In this document: positions 1-64,000 of the stretch, one piece after another
Layout: the number at the start of each line of letters is the position of its first letter
Numbering within the stretch: position 1 is the first letter of the stretch
Assembly (NCBI GenBank): GCA_963716255.1
Contig: OY970303.1
Location: forward strand, 480,001 to 544,000
Source: an uncultured Gemmatimonadales bacterium
GTDB lineage: Bacteria; Gemmatimonadota; Gemmatimonadetes; Longimicrobiales; Longimicrobiaceae
Length of the DNA stretch: 64,000 nt
Reading direction: 5' to 3'
Made by a program: the position numbers and the translations under genes
Notes under the pieces: generated by a model
Seen by the model: only the letters and a program-made list of their open reading frames with translations
Told to the model about the DNA's origin: nothing
Database searches by the model: none

Positions 1-1882
1 CCTGCACGCCCTTGGGCCGGCCCGTGGTGCCGGAGGTGTAGACCACGTACGCCAGGTTCGCCGGCCGAACCCCGGTCTCCGGCGCCGCCGCGCTCTCCGC
101 GGCGATCGCGTCCGCGTGCGCGTCCAGCAGCACCACCTCCGCCCCCACCCGCGGCAGGCGGTCCGCCACGCCCGCCTCCGCCACGAGCACGCGCGCCCCC
201 GAGTCCGCCACCATGAACGCCAGGCGGTCCTCCGGGTAGCGCGGGTCCAGCGGCACGTAGGCGCCCCCCGCCCTGAGCACGCCCAGCACCGCCCGGAACA
301 TCTCCGGCCCGCGCTCCACGCACACCCCCACCCGCGTCTCCGGCCCCACCCCCAGCCGGCGCAGGCGGTTCGCCAGGCGGTTCGCCGCCGCGTCCAGCTC
401 CGCGTACGTCACCACCACGCCGCCGAGCGCCACCGCCGGGGCGTCCGGGGTGCGGGCGGCCTGCCGCGCCACCAGCTCGTGCGCGCACTCGTGCACCGGG
501 AAATCGCGGCGGGTGTCGTTCCACTCCTCCAGCACCCGGCGCCGCTCCTCCGGCCCCAGCGGCGACACCGACGAGAGCGGACGCTCCGGGTCCGCCGCGA
601 AGATTTCCAGCAGCGTGCCCAGGTGCTCCGGGACGCGCTCCACGAAGGCGCGGTCGAAGCGCGCCGCGTCGAACATCAGGTTGAGCGCCACCCCGCCCTG
701 CGGCACGAACTCCGGCATCATCCCGTAGCCGGTGCGAACCGCCGCCGCGTTGCGAGCGAACCCGCTCCACTCCGTCCCCGCCGCCCGCGCCCCGCGCGTC
801 CCCACCTCGGGGAGGTTCTGGAACACGTAGACGGTGTCGTACAGCTTTTCCGTGGGCGGGACCTCGCTCCACGCCTGGATCTGCGGCACCGACACCCAGT
901 CGAAGTCGCGCGCCCGCGTCTGCGCGCCCTGCAGCTCGCGCAGCCACGCCGCCACCGGCTGCTCCGGCCGCACCCGCACCCGCACCCGCACCGGGACCGT
1001 GTTGATGAACATCCCCAGCGCCGTCTCCACCCCCGGCAGCGCCGGCGGCCGCCCCGAGACCACCGTCCCGAAGAGCACGTCCGCCTCCCCCGAGTACTGC
1101 GCCAGGAGGAGCGCCCACGCGCCCTGGAGGACCGAGTTCAGCGTCACCCCGTGGGGGCGAAGCGCCTCGCGCGCGCGCGCCACCAGCGCCTCCGGGAGCT
1201 GCGTCTCCAGCACCTCCGGCAGCTCGTCCCCCTCCGCCGCCCTTTCCGGCGCCAGGCGGGTGGGCGCCGCGAAGCCGTCCAGCTGCGCGCTCCAGAACGC
1301 CCGCGCCTCCGCCTCGTCCTGCGCCGCCAGCCACGAGATGAAGTCCTGGTAGCGCCCCGGCCGGTGCAGGTCGGGCTCCCGGTCCTCCGCGAACGCCTCG
1401 TAGCAGGTGTACAGCTCGCGCAGCCCCAGCGCCGCCGACCAGCCGTCCAGCAGCAGGTGGTGGTAGCTCCACACCACCCGGTGCTCCGCGGGGCCCGAGC
1501 GGATGCAGGTGAGCCGCGACAGCGGCGCCGTCCCCAGGTCGAAACCGCGCGCCCGGTCCTCGCGCAGGAGCTCCGCGAAGCGCGCCTCCCGTTCGTCCTC
1601 CGGCACGCCGCTCCAGTCCGGCGTCTCGAACGGGGCCGCGGCCTCCCCGCGCACCACCTGGAGCGGCTGGTCCAGCCCCTCCCAGAAAAAGGTCGTCCTC
1701 AGGATGGGGTGGCGGTCCACCACCCGCTGCCAGGCCCGCTCCAGCACCGCCGCGTCCAGCGCGCCCTCCACCGTCCAGGTCACCTGCTCCGTGTACTCCT
1801 CCAGGTCGGCGATCTGGAGGATCCGCACGAGCATGCTCTGCTGCAGCGGGGACAGCGCGTAGACGCTTTCTACGTTCTCCAT
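1..1882 (-). CDS. NRPS, DCL-type condensation domain plus start of an adenylation domain; truncated by the window edge
   Basis: Not in the ORF track because it has no stop in the window. Manual translation from ATG 1882 gives MENVESVYALSPLQQ..WSYHHLLLDGWS..GMFINTVPVR (C domain, DCL-like N-terminus), then YVPLDPRYP and AYVVYTSGTTGRPKGV (A3). Confidence 0.92.
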   Translation of the reverse strand, partial: MENVESVYALSPLQQSMLVRILQIADLEEYTEQVTWTVEGALDAAVLERAWQRVVDRHPILRTTFFWEGLDQPLQVVRGEAAAPFETPDWSGVPEDEREARFAELLREDRARGFDLGTAPLSRLTCIRSGPAEHRVVWSYHHLLLDGWSAALGLRELYTCYEAFAEDREPDLHRPGRYQDFISWLAAQDEAEARAFWSAQLDGFAAPTRLAPERAAEGDELPEVLETQLPEALVARAREALRPHGVTLNSVLQGAWALLLAQYSGEADVLFGTVVSGRPPALPGVETALGMFINTVPVRVRVRVRPEQPVAAWLRELQGAQTRARDFDWVSVPQIQAWSEVPPTEKLYDTVYVFQNLPEVGTRGARAAGTEWSGFARNAAAVRTGYGMMPEFVPQGGVALNLMFDAARFDRAFVERVPEHLGTLLEIFAADPERPLSSVSPLGPEERRRVLEEWNDTRRDFPVHECAHELVARQAARTPDAPAVALGGVVVTYAELDAAANRLANRLRRLGVGPETRVGVCVERGPEMFRAVLGVLRAGGAYVPLDPRYPEDRLAFMVADSGARVLVAEAGVADRLPRVGAEVVLLDAHADAIAAESAAAPETGVRPANLAYVVYTSGTTGRPKGVQ

Positions 1883-1935
1883 GACTTCTTTATCTATCCG
1901 TCTCGGGGCCTGTTACGGCCTTGAACCGCTGAGTC

Positions 1936-2088
1936 GGGCGTGCCCCCGGCTGCGCCGGGGTCGGGTTTCGGCTCCGTAACGCAGCAAACAACGCTGCGTA
2001 ACGGAGTCGAGCCCCGCAAACTGCGCGGGTCTCGCCCCTTCGGGCCGAAATCCCTCACGCGGCATCGCACTGGCGTCCGCGGGAGGCC
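1936..2088 (+). repeat. Structured intergenic repeat family A, copy 1
   Basis: Aligns by eye with 31808-31965 (+) and 33215-33371 (-); multiple hairpins. Confidence 0.9.
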
Positions 2089-2314
2089 CGCCGCCACGGC
2101 TCCGCATGCGATTCGTGGCGTGTTCTGCTCCCCCTGCAAACCGCGTGCGTGGCCGGGGACACGCCCGTCGCCCCGCTCATGGCAAAGAGGGGGCCCGCAC
2201 CGCGAACGACACCACCGTCGCAAAGGAGGCGAGCCCCGCCGGCGCCTCCGAACCGAGGTGCCGCGGGGTCTCGCCGCTTCGCTCTCGCATCCCCCCACCC
2301 CGGCGCTGCGCGCC

Positions 2315-2425
2315 ACCCCTCCCCCGCAAGCGAGGGAGGGGACGACTGCACGGAGTCCCGCAGTTGCCCCCTCTCCCAGAATTTGGGAGAGGGTGGCGAG
2401 CCTCAAGCGAGCCGGGTGAGGGCCG
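2315..2425. repeat. REP-like palindromes (CCCTCTCCC-N-GGGAGAGGG and GGCGAGCCTCAAGCGAGCCGGG types)
   Basis: The same units recur near 12595-12650, 31960-32160 and 33155-33220. Confidence 0.75.
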
Positions 2426-2464
2426 CCGTTGCCGGCTGTTCCCTAATTCCCTTTTCCCTGCCGT

Positions 2465-5400
2465 TCAGCCTCCCTGGTCCGCCCGGCGGATCAGCATGGC
2501 CAGCTGGCCCAGCGCCGCCGCGTCCAGGCCGGCGAGCGGGAAGTCCTCCGGCGTGAAGCCCTCCGGCTCCACGGTGCGCGAGCGCTCCGCGAGCGCCCGC
2601 AGCGCCGCCGTGAACCGGTCCGCCAGCGCCCGGATCGTGGCCTCGTCGTGGGTCTCGGGCGAGTACGTCCAGGTCAGGCTCACCCCGTCGGGACCGCGCA
2701 CCGCGTCCACCTCGATCGCGTAGGCCCGCGGAGCGTCGCCGCCACGGACGGCGAACGGCGCGCCCCCGGCGATCTCCCACGGAGCCCAGGCCGCCGCCTC
2801 CGACAGGTCCGCGTAGCGGAAGGCGACCTCCGCCCGCGGCGCGGCGCGCAGCTCCTCGCCGACCTCGCCGGAGTCCAGGTGCAGCAGCACCCCGTACGAA
2901 GCGGCGTGGCCGGACAGGTGGCGCACCCGCTGCTTGGCGGCCTTGAGCACGGCCACCGGGTCGGCGTCCACGTCCACCTGCACCGGGACCGCCTGCTCCA
3001 TGCGGCCCACGGTGCGCGAGTAGTCCGCGTCCCCGGCGTCGCCGGCGCGGGGGTTGCGCGCCACGTCCACCAGCGGCGAGCGCACGCCGGTCCACCCGGC
3101 CAGCGCCGCCGCGAGCGCCGAGAGCAGCACCTCGTCCGGCTCCGCGCGGCGGGCGCGCGGCAGCTCGTCCGTGGCCTCCCGGACCAGCTCCGGGTCCAGC
3201 TCGACCGCGACCGTGCGCGCCGTTCCCTCCGTGCCGGTCCCCGCGTGGTCCGCCGGGAGCGGGGCCGACTCGTAGGGGAGCTCCCCGGCCCAGAAGTCCG
3301 CCTCCCGGGCCAGCGCCTCCGTGCCGGCCTGCGCCGCCATCCCCTCCGCCCACGCCTTGAAGGCCGTGGTCTTCGCCTCCAGCTGCGCCTCCTGCCCGCG
3401 CGACAGCTGCCCGTAGGCGGCCGCCAGGTCCTCCAGCAGCAGCGGCCAGGAGGCCGCGTCCACCACCAGCGGGTGCGCCACCAGCAGCAGGAGCTGCGGC
3501 GCGTCCGGCCCGGGGGTGAAGAGCGTGGCGTGCACCAGCGGGCCCACCGCCAGCTCCAGCCCCGCCGCCAGCCGCTCCGCCTCGCGGCGGGCGGTCTCCA
3601 CCCGCTCCGTCGCCGGCACGTCCGCCACCGGGACCTCCGCGAAGGGCATGTCCTCGCCCGCGGTGGCGCTCACCTGCTTCCACGCCTCGTCCTCGCGGGT
3701 GAACTGCAGCCGGAGCGCGTCGTGGTGCGCCACCAGTTCCCGCACCGCCCGGCCCAGGTGCCCGCCGTCCAGCGGCCGGCGGGCCTCCAGGAGCACCGCC
3801 TCGGCGGCGTAGCCCTGCCCGCCGGTGCGCTCCAGCATCCAGCGCTGCGCCGGGGCCAGCGGCACCTCGCCGAAGGTCACGCCGTGCTCCGCCTCCGCGG
3901 CCATGACCTCGCTGATCATCGCCGCCATCTCGGCGATGGTCTCGTACTGGAAGAACTGCTGCGGCGTCAGGTGCAGGCCGGCCTGCTTGCCGCGGGCCAT
4001 GATCTGGATCGCCTGCACCGAGTCGCCGCCCAGCTCGAAGAAGTTGTCGTTGACGCCCACCTCCTCCACCCCCAGGACCGCGCCCCACACCTCCGCGATG
4101 CGGCGCTCGATCTCGGTGCGGGGCGCCACGTACTCGGAGGCCAGCTCCGGGCGGTTGCTCCGCGGCCCGGACGCGTCCCCCGCGCCGCCCGCGTCCAGCA
4201 GCTTCTCGCCCACCTGCGCGTCGCCCTGCGCGATGGCCGCGTGCAGGTCGTTGGGCGACACCACCACCTGCGGCTCCAGCCGCGCCGCCAGGATCCGCGC
4301 GAAGGCGTCCACCCCCTCCTGCGGCCGGATCCCGTCGCCCGAGCCCGTGTCGCGCGACTCCCCGGCGTCCGCAGCGGCGGCGGCGTCGGCCATGCCGCGG
4401 ATCTCCGCGCCCGGGTCGTTGATGCGCTTCTGCGTGAACTTCTCCACCCGCAGGAGGGTCTCGCCCTCCTCGTTCATGATGTTGAAGTCGAAGGCGATGG
4501 TCTCCTGGTCCGCGCCCTCCTCGTCCGCCAGGTAGCGGCCGTGGGCGAAGAGCCGGCCCTCCATCTGGCGGTCCAGCGGGATCCCGCGGTACAGCATGGG
4601 CAGGTAGTAGAACTCCGGGGCCAGCCGGGCCTTGGTGATCCCGGCGGCGCGGTCCAGGATGGCGGGGTGGAAGCCCCACTTCTCCCAGTCGGCGCGGAAG
4701 GCCTCCGGCAGCTCCATCTCGATCACCAGCTCATTGGTGCCCAGGTGGATGCGGTGCACGCTCTGCCAGCGCGGTCCGAAGTCGTCCTCCCGCTCCTCCA
4801 GGGCGATGGAGGTCTGCTCCGGGCACCGCGCCAGGACGGCGGCCAGGTCGCTGCGCTCCGCGGGACGCCGGTCCTCCACCGCCACCCGGCCCAGCGCGTG
4901 CTTGCGCATGCGGCCGGCGGGGTTGTTCCCGTCCCAGCTCCAGATGGTGAAGGAGAATTCGTCGGGCCCCTCCTCGCGCAGCTCCAGCCGCGCCTCGCGG
5001 ACCTCGGTGTCCTCCAGGCGCATGGGCTCCACGAAGTAGCACTCGCGGATGGCCACGGCGCGGTCGCCGGCGTCCTCCGCCACGGCGGCGCGCAGCATCT
5101 CGAAGTACGCCACCCCCGGCATCACCGCGTTGCCGATGATGCGGTGCTCGTTCACCGGCCACTGCTTCCACACCGCGAAGTCGGTGGCGAACACCTTCCG
5201 GCCCGGCTCCTCCAGGATCAGGCGCTCCAGCAGCGGGTGGTCGTAGGTGCGCACGACGGCGGTGCCGTCTCCGCCGGCCACGGCCCCGCGGAACTCCGCC
5301 GCCATCCCCACCTCTTCCCAGCCGCCCCAGTTCACGGACACGGTGTAGGTGCCGGTGGCATTGCGGTGCCAGCGCGCGAAGGCGTCCAGGAAGGCGTTTG

Positions 5401-8400
5401 CCGCGGTGTAGTCCACCTGCCCGAAGCGCCCCATCACCGCGGTGCGCGAGGAGCACAGGAGCATGAAATCCAGCGGCCGGCCGGCGAACAGCCGCTCCAG
5501 CACGCGGGTGCCGCGCACCTTGGCGGCGAGCACGTCGGCCACCTGCCGGGGAGCCTTCATCTGGATCATCCCGCCCGAGGGGACGCCCGCGGCGTGCACC
5601 ACCCCGGCGATCTCCCCGAAGCGGGCCCGCGCCGCCTCCACCAGCGCCTCCATCGCGGCTTCGTCGGCTACGTCCGCGTTGCCCACCATGACCTCCGCGC
5701 CCAGCGCCTCCAGGGCGCGCAGCGAGCGGATCCGGCGGCTGGTGGCGTCCGTGGCCTCGTGCGCGTCCAGCCACGCGTCCCACGCGCCCGCCTCCGGGAA
5801 CTCCGAGCGGCCCGTCAGCACCAGCCTGGCCCGGACGGTCCGCGCCAGGTACTCGGCCACCTGCAGCCCGATCCCGCCGAGCCCGCCGGTGACCAGGTAG
5901 GCGCCGCCCTCGCGAAGCACCGGGACCGTGTCCGGGGCCTGCGGCAGCTTCACCGGCTCGTAGTCCTGCACCCAGCGGTGGCCGGCGCGCAGCGCCACCA
6001 CCGTCTCGCTCCCGCCCGCGGCCTCGGCCAGCAGCTGCTCCGCCAGCCGCTCCTCCTGCCAGCTCCCGGGCGCGGGAAGCGACACGTCCACGCTGCGGCA
6101 GGACAGGTGCGGGTACTCGCGCGGGATGGTCCTCACCGGCCCCATCACCGTGGCCTGCTCAGGGTCGGTCAGGTCGCCGCCGGCCACCTCCTGCATCCCC
6201 GCCGTCACCACGGTCACGTCCACCGGCTCGGCGGCGGTCCGCTCGCCCAGCGCCTGCGCCAGGAAGAGGAGGGAGAAGAGGCCGCGGTCCTGGACCTCGC
6301 CGGGGCCGCCGGCGGCGCTCCACAGGTGGACGATGCGCCGCGGGAAGCGGCCGGTGCCCGCCAGGCGCGCCAGCAGCGCGGTGTAGTCCTCGCGGCGGCG
6401 CGGGTCGATCTCGTAGCTCGCCCCTCCCAGCTCGCGGAAGCCCGCCCCGGCGCGCACCGTCACCACGCCGCGCCCCGCCTTTTCCAGCGAGGCCGCCAGG
6501 CGCGCGGACACCCCGCCCTCCCCGGCGAAGAGCAGCCAGCTCCCGTCCGTGGCGGCCTCCGCGGCCGCCGGCCGGAGCGTGGCCTCCTTCCACACGGGCA
6601 CCCAGAACCAGTCGCCCACGTCCTGCTTCTTGGCCAGCGACTTGGCGGCCGTGCGCCGGCCGCCGCCCTGCATGTCCACCCAGAAGCGGCGGCGCTGGAA
6701 CGGGTAGGTGGGAAGGGGGACGCGGCGGCGGCGCTCGCCGCCGTGCACGGCCTTCCAGTCGATCTCCAGCCCCGCCAGCCACAGCTGCCCCACGGTGTTC
6801 AGCAGGAACTCCCGGTCGTCGCCGCGCTCCTTGGCGTGCGGCAGCGACGCGTGCATCACCTGCCCGGGAAGCTTGCTGGGGTGCCAGCGCACCACCGAGC
6901 GCAGCGTCCGGCCGGGACCCACCTCCAGCAGGGCGGCGCCCGGGTCGGCGATCAGCTCGCTGACGCCCTGGTGGAAGCGCACCGTCTGGCGGATGTGGCG
7001 CACCCAGTACTCCGGGTCGACCGCGTCCTCCTCGGTGATCCAGGTGCCCGTGACGTTGGACAGGTAGGGGATCTCCGGGGCGTTCAGCTTCACCCGGTGC
7101 ACCGCGGCGCGGAAGGCGTCCAGCATCGGGTCCATCATCGCCGAGTGGAAGGCGTGCGACGTGTGCAGCGGCCGCCCCACCTCGCCCATCTCGTCCAGCC
7201 TGCGGTTGAAGGCGATCACCGCCTCGCGCGGGCCGCTGACCACGCACAGCTCGTCGCCGTTGACGGCGGCCAGCGACAGCTCCGGCGGGAGCATCTCGGC
7301 GACCCTGCGCTCGGAGAGCGGCACGCCCAGCATGTCGCCCTCCGGCACGGCCTGGATCAGCCGGCCGCGCGCGACGACGAGCCGGAGCGCGTCCTCCACC
7401 GACAGCACGCCGGCGAGAGCCGCGGCCACGTACTCGCCGATGCTGTGCCCGATCATGCTGTCCGGCTTCAACCCCCAGCTCATCCACAGCTTCGCCAGCG
7501 CGTACTCCACGATGAACAGCGCCGGCTGCGTGGCGCTGGTCCGGTTCAGCGCGGCGGCGGCCTCGGCGTCGCCGGTGTCGGCCAGGAGGAGCGCCCGCAG
7601 GTCGAAGTCCACCAGCGGGCGGACGATCTCCAGGCAGCGGTCCACCTCGGCGCGGTACACGGGCTCGCTCTCGTACAGCCCGGAGCCCATCCCCGGGTAC
7701 TGCGCCCCCTGCCCCGGGAACATGAAGGTGAGCGGGCGGCGCACCGGGGGCTGCCCGCGCGTGACGACGCGGTCCGGCGTCAGCGCCTCCAGCAGCGCGA
7801 CGGCGTCCTCGCGGTCGCGGCACACCAGCATGCGCCGGTGCTCGAAGGCGCCGCGCCCCACCTGGAGGGTGAAGGCGACGTCGGCGACGTCCTGCTCCGG
7901 GTGCTCGCGCAGGTGCCGGAGCAGGTTGTCCGTCGCGGCCTCCATCGCCGCCGGGGTGTGGCCGGAAAGCACCAGGAGTTGGTGCCCGCGCGAGGGGCCG
8001 GTCTCCTCGGTGGCCGGCGCCTCCTCCAGCACCAGGTGCGCGTTGGTGCCGCCCATCCCGAACGAGGACACGCCCGCGCGCCGCGGCGCCCCGTCCGACT
8101 CCCAGGGCTGGAGCCGCGAGGCCACGTAGAACGGCGTGCTGGCGAAGTCGATGCGCGGGTTCGGCTTCTCGAAGTGCAGCGAGGGCGGGATCTCGCGGTG
8201 CTTGAGCGCCTGCACCGTCTTGATCAGCCCGGCCACCCCCGCCGCGGCGTCCAGGTGGCCGATGTTGCTCTTCACCGAGCCGATGGCGCAGAAGCCCGTG
8301 CGGTCCGTGTCGCGGCGGAAGGCGCGGGTGAGCGCCTGGATCTCGATGGGGTCGCCGATGGCGGTGCCGGTGCCGTGCGCCTCCACGTAGGTCACCGTTT

Positions 8401-9304
8401 CCGGCGCAACGTCCGCGAACACCTGCGCGGTGCTGATGACCTCCGCCTGGCTTTCCACGCCCGGCGCCGTGTAGCCCACCTTGACCGAGCCGTCGTTGTT
8501 GAGCGCCCAGCCTCGGATGACCGCGTGCACGGTGTCGCCGTCGGCGAGGGCGTCCTCCAGGCGCTTGAGCACCACCACGCCCGCGCCGTTGCCGCCCAGC
8601 GTCCCGCCCGCGTCCGCGTCGAAGGGGCGGCAGCGCCCGTCCGGCGAGCCGATCCCCCCCTCGTGGTGCAGGTAGCCCGTCTTCTGCGGGACGAACACGT
8701 TGGCGCCGCCGGCCAGCGCCATGTCGCACTGGTAGCTCATCAGCGACTGGCAGGCGAGCGCGGTGGCCACCAGCGAGGTGGAGCACGCCGTCTGCACGGT
8801 GACGCAGGGGCCGCGCAGGTTCAGCTTGTACGCCACCCGGGTGGTGAGGTGGTCGTTCTTGTTGTGGATCAGCGCCTGGAAGGTGTCGATGGTCCCCGTC
8901 ATCTCCCCCGCCGAGGCCAGGTTGAACAGCATGTAGCTGTTCGCCCCCGCCCCGGCGAAGACGCCGATGGCCCCCTCGTACCTGCGCGGGTCGTAGCCGG
9001 CCGTTTCCAGCGCCTCCCACGCGACCTCCATGAACAGCCGCTGCTGCGGGTCCGTGAGGGTGGCCTCGCGCGGCGTCACGTCGAAGAACGCGGCGTCGAA
9101 GCCCTCCACGTCGTCCAGGACGCCGCGCGCCGCGACGTAGGCGGGGTCCGCCAGCTCCGCGGGGTCGATTGCCACCCGGTCCAGCTCCTCCTCCGCGAAG
9201 TGGGTGATCGACTCCACCCCGTCGCGCAGGTTGGTCCAGAACGCCTCGACGTCCTTTGCCCCCGGGAAGCGCCCGGACAATCCTACAATGGCGATGCTGT
9301 CCAT
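2465..9304 (-). CDS. Type I PKS module KS-AT-KR(DH inserted)-ACP with a C-terminal degenerate epimerisation-like domain and COM-like tail
   Basis: KS: QTACSTS, EAHGTGT, NIGHLD. AT: GHSIG and HAFH (malonyl-type). KR: TGGLGGIG, QVDYTAAN. DH: EHRIIGNAVMPG, HPAILD. ACP: LGGDS. E-like: VPLAPAQRW, HPLVVD, SRTVG. Tail: FTPEDFPLAGL. Confidence 0.93.
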   Translation of the reverse strand: MDSIAIVGLSGRFPGAKDVEAFWTNLRDGVESITHFAEEELDRVAIDPAELADPAYVAARGVLDDVEGFDAAFFDVTPREATLTDPQQRLFMEVAWEALETAGYDPRRYEGAIGVFAGAGANSYMLFNLASAGEMTGTIDTFQALIHNKNDHLTTRVAYKLNLRGPCVTVQTACSTSLVATALACQSLMSYQCDMALAGGANVFVPQKTGYLHHEGGIGSPDGRCRPFDADAGGTLGGNGAGVVVLKRLEDALADGDTVHAVIRGWALNNDGSVKVGYTAPGVESQAEVISTAQVFADVAPETVTYVEAHGTGTAIGDPIEIQALTRAFRRDTDRTGFCAIGSVKSNIGHLDAAAGVAGLIKTVQALKHREIPPSLHFEKPNPRIDFASTPFYVASRLQPWESDGAPRRAGVSSFGMGGTNAHLVLEEAPATEETGPSRGHQLLVLSGHTPAAMEAATDNLLRHLREHPEQDVADVAFTLQVGRGAFEHRRMLVCRDREDAVALLEALTPDRVVTRGQPPVRRPLTFMFPGQGAQYPGMGSGLYESEPVYRAEVDRCLEIVRPLVDFDLRALLLADTGDAEAAAALNRTSATQPALFIVEYALAKLWMSWGLKPDSMIGHSIGEYVAAALAGVLSVEDALRLVVARGRLIQAVPEGDMLGVPLSERRVAEMLPPELSLAAVNGDELCVVSGPREAVIAFNRRLDEMGEVGRPLHTSHAFHSAMMDPMLDAFRAAVHRVKLNAPEIPYLSNVTGTWITEEDAVDPEYWVRHIRQTVRFHQGVSELIADPGAALLEVGPGRTLRSVVRWHPSKLPGQVMHASLPHAKERGDDREFLLNTVGQLWLAGLEIDWKAVHGGERRRRVPLPTYPFQRRRFWVDMQGGGRRTAAKSLAKKQDVGDWFWVPVWKEATLRPAAAEAATDGSWLLFAGEGGVSARLAASLEKAGRGVVTVRAGAGFRELGGASYEIDPRRREDYTALLARLAGTGRFPRRIVHLWSAAGGPGEVQDRGLFSLLFLAQALGERTAAEPVDVTVVTAGMQEVAGGDLTDPEQATVMGPVRTIPREYPHLSCRSVDVSLPAPGSWQEERLAEQLLAEAAGGSETVVALRAGHRWVQDYEPVKLPQAPDTVPVLREGGAYLVTGGLGGIGLQVAEYLARTVRARLVLTGRSEFPEAGAWDAWLDAHEATDATSRRIRSLRALEALGAEVMVGNADVADEAAMEALVEAARARFGEIAGVVHAAGVPSGGMIQMKAPRQVADVLAAKVRGTRVLERLFAGRPLDFMLLCSSRTAVMGRFGQVDYTAANAFLDAFARWHRNATGTYTVSVNWGGWEEVGMAAEFRGAVAGGDGTAVVRTYDHPLLERLILEEPGRKVFATDFAVWKQWPVNEHRIIGNAVMPGVAYFEMLRAAVAEDAGDRAVAIRECYFVEPMRLEDTEVREARLELREEGPDEFSFTIWSWDGNNPAGRMRKHALGRVAVEDRRPAERSDLAAVLARCPEQTSIALEEREDDFGPRWQSVHRIHLGTNELVIEMELPEAFRADWEKWGFHPAILDRAAGITKARLAPEFYYLPMLYRGIPLDRQMEGRLFAHGRYLADEEGADQETIAFDFNIMNEEGETLLRVEKFTQKRINDPGAEIRGMADAAAAADAGESRDTGSGDGIRPQEGVDAFARILAARLEPQVVVSPNDLHAAIAQGDAQVGEKLLDAGGAGDASGPRSNRPELASEYVAPRTEIERRIAEVWGAVLGVEEVGVNDNFFELGGDSVQAIQIMARGKQAGLHLTPQQFFQYETIAEMAAMISEVMAAEAEHGVTFGEVPLAPAQRWMLERTGGQGYAAEAVLLEARRPLDGGHLGRAVRELVAHHDALRLQFTREDEAWKQVSATAGEDMPFAEVPVADVPATERVETARREAERLAAGLELAVGPLVHATLFTPGPDAPQLLLLVAHPLVVDAASWPLLLEDLAAAYGQLSRGQEAQLEAKTTAFKAWAEGMAAQAGTEALAREADFWAGELPYESAPLPADHAGTGTEGTARTVAVELDPELVREATDELPRARRAEPDEVLLSALAAALAGWTGVRSPLVDVARNPRAGDAGDADYSRTVGRMEQAVPVQVDVDADPVAVLKAAKQRVRHLSGHAASYGVLLHLDSGEVGEELRAAPRAEVAFRYADLSEAAAWAPWEIAGGAPFAVRGGDAPRAYAIEVDAVRGPDGVSLTWTYSPETHDEATIRALADRFTAALRALAERSRTVEPEGFTPEDFPLAGLDAAALGQLAMLIRRADQGG

Positions 9305-9331
9305 CAGACCTCGTCTCCAGGTGGTATTGGG

Positions 9332-12300
9332 TCAGCCCCGGGGGCCCGCGGCGGGCCGGCGCTGGCGCTGCATGGCTTCGCGCTGCTTGAGGGCGCGCTG
9401 CTCGGCCTGCGAGAGCGACGCGCCGGCGTCCTCCTGTCCGGCGCTCAGGCGCCCGGCGAGGAGGGTGACGGTGGGGTACTGGAAGAGCTCCACCAGGGTG
9501 AGCTTTTCCCCCATCGCCTCGGTGATGCGGTCGTACGCCTGCACCACCAGGAGGGAGTTGCCTCCCAGGTCGAAGAAGTTGTCGTGCATCCCCACCCGCT
9601 CCACCCCCAGCACCTCCTGCCAGATCCCCGCGAGGGCGCTCTCCACCTCGCCCACCGGCGCGACGTAAGCGGCGCGGCGCTTCTTCTGCAGCTCGCGCGG
9701 GTCCGGGAGGGCGCGGCGGTCGGCCTTGCCGCTGCGCGTGCGCGGCACCTCGGCCAGGGGAACCACCATGGCGGGGACCATGAACTCGGGGAGCCGGCCG
9801 CGCAGGTGGTCGCGCAGCTCGCCCTGGAGCTCGTCCTCGTCGTCCCGGCCGTCGGCGCGGGCGACGAAGTAGGCGACGAGCTGCGCCTCGCCCTCCGCCT
9901 CGAAGACGGCGGCGACGGTGTCCGCCACGCGGGGGTGCTCGCAGAGGACTGCCTCCACCTCGCCCAGCTCGATGCGGACGCCGCGCACCTTGACCTGGCC
10001 GTCCTCGCGCCCCACGAACTCCACGGCGCCGTCCGGGCCGAAGCGGGCGAGGTCGCCGGTGCGGTACATGCGCGCCCCCGGCACCCCGCCGAAGGGGTCG
10101 GGGACGAACTTCTCGGCGGTGCGCGCCGGGTCGCCCAGGTAGCCGCGCGCCACGCGGGGCCCGGCCAGGCACACCTCGCCGGCCACGCCGAAGGGCACGG
10201 GCCGCAGCCCGGCGTCCACCATGACGACGCGGGTGCTGGGGATGGGCCGCCCCACGGTGGGGGCGTGCGGGTGCTCGCGGACGCTCCCGGCGGTGGCGTC
10301 CACGGTGCACTCGGTGGGGCCGTACACGTTGAAGGTCTCGGTGTCCGGCAGCGCCAGGAGGCGCGCCCAGGTGGCGGGGTCCAGCGCCTCGCCGCCGGAC
10401 AGGATCGTCCCCGGCACGTGCTCCGGCCCGTCGCCCAGCCCGGCGGACAGCAGCCCCTTGAGGAGCGTGGGGGTGCAGTCCAGCACGTCCAGCTCGGTGG
10501 CGCGCACCCAGGCGAGCATCCGCTCCGGGCTCATCCGCTCGGCCTCCGGGGTGACGTGCAGCGTGTGCCCGCGCAGCAACTGCACCCACTGCTTCACCGA
10601 GCCGTCGAAGACCAGCGGCGCGTTGAGGCTCACCCGCAGCCCCTCGCGCCCGCGGTACACGGCGGCGTCCAGCGCGCTCACCAGGTTGGCCGCCGAGCCG
10701 TGCTGCACCACGACGCCCTTGGGGCGGCCGGTGGAGCCGGAGGTGTAGATGACGTACGCGGCGTTCTCGGGGAGCGTGCCCGCGTCCGGCGCCGCGGCCG
10801 GCATGGCGTCGATGCGCTCGCGGTCGGCGTCCATGCACACCGCCCGCCCGGCGGGGAGCAGCCCCCGCTCGCGCACGGAGGCCTGGGTGACGAACACCTC
10901 GATCCCCGCTTCCCCGGCCATGAAGGCGATGCGGTCCGCGGGGTACATGGGGTCCAGCGCGACCACGGCGCCGCCCGCCCGCAGGATCCCCAGCAGCCCC
11001 GCCAGCATCTCCGGCGAGCGCTCCATGCACAGCCCCACCCGCGACTCGGGCCGCACGCCCAGGCCGCGCAGCAGGTTGGCGAGCCGCCCGGAGAGCGCGT
11101 CCAGCTCGCCGAAGCTCAGCGACCGCCCGGCGGCGACCACCGCGGGGCGCTCCGGGGTGCGCGCCGCCTGCTCCGCGAACAGGTCGTGGAGGCAGCGGTC
11201 CGCGGGCGCTTCGTCCAGCGAGCGCCCCAGCGCGAGCACGTAGCGCAGCTCGGCGTCCGGCAGCAGCTCCAGCTCGGCGGCGGGCGCGTCCGGCCGCGCC
11301 GCGGCGTCGTCCAGCAGCGCCAGCAGGCGGTCGGCCATGCGCTCGGCGTCGCGGGCGGACACCCGGTGCGCGTCGTGCTCCAGGGCGAGCCGCAGCCCTT
11401 CGCCCTCGGCGATCCCCGTGAGCCGCACCCCGAAGCGCTCGCTCCGCGCCCGCAGCTCCAGGATGGAGAACTCAGCCCCCGCGGCCCCGGCCGGCTCCGG
11501 CCGCTCCTCCCAGTCCATCCCGAAGGCGAAGTGCTCGGGCCCCTCCGCCCCGTCGCGCGCCGGGTCCAGGTAGTCCTGCCACTCGTAGCGCTCCGCCAGC
11601 GCGGCGGCCGCGGCCGCGGCGACCCCGCGGAAGGTCGCCCCGCCGCCGGCGGCGAGCCGCACCGGCAGGTAGCGGACGAAGGCGCCCGGCGCCGCGTCCA
11701 GCCCCTCGTAGACGCGCCCGTCGAAGGCCACGCCCACCTCCGGCTCTTCGCTCCCGGCGAGGCGCCCCAGCAGCAGCGCCCACGCGGCGAGCAGCACCGC
11801 GGAGGGCGCGGCGTCCAGCTCCCCGGCCAGCTCCCGCGCGCGCGCCGCGGTCGCGGGATCCACCTCGCGCTCCACCACGCGCGGCGCGAAGCCGTCGCCC
11901 TCGCGCAGGGCGTGCGGCAGCGCGTAGTCGTCCGCGCCGGAGCGCTCGGCGCGCGCCCAGTAGTCGCGCCCCGCCTGCGTTTCCTCCGATTCCAGCAGGT
12001 CGTTGAAGACCTCGGACACGTCCGCGTACTGGATCTCCGGCGCCGCCGCCTCGCCCCCGGCGGCGATGGCCGCGTAGGCGCCCGCCACCTCTCGCACCAG
12101 CAGGTGCATGGACGCCGCGTCGGCGCACAGCGCGTGCACCCGAAGCGCCAGCAGGAAGCGCCCCTCGCCGGCAGGGGCGAGGACGGCCTGGAAGAGCGGC
12201 CCGTCCTCGAACGACAGCGGCGCCTCGTCCAGCGCGCCCACCAGCGCCTCCGCGGTCGCCGCCCCGTCGTCCAGCATCTTCCACGCGGGCGGCAGGCTTT

Positions 12301-12538
12301 CCACGATCCCCTGCAGCGGCACGCGCGTCCCGGGGAGCGCCCGGAACACGGTGCGCAGCACCTCGTGCCCCTCCGCCGCCGCCTCGACCGCGCGCCGCAG
12401 CGCGTCCACGTCGGCCTCGCCGCGCACGGCGACGACGCAGGTGGCGTTGTAGACGGGACGCGCCTCGCGCGCCTGGAGCGCCCAGACGCGCCGCTGCTGC
12501 GGTGAAAGACGGAAACGGGCCGTGGTCTCGTGAGCCAT
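9332..12538 (-). CDS. NRPS module: non-canonical C (interface-like)-A-T; A-domain code Glu-like
   Basis: Start taken at MAHETTARFRLSPQQRRVW. C motif is HALCAD instead of HHxxxD. A motifs YTSGSTGRPKG, NVYGPTE, YRTGD. T motif GGNSL. Confidence 0.9.
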   Translation of the reverse strand: MAHETTARFRLSPQQRRVWALQAREARPVYNATCVVAVRGEADVDALRRAVEAAAEGHEVLRTVFRALPGTRVPLQGIVESLPPAWKMLDDGAATAEALVGALDEAPLSFEDGPLFQAVLAPAGEGRFLLALRVHALCADAASMHLLVREVAGAYAAIAAGGEAAAPEIQYADVSEVFNDLLESEETQAGRDYWARAERSGADDYALPHALREGDGFAPRVVEREVDPATAARARELAGELDAAPSAVLLAAWALLLGRLAGSEEPEVGVAFDGRVYEGLDAAPGAFVRYLPVRLAAGGGATFRGVAAAAAAALAERYEWQDYLDPARDGAEGPEHFAFGMDWEERPEPAGAAGAEFSILELRARSERFGVRLTGIAEGEGLRLALEHDAHRVSARDAERMADRLLALLDDAAARPDAPAAELELLPDAELRYVLALGRSLDEAPADRCLHDLFAEQAARTPERPAVVAAGRSLSFGELDALSGRLANLLRGLGVRPESRVGLCMERSPEMLAGLLGILRAGGAVVALDPMYPADRIAFMAGEAGIEVFVTQASVRERGLLPAGRAVCMDADRERIDAMPAAAPDAGTLPENAAYVIYTSGSTGRPKGVVVQHGSAANLVSALDAAVYRGREGLRVSLNAPLVFDGSVKQWVQLLRGHTLHVTPEAERMSPERMLAWVRATELDVLDCTPTLLKGLLSAGLGDGPEHVPGTILSGGEALDPATWARLLALPDTETFNVYGPTECTVDATAGSVREHPHAPTVGRPIPSTRVVMVDAGLRPVPFGVAGEVCLAGPRVARGYLGDPARTAEKFVPDPFGGVPGARMYRTGDLARFGPDGAVEFVGREDGQVKVRGVRIELGEVEAVLCEHPRVADTVAAVFEAEGEAQLVAYFVARADGRDDEDELQGELRDHLRGRLPEFMVPAMVVPLAEVPRTRSGKADRRALPDPRELQKKRRAAYVAPVGEVESALAGIWQEVLGVERVGMHDNFFDLGGNSLLVVQAYDRITEAMGEKLTLVELFQYPTVTLLAGRLSAGQEDAGASLSQAEQRALKQREAMQRQRRPAAGPRG

Positions 12539-12594
12539 GCTGATCCGGTTTGCGATCTGTGCCGATGCTGTCGTTGTCGTTGCGGCCCTCAGCG

Positions 12595-12700
12595 GGCCCT
12601 CACCCGGCGGCCTTAGAGCCGCCACCCTCTCCCAATCCTGGGAGAGGGGGCCAACTGCGGGTCCGGTGCAGTGCTCCCCCTACTCCCGCTTGCGGGGGAG
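12595..12700. repeat. REP-like palindromes
   Basis: ccctctccc-aatcct-gggagaggg and ctcccgc-tt-gcggggg hairpins; reverse-complement relative of 2360-2425. Confidence 0.7.
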
Positions 12701-12704
12701 GGGG

Positions 12705-12883
12705 CCCTGCCGTTGCCGTTCCCGCAGTATCCCCCAGATCCGTTGCGGAGGGAGACAGCCGGGCAGTTTCGGCTGGCTCCCGCAGCCGGAGCGGAGACCC
12801 GCCGGCAGTTTGGCGGGGCTCCGCGACCCGCGCAGGAGACCGGCGGGGCAGTTTCCGCCGGGCTCCGGAGCGGCCCCTACGCC
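12705..12883 (-). repeat. Structured intergenic repeat family B, copy 1 (three tandem GAGCC-stem-AAACTGCC-stem-GTCTC modules)
   Basis: Reverse complement aligns with 42869-43032. Confidence 0.88.
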
Positions 12884-12893
12884 AAAACAAGCT

Positions 12894-13940
12894 CTACTGG
12901 ACGTCGTCCCACCGGAACGGGTCCGCCATTGCCGTCAACACCTTGCGCGGCCCCTTGAACGGATCCCGGGCATGGGCCGTGAGCAGGTTGTCCAGCATCA
13001 GCACGTCGCCCTGCTGCCAGGGGAAGCGCACCGTGCTGTCGCGGTAGATGCCGCGCAGCGTGTCCATGACCTCCACCGGGATGGGCGTCCCGTCCCCGTA
13101 GAGCGTGTTGTTGGGGAAGTCGTCCTCGGCGTGGAACGCGGCCTCGAACGCCGCGCGCACCGACGCGTCCAGGGTGCTGCGGTGAAAGAAGGTGGCGTGG
13201 TTGAACCAGGCGGCCTCGCCGGAGCGCGGGTGCCTGGCCACGGCGCGCCGCACCTGCCGCGTGCGCAGCCGGCCGCCGTCCTTCCATTCCACGTCGATGC
13301 GGTTGGCGGCGCAGTACGCCTCCACCTGCGCCGGGTCGTCGGTCTGGAAGGCCTCCTGCCACGAGAGCCCGAAGCCGTCGCCGAAGTTGCGGACGTACAT
13401 GTAGCCCTTTTCCTCGAACGGGCGCCGCACCTCCTCGGGGATGGCGCGGTACACCCGGCGCACGTCGGCGATGGGGGTGGCGCCCCCCTCCTCGGCCGCG
13501 ACGGTGCACATGAAGATGATCTTCAGCGGGAAGTTGAGGTTGTACGACTGCTCGTTGTGTAAAAAGATCTCCTGGTCCGCCGGGTGCTCGGTGGAGGTGT
13601 AGACCTTGTTGGCGACGTGCGTGCGCGGCGACGAGCGCTCGCCGTACTCCAGCGGCCCGCTGGAGGCGGCGGAGACGAAGCGGTTCAGGTCGGCGGAGTC
13701 GCGCATGGCGAACCCGCGGAAGAGGAGCCCGCCGTGCTTCTGCAGCAGCGACTCGGTCTCGTCGCGGTTGGCCGCGGCCCACTCCGCCAGGTCCACGCCG
13801 TCCACGGCGGGGCGGATCACCAGCGGGAGCGGCTCGCCGGGGCGGAGCGGCTCCATGCGCACCAGCGACTCCGTGGACACGCCGCCCTCGCGGGTGCGTG
13901 TGAAGGGGAGCTTCTTCCCTGGAAGGGTGGGCTTCTGCAT
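12894..13940 (-). CDS. Fe(II)/alpha-ketoglutarate dioxygenase, TauD/SyrP-like (NRPS-associated beta-hydroxylase)
   Basis: HGGLLFRGF, ERSSPR, IFLHNEQSY (HxE), GGATPIAD, WFNHATFFH, WQQGDVLMLDNLLTAHAR; embedded between NRPS genes. Confidence 0.9.
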   Translation of the reverse strand: MQKPTLPGKKLPFTRTREGGVSTESLVRMEPLRPGEPLPLVIRPAVDGVDLAEWAAANRDETESLLQKHGGLLFRGFAMRDSADLNRFVSAASSGPLEYGERSSPRTHVANKVYTSTEHPADQEIFLHNEQSYNLNFPLKIIFMCTVAAEEGGATPIADVRRVYRAIPEEVRRPFEEKGYMYVRNFGDGFGLSWQEAFQTDDPAQVEAYCAANRIDVEWKDGGRLRTRQVRRAVARHPRSGEAAWFNHATFFHRSTLDASVRAAFEAAFHAEDDFPNNTLYGDGTPIPVEVMDTLRGIYRDSTVRFPWQQGDVLMLDNLLTAHARDPFKGPRKVLTAMADPFRWDDVQ

Positions 13941-14000
13941 CTGGAACTCCTCGCCGGATCGGCGGGCTGACGTGTACGTGCTGCTGCCTGGACGAACCGC

Positions 14001-20708
<6,708 letters not shown>

Positions 20709-21053
20709 GTAGGACCCGTGCTGTGCTGGTTCGGGGCCCGCGCGACCCTCCGGCCGCGGGCTCTCCCGCTCGCTTCCCGCCGAAATGCGGCGGGAAAGGT
20801 ACGGCCGGCGAGCCGCCGCCGCGCTTCTGCCCTGCCCTGGCCCGGAAGTAGCGATCCGGCCCGCTCGACGGGGCCGGCTCTCCGGGACGGCCGGGACGCA
20901 AAAAGATCCGGCCCGCCCGGCCGCCCGTGCAGGGCGCCGGCGCGGCGGCTGCGCGCCCGGACGAAGGGAGGCCGCGGACCCGGAAAAGAGGACCGCCGCG
21001 AGGGGCCGGGAACGCGCCGGATCACGGCCTGCGTGCCCGGTTTACTTCACGTC

Positions 21054-21083
21054 AAGCTATACAGGTGAAGGGGGGTGGCGCAA
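21054..21083 (-). promoter_or_regulatory. Possible sigma70-type promoter for the NRPS/PKS operon
   Basis: TTGCGC-N18-TAGCTT on the minus strand, within one of the few AT-rich patches upstream of 20708. Confidence 0.3.
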
Positions 21084-21362
21084 GGGGAACCCGTGTCCGC
21101 GGAGGGGAGAAAAAGCCGTGCGGCGCGGCCGTTTCGGAGCGTGCTGACAGGTGGGCCCGGCCGCCCGGAATGGCCGGGAGCACGTCGGCGGATGAAAAAC
21201 ACACGTTCCCGGCGGGGCCTGAGTGAATGTCACCCGGACGACGTCCCCGGTGTCCGCTTCGTCACGCCGGGCCGCCGTTCGTCCCGGCGCGGTTGCCGGG
21301 CTCCGGGCGCGCCCCGATCGTGGCCGGGAGGGGCCCTTCCCACCGCTTCCCGGAGACCCGCC

Positions 21363-22643
21363 ATGAGACCGGCTCACGCCCTCGTCCTCACCCTCGTGCT
21401 CGCCCCCCCCGGCTGCGGCGAGCGGGGCGGCGGCGCCGCCGTCGCCGCGGCCCCGCCGGCGGGGTGGAGCGAGCCGATGGAGGTCGCGCCCGGAAGCCCG
21501 CCCGATCTGCGGGGGAGCCGCATCGCGGACCTGCGCGCCGGGCCGGGCGGGAGCCTGCACGCGCTCTTCCTGGCCGACGCGGACGGCGATGGGGTGGCGA
21601 CCCGCCTGCTCCACGCCGCCTTCGACGGTGGGCGGTGGGGCGCGCCGGTCGTGCTCGCGGAGGCGGGGAGCATCGGCGCGGCGCAGCTCGCGGTGGACGC
21701 GGACGGGAGGGCGCACGCCGCGTGGACCGCGGGCCCGGCGCCCGCGGACCCGCGCGCGCCGCCGGCGTTCACGGAGCTGCTGCACCGGGTCCGGACGGAG
21801 AGCGGCTGGTCCCCCGCGGAGCGGTTGTACGGCGTCCCGGCGGGGGCGTCGGTGCCGGTGTCGGGGATCGCGGCGGCGGAGGCGGGCGGGGCCGTGCACC
21901 TGGTGTACCCCGCCGCTCCGGGCGGCTTCGCGGACCTGCGGTCCACCGCCGCGGACCGGGCTCCGCTCCCCGCAGGACCGGAGGGCGGGGAGCCCCGGAT
22001 GGCCGCCGGGCCCGGCGGCGCGCTGGCGCTGGCGGACCTCCGCTCGTCGCTCCCCCCGCCGGGCTCGGGGGGGACGGTGTTCCGCACGGACCCCTGGGTG
22101 CGCGTGTTCCGGGACGGCAGGTGGGGGGAGCCGGTGCGGGTGCACGCCGCCCCGGCGACGGACTCGCACAAGCCGCAGGTGGCGTGGGACGGGCGGGGCG
22201 TGCTGCACGCAGTGTGGCTGGAGGCGGACCCCGGCGACATCCTCCCCGTCCGCCTCCTGCATTCGCGGTCGGAGGACGGGGTGGCCTGGAGCGCCCCGGT
22301 GGAGCTGGCGGCGGGCGTCCCCGGGCGGGTGCTCTACTCGCCGCGGCTGGCGCTGGACGGCGGCGGCACGCTGCACCTGACGTTCGCGCGGTTCCGCGAT
22401 GGGCTCACGGACCCGCGGCACTTTCGCCTGGCGCTCTCCGGGGGCCGCTGGTCGGCGCCGGAGGAGATCCTTCCGCGCCAGGGACCCCGCGGAAGCGAGC
22501 TGGAAACGGCGGTGGACTCGCGGGGGAGGCTGCACGCGCTGTGGAGCGGGCGGGGAGGCGGCATCCTGCACTCGGTGCTGCGGCCGGCGGCGCCGGGCCC
22601 CGCGGCGGACCGCGGACGCTCCGTGCCGCTCGTCCCGCGCTGA
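21363..22643 (+). CDS. Exported repeat protein (BNR/beta-propeller-like), possibly a lipoprotein
   Basis: Hydrophobic N-terminus ending PPGC. Recurrent W-S-x-P...P-x-L-A-x-D-x-x-G-x-L-H-A-x-W repeats; HSRSEDGVAWS resembles an Asp-box. Confidence 0.65.
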   Translation: MRPAHALVLTLVLAPPGCGERGGGAAVAAAPPAGWSEPMEVAPGSPPDLRGSRIADLRAGPGGSLHALFLADADGDGVATRLLHAAFDGGRWGAPVVLAEAGSIGAAQLAVDADGRAHAAWTAGPAPADPRAPPAFTELLHRVRTESGWSPAERLYGVPAGASVPVSGIAAAEAGGAVHLVYPAAPGGFADLRSTAADRAPLPAGPEGGEPRMAAGPGGALALADLRSSLPPPGSGGTVFRTDPWVRVFRDGRWGEPVRVHAAPATDSHKPQVAWDGRGVLHAVWLEADPGDILPVRLLHSRSEDGVAWSAPVELAAGVPGRVLYSPRLALDGGGTLHLTFARFRDGLTDPRHFRLALSGGRWSAPEEILPRQGPRGSELETAVDSRGRLHALWSGRGGGILHSVLRPAAPGPAADRGRSVPLVPR

Positions 22644-22751
22644 TGCCGCTCGCCCCGGGCCGCGAGTGCGGAGGGACCCCGGACGCTACCCTGGACGTGG
22701 GCGCGGCGCTCGCGCCCCGATGCGAATCCCACACCGTCCAGGAGACCCGAC

Positions 22752-23294
22752 ATGAGAACGCTTCGCTACGCACTCGCCCCGCTGGTCTGCGTGCTGCTCG
22801 CCGGCTGCGGCGCCGACGACCTCACCTCCCCCGCCGGCGCGCGCGCCTCCATCGACCCCGACGTGCAGTGCCCGGAAGCCAACTGCGGAGGCGGGGGTTA
22901 CAACCCGCCCGCGCCCGCCGAGTACCACGGGTCGGACACGGACATCTCCCGGAGCTGGCAGCAGTACGGGCCGTCGTCGTGGGCCTGGGCGTCGATCCAC
23001 AAGGGGAACTCGTGGTCCGTGGTCAACAGCTCCGTCTACGCGTCGGGCAAGGTGGACGCCATCGCGTACACCTTCGCGAACTGCCGGAGCGGGAGCCGGG
23101 CGGAGTTCGGGCGGGACAGCCGCACGGTGTACGGCCTGGGCACGGCGGAAGTGAACTTCCGCTTCACGACGTTCGGCAAGTTCGGGTTCCAGGTGAAGGG
23201 GACGCACACCTTCGTCGGGAGCCCCGGCAGCGGAGCGGGGACCCAGGTGTTCTACTCCGAGGCCTCGCACTGCGACGACGGCATCTTCGCGTAA
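22752..23294 (+). CDS. Hypothetical lipoprotein
   Basis: AGGAG SD, lipobox LAGC, strong GC3 bias, followed by a terminator. Confidence 0.75.
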   Translation: MRTLRYALAPLVCVLLAGCGADDLTSPAGARASIDPDVQCPEANCGGGGYNPPAPAEYHGSDTDISRSWQQYGPSSWAWASIHKGNSWSVVNSSVYASGKVDAIAYTFANCRSGSRAEFGRDSRTVYGLGTAEVNFRFTTFGKFGFQVKGTHTFVGSPGSGAGTQVFYSEASHCDDGIFA

Positions 23295-23307
23295 GCCACC
23301 AGAACGA

Positions 23308-23345
23308 AAGACCCGCGGCCGGGGAGGCCGCGGGTCTTCTGTTTT
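23308..23345 (+). terminator. Rho-independent terminator
   Basis: aagacccgcggcc-gggga-ggccgcgggtctt followed by ctgtttt. Confidence 0.8.
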
Positions 23346-23405
23346 ACGGCCGCCGGGGACGCCGCACCGGCGCTATGGGCCCGGAACGCAAAAGGGGTGT
23401 AGCGC

Positions 23406-26375
23406 TTACTCTTCGATCTTTTCCGTGCGCCTCACAGCTTTCCCGATTAACGGCAGCTGACTGAGCGACATCCTCACAAGGTCCAGGAACGACTTGTCAG
23501 ACAAACGCTCATCCATCTTCAGCTGCAGCGCCCCAAGCAATGGGACCAGGATCACGCCGGCAATCAACAGCAGTGGAAGGACGAAGGGGGAGACATTCTC
23601 TGCCAGCACGCCCAGAGCGGCGAGGACGATGACCACCGCGAACAGGTAGAACGAGCCGTTAGCCCACGCGCTCTGGACCCGGGCCGGCTTCGGGGATGGA
23701 CGATTCACGGTTTCCTCCTGGTGAATTGCCGTATGCGGCGCCATAACGACCACCCGCTCCACGGGGCCATGGAACTGCGTGCCGGGTACAGGAGTTCCCT
23801 CGTACGGCACTTTCCCTTCCGGGATCTCCCCCTTCAGCAGCTGTTCACGCGCCCCGATGTCATCGACCAGACTGAAGACGTCCACCATCTCGTAGCTCTT
23901 CTGGCACTGGATCTCGGTCCTCCGATCCGCCACGAACCGCCGCAGTGTCTCGAACGGGTAGAAGTTCGGCTCCTGGCTCGGCTTGCAGATTCCACAGTTG
24001 CAGGGAATCAGCTTGTTGTATTTGAGCTGGGTGTAGGTGGAATGGATCCGGTCCATCTCGTAGACGACGAGGGTCAACAGGTCCTTCTTGTGGGCACCGG
24101 CGACCCGGATCTGGAGCTCTCGCTTCCCGTAGTGCTCCACGACCTCCGCTCTCGTCCGCTCCTTCTCCAGGACCACACCGGTCTTCCAGACGAGCCGCTG
24201 CCCCTCGATCAACGGGTTCATCGCCACGATGACCTGGGTGACGATGCCCTTCGGCATGAACTCGTAGGTGTAGCGGAGGATCAGGTTGTCGGTCTCGTCC
24301 CATGGATACTCCGGCTGGTTCTCGGTCAGCCGCTGCGGAGCGATGTAGCGGTTCTTGGAACCGGGGACCGGGTAGCAGAGGCCGAACCGCATCATCAGCT
24401 GAAGCAGCTCGTCGAGCATGTTCGCGTATTCGTCCCCGGCCCAGATGTTCTCCAGGTCATGCCGGGTGAAGCGACCCTGCTGGTTGATGACATTGCGGTT
24501 GTCCAGCACCTTGTAGACCGCATCGGTTCCCCACTTTGGCTTCAGGATCACCGCTTTCTTCAGGATGGGATCGTCATGGAAGTGAAGGATCACTCCCAAG
24601 TCGTGCAGGTAGCCGCTGAGCTGGAGCTTGTCCCGTCGCGCATCGAACCCGAACCTCCCGCACAGCTCGAAGAATTCGTCCAGGCTGATGTAGTTGCGCG
24701 GATCTCCCTCCAGCGCCTTCCGCACCTCGACCCAGCGCTTCGGCAGCGGAGACCCGATGTGCGGGAGATGAGCGATCCGGTGCTGAATCTCGTCGCGGAT
24801 CTCTCCCACGCCGCGGTTGGTGGCGAAGTTGGCGGCGAGCGCGTCCTTGAGGCCGCCGAACTGCCCCCGCAAAGCCCGCTCGTTGATCTCCCGGTGCCGG
24901 TCCTTCTTTTCGTTCTTGATGATGAGCAGCGGGCTCCTGTCGCTGAGCAACTCGACGATGCTGAGCCAGTAGTGGAAATCCGTGTCTTCCTTTCGTGTGT
25001 CGGCCACCAGCGCGTAGAGGGATCGCCTGGTGAGGAAGAACTGGTGCGTGGCGTGGTAGATCTCCTGCCCGCCGAAGTCCCATATGTTCGCCTGGAAGGT
25101 TCGGCCGTTCGGGAGTGGGAAGCGCCAGTAGGCGACGTCGATCCCGGCGGTGCTCTCCTCGTCTTTGAGGACGTACTCGGGGTCCTGGAGCTTCTTGGCC
25201 AGCGTCGTCTTCCCGGCACCGCCCTCTCCTACGATGATCAGCTTGGCCTCGTAGAGATAGTCGGTTCCTTGGGCCTCAAGCTGGCGGAAGTACTCTCTGA
25301 TCGCATCAAGCCCTCGGCCGACAATCTCCAACGGAGGTACTTCGACCAGATTGCCGAATAAATCAATAGATTGAAGCTCCGGCATGGACAGAATGCGGGA
25401 TGACACTTTCCGGATTCGGTTCCCTCCAGGACCATTGTCATAGTTGCCAAAAGACAGACGCTTTAGTGAGTAGAGATTGTGGACGGAACCGGGAATTTCA
25501 GTGAAGCGAGCACCGGCAAGGTTGAGCACCTCTAGTCGCTGAAGGTTACCGATGCTCTCCGGCAAAGAGGACAACTGCGTCTGACTCAAACTCAGCAGCC
25601 TCAAATTTGCGAGGTTCCCAATATCTTCCGGCAATTCGTGGATTGGATTATTGTCGAAACTGAGGCTCTGAAGGCTGACGAGATTGAGAACCACACTAGG
25701 TAATTGCTCAAAGCTATTATCGCTGAGGTCCAACAGTGCCAAGTCCCGCAATTTGGAGATCGCCTCCGGAAGGCTCGAAAGCTGATTTCCCTCCAGACTG
25801 AGGCTCTGCAGGTTTTTCAGCTCGCCTATCCAATCTGGAACAGCATGCATCTGCATTCGTATGATCGTGAGGTCACGCAAGCGCCTAAGCGTTCGAACCT
25901 CCTCGGGAAAGGTCTCCTGTGCCGTATGCAAAGAAATCTTTAGGCTCTCAAGTGACTGGAGCTGTGAGAGCCACGGGGGCACAGTCATTCCACGTACGGT
26001 CCCGAGCGCCAATGTTTTCAGCCCTTGCAACTCGCCGAGCGAATCAGGAAGCTCTATATAGTCGTTGAGATCAAGGTCGAGATCTACCAAGTTCGACAAT
26101 CGGCCGATTGAGGCCGGAATGGATACCAGCTCGTTCCAGCGAAGGTTCAGGACCCGCAGGTTCCGTAACTCTCCGATCGCTTCAGGAAGGGAGGCGATCC
26201 GATGCCCCCCCAAGTGAAGCTCCTCCAGTTGTACAAGCTCGAAGACCTGCTGTGGGACTTGCGCCAATTTCTCGGCGTCCGGTGCATCTGGATCGACGCT
26301 CAGGTCGAGAACTATGAGCGAGTTCTTCTTCGCGGCTTGGATCTTCTTCTGGATCTCGCGAGGAATCTCATTCAT
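23406..26375 (-). CDS. Prokaryotic Roco protein: LRR-Roc GTPase-COR with a C-terminal two-helix hydrophobic domain
   Basis: About 13 LRRs (LxxLxLxxNxLxxLP); GEGGAGKTT P-loop; WDFGGQEIYHATHQFF; COR motifs YLHDLG and FMPKGI; CNCxxC; hydrophobic C-terminus. Start chosen at MNEIPRE; an in-frame start at 26474 is possible. Confidence 0.9.
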   Translation of the reverse strand: MNEIPREIQKKIQAAKKNSLIVLDLSVDPDAPDAEKLAQVPQQVFELVQLEELHLGGHRIASLPEAIGELRNLRVLNLRWNELVSIPASIGRLSNLVDLDLDLNDYIELPDSLGELQGLKTLALGTVRGMTVPPWLSQLQSLESLKISLHTAQETFPEEVRTLRRLRDLTIIRMQMHAVPDWIGELKNLQSLSLEGNQLSSLPEAISKLRDLALLDLSDNSFEQLPSVVLNLVSLQSLSFDNNPIHELPEDIGNLANLRLLSLSQTQLSSLPESIGNLQRLEVLNLAGARFTEIPGSVHNLYSLKRLSFGNYDNGPGGNRIRKVSSRILSMPELQSIDLFGNLVEVPPLEIVGRGLDAIREYFRQLEAQGTDYLYEAKLIIVGEGGAGKTTLAKKLQDPEYVLKDEESTAGIDVAYWRFPLPNGRTFQANIWDFGGQEIYHATHQFFLTRRSLYALVADTRKEDTDFHYWLSIVELLSDRSPLLIIKNEKKDRHREINERALRGQFGGLKDALAANFATNRGVGEIRDEIQHRIAHLPHIGSPLPKRWVEVRKALEGDPRNYISLDEFFELCGRFGFDARRDKLQLSGYLHDLGVILHFHDDPILKKAVILKPKWGTDAVYKVLDNRNVINQQGRFTRHDLENIWAGDEYANMLDELLQLMMRFGLCYPVPGSKNRYIAPQRLTENQPEYPWDETDNLILRYTYEFMPKGIVTQVIVAMNPLIEGQRLVWKTGVVLEKERTRAEVVEHYGKRELQIRVAGAHKKDLLTLVVYEMDRIHSTYTQLKYNKLIPCNCGICKPSQEPNFYPFETLRRFVADRRTEIQCQKSYEMVDVFSLVDDIGAREQLLKGEIPEGKVPYEGTPVPGTQFHGPVERVVVMAPHTAIHQEETVNRPSPKPARVQSAWANGSFYLFAVVIVLAALGVLAENVSPFVLPLLLIAGVILVPLLGALQLKMDERLSDKSFLDLVRMSLSQLPLIGKAVRRTEKIEE

Positions 26376-26631
26376 GACAGCCCCCGGGTGTGATTGAGGT
26401 GAGGTTTCTCTGCCTGAAACAAGGGTGGCTGTCCCGCCTTGCTTGAAGGCATCAAACAACATCGTGGCAGACAAACACCGGACGATCTCTGAACAGAACG
26501 GTGCTCGACTTACGGACGGGAGAGCAATCCAGGTAGGAGCAGGGAAGGTCCAGCAAGAGGCTGCGGCATTCTGCGCATGCGCGCTCCCACCGGATGTGAT
26601 CCGGTGTCAGCCGAGACGATTCGCGACCAAA

Positions 26632-26719
26632 CGGAGGGAGTGGGATTCGAACCCACGGATGGGGGATACCCATCGGCAGTTTTCAAGACTGCTGCCTTAA
26701 ACCGCTCGGCCATCCCTCC
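26632..26719 (-). tRNA. tRNA-Ser(UGA)
   Basis: GGAGGGATGGCCGAGCGGTTTAAGGC..GCAGT-CTTGAAA-ACTGC, long variable arm, GGTTCGAATCCC; CCA not encoded. Confidence 0.96.
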
Positions 26720-26942
26720 CCGAGAACGCGCCGGAAGACCCCCAGCGTACAACCCGAAAATTACGCATTTTCCTCGCCCTCAGTCAACCCGCCCACTGCC
26801 CCCGGCACCCCCGCCGTAGCGCATCTCCCGCAACCTGCCGCCCCGCAACCCGCCCCGCCCCAGGAGTTTCCCACCGGGCATACCCCTTGCACGACCGGCG
26901 GGGGATTCGATCCCGAGCGAAAACGCTTGCAGAGGCAGCCAG

Positions 26943-28307
26943 ATGAAGCGATCCGGATACACCGCCGCCGCGGCGCTCCTCGCCCTCGCCGCCGCGTGCG
27001 GCGGGGACGACGGCGGGGAGCGGCAGCCGCCCGCCGACCGCGGCGTCGCCCAGGCGAACGCCCCGGGCGCCGCCGAGCCCTACTGGGAGGCCGAGGCGTC
27101 CATGACCCGCGAGGAGATGGAGCGCGGGCGCATGGACAACGCCTGGGAGCAGGTGGTGCAGCTGGACCCGTGGACCGCGGGCGACAGCGCCGCCAACCCC
27201 GAGAAGTGGGAGCAGATCAGCGCCCAGGCCGTCAACGGCCGGCCCGTGTACCTGCCGCTCTTCGGCGACGTGGCGGGACCCTCGGTGCTGCGCACCCAGG
27301 TGCTGCTGGACCGGGCCCTGTTCTCGCCGGGGATGATCGACGGGCGCTGGGGGAAGAACACCGCCAAGGCCGTGTACTGGCTCCAGAAGCGCGAGGGGCT
27401 GCCCGCCACCGCGCGCGTGGACAGCGCCACCTTCAACCGCCTGGCGCAGCTCGCCGGCGAGCCCAGGGAGCTGGTGCGCACCCACACCCTCACCGCGGAC
27501 GACGTCAAGGGCCCCTTCGTGGACCTCCCCGAGGGGACCGGCGACGAGATCTACGAGATCGCAAAGCTGGACTGCACCTGCTACGAGTCGCTCACCGAGA
27601 AGCTGACCGAGCAGTTCCACGTCACCACCGAGGTGCTGGAGCAGCTCAACCGCGGCGTGAAGATCGATTCCCTGAAGGCGGGGCAGACCCTCCAGGTCCC
27701 CAACGTCCGCGATCCGAACGCGCGCGTCCCCGGCCAGGTGGCGCGCCTGGAGGTGTCCGGGCAGGGGAGCTTCGTGCACGCGCTGGACGCCGGCGGGCGC
27801 ATCCTGTACCACTTCCCGTCCACGCTGGGGGCCACCTACGACCCGTCGCCGCAGGGGAGCTTCACCATCCGGGACGTCACCCAAAACCCGTCGTGGCACT
27901 TCCAGCCCAAGATCCTGGAGCGCATCCCCGACGACAAGCCGGACGCCATGATCCCCCCCGGGCCCAACAACGCCGTGGGCGTGGTGTGGATGGCGCTTTC
28001 CGAGCCGCACTACGGCATCCACGGCACCAAGTCCCCGGAGACCATCGGCTACGCCACCTCCGCCGGGTGCGTGCGCCTGACCAACTGGGACGCGCGGTTC
28101 CTGAGCACGAGGGTGAGCAAGGGGATCCCGGTGCGCTTCCGCGACACCCGCTCCGGCGGGCCCGGGGCCGCCGCGGCCGCGCGGGACACCGCCGCCATCG
28201 GCCGGTCCACGCGGGGCCAGTCGGGCGCGTCGGACTCCGCGGCGGCGCGGCGCGCCGGGAGCGGCGGGCGGGCGAAGAGCCGCGCGGACACCACGGCGCG
28301 CGGATGA
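26943..28307 (+). CDS. L,D-transpeptidase (YkuD family) lipoprotein with a peptidoglycan-binding region
   Basis: Lipobox LAAAC; FSPGMIDGRWGKNT; PPGPNNAVG; YGIHGT..SAGCVRL. Confidence 0.9.
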   Translation: MKRSGYTAAAALLALAAACGGDDGGERQPPADRGVAQANAPGAAEPYWEAEASMTREEMERGRMDNAWEQVVQLDPWTAGDSAANPEKWEQISAQAVNGRPVYLPLFGDVAGPSVLRTQVLLDRALFSPGMIDGRWGKNTAKAVYWLQKREGLPATARVDSATFNRLAQLAGEPRELVRTHTLTADDVKGPFVDLPEGTGDEIYEIAKLDCTCYESLTEKLTEQFHVTTEVLEQLNRGVKIDSLKAGQTLQVPNVRDPNARVPGQVARLEVSGQGSFVHALDAGGRILYHFPSTLGATYDPSPQGSFTIRDVTQNPSWHFQPKILERIPDDKPDAMIPPGPNNAVGVVWMALSEPHYGIHGTKSPETIGYATSAGCVRLTNWDARFLSTRVSKGIPVRFRDTRSGGPGAAAAARDTAAIGRSTRGQSGASDSAAARRAGSGGRAKSRADTTARG

Positions 28308-28371
28308 GCCGAGCCAGGGAAGGCGGAGGGGGCCGCGCGTCGCCCTCCGCCCCGCTGCGCGGGAGGCACCC

Positions 28372-30015
28372 ATGACACAGGCATACGAACGGCTGCTCCA
28401 GGGGCGCACGCTCGCCGGCCGCTACGAGATCCACGAGGTGATCGGCAGCGGCGGCATGAGCGTCGTCTACCGCGGCGTGGACCGCAACCTGGGGCGCGCC
28501 GTGGCGATCAAGGTGGTCAGCGTGCCCGCCGGCAACGCCGCGCAGCGCGACGAGCTGCGGGCGCGCTTCCGCCGCGAGGCCGCCGCCGCCGCCAGCATCC
28601 CGCACCATCCCAACGTGGTGCAGGTCTACGACTACGGCACCGACCCGCAGCTCGACCTGGACTTCATCATCATGGAGCGGCTGGAGGGGCGCGACCTCAA
28701 GCAGGCGCTGGCGGCCGGGGAGCTTTCCCTCCCCGAGTCGGTGAGGATCCTGCGCGAGGCGGCGCGCGGGCTTGCCGCCGGCCACCGCGTGGGGCTGGTG
28801 CACCGCGACGTCAAGCCGGCGAACGTCTTCCTCACCGGGCACGGCGAGATCGATTCTGTGTGCCTGCTGGACTTCGGCATCGCCAAGCCGCTGGAGGCGG
28901 ACCCCGAGCACGACCTCACCCGCACCGGGCACGTGGCGTACTCCCCGGCCTACGCCTCGCCCGAGCAGCTCCGCGGCGAGCGCGCCATGACGGCGGCCTC
29001 GGACGTGTACCAGCTGGGGCTGATCGGCTACGAGATGCTGGCCGGAGGGCGCCCCTACGACGAGGCCGAGCGCGAGCGCATCCGCGCGGGCGAGAACCTG
29101 GCGCTCCCCATGCGGGGACGCTGGGCGATGGTGCCGGAGGCGCTGCACGCCGTGCTGCAGCGGGCGCTGCGCATGCGGCCGGAGGAGCGCTTCGCCGACG
29201 CCGGCGCGATGGCCGAGGCGCTGGCGCACGCGGCCGACGACAAGCCCACGCCGCACGCCGCCCCGCACCCCGCGGCGGAGACCCGCACCGCCGCCGAGCC
29301 GGCCGGCCCCCGGGTGGGTGCCGTGACGACGGCGCCGCTCCGCGACCCGTCGCCGGGCGTGCCGGTGCACGCGTCGCCGGTGCCGCCGCCGCCGCGGGGG
29401 TGGGCGTGGGAGCGCTGGGCCGTCCCCGCGCTGGTGCTGATGCTGGTGCTGGGGTGGGCCGCGGCGCGCTCCGGCCGCGGCGGCCCCGCGCCCGCCGACG
29501 CCGGGGCGGCCGCGGGGCTGGCGGCGCCCGCCGCCGCGGCGGCCCCGCGCGCCGACTCCGCGGGCGTGGTGACGCTTTCCGGCGGCGACGCGCGCGCCCG
29601 CGACGAGGCCGAGATCCGCCAGGCGGTGCAGGCGCTCAACCAGGCGTGGGTGGACGGCGAGATCCGCACGCACGTGGGCCACTACGCCAGCCGGGTGGAC
29701 TACTACAACTCGCGGCGCCTGGCCCGCTCCGGCGTGCGGCGCGACCGCCAGCGCGAGCTGGACCGCTACGACGCCTCGCGCCGCATCGACATCCACGGCC
29801 AGAAGCTGGAGTGGCTGGACGACGACCGCGCGCGGGTGCTCGTGGACAAGGCGTGGGACTTCCGCGGCGAGGCGGGGACGCGCCGGGGCCGCGGGACGCA
29901 GGAGTACGTGTTCAAGCGGGACGACGACGACGGGCGGTGGTACGTGGTCGCCGAGCAGATGCTCGACCAGACGGAATCGCGCACGACCACCCCGGAGGAG
30001 GAGGGGACGGGATGA
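28372..30015 (+). CDS. Membrane Ser/Thr protein kinase (PknB-like) with a C-terminal NTF2/SnoaL-like extracytoplasmic domain
   Basis: IGSGGMS, VAIK, HRDVKPAN, DFG, YASPEQ, SDVYQLG; TM segment; C-terminal alpha/beta domain (fold inferred). Confidence 0.9.
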   Translation: MTQAYERLLQGRTLAGRYEIHEVIGSGGMSVVYRGVDRNLGRAVAIKVVSVPAGNAAQRDELRARFRREAAAAASIPHHPNVVQVYDYGTDPQLDLDFIIMERLEGRDLKQALAAGELSLPESVRILREAARGLAAGHRVGLVHRDVKPANVFLTGHGEIDSVCLLDFGIAKPLEADPEHDLTRTGHVAYSPAYASPEQLRGERAMTAASDVYQLGLIGYEMLAGGRPYDEAERERIRAGENLALPMRGRWAMVPEALHAVLQRALRMRPEERFADAGAMAEALAHAADDKPTPHAAPHPAAETRTAAEPAGPRVGAVTTAPLRDPSPGVPVHASPVPPPPRGWAWERWAVPALVLMLVLGWAAARSGRGGPAPADAGAAAGLAAPAAAAAPRADSAGVVTLSGGDARARDEAEIRQAVQALNQAWVDGEIRTHVGHYASRVDYYNSRRLARSGVRRDRQRELDRYDASRRIDIHGQKLEWLDDDRARVLVDKAWDFRGEAGTRRGRGTQEYVFKRDDDDGRWYVVAEQMLDQTESRTTTPEEEGTG

Positions 30016-31784
30016 CGGAGGCGCTGGAGCGGCTGCTCCTGGGGCGGACCCTCGCCGGGCGGTACGAGATCCGCGGGGTGATCGGGCGCGGGGGGATGAG
30101 CGTGGTCTACAGCGGCACGGACGGGACGCTGGGCCGCCCCGTCGCGGTCAAGCTGATCTCCCTTCCGGCGGCGTCGGAGGACATGCGCGTCCACCTCCGG
30201 GAGCGCTTCCGCCGCGAGGCCGGCTCCGCGGCGCGCATCCCGCCGCACCCCAACGTGGTGCAGATCTACGACTACGGCACCGATCCCGAGCTGGACATCG
30301 ACTTCATCATCATGGAGCTGCTGGAGGGGCGCGACCTCAAGGAGGCGCTCGCCGTCTCCCCGCCCTCGCGCGACGAGGCGGTGCGCGTGCTCCGCGAGGC
30401 GGCGCGCGGCCTGTCCGCCGGGCACCGGGTGGGGATCGTGCACCGCGACGTGAAGCCGGCGAACGTGTTCCTCACGGGGCGCGACCGCTTCGAGTCGGTG
30501 CGCATCCTAGACTTCGGCATCGCGAAGCCGGTCACCGGCCGCCCCGGCGAGGACGACCTCACCCTGGGCGGGCAGCTCCCCCACTCCCCGGCGTACGCCT
30601 CGCCCGAGCAGGTGGACCCGGACCGCCCGGTGACCTTCGCGTCGGACGTGTACCAGCTGGGACTCATCGGCTACGAGCTGCTCTCGGGCGACCGCCCCTA
30701 CGACGACCGCGACCGCGAGCGCATTCGCGCCGGCGAGGAGGTGGCGCCGCGCGGCGGGCCGGAGTGGGAGGCGCTGCCGCCGCCGCTGCGGCACACCATC
30801 CTGCGCGCGCTGCGCACCCGCCCGGAGGACCGCTTCGCCGACGCGGCCGCCTTCGCCGAGGAGCTTTCCGCGGCCGCCGCGGACGACGACCGCACCATCC
30901 TGGAGGCGAGACCGACCGTCGCCGCGCCCGCCCCGCCGCCGGACGCGGTCGTGGCCGCGCCCGCCGCGGCGCCTCCCCGCGTGGAGCCGACCGCTCCGCG
31001 GCCCGCCGGGCCCCGTCCCGTGCCCCCGTCCGATCCGCTGCCGCCGGCGGCGGCGCCGCTCCCTCCGCCGTCCGCCGGCGCCGGGCCGGCGCGGCCGGCG
31101 CGCCGCTCCGGCGGCATGGGCAGGGTGCTGGCGGCGCTGGCCGCCGTGCTGGTGCTCGCCGGCCTGGTGTGGGCGATGACCCGCGGCGGCGACGAGGACG
31201 CGCCCGACCCCGCGCCCACCGCCGCCGCGGCGGGAGCCGACGCGCCCGCCGACACCGACGCGCTCGCCCGCGAGTTCGAGGGCGTGGAGGGCGAGGCCGC
31301 GCGCCGCGAGCTGGAGGGCGGCGCCGCCCCCGCGGGCGGCACGCCCCCAGCCACCCCGGGCGCCCCCGCGCGCGACGAGGCGGCGGAGCGGGCCGCGGCG
31401 GCCGCGGTGCAGCAGACGGTGGTGGCGCTCAACGACAGCTGGGTGAACGGAGACATGGACGCGCACCTGGCCCACTACGCCGAGCAGGTGGACTTCTACG
31501 GGGCCGAGGGCGCGCCGCGCAGCCGCATTCGCCGGGAGCGCGAGAACGACCTGCGCACCTTCAACCAGAACCGGCAGATCCGCGTCCTCCGCCAGGCGGT
31601 GACCTTTCCGGAACCGGGGCGGGCGCGGGCGCTGGTGGACAAGGAGTGGACGTTCGAGGGCGACCGGCAGCGGCGGACCGGAGCGGGACGGCAGGAGCTG
31701 ATCCTGGAGGAGCGCGGCGGCCGCTGGGTGGTGGTGTCCGAGAAGATGCTGGAGACGACCCGCTCGAAGGTGGACCGTCTGTAA
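30012..31784 (+). CDS. Second, paralogous membrane Ser/Thr kinase with the same architecture
   Basis: ATG 30012 overlaps the upstream TGA (ATGA). Same kinase motifs; shared RARALVDKxWxF motif in the C-terminal domain. Confidence 0.9.
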   Translation: MTEALERLLLGRTLAGRYEIRGVIGRGGMSVVYSGTDGTLGRPVAVKLISLPAASEDMRVHLRERFRREAGSAARIPPHPNVVQIYDYGTDPELDIDFIIMELLEGRDLKEALAVSPPSRDEAVRVLREAARGLSAGHRVGIVHRDVKPANVFLTGRDRFESVRILDFGIAKPVTGRPGEDDLTLGGQLPHSPAYASPEQVDPDRPVTFASDVYQLGLIGYELLSGDRPYDDRDRERIRAGEEVAPRGGPEWEALPPPLRHTILRALRTRPEDRFADAAAFAEELSAAAADDDRTILEARPTVAAPAPPPDAVVAAPAAAPPRVEPTAPRPAGPRPVPPSDPLPPAAAPLPPPSAGAGPARPARRSGGMGRVLAALAAVLVLAGLVWAMTRGGDEDAPDPAPTAAAAGADAPADTDALAREFEGVEGEAARRELEGGAAPAGGTPPATPGAPARDEAAERAAAAAVQQTVVALNDSWVNGDMDAHLAHYAEQVDFYGAEGAPRSRIRRERENDLRTFNQNRQIRVLRQAVTFPEPGRARALVDKEWTFEGDRQRRTGAGRQELILEERGGRWVVVSEKMLETTRSKVDRL

Positions 31785-31807
31785 GAAGCTCTGATACTGC
31801 CGGGTTC

Positions 31808-31999
31808 GGGCGTGCCCCCGGCTGGCGCCGGGGTCGGGCTTCGGCTCCGTAAAGCACGATACTACCGTGCTTGACGGAGTCGAGCCCGCGCAAACAGCCG
31901 CGCGGTCTCGCCCCTTCGGGCCGAAATCCCTCACGCGGGGATGGCGCTGGCGTCCGCGGGGGCCCCCACCCGGCTCGCTTAGGCTCGCCACCCTCCCCC
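31808..31999 (+). repeat. Structured repeat family A, copy 2, plus REP-like unit
   Basis: Near-identical to the reverse complement of 33179-33371; related to 1936-2088. Confidence 0.9.
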
Positions 32000-32044
32000 A
32001 ATTCTGGGGGAGGGCTTCCCGATCCTCGGTTCTCGTCGTCGTGC

Positions 32045-32160
32045 CCCCCCTCTCCCCTTGTGGGAGAGGGGGCCGGGGGGTGAGGGGTAGACCGGCGGAT
32101 GAAACTTGCCTCGCCGTGCCGATCTCCCCTCCCCCTTGCGGGGAGGGGCCGGGGGAGGGG
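32045..32160. repeat. REP-like palindrome cluster
   Basis: cccctctcccc-ttgt-gggagagggg and cccctcccc-cttgc-ggggagggg hairpins. Confidence 0.75.
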
Positions 32161-32170
32161 GTCGCCCGTC

Positions 32171-33082
32171 TCAGCCCCCGCCGCGCCCCCTCCCCTTCCC
32201 CCTGCCCGGCTTGTTGTCCTTCTGCCCCCTGCCGCGGCCGTCGTCGCGCCCCCTCGCATCGTCCCGGCCGCGGGAGTCGTCGCGCCCCGCCGGCTCCTCC
32301 CCCCTCACGCCGCCACCCGGGGCCGGCGCGGCGGCGGCCACCGCGGGCGGGGTCGCGTCCGGGCTCGCCGCTTCGCCACCCCCGGCTCCGCCCGATACCT
32401 CGCCCGCCTCGCGGAGCGCCAGCGAGCGCGGCGCGACGATGCGGCCGGCGACCACGTAGGGTCCGTCGGTGCGCCCCTCCACCCGCACCGAGTCGCCCCG
32501 CGCCAGTTCGCCGGCGGGCACCGGGTCGCCGTCCGGCGTCGTCGTTTCCGTGAGCGGCCCCACCACGACGCGCAGGTCGGGGAGCGATTCGTCGGCGGGG
32601 CGCACCAGGAGCGCGTCCCCCGCGTCCGACGCCGCGAGCACCGTCCCGTCCGCCCGCACCTGCGCGGGGAGCGGGCGCGCGGCGTAGCGCAGCCCGTTCA
32701 CCGTCACCGTCGCCGCGCCGTCCAGCCCGACCGACGCCGGAAAGGCGAGCCCGCCGTCCCCGTCCAGGCGGATGCCGCGAATCTCCAGCGACGCGCCTTC
32801 CGGCAGCTCCCCCACCTCCATCCGCGCCACGGAATCGCCGCCACGCGCGAAGCGCAGCGTCGCCGGGCCGGGGCCCACGCCCGGCAGCACGAACGCGCCC
32901 CGGAGCACCGGCACGCGCTCGGAGTCTCCCGCCACGCGGACGTACAGGGTGTCGCCGTCCGCGGAGAGCGGGTCCGCGCGCAGCGTGCCCCGCACCGTGG
33001 CGCCGCCCGCGCCGGGCGCGCCGCCGCCGCAGGCGGCGAGCAGCGCGAGCGCGGGGAGGTGGAGGAGGAGTCGGCGCGTCAT
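32171..33082 (-). CDS. Hypothetical lipoprotein (beta-rich, possibly DUF5666-like C-terminal part)
   Basis: MTRRLLLHLPALALLAAC lipobox; LARGDSVRVEG..VVAGRI motif; low-complexity GRDD tail. Confidence 0.65.
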   Translation of the reverse strand: MTRRLLLHLPALALLAACGGGAPGAGGATVRGTLRADPLSADGDTLYVRVAGDSERVPVLRGAFVLPGVGPGPATLRFARGGDSVARMEVGELPEGASLEIRGIRLDGDGGLAFPASVGLDGAATVTVNGLRYAARPLPAQVRADGTVLAASDAGDALLVRPADESLPDLRVVVGPLTETTTPDGDPVPAGELARGDSVRVEGRTDGPYVVAGRIVAPRSLALREAGEVSGGAGGGEAASPDATPPAVAAAAPAPGGGVRGEEPAGRDDSRGRDDARGRDDGRGRGQKDNKPGRGKGRGRGGG

Positions 33083-33178
33083 GGCGGCGAAGGGGGCAGG
33101 GATCGTGCCCGGGAGCCCCGCGAGGAGGGAGAAGGGAGAACTTCGACGGCGACTCCCTCCCCCGGCCCCTGCCCACAA

Positions 33179-33371
33179 GGGGGAGGGTGGCGAGCCTCAA
33201 GCGAGCCGGGCGGGGGCCCCAGCCGACGCCAGCGCGAGCCCCGCGTGAGGGATTTCGGCCCGAAGGGGCGAGACCCCGCGGCTGTTTGCGGGGGCTCGAC
33301 TCCGTTGCAAACGGTAGTATCGTTTGCTACGGAGCCGAAGCCCGACCCCGGCGCCAGCCGGGGACACGCCC
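33179..33371 (-). repeat. Structured repeat family A, copy 3, plus REP-like unit
   Basis: Reverse complement aligns with 31808-31999. Confidence 0.9.
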
Positions 33372-33395
33372 AACCCCGCAGCTCGTTCCGTACCC

Positions 33396-34121
33396 CTACT
33401 CCGGCGGAAGCGCCTCCAGCCGCTCCAGCATCTCCACCATGCGCCCCCGCACCCGCTCCATCAGCTGCTCGGAATTTTCCCCCGGGACCTCGCCAGGAGA
33501 AACCGGCGCCCCGAAGTGCACGTGGATGGTGCTGGGACGCACCCGCCAGTTGTCCGGCCGCATGATGTCGAAGCTCCCCACCACCACCGTGGGCACGATG
33601 GGCACCCCCGCCTCCACGGCCAGCGTGAACGCTCCCTTCTTGAACGGCTGGAGCCGCCCGGTGCGGGAGCGGGTCCCCTCGGGGAAGATGACCATGGCGC
33701 TGTTGCGGGCGCGGATCTCGGCCCCGGCGCGGCGCAGGCTCTCGATGGCCTTCTTGCGGTCGGAGCGGTCGATGGAGATGTGCCCCGCCGTCTTCCACGC
33801 CCGCCCGAAGAGCGGGATGGCCTCCAGCTCCTTCTTGGCGACGAAGTGGAAGGGGACGGGGATGACGCTGGCGATGGCGAAGATGTCGTACCACGAGACG
33901 TGGTTGGAGACCACCACCAGCGGGGTGCCGGGACGCACGTTCTCCGCCCCGTGCGCCACCACCGGCGAGGCGCTGGCGCGCAGGATGGCGCGCGCCCAGC
34001 CGCGGGTGAGCTCGATGTAGAACTCCACGCGCGACCGGAAGAGCGAGTCCACGATGGCGGTGCCGCCGTACCACACGGTGGCGGCGGTCATGGCCGCGAA
34101 CACCCACAGCGTGCGGATCAC
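33396..34121 (-). CDS. plsC: 1-acyl-sn-glycerol-3-phosphate acyltransferase
   Basis: NHVSWYD, FVAKKEL, FPEGTRS, FKKGAF; GTG start overlaps the thiL stop. Confidence 0.9.
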   Translation of the reverse strand: MIRTLWVFAAMTAATVWYGGTAIVDSLFRSRVEFYIELTRGWARAILRASASPVVAHGAENVRPGTPLVVVSNHVSWYDIFAIASVIPVPFHFVAKKELEAIPLFGRAWKTAGHISIDRSDRKKAIESLRRAGAEIRARNSAMVIFPEGTRSRTGRLQPFKKGAFTLAVEAGVPIVPTVVVGSFDIMRPDNWRVRPSTIHVHFGAPVSPGEVPGENSEQLMERVRGRMVEMLERLEALPPE

Positions 34122-35119
34122 GCGTCCTCCGAGAAGTGCTGGTACGCGTCGATCCCCAGCGCGGTGCGGCTCCCCTGCGCGTCCACCCACCACACGCCGT
34201 CGCCGCCGCCCACCCGCCCCACGCAGGTGAGGGGCACCCCCAGCTCCCGCTCGAAGTCGATGGTGTGCCCCAGCACCGCGCCCACCGGCGCGGTGAAGCA
34301 CAGCTCGTAGTCCTCGCCGCCGCCCACGGCCATGCGCAGCGCCGCCCCGTCGTCGGCCACCGCCAGGCGCACGGCGGGATGCACGGGAATCATCTCCGCG
34401 GAAAGGAGGATGGCCGCCCCGCTCGCTGCGGACAGGTGCGCGGCGTCGCCCGCCAGCCCGTCCGACAGGTCCACCAGCGAGTGCAGCAGCCCCCGCTCGG
34501 CGAGCCAGCGCGCCTCCCTGACCCGCGGCGCCGGCCGGGCGAAGCGCTCCCGCGCCCCCGGCGGCGGCTCCTCGCCGCGAAGCAGGCACGCCACCGCCGC
34601 CGCCGCCGCGCCCAGCTCCCCGGTCACCCACACGTCGTCGCCGTGCTGGGCGCCGGAGCGCAGCACGGGCCTGGCCGCCTCGCCCACCACCGTCACGTCC
34701 ACGGCGAGCGGCCCCGGCGAGCGAGTGACGTCGCCGCCCAGCACCGCGGCGCCCACGAGCTCCGCCGCCTCGCGCACCCCCTTCATCAGCTCCACCGCGG
34801 CGTCGCCGGCGTCCATGGGCGGGAGCGCCAGCGACACCAGCACGCCGATGGGACGGGCCGCCACCGCCGCCAGGTCGCTGAGCGCCGCCGCGGCCGCCCG
34901 GTAGCCGATCTCCCGCATGCTCAGCCAGTCGCGGCGAAAGTGCACGCCCTCCATGCTCATGTCGGTGGACAGGGCGATGCCGTGCCCCGACACCACCGCG
35001 CAGTCGTCGCCCACGCCCACGGGCACGTCGGCGCGCCGCGGCTCCGCCCGGGGAACGAAGCGCCGGATCAGGTCGAACTCGGCCCCGGGAGCGAGGGGGA
35101 GGGTGCGGGTGTCTGTCAC
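34118..35119 (-). CDS. thiL: Thiamine-monophosphate kinase
   Basis: EFDLI, GVGDDCAV, EGVHF, SDLAA, GGD, DLSDGL, GGEDYELCFT. Confidence 0.93.
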   Translation of the reverse strand: MTDTRTLPLAPGAEFDLIRRFVPRAEPRRADVPVGVGDDCAVVSGHGIALSTDMSMEGVHFRRDWLSMREIGYRAAAAALSDLAAVAARPIGVLVSLALPPMDAGDAAVELMKGVREAAELVGAAVLGGDVTRSPGPLAVDVTVVGEAARPVLRSGAQHGDDVWVTGELGAAAAAVACLLRGEEPPPGARERFARPAPRVREARWLAERGLLHSLVDLSDGLAGDAAHLSAASGAAILLSAEMIPVHPAVRLAVADDGAALRMAVGGGEDYELCFTAPVGAVLGHTIDFERELGVPLTCVGRVGGGDGVWWVDAQGSRTALGIDAYQHFSEDA

Positions 35120-35223
35120 GGGGAGCGGGGGTGGGTGGGTGCCGGGGCGCGCAGAACGGCGGGTCCTCGATAATACGCGATGGATGCTGGGGATGCGAGG
35201 GGACCACGGGGGCGACAAAATTC

Positions 35224-35270
35224 TTGCCCGAATGTTCGCGCCGGAGTACTGTACTAGTGTAGCTGGTACA
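35224..35270 (+). promoter_or_regulatory. Sigma70-like promoter overlapped by a YtrA-type operator
   Basis: TTGCCC-N17-TACTGT; inverted repeat TGTACtAG-N5-CTgGTACA at 35250-35270, just upstream of the GntR gene. Confidence 0.7.
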
Positions 35271-35290
35271 CCAGGGCAGATGACCCACTC

Positions 35291-35683
35291 ATGCTGATCC
35301 GGCTCGACCCGGCCGACGCGCGGCCCATCTACCAGCAGATCGTGGACGAGGTCCGGCGTGCCGTCGTCCTGGGGATGCTCGCGCCGGAGGATCCCCTCCC
35401 CTCGGTGCGCGCCCTCGCCTCGGAACTGCGGGTGAACCCCAACACCGTCCAGCAGGCGTACCGCGAGCTGGAGCGGGTGGAGGTCGCCTACTCGCGGCGT
35501 GGGCAGGGGACCTTCGTGGCCCGCACCGACGCCCCCGCCGAGCGCGAGTCGCTGGCCCGCGACGTGGCCGAGCGCGCCCTGCGCGACGCGCGGCGCTACG
35601 GGATCGAGCCGGACGAGCTGCTCGCCGCCATCGCGCGCGCCGCAGAGCTGGAAGCCCTTTCTCCCGACCGGAGCCATCCGTGA
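35291..35683 (+). CDS. GntR family regulator, YtrA subfamily
   Basis: PIYQQI, LPSVRALA, VNPNTVQQAYREL, RGQGTFV; short C-terminus; followed by an ABC ATPase. Confidence 0.92.
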   Translation: MLIRLDPADARPIYQQIVDEVRRAVVLGMLAPEDPLPSVRALASELRVNPNTVQQAYRELERVEVAYSRRGQGTFVARTDAPAERESLARDVAERALRDARRYGIEPDELLAAIARAAELEALSPDRSHP

Positions 35684-36615
35684 GCGCTCCCTTCCTTCCA
35701 ATCCGCCTGGCCGACGTCGACCTGGCCCTGGAGACCCGAGGCGTCGAGAAGCGCTACGGTCCGGACGCGCCGGCGCTGACAGGGCTGGACCTGGAGGTCC
35801 CCGAGGGAGCGGTGTACGTGCTCGCCGGCCCCAACGGCGCCGGCAAGAGCACGGCCATCAAGGTCCTGCTGGACCTGGTGCGCGCCGACCGGGGCACGGC
35901 GCGGGTGCTGGGGATCGAAACCACGCGGCACCCCGCGCTGGTGCGCGCGCAGATCGGCTACGTCCCCGAGTCGGCGGAGACGGCATACGGCTGGCTCACG
36001 GTGGAGAAGTTTCTCCGCCACCGCGCCGCCTTCTTCGAGGCCTGGGACTGGGGCTACACGGAGCGGCTCTGCCGGCGCATGGGCGTCCCTCTCCGAGTGA
36101 AGATGCGCGGACTCTCCAAGGGCGTTTCGCGGAGCGTGGTGCTGGTGACGGCGCTGGCGCACCGCCCGCCCGTGCTCCTGCTGGACGAGCCCACGGACGG
36201 GCTGGATCCCCTGGCGCGCGAGGAACTGTCCGCACTGCTGGTGGAGCACATGACGGCCTCGCCCACCACGCTCCTCTGGTCCACGCACCACGTTCACGAG
36301 GTGGACCGCATGGCCGACTACGTGGGCGTGCTGCGGGAGGGGAAGCTCCTCCTCCAGGCCCCCCGCGACGAGCTGCGTCTGCGCCTGCGGCGCTACCAGG
36401 CGCAGGTGCCGGAGGGATGGGCGGGCGCCCCGGGCCTCAACGGCGAGGTGCTGCTGCGGGAGGCGACGCACGGCGAGATCGCCTGGACGGTGTGGGGCGA
36501 GGAGGACCGGGTGGCCGGGATGCTGGCCGCAGCGGGCGCCACGGTGCGCGAGGCGGCGCCGCTCTCGCTGGAGGACGCCACGCTGGCGCTGCTGCGCGCC
36601 GGGAGGAGGGCGTGA
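35680..36615 (+). CDS. ABC transporter ATP-binding protein (YtrB-like)
   Basis: GPNGAGKST, LSKG, LLLDEPTDGLD, STH. Confidence 0.92.
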   Translation: MSAPFLPIRLADVDLALETRGVEKRYGPDAPALTGLDLEVPEGAVYVLAGPNGAGKSTAIKVLLDLVRADRGTARVLGIETTRHPALVRAQIGYVPESAETAYGWLTVEKFLRHRAAFFEAWDWGYTERLCRRMGVPLRVKMRGLSKGVSRSVVLVTALAHRPPVLLLDEPTDGLDPLAREELSALLVEHMTASPTTLLWSTHHVHEVDRMADYVGVLREGKLLLQAPRDELRLRLRRYQAQVPEGWAGAPGLNGEVLLREATHGEIAWTVWGEEDRVAGMLAAAGATVREAAPLSLEDATLALLRAGRRA

Positions 36616-38183
36616 CCGCGGCCACGCTGCGGCAGCCCACGCGCACGGCCGTCGTCGCGCGCCACTACCTTGCTCTCCTCGGGCGGGAGACGGCGCTGTT
36701 GGGAGTCTGCCTGGCGGTGGCGATCTCCACCTCGACGACCGTGTTCACGATCGACGAGATGTTCAGCGATGCGGCGGCGTTCCTGACGTTCATGGCGTTC
36801 CTCCCGACGATTCAGTGGCGCGGCGGCAGGGGCGAGCTCGAGGCCGCGCTCCCCCTGGGCGGCGTCCGCCACGACCTGGTCCGCGTAGCGTGCGGGCTGG
36901 CGTGGGCCTCCGTCGCCCTGGTCCTGCCGGTAGCGCACTGGAGCCTGGGAGCGTGGCTGAGCTCGTATCCCTGGTGGTACCCGCTCTCTCTGCTCGCAGC
37001 GGGGCTCGCGTTCTACCTGCTCGGGTCGGCGGTATGGCTGCGCACCGCCCGTCCCGGACGGATCCTGCTTGCCCCGGTCTTCATCCTTGGGCTCACCCTC
37101 CATCGCGGCTCATTCCCGTGGACGGTGGCGTACGCGTCGCGGGAGGAGCTGCACGGCATGGAGACGGGGCAGTGGATCGCCGCGGCCGTCACGTGGCTAT
37201 GCGTCGGGTGGGCGGCCATCGTGCTGGCGGCGGTCGCCGGCCGCCCGACCCACCGCGGGGACCGGGGTGCGGCAGGAAAAGGCCGGACCGACGGGGGAAG
37301 TGAGAGGCGCCGCGCGATGCGACGCAGGGCGCGTGCGGTCACAGGGCTCCTGCCCCATCCCGCGTCCGCGTTCACGGTGCTGCGCGCGCAGGCGGCCCTG
37401 ATGGAGCACCGCGCCACGGGCTGGCCCGCCGCCGTAGCACTCGCCCTCATCTGGCCGCGCGTGCAATGGGAGCTCTGGCCTCCCGACTGGGCTCACGAGC
37501 CTCTCTTCTTCCGCGAACCCTTGTACTTCGTGGTACTGACCCTCTTTTCCTTCCTCTGGCCGCTCGTGGTCTGGATGGACGACCACGGGCCGGGGCGCGA
37601 GCACGAGGAGGCCCTCCCGGCGAGCGTCCTCACGCGGCGTCTCGCCCGGGTGACCGCGGGAGCCGTCGTGCTGCTGGCACTGTGCCTCGTCGTGGTGGCG
37701 GGGCCCGTGGCGGGTGCCTGGATCGGAGGGACGATTCCCTCGCCCGCCGCCGTCCCCGCGAAGTTCTGGGTCGAAATCCCTGCCGCAGTGCTGATGTTGT
37801 ACCTCGCGGGATCCATCCCCCTCCTTCTGGCCCCGGACCGCTCCCCCCGGCGCGCCCTGGTCTGGTACCTGGCCACGCCGCTCCTGGTGCTTCCCTACTA
37901 CCTGGGACCCGGTGTGGGCGACGCCCGGTTCTCGCCTACGGCGGTGTTCTCGGTGTTCACGACCCACCCGGTGCCCTGGGTGGACGCGGCACTGCTCTGG
38001 CTCGCCGTGCTCGCCGCCGCCACGGTTGCCGCCGCCGCCCTGGGCGCCCGGAGGGACCGTGGCGGGCCGTGGCTGCCGGCGGGGCTTCGCGCTCCGCGCC
38101 GGATCGCGCCGGGCCCGGAAGCGGCCCGGCCCGCCCGGCGGATTGGAAGCGGCCACACCGCCAGATCCATTTCGCAGCTCTGA
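36612..38183 (+). CDS. Polytopic membrane protein, probable ABC permease with two similar halves
   Basis: GTGA overlap with the ATPase; many TM segments; ExALP motif occurs twice (ELEAALP, HEEALP). Confidence 0.7.
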   Translation: MTAATLRQPTRTAVVARHYLALLGRETALLGVCLAVAISTSTTVFTIDEMFSDAAAFLTFMAFLPTIQWRGGRGELEAALPLGGVRHDLVRVACGLAWASVALVLPVAHWSLGAWLSSYPWWYPLSLLAAGLAFYLLGSAVWLRTARPGRILLAPVFILGLTLHRGSFPWTVAYASREELHGMETGQWIAAAVTWLCVGWAAIVLAAVAGRPTHRGDRGAAGKGRTDGGSERRRAMRRRARAVTGLLPHPASAFTVLRAQAALMEHRATGWPAAVALALIWPRVQWELWPPDWAHEPLFFREPLYFVVLTLFSFLWPLVVWMDDHGPGREHEEALPASVLTRRLARVTAGAVVLLALCLVVVAGPVAGAWIGGTIPSPAAVPAKFWVEIPAAVLMLYLAGSIPLLLAPDRSPRRALVWYLATPLLVLPYYLGPGVGDARFSPTAVFSVFTTHPVPWVDAALLWLAVLAAATVAAAALGARRDRGGPWLPAGLRAPRRIAPGPEAARPARRIGSGHTARSISQL

Positions 38184-38358
38184 AGCCCGCGTCCCGGTGC
38201 CGGATCCGGTTGCATCGCACACACACACACACGGACGGCGGGGGGAGGCTCCCCCGCCGGCGCGACTCCCCCGCTTAACGCCATCCAGCGGAGCCTCCCG
38301 CGACCATCCCCCTCCACCCCCCGTGCACCGGATCCGGCATCAGGCGAGCGGACGCAAG

Positions 38359-38391
38359 GAGACCCGCCGGGGCAGCTCCCCGGCGGGTCTC
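38359..38391. terminator. Hairpin between convergent genes (terminator-like)
   Basis: gagacccgccgggg-cagct-ccccggcgggtctc. Confidence 0.65.
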
Positions 38392-38422
38392 TTCGCGATC
38401 CGACCAGACCCTCGGGCCAGGC

Positions 38423-41359
<2,937 letters not shown>

Positions 41360-41696
41360 CGGTCTCCTGTTCGTTCTCGGTCAGGCGGCCCCTCCGTACG
41401 CGGGTCCGCAGCTGGAAAACCGCTGCAAGCACGGGTCCAGCCGGTTCCGCGGGGGCGCGTCGCGAATCTACCAAGCTCCCCACCGCTCCGCCAGCACGGT
41501 GCCGGGCGCGGATCGGGCGCCGCGCGGGGATCGTCGGGGCATCCGGGCCAGCCGGTGCCCGAACGGACCGCGGCCCCGCTCTCCGGGCGGAGAGAGCGGG
41601 GCCGCGCGCCGTCGACGGTCCATGAACGATTCGGCCAGGCATCGAAATCGGCCCTTTTCCGGTTCGGTGGCACCAGCATCGTATCGCGCCTTCAGT

Positions 41697-42173
41697 TCAT
41701 CCCCCGTCGCGGCGCTTGGACCCACGCTTGGTGCCGGCGCGCCCCCGGTCCCGGATGCCTTTCGAGGTGGGCGGTCCGTCGACGTCCCGGCGGAAGGTGT
41801 GGCGTCGGCCGGCCGTGACGCAGTCGGCCTCCATCCGCGCCCAGGTGACGACCTCGCGGCCGCTCGCGGAGTCCTTTTTCACCTCCAGCTCCACCACGCG
41901 CTCCGCGGTGAGGAACGGGTGTGGGCCGCACGACACGTACGGCGCCCCGTTGATCTCTTCGACCTGGGCCCGGTAGGGGGTTTCCGCGGGGTCGGCCGCG
42001 TAGCCGACCAGCTCGCCCACCGTCGATGTCGACTGGGCATGCAGCAGCGTCACCACGTCGGCCACCCTGTCGACCGGCCAGTCCTCCGGCAGGACCGCCA
42101 CCACCTTGTCGACCATGGCCGCGGCGTCGTCCGCCCACTCCCAGGTCACCAGCCACGCACGGATTCCGCTCAC
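41697..42173 (-). CDS. Hypothetical protein
   Basis: GC3-biased frame starting SGIRAWLVTWEW; start uncertain. Confidence 0.55.
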   Translation of the reverse strand: MSGIRAWLVTWEWADDAAAMVDKVVAVLPEDWPVDRVADVVTLLHAQSTSTVGELVGYAADPAETPYRAQVEEINGAPYVSCGPHPFLTAERVVELEVKKDSASGREVVTWARMEADCVTAGRRHTFRRDVDGPPTSKGIRDRGRAGTKRGSKRRDGG

Positions 42174-42496
42174 CCTCCACCCCCGTCGCCGCCCACTCCA
42201 TGGCTCCCGGAGCCTGCGCCCCCACCGGAGCGTCCCCCGCGGCTGAAAAGGTTCATTTACGGTTGGCCCTCGCAGGTAGGCTCGGACGTGCACCGGCGGC
42301 CCGGCTGGCGCATTCTCGTCCCCATGTTGCGGCTCGTCGTGGGGGCGTGTCAAGAAACCAGGGCAGAACGCCGGCAGCGTGTGGCGGCGAAGTCGAGACC
42401 CAGGGCACCGCCCGATGCGGATCGCAGCCCGCGCCGTTATCGTTAACGGTCTTCATCCACAACCAGCGCACAACCCCTGCATAGGGCGAGATTCCG

Positions 42497-42862
42497 ATGA
42501 GCCGGGAAGTCATCCTGATCGGCGACAAGGTGCTGATCAAGCCGGAAGAGAACGAGAAGACGCCCTCGGGGCTATACCTGCCGCAGAGCGTGGCCGAAAA
42601 GGAAAAGGTGGGCGGCGGCTACGTGGTGAACGTGGGCCCCGGCTACCCCACCTCCGAGCCCGCCGGCGACGGCACCGAGCCGTGGTCGCGCACCGCCTCC
42701 AAGACCGAGGTGCGCTACGTGCCGCTCCAGGCCGGCAAAAGCGACTACGCCATCTACCTGCGGCGCGAGGCCGTGGAGGTGGAGATCGACGGCAGCAAGT
42801 ACCTGATCGTTCCCCACGCGGCGATTCTCCTGTTGATCCGGGACCGCATCCCGCTGCCTTAG
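42497..42862 (+). CDS. groES: Co-chaperonin GroES-family protein (stand-alone)
   Basis: GDKVLIKP, KTPSGLYLP, VVNVGPG, EVEIDGSKYLI; no groEL adjacent. Confidence 0.85.
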   Translation: MSREVILIGDKVLIKPEENEKTPSGLYLPQSVAEKEKVGGGYVVNVGPGYPTSEPAGDGTEPWSRTASKTEVRYVPLQAGKSDYAIYLRREAVEVEIDGSKYLIVPHAAILLLIRDRIPLP

Positions 42863-42868
42863 CATCGT

Positions 42869-43032
42869 GGCGTGGGGCCGCTCCGGAGCCGGACGATACG
42901 GCCGTCCGTCTCCTGCGCGGGTCGCGGAGCCACCGGGAACTGCCCCGGTGTCTCCGCTCCAGCTCCGTGAGCCTCGCGCAAACAGCCGCGCGAGTCTCCC
43001 TCCGCAACGGATTCGTGGGGTACTGCGGAACG
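42869..43032 (+). repeat. Structured repeat family B, copy 2
   Basis: Aligns with the reverse complement of 12705-12883; stems differ but remain paired. Confidence 0.88.
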
Positions 43033-43034
43033 AC

Positions 43035-43079
43035 GAACAGCGCCCCCGCCCGGATCTCCCGGCGGCGGGGGCGCTGTTC
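43035..43079. terminator. Hairpin between convergent genes
   Basis: gaacagcgcccccgcc...ggcgggggcgctgttc. Confidence 0.6.
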
Positions 43080-43145
43080 CGTATTGCGTACTGCTGTCGC
43101 CGTTGCAGGCTATTCCCTGTGCCGCTGCACGCTACGCGTGCACCG

Positions 43146-43544
43146 TTACAACCCTGTTCCCTGTTCCCTGTCCGTCCCCCCGTCCAGCAGCCTGCGCACC
43201 TCCTCCACCACCCGCCTCGGCTCCACCGGCTTCGCCAGGTAGCTGTCGAAGCCCTCGGCGATCGCGCGGGCGCGGTCCTGCTGCAGGGCGTGGGCGGTCA
43301 GCGCCACGATGGGGATGCCGGCGATGTCGGGGTTCTCGCGGATCTGCCGCGCGGCCTCCCAGCCATCCAGCAGTGGCATCGAGATGTCCAGGAGGATCAG
43401 GTCGGGGCGCTCCTCCGCGGCCAGCCGCACCGCGGCCTCCCCGTCCTGCGCCTCCACCACCGTGTAGCCCGAGTGCTCCAGGATCGTGCGGTAGATGGTC
43501 CGGTTGTCCTCGTTGTCCTCCGCCAGCAGAATCCTCTGCGTCAC
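43146..43544 (-). CDS. Single-domain response regulator (DivK/CheY-like)
   Basis: ILLAEDN, PDLILLDISMP, DGW, IVALTA, YLAKP. Confidence 0.92.
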   Translation of the reverse strand: MTQRILLAEDNEDNRTIYRTILEHSGYTVVEAQDGEAAVRLAAEERPDLILLDISMPLLDGWEAARQIRENPDIAGIPIVALTAHALQQDRARAIAEGFDSYLAKPVEPRRVVEEVRRLLDGGTDREQGTGL

Positions 43545-43638
43545 TCCGCACCTCGCTCTCGTTGGTACTCGCTCCCCGTCGGGTCCGTCCCCGGGAGCGG
43601 CGGGGAAACATCCGCACGACGTGTGCCCCGCGCGCGCG

Positions 43639-44574
43639 TCAGGCGCACGCCTCGCAGCGGGCGCGGAACTCCGGGGTCTCCATCTGGATGGTCATGTGGT
43701 GAAGGCCGAAGCGCTCGTGCAGCAGGCCGTGCAGGTCGGCGAGCACCTCGCTGCTGCCGCGGCGCGCCAGGTCGCCGCCCACCACCACGTGGCCGCTCAT
43801 GGCCTCCATCCCGCTGGTGATGGTCCACACGTGCAGGTCGTGCACCTCCTCCACCCCCTCCACCTCCGCCATGGCCGCGCGCACCTCGGCCACGTCGATG
43901 TGCGGCGGCGTCCCCTCCAGCAGTACGCCCACGCTCTCGCGCACCAGGTGCCACGCCGACCAGATCACCAGCAGCCCGATGAGCACCGACACCAGCGGGT
44001 CCGCCCAGTACCACCCGAACGCCCACACCGCCGCGCCCCCCAGGATGGCGCCCACGCTCCCCAGGGCGTCGGTGAGCAGGTGGAGCCAGGCGCCGCGAAC
44101 GTTGAGGCTCTCGTCCTTGCCGCCGTGCAGCATCAGCAGCCCGGCCACGTTCACCAGCAGCCCGCCCACCGCGATCACCATCACCAGCCCGCCCGACACC
44201 GGCTGCGGCTCGGACAGGCGGTGGAACGCCTCCACGAAGATCAGCAGCGAGATGGCGATCAGCGTGGCGCCGTTCGCCAGCGCCGCGAGGATCTCGGTGC
44301 GGTAGTAGCCGTAGGTGCGCTGCGGCGTGGCCGGACGCTGCGCGATCCAGATGGCGAAGAGCGAGAGCGCCAGCGCCGCCACGTCCGACAGCATGTGCCC
44401 CGCGTCGGCGAGCAGCGCCAGCGAGTTCGCCATCCAGCCGCCCACCGCTTCCGCCACCAGGTAGGCGGCGGCCAGCCCCAGCGTGATCGCCAGGCGGCGG
44501 CGGTTGCGCGCGCCGGCGGTGCCGTGCCCGTGGTGGTGGTGCCCGTGACCGTGGTGGTGCTGTCCGGCTCCCAT
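43639..44574 (-). CDS. czcD: Cation diffusion facilitator (CzcD/ZitB-like Zn/Co/Cd efflux)
   Basis: His-rich N-terminus, SLALLADAGHMLSD, HLLTD, VHDLHVW, HMTIQME. Confidence 0.9.
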   Translation of the reverse strand: MGAGQHHHGHGHHHHGHGTAGARNRRRLAITLGLAAAYLVAEAVGGWMANSLALLADAGHMLSDVAALALSLFAIWIAQRPATPQRTYGYYRTEILAALANGATLIAISLLIFVEAFHRLSEPQPVSGGLVMVIAVGGLLVNVAGLLMLHGGKDESLNVRGAWLHLLTDALGSVGAILGGAAVWAFGWYWADPLVSVLIGLLVIWSAWHLVRESVGVLLEGTPPHIDVAEVRAAMAEVEGVEEVHDLHVWTITSGMEAMSGHVVVGGDLARRGSSEVLADLHGLLHERFGLHHMTIQMETPEFRARCEACA

Positions 44575-44603
44575 TGCTCTCTCGTGCGCTTCGTCCAGTA
44601 CCG

Positions 44604-44654
44604 AAAAAAAGGACGCCCCCGCCCCCGGGCGCGGGGCTCGGACGGGCGGGGGCG
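44604..44654 (-). terminator. Rho-independent terminator after lgt
   Basis: GC-rich hairpin followed by a T7 run on the minus strand. Confidence 0.6.
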
Positions 44655-44689
44655 CTGCCGCGGCGGCGCCGCGAAGGTGCGGGGGCTCC

Positions 44690-45682
44690 TTACCCCGCCG
44701 CGCGGACCCGCGGGGCTTCCCGGGCCCGCCGCCAGCTCCACAGCAGGATCCCCAGCCCCCCCAGGATCATCAGCGCGCTGAGCGTCTGCCCCATGGTGAG
44801 CGGGCCCAGCACCGTCCCCACCGGGTCGTCCGGGCCGCGGAACTGCGCGTCCGGCTGGCGGAAAAGCTCCACGAAGCTGCGGAACAGCCCGTACCCCAGC
44901 AGGAAGAGCCCCCCGAAGGTCCCGTCCGGCAGGCGCACGCCGCGCCTGCGGGCGATGGCGTACACCGCCCACAGGACCAGGCCCAGCAGCAGCCCCTCGG
45001 TCAGCGCCTCGTAGAGCTGCGAGGGGTGGCGCAGCGGCACCTGCGCCTTGACCGCCTCCCACGCACCGGAGTCGTACGCCGCCTGCAGGGCGTTCTCGCG
45101 GTCGCGCATCCCCATCCCCTCCAGCCGCAGCGCGCGCAGCGCCGCCGGGTCGGTGGGAAAGCGCATGGCCCAGGGAACGTCCGGCGCCGCGGGTCGCCCG
45201 TACAGCTCGCCGTTGATGAAGTTGGCGACGCGCACGAAGAAGATCCCGAAGGGAACCGCCAGCGCCAGCCCGTCGCCCAGGTTGAAGAAGGGGATCCTGT
45301 GGCGCCGCGTGAACCACCAGGTGGCGACGATCACCCCCAGCAGCCCGCCGTGGAAGGAGAGCCCCCCTTCCCAGATGCGGATGATGCGCGCGGGGTTCGC
45401 GGCGAAGTCGGCGAAGTCGTAGAAGAGGATGTAGCCGATCCGCCCGCCCAGGATCACCCCCAGCACCAGCGCGGTGATCAGGTCGCCCGCGGCGTCCGGC
45501 TCCATGCGCAGGAACTTGCGCTCCGCCAGGCGCCGCAGGACCAGGTAGGCCACGAAGAAGCCGGCCAGGTAGCCCAGGCCGTACCACCGCACGTCCACGG
45601 GACCCGGGAAGTCCAGCGCCACCGGGTCCAGCCGCGGAAAGGGGATCTCGAACAGCACGGAGGCAAGCGCCGCGAGGGTCAA
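44690..45682 (-). CDS. lgt: Prolipoprotein diacylglyceryl transferase
   Basis: VRWYG, GGRIGY, WEGGLSFHGG, RVANFINGELYGR, RHPSQLYE, ELFRQPD, TMGQ. Confidence 0.96.
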   Translation of the reverse strand: MTLAALASVLFEIPFPRLDPVALDFPGPVDVRWYGLGYLAGFFVAYLVLRRLAERKFLRMEPDAAGDLITALVLGVILGGRIGYILFYDFADFAANPARIIRIWEGGLSFHGGLLGVIVATWWFTRRHRIPFFNLGDGLALAVPFGIFFVRVANFINGELYGRPAAPDVPWAMRFPTDPAALRALRLEGMGMRDRENALQAAYDSGAWEAVKAQVPLRHPSQLYEALTEGLLLGLVLWAVYAIARRRGVRLPDGTFGGLFLLGYGLFRSFVELFRQPDAQFRGPDDPVGTVLGPLTMGQTLSALMILGGLGILLWSWRRAREAPRVRAAG

Positions 45683-45722
45683 CGCGAGGCGGGGTGCGGG
45701 TGAGCGGGACCGGGCGCGCGGG

Positions 45723-46427
45723 CTACTTGGCCAGCGCGCGCCCCTCGGCCTCCGCGAGGCGCATCTCGTACAGCGAGCGCTCGAAGGAGCCCTCCTCCGT
45801 CATGTCGCGCAGCCGGCGGTACAGCTCCGCCGCGCCGGCGAAATCGCCGCCCTGCTGCCGCAGCGTCGCCGCCTCGGCGAGCGCCGCCTCCTGCTGGTAC
45901 TCCAGCTCCGCCGCGTCGGCGACGCGCAGGTAGCTGTCGATGGCGGCCTGGCGGTTGCCGGACTGGTTGTGGGCCGCGCCCAGGAGCATGGCGCCCTGCG
46001 CCCCCACCGGCGTCCCCGGGCCCTCGTCCACCCCTTGCAGGACGGTGACCGCCTCCTTGGCCCTGCCGGCGTCCAGGTGGACCTTGGCGAGCAGCAGGCG
46101 GGCCTGGTCGGCCTGCACCGTGCCGTCGAAGCGGCGGATGAAGTCCTGCAGGTCGCGCTGCGCGAGGGTGGCGTTGCCGGAGAGCGCCGTCTGCTCCACC
46201 GTCGCGAAGGCGATGGACGCCCTTTCCTCGCTCTGCCGCTTCTGGTACCCGTAGAACAGGTACGCCCCCACGGCCACGATCGCCAGCATGGCGATCCCCA
46301 CCACCACGCGGGCGTTCCTGCGCGCCCACTCGGAGAGCTGGATCGCGCGTGCCATCACCACGTCTTCGGAGTCGAGGGCGTGGGAGGTGTTCCGGGAGCG
46401 GGAGGAGGCGACGGACGGGGAAGCCAT
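45723..46427 (-). CDS. Membrane-anchored TPR protein (YfgM-like)
   Basis: Single N-terminal TM followed by TPR-like helical repeats. Confidence 0.75.
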   Translation of the reverse strand: MASPSVASSRSRNTSHALDSEDVVMARAIQLSEWARRNARVVVGIAMLAIVAVGAYLFYGYQKRQSEERASIAFATVEQTALSGNATLAQRDLQDFIRRFDGTVQADQARLLLAKVHLDAGRAKEAVTVLQGVDEGPGTPVGAQGAMLLGAAHNQSGNRQAAIDSYLRVADAAELEYQQEAALAEAATLRQQGGDFAGAAELYRRLRDMTEEGSFERSLYEMRLAEAEGRALAK

Positions 46428-46781
46428 AGGACCTCGAGTATCGGTGGTTCGGCCGGGGCCCGTGGGGGCGCCGCAGCGGCCGGGGAAGACGTGGGCGATG
46501 GGGCGCCCGGCTGCGGGCGAGCCGGAGGCCGCGCGGTCCCGCCGGGTACACACCCGCGCGCCGGAAGGTCCGGGCGGCGATGTCTGCAGGAGCGGGGGGC
46601 AAACAGGAAAATTAGCCGTTCCCGGGGGGCGGTGTCAACCGCGAGCGGGCACCCGCCGCACGTCCCGGTGGAACGGGGGTTGCGCGTACGGCGGCACGGC
46701 GCCCGGGCTCCCGTGCGCGCACCCGTCCCCCGCGGCGCCCTCTCGCGGCGGACGTCCTCCACTTCCGCGCCCGCACCCCAC

Positions 46782-47738
46782 ATGGACTTCCTCTTCGGTC
46801 CCGAGCCCATCGCCGCGGTCCAGCGGATCTTCGGACCCGGGTGGGTGCCCTTGTTCAGGCTGGTGTCGCTGCTGGGCTCCAACTGGGGCGTGGTCCTGGG
46901 GCTGGGGATCGCCGTGTGGCTCGCCGGCCGGCGGACGGCGTACGCGCTGGCCGGCGCCCTCGCGGTGGAGGGCGTCGTCAACGTGGTGCTCAACCGGCTC
47001 GTCGAGGTCCCGCGGCCGAGCCATCCTTCCATCGTCGTCTACGAGCAGGTCCCGCTCAGCTCCTTCCCCAGCGGCCACGTCTTCACCGCCGCCGTGGTCT
47101 GGGGGGCGCTCTGGCTGTTCGGCAGGGTCCCGGCGGCGGCCGCCGCCCTCGCCGTGCTCGCGGTCGGCGTCGCCCGCCTGGGGCTGGGCGTGCACTTCCT
47201 GGGCGACGTGCTGGGCGGGCTCGCCTTCGCCGCGGTCCTCCTGCTGGGCTTCCGCCGGCTCTGGCCGCGGGTCCAGGGGTGGGCGGCGGAACGCTCCTTC
47301 GCCTTCTTCGCGGGGGCGGGCGCGCTCGCGGCCGCCGCCGCGCTGGCCTCCACCCGGGTGATCGGCGACAACGAGCACGAGTGGGGCGCCGTGGGCATCG
47401 CGGTGGGGATGATCACGGGGCTGCTCGCCGGGGCGCGCTGGCTCCGCTTCGACGGGGGACCGGGGTCCGCCGGACACCGGGCGGCGAGGCTGCTGCTGGG
47501 GAGCGCCGGGATCGCGGCGGCCTTCCTGGTCGCCCGGCGCGCGGGCTCCGATGCCCTGGGGGTGCAGGCGGCGGCCGCGGGGCTCGCCACGCTGTGGGCG
47601 ACGCTGCTGGCGCCGGCGGTCTTCGCCGCGACGGGGCTCGGCGCGCGCGAGGGAGATTCGGGGCAGCCGGCCACGGCACGGCCGGCTAGCGCAGGTGGCG
47701 GAGGTAGCGCTCCGGGTCCAGGAGGAAGTCGCGGGTGA
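46782..47738 (+). CDS. PAP2 family membrane phosphatase
   Basis: PRP, SFPSGH, RLGLGVHFLGDV. Confidence 0.87.
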   Translation: MDFLFGPEPIAAVQRIFGPGWVPLFRLVSLLGSNWGVVLGLGIAVWLAGRRTAYALAGALAVEGVVNVVLNRLVEVPRPSHPSIVVYEQVPLSSFPSGHVFTAAVVWGALWLFGRVPAAAAALAVLAVGVARLGLGVHFLGDVLGGLAFAAVLLLGFRRLWPRVQGWAAERSFAFFAGAGALAAAAALASTRVIGDNEHEWGAVGIAVGMITGLLAGARWLRFDGGPGSAGHRAARLLLGSAGIAAAFLVARRAGSDALGVQAAAAGLATLWATLLAPAVFAATGLGAREGDSGQPATARPASAGGGGSAPGPGGSRG

Positions 47739-48495
47739 GGTTGACGTGCTCCAGGTCGCCGTACGCCACCTCCTGCACGGGCGCGGCGTCGAAGCTGTAG
47801 ATGCGGGCGCCGGGAAGCGCCAGCAGGATGGGCGAGTGCGTCGCCACCACGAACTGCGCCCCCTCCGCCACCGCGTCCGACAGGAGAGCCAGCAGCGCGA
47901 GCTGCCGCTGCGGCGACAGCGGCGCCTCGGGCTCGTCCAGCAGGTACAGCCCGGTGCCGTCGATGCGGCGGGTGAACAGCTCCAGGAAGCTTTCCCCGTG
48001 CGAGCGGGCGTCGTACTCGCCCATGAACTCCACGGCGGCGGCCTCGTCCGGATGCACGCCGGACTCCCAGTCGCTCGCCCGCTCGGGGGGTGGGGCGGCC
48101 AGCCCGGACTCGCGCGTCTCCCGGTGGATGCGCGCCCGGTCGCGCGCCCGTCGCTTGAGGTATCCGAAGAAATCCTCCGCGCGCAGGAAGAAGCCGTGCC
48201 GCGTCCGCTTCCGCCAGGTGAGCCGGAGCGTGGAGGCCAGCGCCCGCTGCGCCTCCAGCGACGGGTCGTACTCCACTTCGTCGCTCCCCAGCGTCGGCAG
48301 CTGGGCCGCGGCGGCGATCCCCTCCAGCAGCGTGGACTTGCCGGAGCCGTTCTCCCCCACGAAGAAGGTCACCGGCGCGGACAGGTCGAGCACGTCCAGC
48401 GAGCGGATGGCGGGCACGGAAAACGGGAAGCCGTCGCGCGACCGTTCCAGCGGCAGGCCGGGCTCCCTGCGGGATACGTGGAGAAGCTGGGGCAT
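47686..48495 (-). CDS. Stand-alone ABC/AAA-type ATPase (COG3910-like)
   Basis: GENGSGKST, FFLRAE, SHGESF, LLDEPEAPLSP, ATHSP. Confidence 0.87.
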   Translation of the reverse strand: MPQLLHVSRREPGLPLERSRDGFPFSVPAIRSLDVLDLSAPVTFFVGENGSGKSTLLEGIAAAAQLPTLGSDEVEYDPSLEAQRALASTLRLTWRKRTRHGFFLRAEDFFGYLKRRARDRARIHRETRESGLAAPPPERASDWESGVHPDEAAAVEFMGEYDARSHGESFLELFTRRIDGTGLYLLDEPEAPLSPQRQLALLALLSDAVAEGAQFVVATHSPILLALPGARIYSFDAAPVQEVAYGDLEHVNLTRDFLLDPERYLRHLR

Positions 48496-48625
48496 GCGGT
48501 GCGGGTCGGGTACCGTGAAACGGGGAAGAGTTCGCTGCCCCCCGGCCGGCGCAATCCGCAGGCCCAGCGCTCCTCGGAGAGCCGCCGGGCCGGCCGCCTG
48601 GTGGCGTCCGGCCCGGCGGTGTGGG

Positions 48626-48826
48626 CTACTCGATGAAGCAGATGCAGGGCCCGTCGATGCAGACCCCGCCCGAGTTCCCCTGCGAGATGCAGTCCTTGCG
48701 GCACCGCCCGGTGGCGCAGGCGAGCTCCGCGGACTCCCGGGGCTCCGCGAGCGCCTGCGTGGCTCCGAAGCCTAGGGCCGCCAGGGTGGCTAGGCCATAC
48801 AGGGTTGCGCCGAGCCTGCTTCTCAT
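48626..48826 (-). CDS. Secreted six-cysteine, CS-alpha-beta defensin-like peptide (66-aa precursor)
   Basis: Signal peptide ending ALA; C-x4-C-x3-C-x9-C-x4-C-x-C with GGVC. Confidence 0.7.
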   Translation of the reverse strand: MRSRLGATLYGLATLAALGFGATQALAEPRESAELACATGRCRKDCISQGNSGGVCIDGPCICFIE

Positions 48827-49041
48827 GAGGGCGCGCGGCGCCCACTGGGCATGTCCCGCACAGGAATCTTGCAGGGGCTGGCCGACAGGAATAGTTGCAT
48901 AGATCCGGGTAGGACACTCCACGCACCTGGGGCCGTGCGCCGCTGTCGTGGCACCGGCCCCTCGTCAAAGGAGATAGAGGGATTTCCGGGATAGATCCAG
49001 CTCCGCTTCCGTCCATACCCACAGAATCCGAGGTTCACGGA

Positions 49042-50103
49042 ATGACAACGCAACGCCGCTTTCAGATCTTCGTCGCGTCGACCTCCTGGGATCTCATCGC
49101 CGAGCGGCAAACGGTGGTGAGCGCGATTCTGGGTGCCCATCACTTTCCCGCGGGAATGGAATATTTCGCTGCGGAGCACCGACTCCCGACCGATCTGAGC
49201 AGGCAGTGGATTGAGGAATCCGACCTCTTCTGCTTACTGCTCGGACCCCGGTACGGCTCGATCGACCCAGAGTCTGGAAAGAGCTTCACGGAATGCGAAT
49301 ACGATCTCGCAATGTCACTGGGGAAGCACGTATGCGCGCTCGTTCTGGACGAGGCCTGGATCGATCGCAAGATCCGCGAATCCGATCGCCTGAAAGAGGA
49401 CCTCAGCCAACAGGACACCGTTGCATATCAGGCGTTTCGGAGCAAGGTCAAAGGTTTGCATGTTCGACCCGTCGGCTCCCCGGATGGCATCACGGCGGAA
49501 ATTTCGGGATGGACCAAAGCAGTAGAGGCCAGGGATGACATGAAAGGGTGGGTGCGAGTGGACAGCCACGACCTGTTCGCCCCCGAGCATTTGTACCTGA
49601 ATGGACCCTGGGTCGACGCCGCCTATCTGTCGAAACATGATTTTCCGCCCGACGGACTCGTCTGCTTTGGCAGCCGGTGCATGGTCGAGTGGAAGAGGGC
49701 AAGGCTTCACACGAAGGGATTCAACTATGATTACAAGGGTCGCCAGTGGGGATTCTATCAATCTGACAGTTCCGTTGGAACACCGCTCGACGTGGACTAC
49801 ACGTTCCGTTGGAACACACCGTGGGACCGGGAGTCCTCCAAGCTGGGATGCGGGAGGCTGAAGGTCATCAAGCCGCTGGACCATGCTGGCAACCAGGACG
49901 CGACTTATCGTGGATACTTCTTCACCGAGTCGTCTCTCAGGTTCCAGTACAAGGGCAGGAAGCTCCTCGACAAGGAGCAGGGCCTCCCTCCCGAAAAGGT
50001 CGTGCCTCGGTGGATGGAGCACCTGTCGCGCGAACTCGGGTGTCCGATCGCTACGCAGGAGCAGGTGGCCAGCGTGCTAGGCGGCAAGGGCGCTGTGTGG
50101 TGA
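49042..50103 (+). CDS. DUF4062-domain protein with an unknown beta-rich C-terminal domain
   Basis: FQIFVASTSWDLIAER, PAGMEYF, IEESDLF, GPRYGS, SFTECEYDLA; visibly lower GC. Confidence 0.82.
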   Translation: MTTQRRFQIFVASTSWDLIAERQTVVSAILGAHHFPAGMEYFAAEHRLPTDLSRQWIEESDLFCLLLGPRYGSIDPESGKSFTECEYDLAMSLGKHVCALVLDEAWIDRKIRESDRLKEDLSQQDTVAYQAFRSKVKGLHVRPVGSPDGITAEISGWTKAVEARDDMKGWVRVDSHDLFAPEHLYLNGPWVDAAYLSKHDFPPDGLVCFGSRCMVEWKRARLHTKGFNYDYKGRQWGFYQSDSSVGTPLDVDYTFRWNTPWDRESSKLGCGRLKVIKPLDHAGNQDATYRGYFFTESSLRFQYKGRKLLDKEQGLPPEKVVPRWMEHLSRELGCPIATQEQVASVLGGKGAVW

Positions 50104-50187
50104 GCCATACCCGCGCCGTGGAGATCTGCGCGTACGGCGGCGGTTGAGTCTTCCGCCACCGCCTCCGGCGTTGTAGATTTTGGGCGT

Positions 50188-50261
50188 GCCCTCGTAGCTC
50201 AGGTGGATAGAGCAAGACTTTCCTAAAGTCGAGGTCGCAGGTTCGAGTCCTGCCGAGGGCA
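50188..50261 (+). tRNA. tRNA-Arg(CCU)
   Basis: GCCCTCG/CGAGGGC acceptor stem, TAGCTCAG..GGATAGAGC D arm, GACT-TTCCTAA-AGTC anticodon arm, GGTTCGAGTCC; CCA not encoded. Confidence 0.94.
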
Positions 50262-50271
50262 CCTGAAGCCG

Positions 50272-50312
50272 AGCGGCCCCCTTCTCAACTGGGAGGGGGC
50301 CGCTTCTGTTTT
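50272..50312 (+). terminator. Rho-independent terminator after tRNA-Arg
   Basis: agcggccccc..gggggccgct followed by tctgtttt. Confidence 0.8.
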
Positions 50313-50773
50313 GCAGGATCTGAGATCCGGGCCGAAGCCACGCAGATCCGTCTATCCGATGCGCGGAGAGAGCTCCAGGCGCGCCGGGCGCGGGGCGACG
50401 CGGCGCGCACGCCCGACCTGTCGACGTTCTACACCCTCGTCCTACCCGAACGCGGTCGGCGGCGTGGCGGCCGACCTCCCGGGCGTGGAGGCGGCGTACC
50501 TGCAGGGCGCGGCGGCGACGGCCAGGAGGTCGGCTTCGCCGATCTTGAGCAGGGATGGACGCTGAATCACGAGGACCTGTTGGCGGCGGGCATCACGGTG
50601 ATCTCGGGGGTTCAACCACGCCTGCAAACCACACGGGACGGCGGTGCGGGGCGAGGGCTGGCCCGGAGCCCCGGTCGTCCCCCACGAGAAGCGCCCCGGC
50701 GGTCGCGACGACCGCCGGGGCCTGCCTTTCGGAGATCCGCACCCACCGGGACGGCCCGGGCCCACGGTGCCGG

Positions 50774-53700
50774 TCAGCTCTGGCACCCGGTGTTCTTGAT
50801 CATCCCGAAGATCCTGTGTGCCGCGGGGTTGGCGATGCCACCGGAGGCGTTGAGGGGGATGCGGCCGTACCGGTTGAGGGTGACCGACCCGTTCTCGTTG
50901 CCGCCGACGGTCTCCGCGAATCGGCCACCCGCGTTTTCCACGATCCGCACGACCAGGGTGCAGTGGGAGCTGCCCGACGGCCGGACGTTCTGCCGGTCAT
51001 GCGTGCCGTCCTGCCAGAAGGCCCGGCGCAGGTTGCTGTAGCTGTGCGTGGTCAACCGCCCGTCCACCTCGCGGTTCATGCACAGCAGGTCGCCAGGCTG
51101 GACGGTGGTCTCGTTGACGATCTCGAGGGAGTCGAGGAGCCAGAACGGACGGCTGGTGTCGCTCCGCTCGCGGTTGCGGAGCGCGCCCACGATGTAGTGG
51201 ATGTGCGCCCCGGCGAACTCGAAGCCGTGCGTCCGCCGCACCCCTGCCTGGCTCATCACGTAGCAGATGAATGCGGCGCTCCACGGGAAGTTGCGGTCGT
51301 TGCGCGCCGAGGCCGCCGCGGCCACCGCGGCGTTGGCCCCTGGGACCGCTCCCCAGTAACGCTGGAGCGCGGGAAGTCGTCCGGGATCGTTCTCCGGGAT
51401 CGGCGCGCCGTTGCGCATCCAGTCCGCCAGCTCGCGGAGCGCGACGCCGGCGATGGTCTGGCCCAGCATGCACCAGTTGATCCCCGGCGCGGCCTGGAGT
51501 GGGGCCGCGCCGGCCACGGGGTGCGCGGCGCGATAGACGCGCAGGGCGCGCGCCGCGTGGCCTCTACGGGTGGTGAAGACGGCCTGCACCCTGGGATGGG
51601 TACGGGGGAGGAGGGCGCCGTTCTCCAGCAGGCTTCCCGGCACCTCGAAGCGGTAGACGACCTCGTCGGCCGAGTCGTTCACCGTGACGTTCGCCTGGGT
51701 CACGAGCCGATGGACGGCCGCGTAGCCGTTCCGGAGCTCGCTTACCAAGTAGTCGAGCTGGGCATCCATGTTGAACAGGATCGCGGAGCCCAGCGCCCGG
51801 CTCTGGTAGCCGTGCCGGAACAGCCCCGCGCGACGGGCGGAGGAGGTCCACTGCGCCAGGCCGATCCCCGGCAGGCGCGGCCCCTGCTGGGCGGCCGGGC
51901 TGCGGTTCATCACCTCGTCCGCCGTGAAGTCCCTGGTGCCGCCGGCGAAGGCGGGCGCCCGCATGGGCGTGGCCGCCGCGCTCCCCTCGATGCGGCTGGG
52001 GAGGACGCCGGACTCGGCCCACAGGTTCCCCACCAGCCCCGCCGCGCCGTTCACCGGGAAGGCGTGCTGGTTCACCAGGCACTCCATCACGTACAGGATG
52101 CGGTCGTCCGCGCTCACCCGCGGCCAGTCGGCGGTGGGGCCGCTGGCCGGCACCGCTGCGGCCTGGAGGGCGAACGCGCCGTCCTCGCGGACCAGCGGGA
52201 CCACGCCGGGAGAGACTCCCGGGTCCTCCAGCGCCGCGGCGGACGGGTAGCGCTCGAAGAGGCCGAGCGGCGCGCCGTACGCGTGGCCCGTGGCGCTTCG
52301 CCCCGTGGCTTCGAAGCGCGCCGGGAAGCCGGCCGGGTTGTACTCCCAGTGCCAGGGCTCGCGCCGGTACGGGAACCAGCCGTGCTCGCGCCCATGCAGC
52401 GCCATCCACTTGTAGACGGGTGAGCGGTACATGGCGACGATGTTGCTCATGGGCCGCGTGGTGATCTCGCGGACGCTCAGCCCCGGCACGCTCAGCAGCA
52501 GGTCGATCGCCAGGCCGTAGCAGTGCGCGGAGACGCGCTGCGCCACGGCGCTGGCGTTGGGATTCTTCGCCGCCAGCCCCTGCTGCGTGGCCAGGCTGCG
52601 CCACGCCGAGCCGATGCGCAGCGTCACGCCGTCGGCGCGGGCGGCGGCGCGCATGGCCACGTACGCGTCCTTCGCGTCCGGGTAGAGGCGGAAGCGCGTC
52701 TCGTCCGGCACCGCCTGGACGACCGAGTCCACGTCATGGTAGCGGATGGAGGTGACGCGCCGCTCGGGCACCCGGGCGGCGAGCGCGTCGAAGAGCGCGG
52801 TGGGCTCCACCGAGCGGTTCTGGTCGTTGCCGGGGAAATCTGTCCGCGACCAGTCCACCCCGGAGAGGAAGTGGCTGCGGCGCGCGGCGTCGGAGATCAG
52901 CTCGATCCCCGAGCGGCCGGTGTCGGCGATCCACGATGCGACGGCGGAAGCCAGCGGCGCGCGGGCGGCCGGGGCGGCGGCCAGCCAGGCGCGGACGTCG
53001 TCGTCCACGGCCAGCGCCTCCACGTAGCCGTATCCGCCGTGGACGCCGGCGTATCCTGCACCTTGGCCGGCGCTGGCCGGCTCGGCCTCCTCCGCCGGGT
53101 AGGCGTCATCGTCCAGGGCATGGCCGTGTGCGGCGGGCGCCAGACGCACGCTGGCGCGGACGTCCTGCAGCAGCGTGGGTCCGAAGGTGCCGGGGATCTC
53201 GTCGTGCCCGACCGTGGTCGCCTCGGCGCGGTAGGCGTCGCGGAGCGCGTCGCCGGCGCGGGGGAGGGAGCGGCCCACCATCTCGGACGCGGTGCGGGTG
53301 CCTCTTCCGTACAGGATGCGCAGCCCCCCGCCCCGCGCGCGCAGGTCGCCGGCCCCGAGCGCGCGGTCGGCGGCGATGCGGGCGAGCGCCCACCCCTCGG
53401 CGTTGGCGCCCGAGCCGTAGAGAGCGTCGAAGACGTGCACCTCGTGCGGGTTGCAGGCCGCGCGCGAGCTTCTCCACCCCAGCAGCTCGTTGAGCGGCGA
53501 GCCGCCGCCGGAGTGAGCGGTGAGGATCAGCCGCGACGTCCGCGGCGCGCCGGAGGGGCGGCGCAGCACCTCGCGCGCGAACCAGGCGAGCGAGTAGGCG
53601 ATCAGCGCCTCCAGCCCCGCCCCGCTCCCGGCCAGGAGCGCCGGGAAAGTGTAGGCGTCCGGGCGCGGCCGGGACTTGCCCTGGGGAGCGTGATTGTACG

Positions 53701-54706
53701 CGTTGAGCCGGGTCTGGTACTCCTGGCTGGTGATCTTCCGCCCGCGCGGGACGATGCCGAGCGTCGGACGCGCACGGCCGCCCAGCCTGAGGCCGCTCTT
53801 CTCGGCCTTGCGGCGGGTCAGCGCCGCGTCGGGCTCCATCGACTGGTAGCCGTGCAGGTGCACCACGACATCGATCTCGGCGCAGGCGTCGGGGACTTCG
53901 TTCCAGACGAGATACAGGTTCTCGCCGGTGCCGCCATGGCCGCGGAGCGGGTCCGACGCCCCCGCCGTGGCGGTGTTCACGTACCGCTCGCCGGCGGCGA
54001 TGACGCCGAGCGCGACCGCCGAGGGCGAGCCGAAGACGGACTCGTACTCCTCGTGGTGGTGGGCCCGGCGGCCGTTGCCGTTGTGAATCATGACGTCCTC
54101 GCGGGGGGTGTCGGTGAAGGGAGGGAGGGAGACGCGGGGGCGGCCGTCGCGGCTCTCCCGCACGCGTGACCGCGAAGAGCCGCGACGGCCGCCCGCGTGG
54201 AGCACGTGCGCCTGCACGCCGATCAGGTCGCTTGCGGCGCGGAAGTTGGCGGCCAGCGTCCGCCAGGGGAGCGTGTAGCGCTCGCCCCTGCCGACGGGCC
54301 AGGGATCGTTGATGCGCACCCAGGTGCCGTCTGGTGTGCCGTCGCCGTGCATCCCGGCGACCACGATGGAGTGCAGCCCGGGGCTGGCCTCGCCCAGCCA
54401 GACGGGGCCGTAGCGGGCCAGGACGCGGCGCAGCGCCTCCCCCGTCCAGCTGTCGCGCCGCTCCTGGGTGAGCCCCCAGGCGCGGGCCAGCGCGTCCACG
54501 TCGGCCGGGTGGAGGCCGGCGCGGTACGCCTCCCACGTCCCGGAGCCGGTGGCCACCTTCTGCGGATCGACGAAGATCGAGTCGCGCCAGCCGATGATCA
54601 TCGCCGCGGCGGCGGCCCAGCAGCTCATCCCGGTCAGCTGCGGGACGAGCGGGACCTCGTTCCACACGTCGAAGCGGCGGGCGACGCGCGTTTCGGTCTC
54701 AGGCAT
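50774..54706 (-). CDS. Polyenzyme: papain-like Cys protease + alpha/beta-hydrolase + M15/VanY-like D,D-peptidase + phage-tail-lysozyme-like + DUF2272/CHAP-like domain
   Basis: Protease: PQLTGMSCWAA..HSIVV..INDPWP. Hydrolase: HLHGY..TAHSGGG..FDALYG. M15: SAWRS..SAHCYGLAIDL..EPWHWEY. Lysozyme: GLVGNLWAESG..GIGLAQWT..AQLDYLVSEL. CHAP-like: PWSAAFI..PGDLLC..SHC..GGN. ATG 54706 overlaps the upstream stop. Confidence 0.8.
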   Translation of the reverse strand: MPETETRVARRFDVWNEVPLVPQLTGMSCWAAAAAMIIGWRDSIFVDPQKVATGSGTWEAYRAGLHPADVDALARAWGLTQERRDSWTGEALRRVLARYGPVWLGEASPGLHSIVVAGMHGDGTPDGTWVRINDPWPVGRGERYTLPWRTLAANFRAASDLIGVQAHVLHAGGRRGSSRSRVRESRDGRPRVSLPPFTDTPREDVMIHNGNGRRAHHHEEYESVFGSPSAVALGVIAAGERYVNTATAGASDPLRGHGGTGENLYLVWNEVPDACAEIDVVVHLHGYQSMEPDAALTRRKAEKSGLRLGGRARPTLGIVPRGRKITSQEYQTRLNAYNHAPQGKSRPRPDAYTFPALLAGSGAGLEALIAYSLAWFAREVLRRPSGAPRTSRLILTAHSGGGSPLNELLGWRSSRAACNPHEVHVFDALYGSGANAEGWALARIAADRALGAGDLRARGGGLRILYGRGTRTASEMVGRSLPRAGDALRDAYRAEATTVGHDEIPGTFGPTLLQDVRASVRLAPAAHGHALDDDAYPAEEAEPASAGQGAGYAGVHGGYGYVEALAVDDDVRAWLAAAPAARAPLASAVASWIADTGRSGIELISDAARRSHFLSGVDWSRTDFPGNDQNRSVEPTALFDALAARVPERRVTSIRYHDVDSVVQAVPDETRFRLYPDAKDAYVAMRAAARADGVTLRIGSAWRSLATQQGLAAKNPNASAVAQRVSAHCYGLAIDLLLSVPGLSVREITTRPMSNIVAMYRSPVYKWMALHGREHGWFPYRREPWHWEYNPAGFPARFEATGRSATGHAYGAPLGLFERYPSAAALEDPGVSPGVVPLVREDGAFALQAAAVPASGPTADWPRVSADDRILYVMECLVNQHAFPVNGAAGLVGNLWAESGVLPSRIEGSAAATPMRAPAFAGGTRDFTADEVMNRSPAAQQGPRLPGIGLAQWTSSARRAGLFRHGYQSRALGSAILFNMDAQLDYLVSELRNGYAAVHRLVTQANVTVNDSADEVVYRFEVPGSLLENGALLPRTHPRVQAVFTTRRGHAARALRVYRAAHPVAGAAPLQAAPGINWCMLGQTIAGVALRELADWMRNGAPIPENDPGRLPALQRYWGAVPGANAAVAAAASARNDRNFPWSAAFICYVMSQAGVRRTHGFEFAGAHIHYIVGALRNRERSDTSRPFWLLDSLEIVNETTVQPGDLLCMNREVDGRLTTHSYSNLRRAFWQDGTHDRQNVRPSGSSHCTLVVRIVENAGGRFAETVGGNENGSVTLNRYGRIPLNASGGIANPAAHRIFGMIKNTGCQS

Positions 54707-57700
54707 GGCGGCCGTCCTCCGCAGGGACGGTGGAGCGGTCGTCCACCCGCCCGTCCGCGCCGATCGTCCGCGTGTCCCGAGCGGAGGAAGGCACGCTCTC
54801 GATGGCGGTCCCGCCGCCGATGGTGAGAACCACGGGGCCGCGGTAGTCGGCCGGCACCGTGGCGAGCGGTCCGGCCGTCGATCTGTCGCCGAAGGTCCAG
54901 GCAACTTCCACTTCGCCGGAGGAATCGAAGTCCGCCCAGAATCGGAAGCCTCCGGCGTGGCGCGCGGCGACGCGGCGCACGGGGATCACGGCGTGGATCG
55001 GTTCGCCGGGATCGTCCGGGGCGGTGTCGGCGTTCCAGCCGTCCGTCGCCGCCACGCGCACCCGGTCGAGCTCGCCGACCGTGAGCCGGCTGAACGGGAT
55101 CTCCGCGGAGTCCTGGCAGCCGCGCAGGCGGAGGACCGGACTCCATCCCCGTTCGCTTCCGACCTCGATCGTGGCGGAGGAGTGGGCGGAGCCGGAGTGG
55201 TCGTATCCGAAGGTGATCCGCTCCCCATCCATCTCCACCTCCGTGAGCTCCGGAGCGCCCGTCAGGCGGTCGACGCGGCGGACGGGCGGGACGGCGGACT
55301 CTTCGTCGTCGCAGAAGGCGTGGAAGCGCGGCGCGCCTTCGCGGCGCAGCTCCAGGGCGACCACGTCGTCGGAGACGGGGAGGAGGACGACGGCGCGCGC
55401 GGGGCGGTCGCCCGTCATCGCGCGCACCGGGGCGGAGGAGCGGACCCGGCCCGCGCGGTCGAGCCCGACGGCGCGGAGGTCGGTCGCGAACGGGGCGCCG
55501 GAGCCCGCGCCGCGCTCCTCGACGCGCAGCGGCTGGAGCCGCACGGAGCCGTCACCCTCCAGCGTCCCGACGATGCGGAGCCGGGTGGTGCGCGGCGCGG
55601 CAGAGGGCGGCTCGGCATCCAGCAGGTCACCGAGGGCGCCGGGGGTGGAGACGGCCACGGCGCGCGCGCCCTCCGCCGGCTCCATCCGGAAGAACTCCCT
55701 CGACGTCGGCGGGGTCGGGACGACGGCGACCCAGATCGACTCCTCGAAGCCGGGGCAGCGGGCGGCGAGCGCGTTCAGCCGTTCGAGGATCTCCAGCGTC
55801 ACCGGCACGTCGCGCCCCTCCGCCGCGCCGTCGAGCGACAGCTCCGCGTCGTCGATCCAGGCGGGCTCCGAAGCCTGCACGTCGATCCCCCGGTAGGAGC
55901 GCGCTTCCTCGACGGCCTCCACCACGTCGCCCGCGGACACGCGCCGCAGCTCGCGGCCGACCGCAGCAGGGCGCACGACCACCAGCGAGCGGGTGCGGAG
56001 CGGGGCGAAGCGGATGGGGCCGAAGTCCCGCCGGTCCTCGATCTCGCCGTCCGGGCCGCGATAGACCACGGTGCCGGTCAGCCCGTCCACGGCCAGCTTC
56101 CCGGGAAGGGCGGCGGTGGCGCAGCCGGCTTCGACCCGCATCCCGATCCTCGTTTCGCCGATGAGCAGGTCGGCGTGGCCGGGGGCGTCGGCAGCGGAGA
56201 GCAGGGCGGCGACCTGTGCCTCCACCCCTTCCACCAGCACGGGCCCGGAGACGCGGAGGTCGGCGCCGCGGACGTTGACCGCGCTCGGCGGCTGCGACCG
56301 GGCGGGGTTGCTTCCGCCGACGATCCTGAGCGGCACGGCGGGGACGCGGCCCGGCTGGGCGACGTCGACGCGGCGGATGCGGACGCGGACGCGCGCGGCC
56401 AGCTCCCGGCGCACCGGGCCGCCGCACGCGCCCTGGACCACCAGCACGAACGCCGCGCGCGAGTGGTCTTCCGGGGCCCTGATCTCCAGGTGCCCCTCCG
56501 CCTCCACCGCGCCCTGCTTCGGCTCGATGGAGACGGCGCGCGCGCCGGCCACGCGCCAGGAGAGCCGCAGCGCCCCGCCTGGGTCGACCACCCCGGGCGC
56601 CAGCGACGCCTCCAGGACCACGGGCGCGCCTCCGTCGAAGCGGGCCTGCGGCGAGCGCGGCGGCGTGGGCGGCCAGGGGAGGAGCGGGATGGATTCGACG
56701 GGGACGGGACCGCCGCGCAGCGCCGGCAGCGTGTCGTTCCGCTCGCTCCACGCCAGGCGCAGCGCCTCGCGCCCGCGGTTGCTGCGCTCCCGCAGCGCCG
56801 GGTCCGCGAAGCCGATCCACCCCGCGTGCGCGCCCTCGGGGACGATGACGCCGATGGTCCCGGCGGCGGCGTCCACCACCCCGGGGAGCTGCGAGACGGA
56901 CGGGTGCCCCTGCGCGGAGAACACCACCTCGGCCAGTTCCTCCTCCAGGAGCGGGAGGAAGTGGGCGGAGTCGAGAGCGCGCTCCGCGCTCGCGGGGACC
57001 TCACCGGCGGCGAGGAATAGGATCGGCCCGTCGCCGATCAGCGGCTCAACGCGGAGGGTGACGGGCGTGCCGGGGCAGGCGTCGCGCGGCTCCACCTCAA
57101 CGATGGAGCCGGTGCCGGCGGCGTCCCAGGTGGTCGCGATCACGTCCGAGACGACGTACTCGAACAGGAGCTCCAGGCACGCCCACCGCGCCCGCTCGCA
57201 GGGATCGGTGAGGAAGGAGGCGATGGAGGCAGAGAGGCGGCGGTCCTGCCCGTTGTCGCTCCTTCCGCCCAGCCCGGCAAGCAGCGCCTTCACCTGCGAC
57301 ACCGACATCCCGGCGGCCAGCGAGCGCGCGAGCGCCTCGGCCGGGCCGGCGGCGATCGCCAGCCCCAGCACGTTGTTGATCAGCGGCTCGGCGAGCCCGG
57401 CCGGCATCCCCACCCTCCCGGCGGCGAGCGCCACGATCACCAGCCCGCCCATGTCCACCACGCCGTCGTCGCACGGGACGGCTGGCACGCTGGCCGCGAA
57501 CAGGCTCGCGTTCCCGCCGTCGCCCATGACGGCGCGGATGGCCGCGAGCGGCGGCACCTGCGTGGCGGCGAGGGCCAGGAGGAGACGCAGGCGCTCGGCG
57601 GCCAGGACGTCGTCGCCCAGGGCGCCCCCGGCGTCCTTCGCCAGCGCCTCCAGGAGCGAGAGCGGCGCCAGGAGGAGGGCTCGCGCGCCGTCCAGCGCCG

Positions 57701-57815
57701 GGTCCTGGGCCACGGCCGCGTCCAGTGCCCCCAGCAGCGCCTCGTGGCGCCGCGGATCGAGCACCACCAGCCCCTCGGCAGCCGCGTTGCTCGCCATCAT
57801 CAGCGGATCAGACAT
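54699..57815 (-). CDS. Large hypothetical protein: helical N-terminus followed by several Ig/TIG-like beta-sandwich segments
   Basis: 1038-aa GC3-biased ORF; IVEVEPRDACPGTPVTL, PGGALRLSWRVAGA, VRVAATDGWN; no signal peptide, no HExxH. Confidence 0.7.
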   Translation of the reverse strand: MSDPLMMASNAAAEGLVVLDPRRHEALLGALDAAVAQDPALDGARALLLAPLSLLEALAKDAGGALGDDVLAAERLRLLLALAATQVPPLAAIRAVMGDGGNASLFAASVPAVPCDDGVVDMGGLVIVALAAGRVGMPAGLAEPLINNVLGLAIAAGPAEALARSLAAGMSVSQVKALLAGLGGRSDNGQDRRLSASIASFLTDPCERARWACLELLFEYVVSDVIATTWDAAGTGSIVEVEPRDACPGTPVTLRVEPLIGDGPILFLAAGEVPASAERALDSAHFLPLLEEELAEVVFSAQGHPSVSQLPGVVDAAAGTIGVIVPEGAHAGWIGFADPALRERSNRGREALRLAWSERNDTLPALRGGPVPVESIPLLPWPPTPPRSPQARFDGGAPVVLEASLAPGVVDPGGALRLSWRVAGARAVSIEPKQGAVEAEGHLEIRAPEDHSRAAFVLVVQGACGGPVRRELAARVRVRIRRVDVAQPGRVPAVPLRIVGGSNPARSQPPSAVNVRGADLRVSGPVLVEGVEAQVAALLSAADAPGHADLLIGETRIGMRVEAGCATAALPGKLAVDGLTGTVVYRGPDGEIEDRRDFGPIRFAPLRTRSLVVVRPAAVGRELRRVSAGDVVEAVEEARSYRGIDVQASEPAWIDDAELSLDGAAEGRDVPVTLEILERLNALAARCPGFEESIWVAVVPTPPTSREFFRMEPAEGARAVAVSTPGALGDLLDAEPPSAAPRTTRLRIVGTLEGDGSVRLQPLRVEERGAGSGAPFATDLRAVGLDRAGRVRSSAPVRAMTGDRPARAVVLLPVSDDVVALELRREGAPRFHAFCDDEESAVPPVRRVDRLTGAPELTEVEMDGERITFGYDHSGSAHSSATIEVGSERGWSPVLRLRGCQDSAEIPFSRLTVGELDRVRVAATDGWNADTAPDDPGEPIHAVIPVRRVAARHAGGFRFWADFDSSGEVEVAWTFGDRSTAGPLATVPADYRGPVVLTIGGGTAIESVPSSARDTRTIGADGRVDDRSTVPAEDGRHA

Positions 57816-57930
57816 CGTCCGTGCGGTTGGGGGAGACTACAAAGTGCCTGGTGTCCAGTGCCAGGTGCTTCCCGTGCCGACCAGGATCGCGGCTGCCGTC
57901 GGGCAGACATCCTGAAGGCGCGCTCCGCTG

Positions 57931-59346
57931 TCAGTCGTGCGACTCCGGCGGATGCGCCTCCGCTTCCGGGGCCGGGGCCGGTGTCGGAGCCGGAGTCGCA
58001 GTCGGCGCGGGCTCGGAGCTCGGCGGTGTCGCTCCCGACGCCGTGTCGCCGCCGCCGCTCCCGCCGGCCGCGGAGAAGTCGCGGCGCTGGCGCAGGCTGC
58101 GCGCCTCGTCGGAGTCGGGGGCGGGGGGCGGCGTGGCGGGCAGCTCCGGGACTGCCTGGAAGTTGGCGGGCCGGGTGCGGCGCTCGCCGGTGTCGGCGGG
58201 GAGGAGGCTCTCCAGCTGGTGCTCCGCCACCGGGTTCATCGAGCGGTTGCGGATGTCGCGGACTGCACCCTCGCTCGTCATGCGGTTGAGCTGGATCGGC
58301 TCGGTGTGGAAGTTCACTTCCACGTCGGAGCGCAGCCCGGCCCTCACCGCGATCTCCTCGCGCGAGAACTGCTCGTCGGAGGTCACGTAGCCCACGGTGG
58401 CCTGCATGTTGGCGCTGGCCCCCCACATCCCGGTGCCGAAGGAAGCGCTCCCGCCGGTGGTGACGCGAGTGTCGGCGCGCTCGGCCTTGTTCTGCTCGGC
58501 GGTGCTCCGCGCATCCACCTGCAGGTTCATCGAGGCGTGGATCCGCCCCGCGTCCACCACGATGCGGTTCATCCCCATCAGCAGCATGGTGGAAAGCATC
58601 GCCTGGCGGTCGCGGGCCAGCTTGCGCTTCACCAGCGGGAGGAGCGTCTCCTCCAGCTCGTCCTCCTGGATGGTGGAGACCTCCTCCTCGGTGGCGTCGA
58701 GCGCGCTCTTCAGCTCGTCCTCCTCCGGCATATCCGCGCTCTCGCCCAGTTCCAGGATGGGCGGGGCCCCCTCGGCGGTGACCACGCGGAAGACCGGGAA
58801 GCGCTGCGCCGCCCAGTCCATCGCCCGGCCGGTGGTGATGCTGCTGGCGGCGAACTGGCCGGTGCTCATCCCCACCGCCCCCAGCAGGTCGGCGTACGCC
58901 GTGAGCTGCTGGATGGTGGATGTGTTCATCGCCTGGAAGACGCCCGTGATCAGCGAGGTGACGAAGCCGGGGAAGTCGATGGCGTTCCTGACGTTCTGCA
59001 GCACCCCCGCGGCCGAGTCCACCGCCGTGCGGCGATGGAAGTCGCCCGCCGCCTGCGCCCGGGCGAGCGCCGACTTCCCCGGGTCGGAAGCCGACATCCC
59101 GGCCGCGACCGCAGCCGGCTCCCCGGCGGGAGACGTGGAGAAGGCGGGGGAGGTGGACGACCTCCGGCGGCCGATCTGGTCCGTCAGCCGCCCGTCCACT
59201 TCCATCAGGTCGCAGGCGGTGGCGCAGACGCGCACCATGCTCTCGGCCAGGCGCCGCTGCAGCGCCGGGTCGCGGCGCAGCTCGGGCGTACGCTCGACGA
59301 CGGCGCGGACGGCGCGCCGGACGGTATCGAGCGTCCCACGGCTCAT
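57931..59346 (-). CDS. Uncharacterised paralog family, member 4 (most divergent)
   Basis: IDFPGFVTSLITGVFQA..QQLTAY, MLLMGMNRIVV, VEVNFHTE; ATG abuts the upstream stop. Confidence 0.85.
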   Translation of the reverse strand: MSRGTLDTVRRAVRAVVERTPELRRDPALQRRLAESMVRVCATACDLMEVDGRLTDQIGRRRSSTSPAFSTSPAGEPAAVAAGMSASDPGKSALARAQAAGDFHRRTAVDSAAGVLQNVRNAIDFPGFVTSLITGVFQAMNTSTIQQLTAYADLLGAVGMSTGQFAASSITTGRAMDWAAQRFPVFRVVTAEGAPPILELGESADMPEEDELKSALDATEEEVSTIQEDELEETLLPLVKRKLARDRQAMLSTMLLMGMNRIVVDAGRIHASMNLQVDARSTAEQNKAERADTRVTTGGSASFGTGMWGASANMQATVGYVTSDEQFSREEIAVRAGLRSDVEVNFHTEPIQLNRMTSEGAVRDIRNRSMNPVAEHQLESLLPADTGERRTRPANFQAVPELPATPPPAPDSDEARSLRQRRDFSAAGGSGGGDTASGATPPSSEPAPTATPAPTPAPAPEAEAHPPESHD

Positions 59347-60266
59347 CACGCCGCCCCGGCCGACGCGCCCCAGCTTTCCGCGTCGCGGATGACCGGGGCG
59401 CCCCGCGGGACGCGCACCGCGCCGGCGTCCAGGCGCGCCGCCTCGTCCGCGATCCAGCTGATGATCCGCATCCCCGACTGCGCCCGCGACAGGCGGCCCT
59501 GCACGTCCACCTGCCGCCCCAGGAGGCGGGGCGCGTGCCGGGACACGATCATCCACGGGCTCCCCCCGCCCATCGCCCTCACCACGTCCGCGTTGCGGAG
59601 GATGGAGAGCGCGGACCTCACCTGCGCCACGATGTCGCGCGCCGCGAAGGCCGCGATCCCGACGGCGCGGTTCGACAGCAGCGCTCCCAGTTCTTGCGCC
59701 TGCGCGGCGGCGCGGGCCTCCAGGCTCCCCGTCCCCAGGTCCTGCCTTGACCGGCCGATGGCCCTGAGCGTCTCCGCCAGCGCCTGGAGCTTCGGCTCCA
59801 CCGCGTCGCCCGGCTGCGGCTGCGCGGGGTCGCCCAGGAGGCGGGCGAAGAGGGCGCGCCGCTCGGCGCCGGTGAAGCGGTGGTCGCGCGACCTCCAGAA
59901 GCGGACCAGCTCGTGGACGGCCGCGCCCAGCGGCTCCATGATCGCCCCGGCCGCCACCCCCTGCGCCAGCGCCTCCACCAAGGGGAGGAGCCCGGCGGCC
60001 TCCAGCTCCGCCGCCCAGAAGAGCACCCCCGCAACGCGGAGCTGTGCGTCCACCAGGCGCCCGCCGCTCAGGGGCGGAAGGTCGATGACCCCCAGCGCGG
60101 CGGGACCGTACTGGCCGCGCACCGCCTCCATGTGCCGGGCCAGCAGCTCGTCGCAGTGGTCCAGCCCGGAGAGCTCCGGCGCCGCGTCGGCCACCGCGAG
60201 CGCGGCGGCCTGCGCGCTCCCGGGGACCGGGAAGATCGGGACCTGGGAAAGGAATCGGGAACTCAT
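59346..60266 (-). CDS. Uncharacterised, predicted all-helical protein
   Basis: ATG 60266 overlaps the upstream TGA (ATGA); 306 aa, amphipathic helical pattern. Confidence 0.8.
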   Translation of the reverse strand: MSSRFLSQVPIFPVPGSAQAAALAVADAAPELSGLDHCDELLARHMEAVRGQYGPAALGVIDLPPLSGGRLVDAQLRVAGVLFWAAELEAAGLLPLVEALAQGVAAGAIMEPLGAAVHELVRFWRSRDHRFTGAERRALFARLLGDPAQPQPGDAVEPKLQALAETLRAIGRSRQDLGTGSLEARAAAQAQELGALLSNRAVGIAAFAARDIVAQVRSALSILRNADVVRAMGGGSPWMIVSRHAPRLLGRQVDVQGRLSRAQSGMRIISWIADEAARLDAGAVRVPRGAPVIRDAESWGASAGAA

Positions 60267-61375
60267 TTCTGCGCCCGCTCGTTGACGGACTGGATCTGGA
60301 CGGACGAGGCCATCTTGTCGAGCGGGAAGGTCTCGCTCTTGAAGTTCACGCGGACCTCGCCGGTCAGGTTTGCCTTCATCTGCGCCTTGGACTCGCTGGT
60401 GTCGTCCACGCTCGACGTCACCACCGTCTTGTGCGTCTCCTGCGAGTCGTCGAAGCTGCTGCTGAACCACCCGCCGCCGTCGTGGGTCTGCCTGGCGGTG
60501 TCCTTCTGGTCGTAGAGCGAGGCGCGCGACTGGCGGTTGGCGTTGTCGTTGGCCTTCACGTCAAAGACCACCTTTGCGTTGATCAGCCCGTCGGTCACCA
60601 CGATGCGGTTGATCCCCAGAAGGACCATGGTGGCGAGCTGCTGCTGGCGCATCCTGGCCATCTCCAGCTGCGCCTGGCGCGTCAGCCGCGCCTCGCCCTC
60701 CTCTTCGTCCAGATCGAAGTCCTCCTTGATCCCCAGCGTGCTCTTCACGCCGGCCAGCGCCTTCTCCTCGTCGTCGACCCCGGGGCGCATCCGCAGCCGC
60801 GGCTTGCCGCCGTTCGTGTCGACGGTGAAAGTCTCGGGGAAGCGGTCGCTCAGGTAGTCGCGCGCCTGGTTCTGGGAGATGTGGTCCGAGGCGAACTGGT
60901 CGACGCTCTTGACCACCCCCTCCAGAAGCTTCCCGTACGCCTGCATCTGCCGGATGGAGGAGTCGACGATGGAGGTGAAGACGCCCTCGATCAGCCCCGA
61001 GACGAACTTGGGGAAGTCGACCGAGTCGACCAGCTCCTTGAAGGCTTTGGTCCCGGCCTCCATCGCGCCGGCCTTGAAGTCCCTCCCCACCACGTCCTGC
61101 TTGTTCGCCAGCCGGTCGCCCGTCTTCTCGGCGGCCGTCTTCTTCTCGGCCAGCGACTCGGCGAGCTCCGTCTCCGTCCCCATCGCCCCGGCGAGCTCGG
61201 GCTGCCCGGCCGCGGGGTCGGCCAAAAAGGCCACCACGTCCACCAGGCCCTGCGCAATCCGCCTGCGGTCGGGCTCGGGCATCCGTTTCCAGGCGTCGGA
61301 GCGCTCCAGGAGGCCCTTCACCTCGGAGCGGACCACGTCCTGCCGCTCGGGCGGGAGGTTCTTCAGCGCGGTCAT
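60263..61375 (-). CDS. Uncharacterised paralog family, member 3
   Basis: True start MTALKNLPP at 61375 (ATGA overlap); VDFPKFVSGLIEGVF, GINRIVVTDG, GEVRVNFKSET. Confidence 0.88.
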   Translation of the reverse strand: MTALKNLPPERQDVVRSEVKGLLERSDAWKRMPEPDRRRIAQGLVDVVAFLADPAAGQPELAGAMGTETELAESLAEKKTAAEKTGDRLANKQDVVGRDFKAGAMEAGTKAFKELVDSVDFPKFVSGLIEGVFTSIVDSSIRQMQAYGKLLEGVVKSVDQFASDHISQNQARDYLSDRFPETFTVDTNGGKPRLRMRPGVDDEEKALAGVKSTLGIKEDFDLDEEEGEARLTRQAQLEMARMRQQQLATMVLLGINRIVVTDGLINAKVVFDVKANDNANRQSRASLYDQKDTARQTHDGGGWFSSSFDDSQETHKTVVTSSVDDTSESKAQMKANLTGEVRVNFKSETFPLDKMASSVQIQSVNERAQK

Positions 61376-62544
61376 GCGGTCCCCCGCTGGGCCGGGGCGG
61401 GCGCGGGAGCGCGGGCCGCCGCGGGAGCGCCGGCCGCGGGGGCCGCTCCCGGCTGCGAGAGGTAGTTCATCTGGTCCATCTGCAGCGCGTCCAGCATGCG
61501 CTCGGGCGGGAGGGTCTCGCTCTTGAAGTTCACGCGCACCTCGCCGGTGAGCTGCGCCTTCATCGCCGCCTTCGACTCGCTGGAGTCGTCGATGGAGCTG
61601 CGCACGGTGGTCTTGTGCTTCTGCTGGCTGTAGCCGCCCGCCGCCCCCCAGGGGAGCGCCGCAGTGGCGACGCCGCCCGTCTCGGACTGCGCCTGGTCGT
61701 CCAGGGAGGCCTTCGCATTCCGCCTGGCGTTGTCGCTGGCCTTGACGTCGAAGATCACCTTGGCGTTGATGCGGCCGTTGGTGACCACGATGCGGTTGAT
61801 CCCCAGCATCACCATCAGCGCCATCATCTTCTGGCGCTGGCGGGCCATCTCCAGCTTGGCGGCGGCGATGAACTTCTTCTCGCTTTCGGCGCTTGAAAGG
61901 TCGACCCGCTCCGTCGTCCGCGCGAACTGCTGGAGGCCGGCGGTGTCGCCGTCGCCGTCGTCGCTCGCCTGCATCAGGCGGGAGGTGCCGTCCTCGTCGC
62001 GGGAGATGCGCACGAGCGAGGGGAAGCGCTGCGCCACCTGCTCGCGCGCCTGGTCGTCGGAGATGTGGTCCTCGGCGAACTGGCCGACGGTCTTTGCGGT
62101 GGCGGCCAGGAGCTCGCCGTACGCCTCCATCTGCTGGATGGAGGCGTCGACGATGGCCTGGAAGACACCCTGGATCAGTCCGCTGACGAACGCCGGGAAG
62201 TCCACCGTCTGCACGAGGTTGCCAAACTCCTGCACGCCCTGCCTCATGGCGCCCGCCTCGAAGTCGGTCCCCACCTGGCCTGGCGCCTTGGCCAGGCGCT
62301 TCTTCAGGTCGTCCACCGGCCCCATGGCCTCGGCCATCCCCGCGCTCCCCGGCGGGTCGGCGGCGTCGAGCCACCCCGGGTCCCTGGCGAGGTACGCCGC
62401 CACCTTCACCATGTCCTGGGCGAAGGCCTTCCGGTCCGCGGGGCCCATGGTCTGCCACGCGGCCGACTGCGAAAGGACGTTGCCGACCTCCTGCCGGACC
62501 AGTCCGACGTCGTCCGGCGGGGCCGCGAGGGGCGTCGCGTCCAT
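61372..62544 (-). CDS. Uncharacterised paralog family, member 2
   Basis: VDFPAFVSGLIQGVFQAIVDASIQQMEAY, GINRIVVTNG, GEVRVNFKSET. Confidence 0.9.
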   Translation of the reverse strand: MDATPLAAPPDDVGLVRQEVGNVLSQSAAWQTMGPADRKAFAQDMVKVAAYLARDPGWLDAADPPGSAGMAEAMGPVDDLKKRLAKAPGQVGTDFEAGAMRQGVQEFGNLVQTVDFPAFVSGLIQGVFQAIVDASIQQMEAYGELLAATAKTVGQFAEDHISDDQAREQVAQRFPSLVRISRDEDGTSRLMQASDDGDGDTAGLQQFARTTERVDLSSAESEKKFIAAAKLEMARQRQKMMALMVMLGINRIVVTNGRINAKVIFDVKASDNARRNAKASLDDQAQSETGGVATAALPWGAAGGYSQQKHKTTVRSSIDDSSESKAAMKAQLTGEVRVNFKSETLPPERMLDALQMDQMNYLSQPGAAPAAGAPAAARAPAPAPAQRGTA

Positions 62545-62547
62545 GGA

Positions 62548-63921
62548 TCAGGCCGCCGGCGCGGGGGCGACGGGCGTCTGCGCGGGGGCGGGGGCGGGCG
62601 GGGACGCCGCGGGAGCTCCGGCCGCTGCGGGGGCGCCCGGGGCCGGCGCGCCCCGGCCGGCGCTCTTCACGCGCTCCAGCTTGAAGATGTCGGCCTCGGC
62701 CACCAGCTTGTTGAGGTCCACCGTCTCCGACTTGAAGTTGAGCGACACCTCGCCGCGCAGCTGCCCCTCAGCCGAGACCTCGGCGTTGGTCGCCGTCTCG
62801 GTCATGTTGGACAGCGTGATCACCGGCGTGGTGGTGGTCTGGTCGACCCCGCGCGTCCACCGCGAGCTCTCGCCCGACTTGCTGGACCCGCGGTTCCACC
62901 ACCCGCGCGAGTTGCTCTCGTTGTAGTTCTCCCCGGTCTGCTCCGAGCTCTCGCGCTCCGACTGCGTGACCACGATGTTTCCCTGGTTCTCGTAGTCGAA
63001 GGTCTGCGCGTACGAGTTCATCGTGTCGCGGGCGCGGAAGTCGAAGCGCAGCTTCGCGTTGATCTTTCCGTCCGTGACCACGATCCGGTTGATCCCCATC
63101 AACAGCATGGTCGCCAACAGCGTCTGGCGGCTGCGCGCCAGGTCGTTGCGCGCGGCGGGGACCAGCTTCTCCTCGATGACCTCCTCGTCCAGGTCGTCGA
63201 CGTCCTCGTCCAGCCCCAGGTCGGCGCGGAAGTTGGGAAGCGTCATCCCGCCGGCGTTCGGCCGCGGCCCCACCTTGGGCTGGCCGTCCACGATGTTGAC
63301 CTGCATCAGCGTGGGATACTTGCCCACCAGGTGGTCGCGCGCCTGGTTCTCGGTGACGTTCTGGTCGCGGAAGTCGGAAAGCGACATCGCCACCGACTGC
63401 ACCATCTCGCCGTACGCTTTCATCTGCTGGACGGAGGCGTCGACCACGGCCTGGAAGACGCCCTGGATCAGCTCGGCGACGAAGTTGGGGAAGTTGACCT
63501 CGCGCAGCAGCTCGCCCGCCTGCTGCACCCCCATGGCGATCCCGCTCCCGAAGTCGCCGGCCTTCTTGGGCCCGATGTTGTCGGAACGCCGGGTGGTGGC
63601 GCCGCCGCTCCCCTTCAGGAAGGCGCCGCGGTCGGTGGTCGTCACCCCCGTCTGCCCCTGTCCGGGGCGGCCGGGGATCCCCCCGACGCCGGTCCTGTCG
63701 TCCATGGAGACGGCGAAGGGGTCGCCCCCGCCGCCGCCCTCCGCGGCCACCTGGCTGAGCCGGTTGGCGGCCAGCGTGGCGACGACCGCCTCGGTGTTCC
63801 GGCGGATGCTCTCCTGGTCGGCCGGGGGGAGCGCGTGGTACGACGCGCTCCGCCCCAGCATCTCGCCCACCTGCCGCCGGACCTCGTGGTCCTGTTCGGG
63901 CCGGCTCAACGTGCTCGTCAT
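62548..63921 (-). CDS. Uncharacterised paralog family, member 1 (longest central Ser/Thr-rich segment)
   Basis: VNFPNFVAELIQGVFQAVVDASVQQMKAY, GINRIVVTDG, GEVSLNFKSET; GGAGG SD upstream. Confidence 0.9.
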   Translation of the reverse strand: MTSTLSRPEQDHEVRRQVGEMLGRSASYHALPPADQESIRRNTEAVVATLAANRLSQVAAEGGGGGDPFAVSMDDRTGVGGIPGRPGQGQTGVTTTDRGAFLKGSGGATTRRSDNIGPKKAGDFGSGIAMGVQQAGELLREVNFPNFVAELIQGVFQAVVDASVQQMKAYGEMVQSVAMSLSDFRDQNVTENQARDHLVGKYPTLMQVNIVDGQPKVGPRPNAGGMTLPNFRADLGLDEDVDDLDEEVIEEKLVPAARNDLARSRQTLLATMLLMGINRIVVTDGKINAKLRFDFRARDTMNSYAQTFDYENQGNIVVTQSERESSEQTGENYNESNSRGWWNRGSSKSGESSRWTRGVDQTTTTPVITLSNMTETATNAEVSAEGQLRGEVSLNFKSETVDLNKLVAEADIFKLERVKSAGRGAPAPGAPAAAGAPAASPPAPAPAQTPVAPAPAA

Positions 63922-63957
63922 GGCTCAAGTCCTCCCGGCCGGGTCGACCGGCCGGCG

Positions 63958-64000
63958 TCAGGCGTGGTATGGGTCGGCGTACGCGGGCGCCGCGGCGTGG
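63958..64000 (-). CDS. 3' end of an upstream gene of the same operon (truncated)
   Basis: Frame HAAAPAYADPYHA* ends 36 bp upstream of the next start. Confidence 0.45.
   Translation of the reverse strand, partial: HAAAPAYADPYHA

Follow-up and report, generated by a model that had tools for sequence, protein, structure and literature searches.

The window analysed here, 64,000 nucleotides from an uncultured Gemmatimonadales bacterium, covers half of an operon of 14 co-oriented genes, which encodes related proteins of no recognised fold that probably form tubes or pores, a putative arming protease and chains of wall-cutting enzymes, and therefore probably specifies a bacterial weapon or a self-lysis device. 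The best explanation, towards which we lean tentatively, is a sigma54-induced, protease-matured beta-barrel pore or translocon that would deliver wall-lytic enzymes, with other bacteria as the likeliest targets.

Organisation and conservation of the operon

Seven minus-strand ORFs with coding-like GC3 span positions 50774–63921 of the window. In the order of transcription, the gaps between them are +3, -4, -4, -1, +115 and -8, so five of the six junctions abut or overlap, in line with an earlier note on this DNA that had described seven co-oriented, tightly packed genes. The expected continuation of the operon beyond position 64000 was also found, reaching about 8.5 kb past the window. The complete operon comprises five T paralogs (T1–T5), an S8 subtilase, a prenyltransferase-like protein (PT), the helical paralogs H1 and H2, a Trypco2-like adaptor, the small protein c5, two cargo genes and a gene for a 1038-aa protein. 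All features named below lie on the minus strand, and those beyond the window are given in contig numbering (G000:C1, in which window position 63958 is 543958). The operon is preceded by a gene for a sigma54 activator of 333 aa (552943–553944, Pfam scan), and a sigma54-type promoter element was identified by a motif match at 552567–552581. No NTPase besides this activator was detected in the operon scan. One RNA-library run contained 5% of the words, and its contigs, which are no proof of transcription, included pieces about 85–90% alike along the operon.

The gene neighbourhood was surveyed in 80 GTDB loci, which were the best 80 of 458 matches to T2 of the window, so that conservation is overstated for distant members. 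The core gene order was near-invariant among these loci in at least nine phyla, and in loci with room for the respective gene, S8 was present in 64/65, H1 in 75/76, PT in 77/77 and H2 in 63/63. The earlier reading depended on a conserved linkage of the paralogs to the protease, the hydrolases and the partner genes, and this linkage was confirmed. The distribution among relatives was patchy (2 of 41 genomes), an IS lies upstream, and plasmid copies exist. The carriers included cultured Lysobacter (for example Lysobacter sp. Root916), Ramlibacter and Bradyrhizobium and cyanobacteria.

The T paralogs

The four T paralogs of the window are T2 (class b, 457 aa, 62548–63921), T3 (class c, 390 aa, 61372–62544), T4 (class d, 370 aa, 60263–61375) and T5 (class e, 471 aa, 57931–59346). 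Their alignment carried all the motifs quoted earlier, with pairwise identities of 31–51%; only the number of paralogs had to be revised, as five matches were found in the genome and the fifth ORF, T1 (377 aa, 549329–550462), lies outside the window. Complete loci contained four T copies in 33/44 cases, five in 9/44 and six in 2/44, and T3, according to the alignment and tree, is an extra copy occurring mainly in the window's own clade. In a quick tree of 87 rows, the paralogs grouped by operon position and not by host, with 7 label changes vs 49.6 after shuffling.

Covariation among T proteins revealed a beta-hairpin of about 45 residues per strand: of the 70 strongest covarying pairs, 17 lay on a single antiparallel register vs 0.72 expected. 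For T4, which was also analysed by column profile and motif scan, the AlphaFold2 model (pTM 0.48, residues 279–331 with pLDDT <50) and covariation place an N-terminal hairpin at residues 9–52, a disordered linker at 65–100, long helices at 121–155 and 225–255 and the beta-hairpin at about 255–347 with Trp303 at the tip. Hairpin length differed between the paralog classes, being 88 residues in 50/50 measured class e homologs, and the hairpin of T2 was the longest and most polar. A tip Trp occurred in three classes (c, d and e), near the tip in 64/65 class d and 50/50 class e homologs, and the tip of T5 was rich in Gly and aromatic residues. The tips were no more than weakly amphipathic (class d 0.40 vs 0.21 in shuffled sequences, class e 0.41 vs 0.35, class c 0.31 vs 0.19), and no amphipathic face was detected in class a or b hairpins. 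The hairpin middles were rich in Ser, Thr, Ala and Gly and polar for the most part. A reduced cyanobacterial variant (Tolypothrix) had a single T with a Phe-rich tip. The hetero-oligomeric assembly suggested in the earlier note is hypothetical, with hairpin lengths that differ between the classes and one T in the reduced variant.

The long hairpin fits a tube or pore, with covariation indicating the hairpin and not a pore as such, and the T proteins probably form long tubes or pores. It is unlikely that T, H, c5 and the adaptor instead assemble as a filament, spike, shell or inclusion in which the enzymes are stored or displayed, with hairpins that form a soluble beta-barrel or sheet outside any membrane. 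The polar hairpin middles, the class-dependent lengths, the lack of an amphipathic face in classes a and b and the restriction of the covariation signal to a hairpin would all suit such a structure, but the tip Trp of classes d and e, the Phe-rich tip of the single-T variant and the fact that neither T, H nor the small genes matched a PHROG speak against it.

The expectation that the paralogs match no characterised family or fold held in the Pfam, NCBIfam, PADLOC, PHROGs, PDB-sequence and Foldseek searches. Pfam contained no family for the five T paralogs, no MACPF/CDC domain was among the 25 families listed for 100 T4 homologs, and the T profile had no match with E<0.3 among PDB sequences. 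Foldseek of the T4 model against PDB and BFVD gave no match with E<=0.001, an absence that, for a model with this pTM, is no proof of a new fold; the best VIA alignment (Z 5.6, rmsd 2.4 over 51 residues) covered the N-terminal hairpin alone and gave no clear fold match. No T relatives were found in viral contigs. The Atlas search with T4 returned unnamed clusters only, apart from DUF2589 (PF11655, tandem gene pairs; score 0.76, the family being present on 19% of that cluster). By eye, DUF2589 resembles T in its helix, insert, long Ser/Thr-rich hairpin and GW tip. In the 3.6 kb covered of one such locus, two paralogs are accompanied by a hydrolase-like gene and a small gene of helix and strand, but S8, H and PT are absent. 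Homology of T to DUF2589 did not reach significance, as hhalign gave E 0.0045 vs 0.0046 for the reversed control; PF11655 had no match in the genome, with the controls equally silent.

The S8 protease and its candidate cleavage motif

The S8 gene (546765–548237, S8 E 3.8e-38) encodes a stand-alone cytoplasmic protein of 490 aa without a TM segment, in which the Asp-His-Ser triad and the oxyanion Asn were invariant in 42/42 aligned homologs, as in an S8 subtilase. It is not fused to a STAND or similar sensor. It was rejected as a mycosin, scoring 168.6 on the mycosin model vs the cut-off of 278.75 and having no TM segment, and in PADLOC it was matched by subtilase/IetS models only.

An A-x-A-L/Q motif followed the N-terminal hairpin of T and preceded cargo domains (amidases, papain-like and trypsin). 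The pattern, which is short and Ala-rich, was written after viewing these sequences. It occurred at a constant spacing ahead of the T core in 44/78 class b, 14/21 class c, 50/65 class d and 45/55 class e proteins vs 33/234, 5/57, 15/195 and 3/161, respectively, in control windows, and was rare in T1 (4/26). The candidate site of T4 follows L75, in the disordered linker of the model, and a strong candidate site in the matrix scan of T5 follows Q98. A matrix trained solely on T sites detected 51 sites in cargo vs 11.4 in shuffled sequences, compared with 19 vs 11.2 in non-operon neighbours. The motif preceded C70 in 26/45 cases, amidase in 6/8 and a C-terminal domain in 11/17, against a background of 0.17 of all cargo windows, and was also raised in PT and H2. 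The matrix scan detected no site in the window's T2 or T3 and one weak, non-linker site in its polyprotein. The placement of the motif after the T hairpin and before cargo domains suggests that S8 trims T pro-subunits and cuts cargo polyproteins. The proposed protease-matured assembly is in agreement with this placement, but S8, encoded outside the window, is the likeliest maturing protease. The papain-like domain in the final gene is probably not that protease, as it has the behaviour of variable cargo (C70 in 37/80 loci).

Cargo genes and the 1038-aa protein

The upstream cargo gene (ORF of 679 aa, 550466–552505) represents a position that abuts T1 in 49/51 loci. The downstream gene (50774–54706, with ATG at 54706 and a possible second start at 54091) encodes a polyprotein of 1310 aa matching Peptidase_C70 (papain-like, E 2.7e-28), VanY (M15, 6.9e-9), Phage_lysozyme2 (3.7e-13) and DUF2272 (6.3e-19) in Pfam. 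The Cys protease and three wall hydrolases read earlier from this gene were recovered, with two amendments: motif reading revealed an extra alpha/beta-hydrolase-like segment without a Pfam match, and DUF2272 has Ser at the position where CHAP enzymes have Cys. In the 80 loci surveyed, the VanY, lysozyme and alpha/beta segments were absent (0/80) and DUF2272 occurred once (1/80). The 1038-aa protein (54699–57815) is an accessory of the window's clade, present in 11 of the same 80 loci, and in 9 of these 11 it was followed by a C70 gene with differing partner domains. Its description as Ig-rich was not borne out by any match in Pfam, NCBIfam, PHROG or PDB sequences.

Domains were scanned in 38 of 69 cargo genes (C70 23, trypsin 14, Amidase_2 12, C92 8, Amidase_3 3, none 6), and the cargo was shuffled and mostly wall- or protein-degrading. 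In the reduced cyanobacterial variant, Ntox11 stood behind 9–10 repeats of a similar motif, and motif-flanked acidic peptides were repeated; the variant with the clearest repeats had no PT. Neither an export route nor an immunity gene was evident, the cargo lying directly against T1 in 49/51 loci. In crude hydrophobicity scans, no TM helix was found in any core gene and signal-like N-termini in 0/42 complete cargo starts, consistent with the earlier remark that Sec/Tat signals are missing.

Such findings could also be expected of a self-lysis or release device, in which an S8-matured T barrel would open the producer's inner membrane like a large holin and so expose the producer's peptidoglycan to the wall hydrolases, in the service of development, of biofilm DNA or of product release. 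All parts needed for it would be in one cytoplasm, under sigma54 control. This explanation is rather improbable: one endolysin would be enough, yet the cargo is highly shuffled with trypsin, C70, C92 and Ntox11, which resembles an arms race, and a holin would not call for four to six specialised paralogs whose hairpins far exceed the thickness of a bilayer.

H1, H2, PT, the adaptor and c5

The helical partner gene noticed earlier has a paralog in the operon and could be identified more precisely: H2 (306 aa, 59346–60266) resembles the C-terminal half of the upstream H1 (541 aa, 545063–546688) with 28% identity over 214 aa (E 7e-17). The H1 model (pLDDT 87.7) had no Foldseek match with E<=0.001, and its best alignment had Z 5.0 (rmsd 4.8 over 133 residues); this absence, from a search that hardly probed the N-domain, is no proof of a new fold. 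The Atlas search with H1 returned nothing. PT (361 aa, 543958–545043, its last 43 nt being window 63958–64000) is tentatively classified as DMATS/ABBA prenyltransferase-like from weak Trp_DMAT matches in 37/60 homologs (best E 1.9e-4). Its homologs have conserved Arg, Lys and Tyr columns, presumably meaningful for ABBA/DMATS enzymes. The adaptor (290 aa, 548230–549102) had below-cutoff matches to Trypco2 in 20/50 and to TIG in 14/50 homologs. Trypco/Pepco was neither listed for T nor found in the three c5 proteins scanned (c5: 77 aa, 549099–549332), and homology was not significant between the adaptor and T or between c5 and the adaptor. Profiles of T, PT, H1 and the 1038-aa protein retrieved nothing or noise from the PDB sequences, and family scans of the core genes (Pfam, NCBIfam, PADLOC and PHROGs) revealed nothing beyond S8, the weak PT match and Trypco2/TIG.

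Comparison with known systems

On the best reading, the operon may work like CDCLs, Pepco or binary toxins, and it was assigned to none of them. The B subunits of binary AB toxins are subtilase-activated, secreted, homo-oligomeric and aimed at animal cells. The likeness lies in the subtilase-removed pro-piece, long beta-barrel stem and separate enzyme cargo, but the cargo here would target bacterial walls and T has no PDB-sequence match. No description of this gene set was found in the main texts of the largely non-subscription literature searched; gene-neighbourhood tables of PMC7159879, PMC3482391 or 10.1101/2025.11.14.688446 could list the operon.

According to PMC11169675 (see also PMC11952106), CDCLs are CDC relatives of Bacteroidota, activated by a C11 protease at the target surface and in some cases accompanied by an immunity lipoprotein. 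Paralogous subunits, removal of an N-terminal propeptide, a beta-barrel pore and bacterial targets are CDCL features that the genes described here would share, but T has no MACPF/CDC match by sequence, and the protease and enzyme cargo are encoded within the operon, unlike in those CDCLs.

Pepco, according to 10.1101/2025.11.14.688446, is a phage-defence protein of 117 aa that forms protease-gated beta-barrel pores after its C-terminal tail is cut by a sensor-fused protease. A subunit of helix and beta-strand, protease gating and a beta-barrel oligomer (10.1101/2025.11.14.688446; PMC7159879) would be common to both, and the adaptor has its weak Trypco2 match; T differs from Pepco as described there in its 370–470 aa, N-terminal pro-hairpin, four to six paralogs and lack of a sensor. 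The same logic, the Trypco2 match and the patchy distribution could suggest abortive infection, in which a phage signal would free S8 to arm pore formers and hydrolases that kill the infected cell, as in Pepco/EACC1 modules. This is very unlikely, as scans of the operon revealed no sensor domain, PADLOC linked S8 to no more than subtilase/IetS models, and a sigma54 activator of the operon's own implies induction at the level of transcription. Wall-lytic cargo as polymorphic as that found here is also unusual for defence systems.

Constant machinery, variable toxic cargo and a subtilase neighbour recall polymorphic toxin systems, T7SS/mycosin and PVC/eCIS, and PMC3482391 lists Ntox11, which occurs in the reduced variant, with PVC; the cargo here differs in being a multi-enzyme polyprotein and not the single C-terminal toxin described there. 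Pfam, NCBIfam and PHROG scans of the operon proteins contained no FtsK/EccC ATPase, WXG100, sheath, tube, baseplate or VgrG/PAAR, and thus upheld the earlier statement that no T6SS, eCIS, phage tail or T7SS component is recognisable. Cyanobactin clusters pair an S8 protease with a prenyltransferase of the ABBA type, and S8 and PT might cut and prenylate short repeated peptides from acidic linkers, such as those of the reduced variant, with T and H as accessories; this can hardly be credited, as the PatA/PatG model scored 92 bits (E 3.4e-26) vs a cut-off of 421, no YcaO gene and no short precursor gene with conserved cassettes were seen, the clearest repeats occur without PT, and T and H vary less than any other part.

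Proposed mechanism and significance

In the favoured pore or translocon, the operon's own sigma54 activator, whose gene and promoter motif are present, would switch on expression. The intact cytoplasmic S8 would mature and then cut after A-x-A-L/Q-type sites, removing the N-terminal helical hairpin of each T and releasing amidases, lysozymes, peptidases and further toxin-like domains from the cargo polyproteins. The matured T could polymerise via the hairpins shown by covariation into a long beta-barrel, in which the Trp-tipped classes c, d and e would insert into a membrane and the polar classes a and b would lengthen the tube or nucleate it. In the weakest steps of the scheme, H1/H2, c5 and the Trypco2-like/TIG protein might be scaffold, chaperone or receptor-binding parts, and PT might attach a prenyl group as an anchor, perhaps to the tip Trp, a link derived from one PT-less lineage. 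The assembly, set free on contact or when some of the producers lyse, would breach the neighbour's envelope, giving the enzymes access to its peptidoglycan. In favour of the scheme are the core gene order, the clustering of the paralogs by position, the covarying hairpin, the placement of the motif, the shuffled cargo and the patchy distribution with plasmid copies. Against it are the low confidence of the T4 model, the weak amphipathicity of the tips, the uneven occurrence of a motif defined on these very sequences, the lack of an evident export route or immunity gene, the weak PT matches and the choice of the 80 loci by similarity to T2 of the window. It is more doubtful whether the assembly amounts to a new class of protein-delivery machine, in which position-specialised paralogs of a new beta-hairpin fold would stack into a long prenylated needle or pore, armed by a subtilase, and move polyprotein-cut enzymes into other bacteria without Sec, Tat or phage-tail parts.

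The gene order is common to at least nine phyla and includes two structural families without a family or fold match in the searches run. The predictions are sharp (cut sites, barrel formation and lipidation), and the single-T cyanobacterial variant is a small system suited to direct tests. Under the alternative explanations too, the operon would represent a protease-gated assembly of a new kind, in which polyproteins would be processed within the bacterial cytoplasm in the manner of convertases and a DMATS-like enzyme might prenylate proteins. If it is truly a delivery machine, it would constitute a new route of interbacterial attack in soil and water bacteria.

Genes of the operon within the window and beyond it

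The window (G000:C1:480001-544000) belongs to a genome assembled as one contig of 8.4 Mb. The seven minus-strand genes at 50774-63921 proved to be real genes as judged by reading-frame GC bias and their overlap pattern, and alignment recovered the motifs quoted in the earlier note in all four T paralogs (putative pore/tube subunits) located in the window. The count of four paralogs held for the window and not for the operon as a whole, as a fifth, T1, lies outside. The continuation past position 64000 consists of seven more genes, identified by ORF reading on the minus strand (positions of contig G000:C1): the first operon gene, encoding a 679-aa protein of the cargo type, a variable class mostly with wall- or protein-degrading domains (550466-552505), T1 (549329-550462), the 77-aa c5 (549099-549332), a 290-aa Trypco2-like/TIG protein termed adaptor (548230-549102), an S8 subtilase (546765-548237), the 541-aa helical protein H1 (545063-546688) and the 361-aa prenyltransferase-like PT (543958-545043). 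The order of transcription is cargo, T1, c5, adaptor, S8, H1, PT, T2, T3, T4, H2, T5, the 1038-aa gene and the polyprotein, with H2 being a paralog of the C-terminal half of H1.

The S8 catalytic triad was unchanged among 42 homologs, and 37 of 60 PT homologs gave weak matches to Trp_DMAT. No match to the 1038-aa gene was detected in any library tried, including Pfam, NCBIfam, PHROG and PDB sequences. The last gene, described earlier as a Cys protease with three cell-wall hydrolase domains, was confirmed by Pfam to encode C70, VanY, lysozyme and DUF2272 domains. Catalytic-type motifs were seen in these domains, and we presume their catalytic meaning. The DUF2272 domain carries Ser in place of Cys, which is described in PMC10318531.

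Distribution and linkage

A single search with T4 returned 1898 homologs at E<=0.001. The closest named ones come from Longimicrobium, so that the host probably belongs to this group. Clustering of T4 relatives at 50% identity yielded 1923 clusters. In GTDB, a scan confirmed 458 stretches; the best 80 were analysed and span at least nine phyla. In a strict first look, only 2 of 41 related genomes carried the operon. It was present on four plasmid records, and no T relative was found in the viral contigs scanned.

Linkage was counted in the 79 loci with a PT-T2 anchor among the best 80 of 458, using for each gene only loci with enough sequence: PT was linked in 77/77, H1 in 75/76, S8 in 64/65, adaptor in 59/60, T1 in 53/54, c5 in 58/59, H2 in 63/63 and T5 in 54/55. 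Part of the PT count follows from the anchor itself, which by definition is the T gene after PT; direct tblastn detected PT in 79 of the best 80 of 458 loci. A single Cupriavidus necator locus (L041), in which the PT and T genes are kept and the upstream half is absent, supplies the one miss in each of the H1, S8, adaptor and T1 counts and is probably a decayed copy. Complete loci had four T genes in 33 cases, five in 9 and six in 2. A quick tree of 87 rows, drawn from 24 of the 80 loci together with two reduced loci and the window's genome, left out rows without a recognisable core; in it, T proteins grouped by operon position and not by host, with 7 changes versus 49.6 after shuffling. A reduced variant has a single H and a single T besides S8, cargo, c5 and adaptor, and lacks PT. 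It was represented by four closely related loci, one on a Tolypothrix plasmid and three on metagenome contigs, of which one is short.

Architecture of the T and H1 proteins

In the T4 model (pLDDT 72.6, pTM 0.48), the N-terminal helical hairpin was predicted with confidence. The model further showed a disordered linker (65-100), two long helices flanking an insert, and strands 263-272 and 336-345; residues 279-331 came out with low confidence. In the covariation analysis of 477 sequences, 17 of the top 70 pairs fell on a single antiparallel register, 256-347 to 298-308 (0.72 expected; the band was picked after viewing), and therefore 279-331 continues the hairpin, the tip of which lies near Trp303. 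At its base, the hairpin is packed against by helix 100-122. Hairpin length was 76-80 in class a (n=12), 92-132 in b (n=55), 88-137 in c (n=19), 89-100 in d (n=65) and 88 in 50/50 members of e. A tip-proximal Trp occurred in 15/19, 64/65 and 50/50 sequences of classes c, d and e and in 9/55 of class b; at the tip, class d showed modest amphipathic alternation, classes c and e slight alternation and classes a and b none. A crude hydrophobicity scan of the core proteins revealed no TM helix. Fold searches with the T4 model and the H1 model (pLDDT 87.7) gave no clear match.

Cargo and a candidate processing signal

A cargo-type gene immediately preceded T1 in 49/51 loci, and in some loci a DUF3467 gene stood immediately ahead of the cargo (L085:3667-4074, L053:304-660). 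Among the 38 cargo genes scanned (of 69 found, many ending at locus edges), C70 was detected in 23, trypsin in 14, Amidase_2 in 12, C92 in 8, Amidase_3 in 3 and no family in 6. The polyprotein's particular enzyme set was not kept across the best 80 of 458 loci. A crude test found no signal peptide in 42 complete cargo starts.

In classes b-e, the motif [AVS]-x-A-[LQ] with a small or acidic residue after it, presumably in agreement with subtilisin preferences, stood at a fixed distance ahead of the T core much more often than in control windows; it was not so placed in class a. Sites found by a matrix trained on T sites alone were enriched 4.5-fold in cargo, compared with 1.7-fold in unrelated neighbours. 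The motif preceded C70 in 26/45, amidase in 6/8, trypsin in 9/18 and the C-terminal domain in 11/17 cases (background 0.17), and a related motif recurred 9-10 times before Ntox11 in the reduced variant (0.5 expected). Against the processing reading counts that the pattern was derived from these same sequences and that the matrix detected no site in the window's own T2, T3 or polyprotein linkers, where only looser variants were seen by eye.

A recurrent beta-rich C-terminal cargo domain has no Pfam family (L059:202-3447, L030:3-3230 and similar cargo); a candidate cut site often lies ahead of it, in some cases with a hydrophobic helix. Directly after candidate cut sites, reduced-variant cargo has Leu/Gly-rich, amphipathic-looking segments (L086:15117-17282, L088:11093-13285), resembling lytic peptides by eye.

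Putative upstream control and genomic neighbourhood

A sigma54 activator gene (G000:C1:552943-553944, minus strand) adjoins the upstream end of the operon. It held the same position in 6/80 loci, most loci ending short of that point, and also on a plasmid. A GG-N10-GC element, a pattern fixed only after an earlier look, stands ahead of the first gene in this operon as well as in 7/9 close-clade loci (0.55 expected). Upstream of the activator, two transposase-like ORFs, which we take to be IS630-like, and an integrase-like ORF (G000:C1:554940-556108 and 564716-566314) suggest a mobile region.

In lower-GC DNA adjoining the other operon end, a 353-aa DUF4062 protein (49042-50103, plus strand) had no assigned domain in its C-terminal half and no PADLOC match. 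Minus-strand features of the window included a small Cys-rich ORF (48626-48922) that has a hydrophobic leader-like segment and gave weak defensin-like matches (E 0.004), a 1022-aa LRR-Roc-COR (Roco) protein in a low-GC stretch (23406-26474; GC 0.58 at 24001-26000) and a hybrid PKS-NRPS cluster with a TauD dioxygenase (2465-20708).

Proposed mechanism and relation to known systems

The genes, their linkage, the intact protease, the hairpin, the motif placement and the cargo shuffling are observed. A sigma54-induced, S8-matured T beta-barrel device delivering wall-lytic enzymes to other bacteria is tentatively proposed, with slightly less than even confidence. The operon would be induced via sigma54, S8 would take off the T pro-hairpins and split the cargo, T would build a long beta-barrel and other bacteria would receive the wall-lytic enzymes; cleavage, oligomer formation, membrane insertion, prenylation, export and the target are the parts that we infer. 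The same operon could encode a device for self-lysis, which is unlikely, or the T proteins could form a structure other than a pore, a similarly doubtful reading. Abortive defence is improbable, and peptide maturation is very hard to credit.

The proposed delivery device resembles CDCL toxins (PMC11169675) and Pepco pores (10.1101/2025.11.14.688446) in its way of working, and shares the principle of a constant machine with a variable toxin with polymorphic toxins (PMC3482391), but some of the defining features of these groups were looked for and not found in the operon, and others were not established. A link of DUF2589 to T is a lead only. At L083:701-3603 (G136), a small helix-strand gene and a hydrolase-like gene come after a DUF2589 pair, and this locus may represent a separate undescribed system of similar logic.

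Literature searches, with supplements outside their scope, returned no paper on the gene combination, and no earlier description of the operon was found. The system is real, widespread and strongly conserved, and its proposed mechanism is probable in outline.

Follow-up and report, generated by a model that had tools for sequence, protein, structure and literature searches.

We describe an unnamed and previously undescribed family of bacterial proteins that are built around one long beta-hairpin. Four neighbouring paralogs (A to D) lie in the 64,000-nucleotide stretch of DNA analysed here (the window, from genome G000), and each contains a segment of 78-110 residues with a central Trp, a feature proposed by an earlier sequence-only reading and confirmed here. 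The data support the view that the segment is an antiparallel beta-hairpin with its turn at or beside this Trp. Judged from sequence, the association of the family with a protease, a homolog of Trp-lipidating-type enzymes and wall-cutting enzymes points to a possible, so far undescribed bacterial pore or delivery machine. The features concerned are as follows:

62548..63921, minus strand: paralog A, 457 aa, the longest, with a polar hairpin
62734..63063, minus strand: A hairpin, residues 287-396, W341/W342 at 62896-62901
61372..62544, minus strand: paralog B, 390 aa, tip Gly/Ala-rich and uncharged, hydropathy intermediate
61525..61770, minus strand: B hairpin, residues 259-340, W299 at 61648-61650
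60263..61375, minus strand: paralog C, 370 aa, single hairpin with both faces polar, GGGWF tip
60341..60583, minus strand: C hairpin, residues 265-345, with W303 (60467-60469) exactly at the centre of the covariation signal
57931..59346, minus strand: paralog D, 471 aa, strictly amphipathic hairpin of fixed length
58309..58542, minus strand: D hairpin, residues 269-346, G-M turn directly before W308 (58423-58425)
59346..60266, minus strand: gene E, 306 aa, no family match, not a paralog
54699..57815, minus strand: gene F, 1038 aa, accessory, no family match
50774..54706, minus strand: gene G, 1310 aa, Peptidase_C70 papain, VanY, phage-tail lysozyme and DUF2272
63958..64000, minus strand: 3' end of U2, 361 aa (whole gene G000:C1:543958-545043), DMATS-fold homolog
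G000:C1:545063-554088, outside the window: rest of the operon, with E-like, S8 subtilase, Trypco2-like/TIG, a 77-aa gene, Z, U1 and a sigma-54 activator

The family comprises 1920 clusters (50% identity, E up to 0.001). A to D have no match in Pfam or NCBIfam and no sequence match in the PDB, and Foldseek gave no significant fold match for the family. Neither the family nor the operon was found described in the literature searched, mainly non-subscription papers without their supplements, where unnamed proteins are poorly findable by words.

Hairpin architecture

That the two arms pair, as the sequence-only reading had anticipated, is borne out by covariation, which produced antidiagonals centred on the Trp region. 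For four of the five subsets with a Trp tip or long segment (D, C-type, 86-residue B/C and A, the last centred on residue 340.5), 0/1000 column shuffles matched the signal, while the antidiagonal of the B-type subset was weak (12/1000) and two small Z subsets had no Trp-centred antidiagonal. The AlphaFold2 model of C agrees with the covariation register, as it places strands 269-298 and 308-337 on either side of W303; its hairpin is of low confidence (pLDDT 45-68, pTM 0.44) and its input alignment overlaps the covariation data. The head of C is predicted to be helical (pLDDT 84-98 across residues 161-250), and the protein consists of an N-terminal helical domain (3-52) followed by a linker, the helical core and the hairpin. 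The lengths of the two arms also co-vary (Spearman 0.51 over 151 single-Trp non-redundant segments, relatedness uncorrected).

Membrane compatibility of the paralogs

Hydropathy was calculated per face for the 12 turn-proximal residue pairs, and the better face was taken. In the D hairpin, hydrophobic and polar positions alternate such that one face is charge-free, with a mean hydropathy of +1.5 to +1.6, about 0 charges and a value >0.5 in 99-100% of 130 sequences. The corresponding values are -1.5 with 3 charges for C-type segments (>0.5 in 1% of 82), -1.1 for A (>0.5 in 0% of 82) and about 0 for the B-types (>0.5 in 8-12%). The idea that every paralog inserts into a membrane thus fits the uncharged, hydrophobic face of D, but not A and C, which are polar on both faces, with B in between. 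From its sequence chemistry, D is the candidate membrane-spanning subunit and the sole paralog with suitable properties; its class is also exactly 78 residues long in 130/134 segments. No signal peptides were seen in a crude hydropathy scan, which leaves export unexplained.

Operon context

The operon of about 12 genes maintains its order across distant phyla. In 39-41 of the 41 long loci, which stem from many phyla, it is kept with the same core order, and the conserved set comprises a fifth hairpin paralog (Z, beyond the window), a Trypco2-like gene, a subtilase, two helical proteins and the DMATS-fold homolog. The genes from Z to G overlap or abut (gaps of -8 to 115 nt), and the distribution is patchy, with the operon present in 2/41 related genomes, G000 included. 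Gene E is a homolog of the 541-aa upstream E-like gene; it matches 39/41 long loci as a query, in which E and E-like sequences cross-match, and F-related sequence occurs in 11/41. The S8 peptidase (PF00082, E 4e-38) retains its Asp, His and Ser motifs and was found in 40/41 long loci. The Trypco2-like neighbour (290 aa) reaches 14.2 bits in G000 against a cut-off of 24.2 (PF19631), and 14/54 of its members match this profile, at best with E 0.0067 and below the cut-off. At the head of the operon, both in G000 and in locus L106, stands a sigma-54 activator, which suggests regulated expression. A linker motif, defined post hoc from these same sequences, is present in 38/57 D linkers (shuffle mean 8) and 54/140 B/C linkers (shuffle mean 16).

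The flanking genes are variable and of papain and peptidoglycan-hydrolase types. In a hand-picked sample of flanking ORFs (32/46 upstream and 27/81 downstream, some clipped at locus ends), Peptidase_C70 was found in 15/32 and 10/27, respectively, often together with amidase, CHAP, C92, SLT or trypsin domains. A flanking gene of locus L114 contains an EndoU nuclease domain, and one D-class protein (P0352) is fused to C70. Gene G, in which the hydropathy scan saw no signal-peptide-like N-terminus, is from its domains a putative cargo.

Two cyanobacterial loci encode a single subunit, whose amphipathic tip contains no Trp, and retain the S8, E-like and Trypco2-like genes. Of the profiles compared, that of D gives the Tolypothrix subunit its highest score (116 bits vs 91-107). 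The single-subunit version represents a minimal system for experiments.

U2 and the Trp at the hairpin tip

According to its structural model, U2 is a homolog of DMATS-fold tryptophan/indole prenyltransferases with a putative enzymatic activity. The model (pLDDT 91.5) displays the ten-stranded ABBA barrel of CymD, DMATS1, IptA and PriB, and among the Foldseek matches listed (E 3e-13, TM 0.64-0.71) all are aromatic prenyltransferases. U2 differs from DMATS-type enzymes in that it shares 12-19% identity with them, scores below the family cut-offs and has structural genes as neighbours; genes of a small-molecule pathway were not identified in the conserved set. The DMATS active site consists of an acceptor-binding Glu, five basic diphosphate ligands and a four-Tyr shield (PMC11696170). 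In U2, the Glu is kept, as are three basic residues that align and two of the Tyr, whereas other residues stand in place of the Lys/Tyr pair that follows R194; E60, R72, K146, Y148 and R194 are invariant (72/72) and Y329 nearly so (71/72), and K257 (65/72) may be equivalent to a DMATS basic ligand.

U2 was present in 41/41 long multi-paralog loci, and no prenyltransferase match was found in the two single-subunit cyanobacterial systems (one genome and one plasmid searched). Gly adjoins the tip Trp in 207/234 B/C and 122/131 D segments, and prenylation of an internal Trp by PalQ, which has a different fold, is known to be helped by a flanking Gly (PMC13290415). One could speculate that the DMATS-fold enzyme prenylates the Gly-flanked tip Trp of folded subunits and thereby provides a lipid anchor for otherwise polar hairpins, while the subtilase uncaps the subunits and D spans the bilayer, a scenario that we regard as unlikely. 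Such a system would be a complement-like, division-of-labour beta-barrel matured via tryptophan lipidation and would represent a new pore/delivery class. The presence of U2 in all long multi-paralog loci, the lack of a match to it in the two systems whose tips carry no Trp and the Gly next to the tip Trp speak for prenylation; against it, a beta-turn would be expected to contain Gly in any event, the contrast between the two kinds of loci comes from two cyanobacterial cases that are related to each other, and part of the DMATS active site is missing from U2. A tryptophan-prenyltransferase homolog is paired here with structural proteins that bear Trp on exposed tips, which raises the testable question whether an ABBA enzyme can lipidate a full-size protein.

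Proposed mechanism and alternative explanations

From our point of view, it is quite conceivable, with a chance somewhat short of even, that the operon encodes a protease-matured beta-barrel pore or conduit of oligomerising subunits, spanned by D-type subunits and directed, together with lytic cargo, at other bacteria. The subunits, each composed of a helical head and the one long hairpin seen by covariation, would be made in the cytoplasm. Since a two-stranded ribbon with arms of 35-55 residues would be unstable alone, the hairpins would pack laterally into a barrel, although barrel formation as such is something we infer. D-type subunits would supply the bilayer-spanning band, B/C tips may contact the membrane via Gly-Trp only, and A and Z could form tiers that stay soluble, a spike or a portion inside the lumen. 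The operon subtilase might cut the linker motif, remove the N-terminal helical domain and so license assembly; the DMATS-fold enzyme might add a lipid anchor or act as a Trp-binding chaperone, and the variable genes (papain, amidase, lysozyme, nuclease) would encode effectors that open the wall or traverse the pore. Hairpin length counts against this model as far as one flush mixed ring is concerned: D, at 78 residues, falls short of B/C (81-88) and of A (about 109), and such a ring would drive the charged A/C faces through the bilayer.

The same pore could also act on the inner membrane of its producer, as a protease-gated suicide or lysis device for defence or release with endolysin-like hydrolases. 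We hold this to be less probable but worth considering, given that signal peptides were not seen in the scan, that neighbour clustering of ORFs of 120 aa or more returned no conserved immunity-like gene and that a protease gene adjoins the Trypco2-like gene, a sub-cut-off match, an arrangement also seen in Pepco defence modules (PMC12642450). However, the conserved genes identified include no phage-sensor domain, the variable genes are shuffled wall hydrolases (plus a nuclease in one locus) as in offensive polymorphic systems, and the sigma-54 activator suggests regulated expression.

The membrane could further be met by the end alone of a soluble beta-tube, needle or particle collar, comparable to phage lower collars or the FliF beta-collar. 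The A and C hairpins, polar on both faces and much longer than a bilayer requires, would suit such a structure, as would the folded soluble domain at the hairpin tip of the homolog P0218 and the best, non-significant Foldseek rows (E 0.02-0.2), among which are FliF and upper-tail/collar proteins of phages. We nonetheless consider it distinctly improbable in view of the charge-free hydrophobic face of D in nearly all of 130 sequences, the amphipathic tip retained by single-subunit systems, the absence of sheath, baseplate and capsid genes among identified neighbours and of a match for D in the phage collection. Least credible of all appears the original form of the sequence-only reading, in which four equivalent transmembrane hairpins build one barrel with the tip Trp leading. 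All four are indeed Trp-centred in the window, and 248/251 B/C and 133/134 D segments have an aromatic residue close to their centre; yet the faces of A and C are charged and polar, the tip Trp occurs in just 19/92 A-class and 4/56 Z-class segments, being mostly lost among A homologs, and the A-class length ranges from 73 to 131 residues.

If the pore or conduit for lytic cargo holds true, the known beta-barrel formers would gain a new fold family, and wall-lytic effectors without signal peptides a new delivery route. The finding in any case concerns a large unnamed family inside a widespread, order-conserved operon.

Comparison with known systems

In MACPF/CDC proteins, a four-stranded central sheet gives rise to two transmembrane hairpins per subunit. 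In A to D, a helical head instead bears a single long hairpin (covariation and low-confidence model), and no MACPF/CDC family match was found for them or, among the matches listed (25/44 weak families), in 117 members. Aerolysin-like beta-PFTs have one amphipathic hairpin per subunit with Ser/Thr-rich flanking strands and an all-beta aerolysin/ETX core domain. Such an amphipathic hairpin is found in class D only, A and C having none, and in place of the all-beta core there is a head predicted to be helical, with no family match among the matches listed.

Among named families, the one closest in the ESM Atlas is DUF2589 (PF11655; score 0.76, a lead only), which resembles the present proteins in its tandem paralogs and its succession of helix, strand and Ser/Thr hairpin with a G-W-G-P tip, but is a domain of about 160 aa. 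The D tip aligned with it over 25 columns (hhalign probability 70, six templates preselected for a hairpin); a reversed template gave 26.5 vs 35.1, so that hairpin composition accounts for a large share of the signal. Over the cut-off, DUF2589 was found neither in G000 (0) nor in five operon-bearing genomes (0), and none of 117 family members had a Pfam match to it among the matches listed.

S8-PTS/ABP polymorphic toxins likewise encode a subtilase/serine protease, which processes antibacterial effectors, together with variable effectors; as described, they differ from the present operon in being three-part, signal-peptide-exported and Gram-positive, in having immunity genes and in lacking hairpin subunits or a prenyltransferase (PMC9424270, PMC12582261). 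The MAC also combines paralogs with hairpins unequal in length and charge, some with an aromatic tip only and others spanning the bilayer, but its non-spanning hairpins are the shorter ones, an order reversed here, where the spanning-type hairpin of D is not the longest (PMC6294249). The hairpin paralogs gave no profile match to Trypco2 (PF19631; hhalign P 0.06 at best with a two-sequence template). Pepco (Trypco1/Trypco2) is a homo-oligomeric (9-10-mer) beta-barrel of about 117 aa activated by proteolysis of its C-terminal tail (PMC12642450). The present system would share with it the bacterial origin, the adjacent protease, the basal helices and perhaps also the barrel and its proteolytic activation, but differs from what is described there in its hairpin subunits of 320-470 aa, its very long hairpins and its up to five paralogs.

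Results

Four paralogs, A to D, share a segment bounded by two conserved anchor strands, with an unrelated gene inserted among them:

62548-63921, minus strand, paralog A
61372-62544, minus strand, paralog B
60263-61375, minus strand, paralog C
59346-60266, minus strand, gene E, unrelated to the paralogs and placed between C and D
57931-59346, minus strand, paralog D

The sequence-only reading had described this segment as rich in Ser/Thr with a Trp at its midpoint, an observation that we confirmed, as the Gly/Trp motifs SRGWWNRG, ALPWGAAG, GGGWFSSS and GTGMWGAS are all present, Ser and Thr make up 21-27% of the residues, and the hand counts around the Trp are correct to within one residue (before/after Trp, anchor strand to anchor strand: A 46/48, B 32/34, C 30/35, D 31/31). 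A fifth paralog, Z, is located 5.4 kb outside the window and has a shorter segment (70 residues) without Trp.

The segment is an antiparallel hairpin. Both anchors were found in 513 of 585 sequences, 481 segments were unique and 30 ambiguous ones were removed; once D homologs had been added, the set comprised 251 B/C, 134 D, 92 A and 56 Z segments (37 ambiguous excluded), classes that correspond to gene order. Mean-field covariation on fixed-length subsets, compared with 1000 column shuffles, revealed a single antidiagonal in D 78-mers (i+j = 73/75, score 10.0), C-type 81-mers (i+j = 76, score 9.4) and 86-mers (i+j = 81, score 9.0), and one in aligned A (i+j = 107, score 7.5), each reached by 0/1000 shuffles. 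The register expected to centre on the Trp in a contact map does so in C-type segments and lies beside W341 in A. The antidiagonal of B-type 82-mers is weaker (score 4.4; 12/1000 shuffles reach it), and by this method two small Z subsets gave none. Arm lengths co-vary as well (Spearman 0.51 over 151 single-Trp segments, kinship ignored). AlphaFold2 places strands 269-298 and 308-337 of C on either side of W303, on a helical head (hairpin pLDDT 45-68, pTM 0.44); this model is not independent evidence because its alignment overlaps the covariation data.

A strand that crosses a membrane needs to be hydrophobic on one face over some ten residues. In class D, with its almost invariant segment length (78 residues in 130/134), hydrophobic and polar residues alternate along both arms, and the better face has a mean hydropathy of +1.5 to +1.6 and about no charge. 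The corresponding values are -1.5 with 3 charges in 12 for C-type, -1.1 for A and about 0 for B-types; for the window's own paralogs they are +1.47 (D), -0.25 (B), -1.83 (C) and -1.86 (A). The tip Trp is retained in 131/134 D and 234/251 B/C segments, 19/92 of A and 4/56 of Z, and homolog P0218 carries at its hairpin tip a soluble Inhibitor_I36-like domain, which we take to be beta/gamma-crystallin-like. Given these differences in face hydropathy and charge, the loss of the tip Trp and the P0218 tip domain, D is the only class that looks like a transmembrane hairpin. The earlier interpretation that every paralog inserts into the membrane is partly supported: D has the chemistry expected of an inserting hairpin, A and C have negative hydropathy and B-types a value about 0. 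A crude hydropathy scan of the operon genes detected no signal peptide or membrane helix.

In the source genome (G000), the genes are ordered sigma-54 activator, U1, Z, a 77-aa gene, a Trypco2-like/TIG protein, an S8 subtilase, E-like, U2, A, B, C, E, D, F and G, with intergenic gaps of -8 to 115 nt from U1 onward. The order is identical on a Burkholderia pyrrocinia plasmid, where all core genes except S8 are annotated hypothetical. All 41 loci that are 20 kb or longer contain U2; the Trypco2-like, S8 and E-like genes are present in 40 each, E in 39 and F in 11, with the caveat that E and E-like also match each other. E and E-like (G000:C1:545063-546688) constitute a second unnamed family, kept even in minimal systems, with no match among families, structures or Atlas. 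G combines papain (Peptidase_C70), VanY, phage-tail lysozyme and DUF2272 domains. Within a chosen subset of flanking ORFs (32/46 upstream, 27/81 downstream), Peptidase_C70 was detected in 15/32 and 10/27, respectively, frequently alongside amidase, C92, CHAP, SLT or trypsin domains; in P0352, a D-class subunit, it is fused to the C-terminus.

Minimal systems on a Tolypothrix plasmid and in the cyanobacterial genome G1283 each carry S8, E-like, one hairpin subunit, the small gene and the Trypco2-like gene. Both single subunits have an amphipathic tip and a turn without Trp. The U2 profile has no match in the Tolypothrix plasmid or the G1283 genome, which are two related cases only, and finds U2 in the multi-paralog cyanobacterium G457. 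At the G1283 locus (L114:263-19893), a Tn7-like TnsA gene adjoins the system and a 1277-aa EndoU-domain protein is encoded downstream.

U2 members match Trp_DMAT (41/72, best E 2e-4) and TIGR03429 (38/72), all below cut-off, and hhalign against five genomic DMATS-like proteins aligned 273 columns with probability 66 (controls <0.3). The modelled structure (pLDDT 91.5) is a ten-stranded barrel with CymD, DMATS1, IptA and PriB as best matches (E 3e-13 to 2e-8, TM 0.56-0.71); the DMATS-type fold is well supported. Relative to the reference residues of PMC11696170, E60, R72, K146, Y148 and R194 are invariant, Y329 nearly so, and one Lys/Tyr pair is replaced. Trp prenylation of peptides is described in PMC13290415.

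Several further features were noted. Two ORFs just upstream (G000:C1:554940-556108 and 564716-566314), presumably transposase-like and integrase-like from their sequence, are consistent with a mobile island. A sigma-54-like site, no better than chance, lies 62 nt before U1 and downstream of the activator gene (L001:9568-9582, minus strand). A 353-aa ORF of lower GC (window 49042-50103, plus strand) faces the operon end; we take its N-terminus to resemble DUF4062/nucleotide-binding sensor domains. GC is 0.58 in window 24001-26000 versus about 0.74 elsewhere, and the minus strand of window 2465-20708 holds three ORFs of exceptional length (2279, 1097 and 2235 aa).

A to D have no match in Pfam, NCBIfam or PDB sequences. 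Relatives of C account for 1898 of 8000 scored candidates, a family profile search yielded 1920 clusters at 50% identity, and the nearest named proteins are from Longimicrobium. A pattern search returned 472 genomic stretches, 404 of which encode a relative; the 80 loci kept belong, by record title, to Pseudomonadota, myxobacteria, Gemmatimonadota, Acidobacteriota, Planctomycetota, Cyanobacteria, Anaerolineae, Gaiellaceae and Chthonomonadales. At least 2 of 41 genomes close to G000 have a family match, G000 itself included. We found no description of this gene system in the literature, where large gene-neighbourhood supplements might still contain it. Family and operon represent a widespread and apparently undescribed system.

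Discussion

Beyond hairpin geometry, class-specific chemistry, operon conservation and the predicted U2 fold, which are the direct results, we infer a mechanism in which the hairpins would pack side by side into a barrel, D-type hairpins would supply the membrane band, the subtilase would cleave at a motif in the linker and so release the helical domain at the N-terminus, and the cargo proteins would act as effectors. A short hydrophobic-Ala-x-Ala/Ser-Leu/Met/Gln motif (D residues 94-100; C residues 61-77), enriched in the otherwise variable A-D linkers and also present in G, is a candidate subtilase site; picked post hoc, it occurs in 38/57 D and 54/140 B/C linkers, against means of 8 and 16, respectively, after shuffling.

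From our point of view, a pore deployed against other bacteria has close to an even chance of being correct. The same pore could serve self-lysis, for which we see a smaller but appreciable chance. That the hairpins, with the charged faces of C-type, form a soluble tube is rather improbable, the uncharged hydrophobic face of D reading as transmembrane. That all four paralogs are equivalent transmembrane subunits is, given their class-specific chemistry, very unlikely; readings still unconceived take the remaining probability. The main difficulty for the barrel is the length mismatch: because D falls short of B, C and A, a single flush ring would place charged faces in the bilayer, and the subunits would have to be arranged in tiers, as a spike or as concentric barrels.

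Trypco is defined in PMC7159879, the accessible portion of which describes no operon of this sort. DUF2589 may be a remote relative. Its genes (L082-L085, L097-L105) likewise occur as neighbouring paralogs, of which one has a Ser/Thr hairpin tipped with G-W-G-P and the other lacks it, and such pairs may represent an unrecognised small beta-barrel system. With the S8-PTS and ABP systems, as far as described in the available parts of PMC9424270 and PMC12582261, the operon has only the protease-plus-effector logic in common. By sequence, A to D fall outside Pepco, MAC and aerolysins. Foldseek comparison of the structure gave no significant match, its top rows including phage upper-tail/collar proteins and FliF (E 0.02-0.2). 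The A-D system would nevertheless work like Pepco, a protease-activated bacterial barrel (PMC12642450), and like MAC with its unequal hairpins (PMC6294249). What appears to be new is the gene set and the protein family, and the predicted pore mechanism would be of a known kind.
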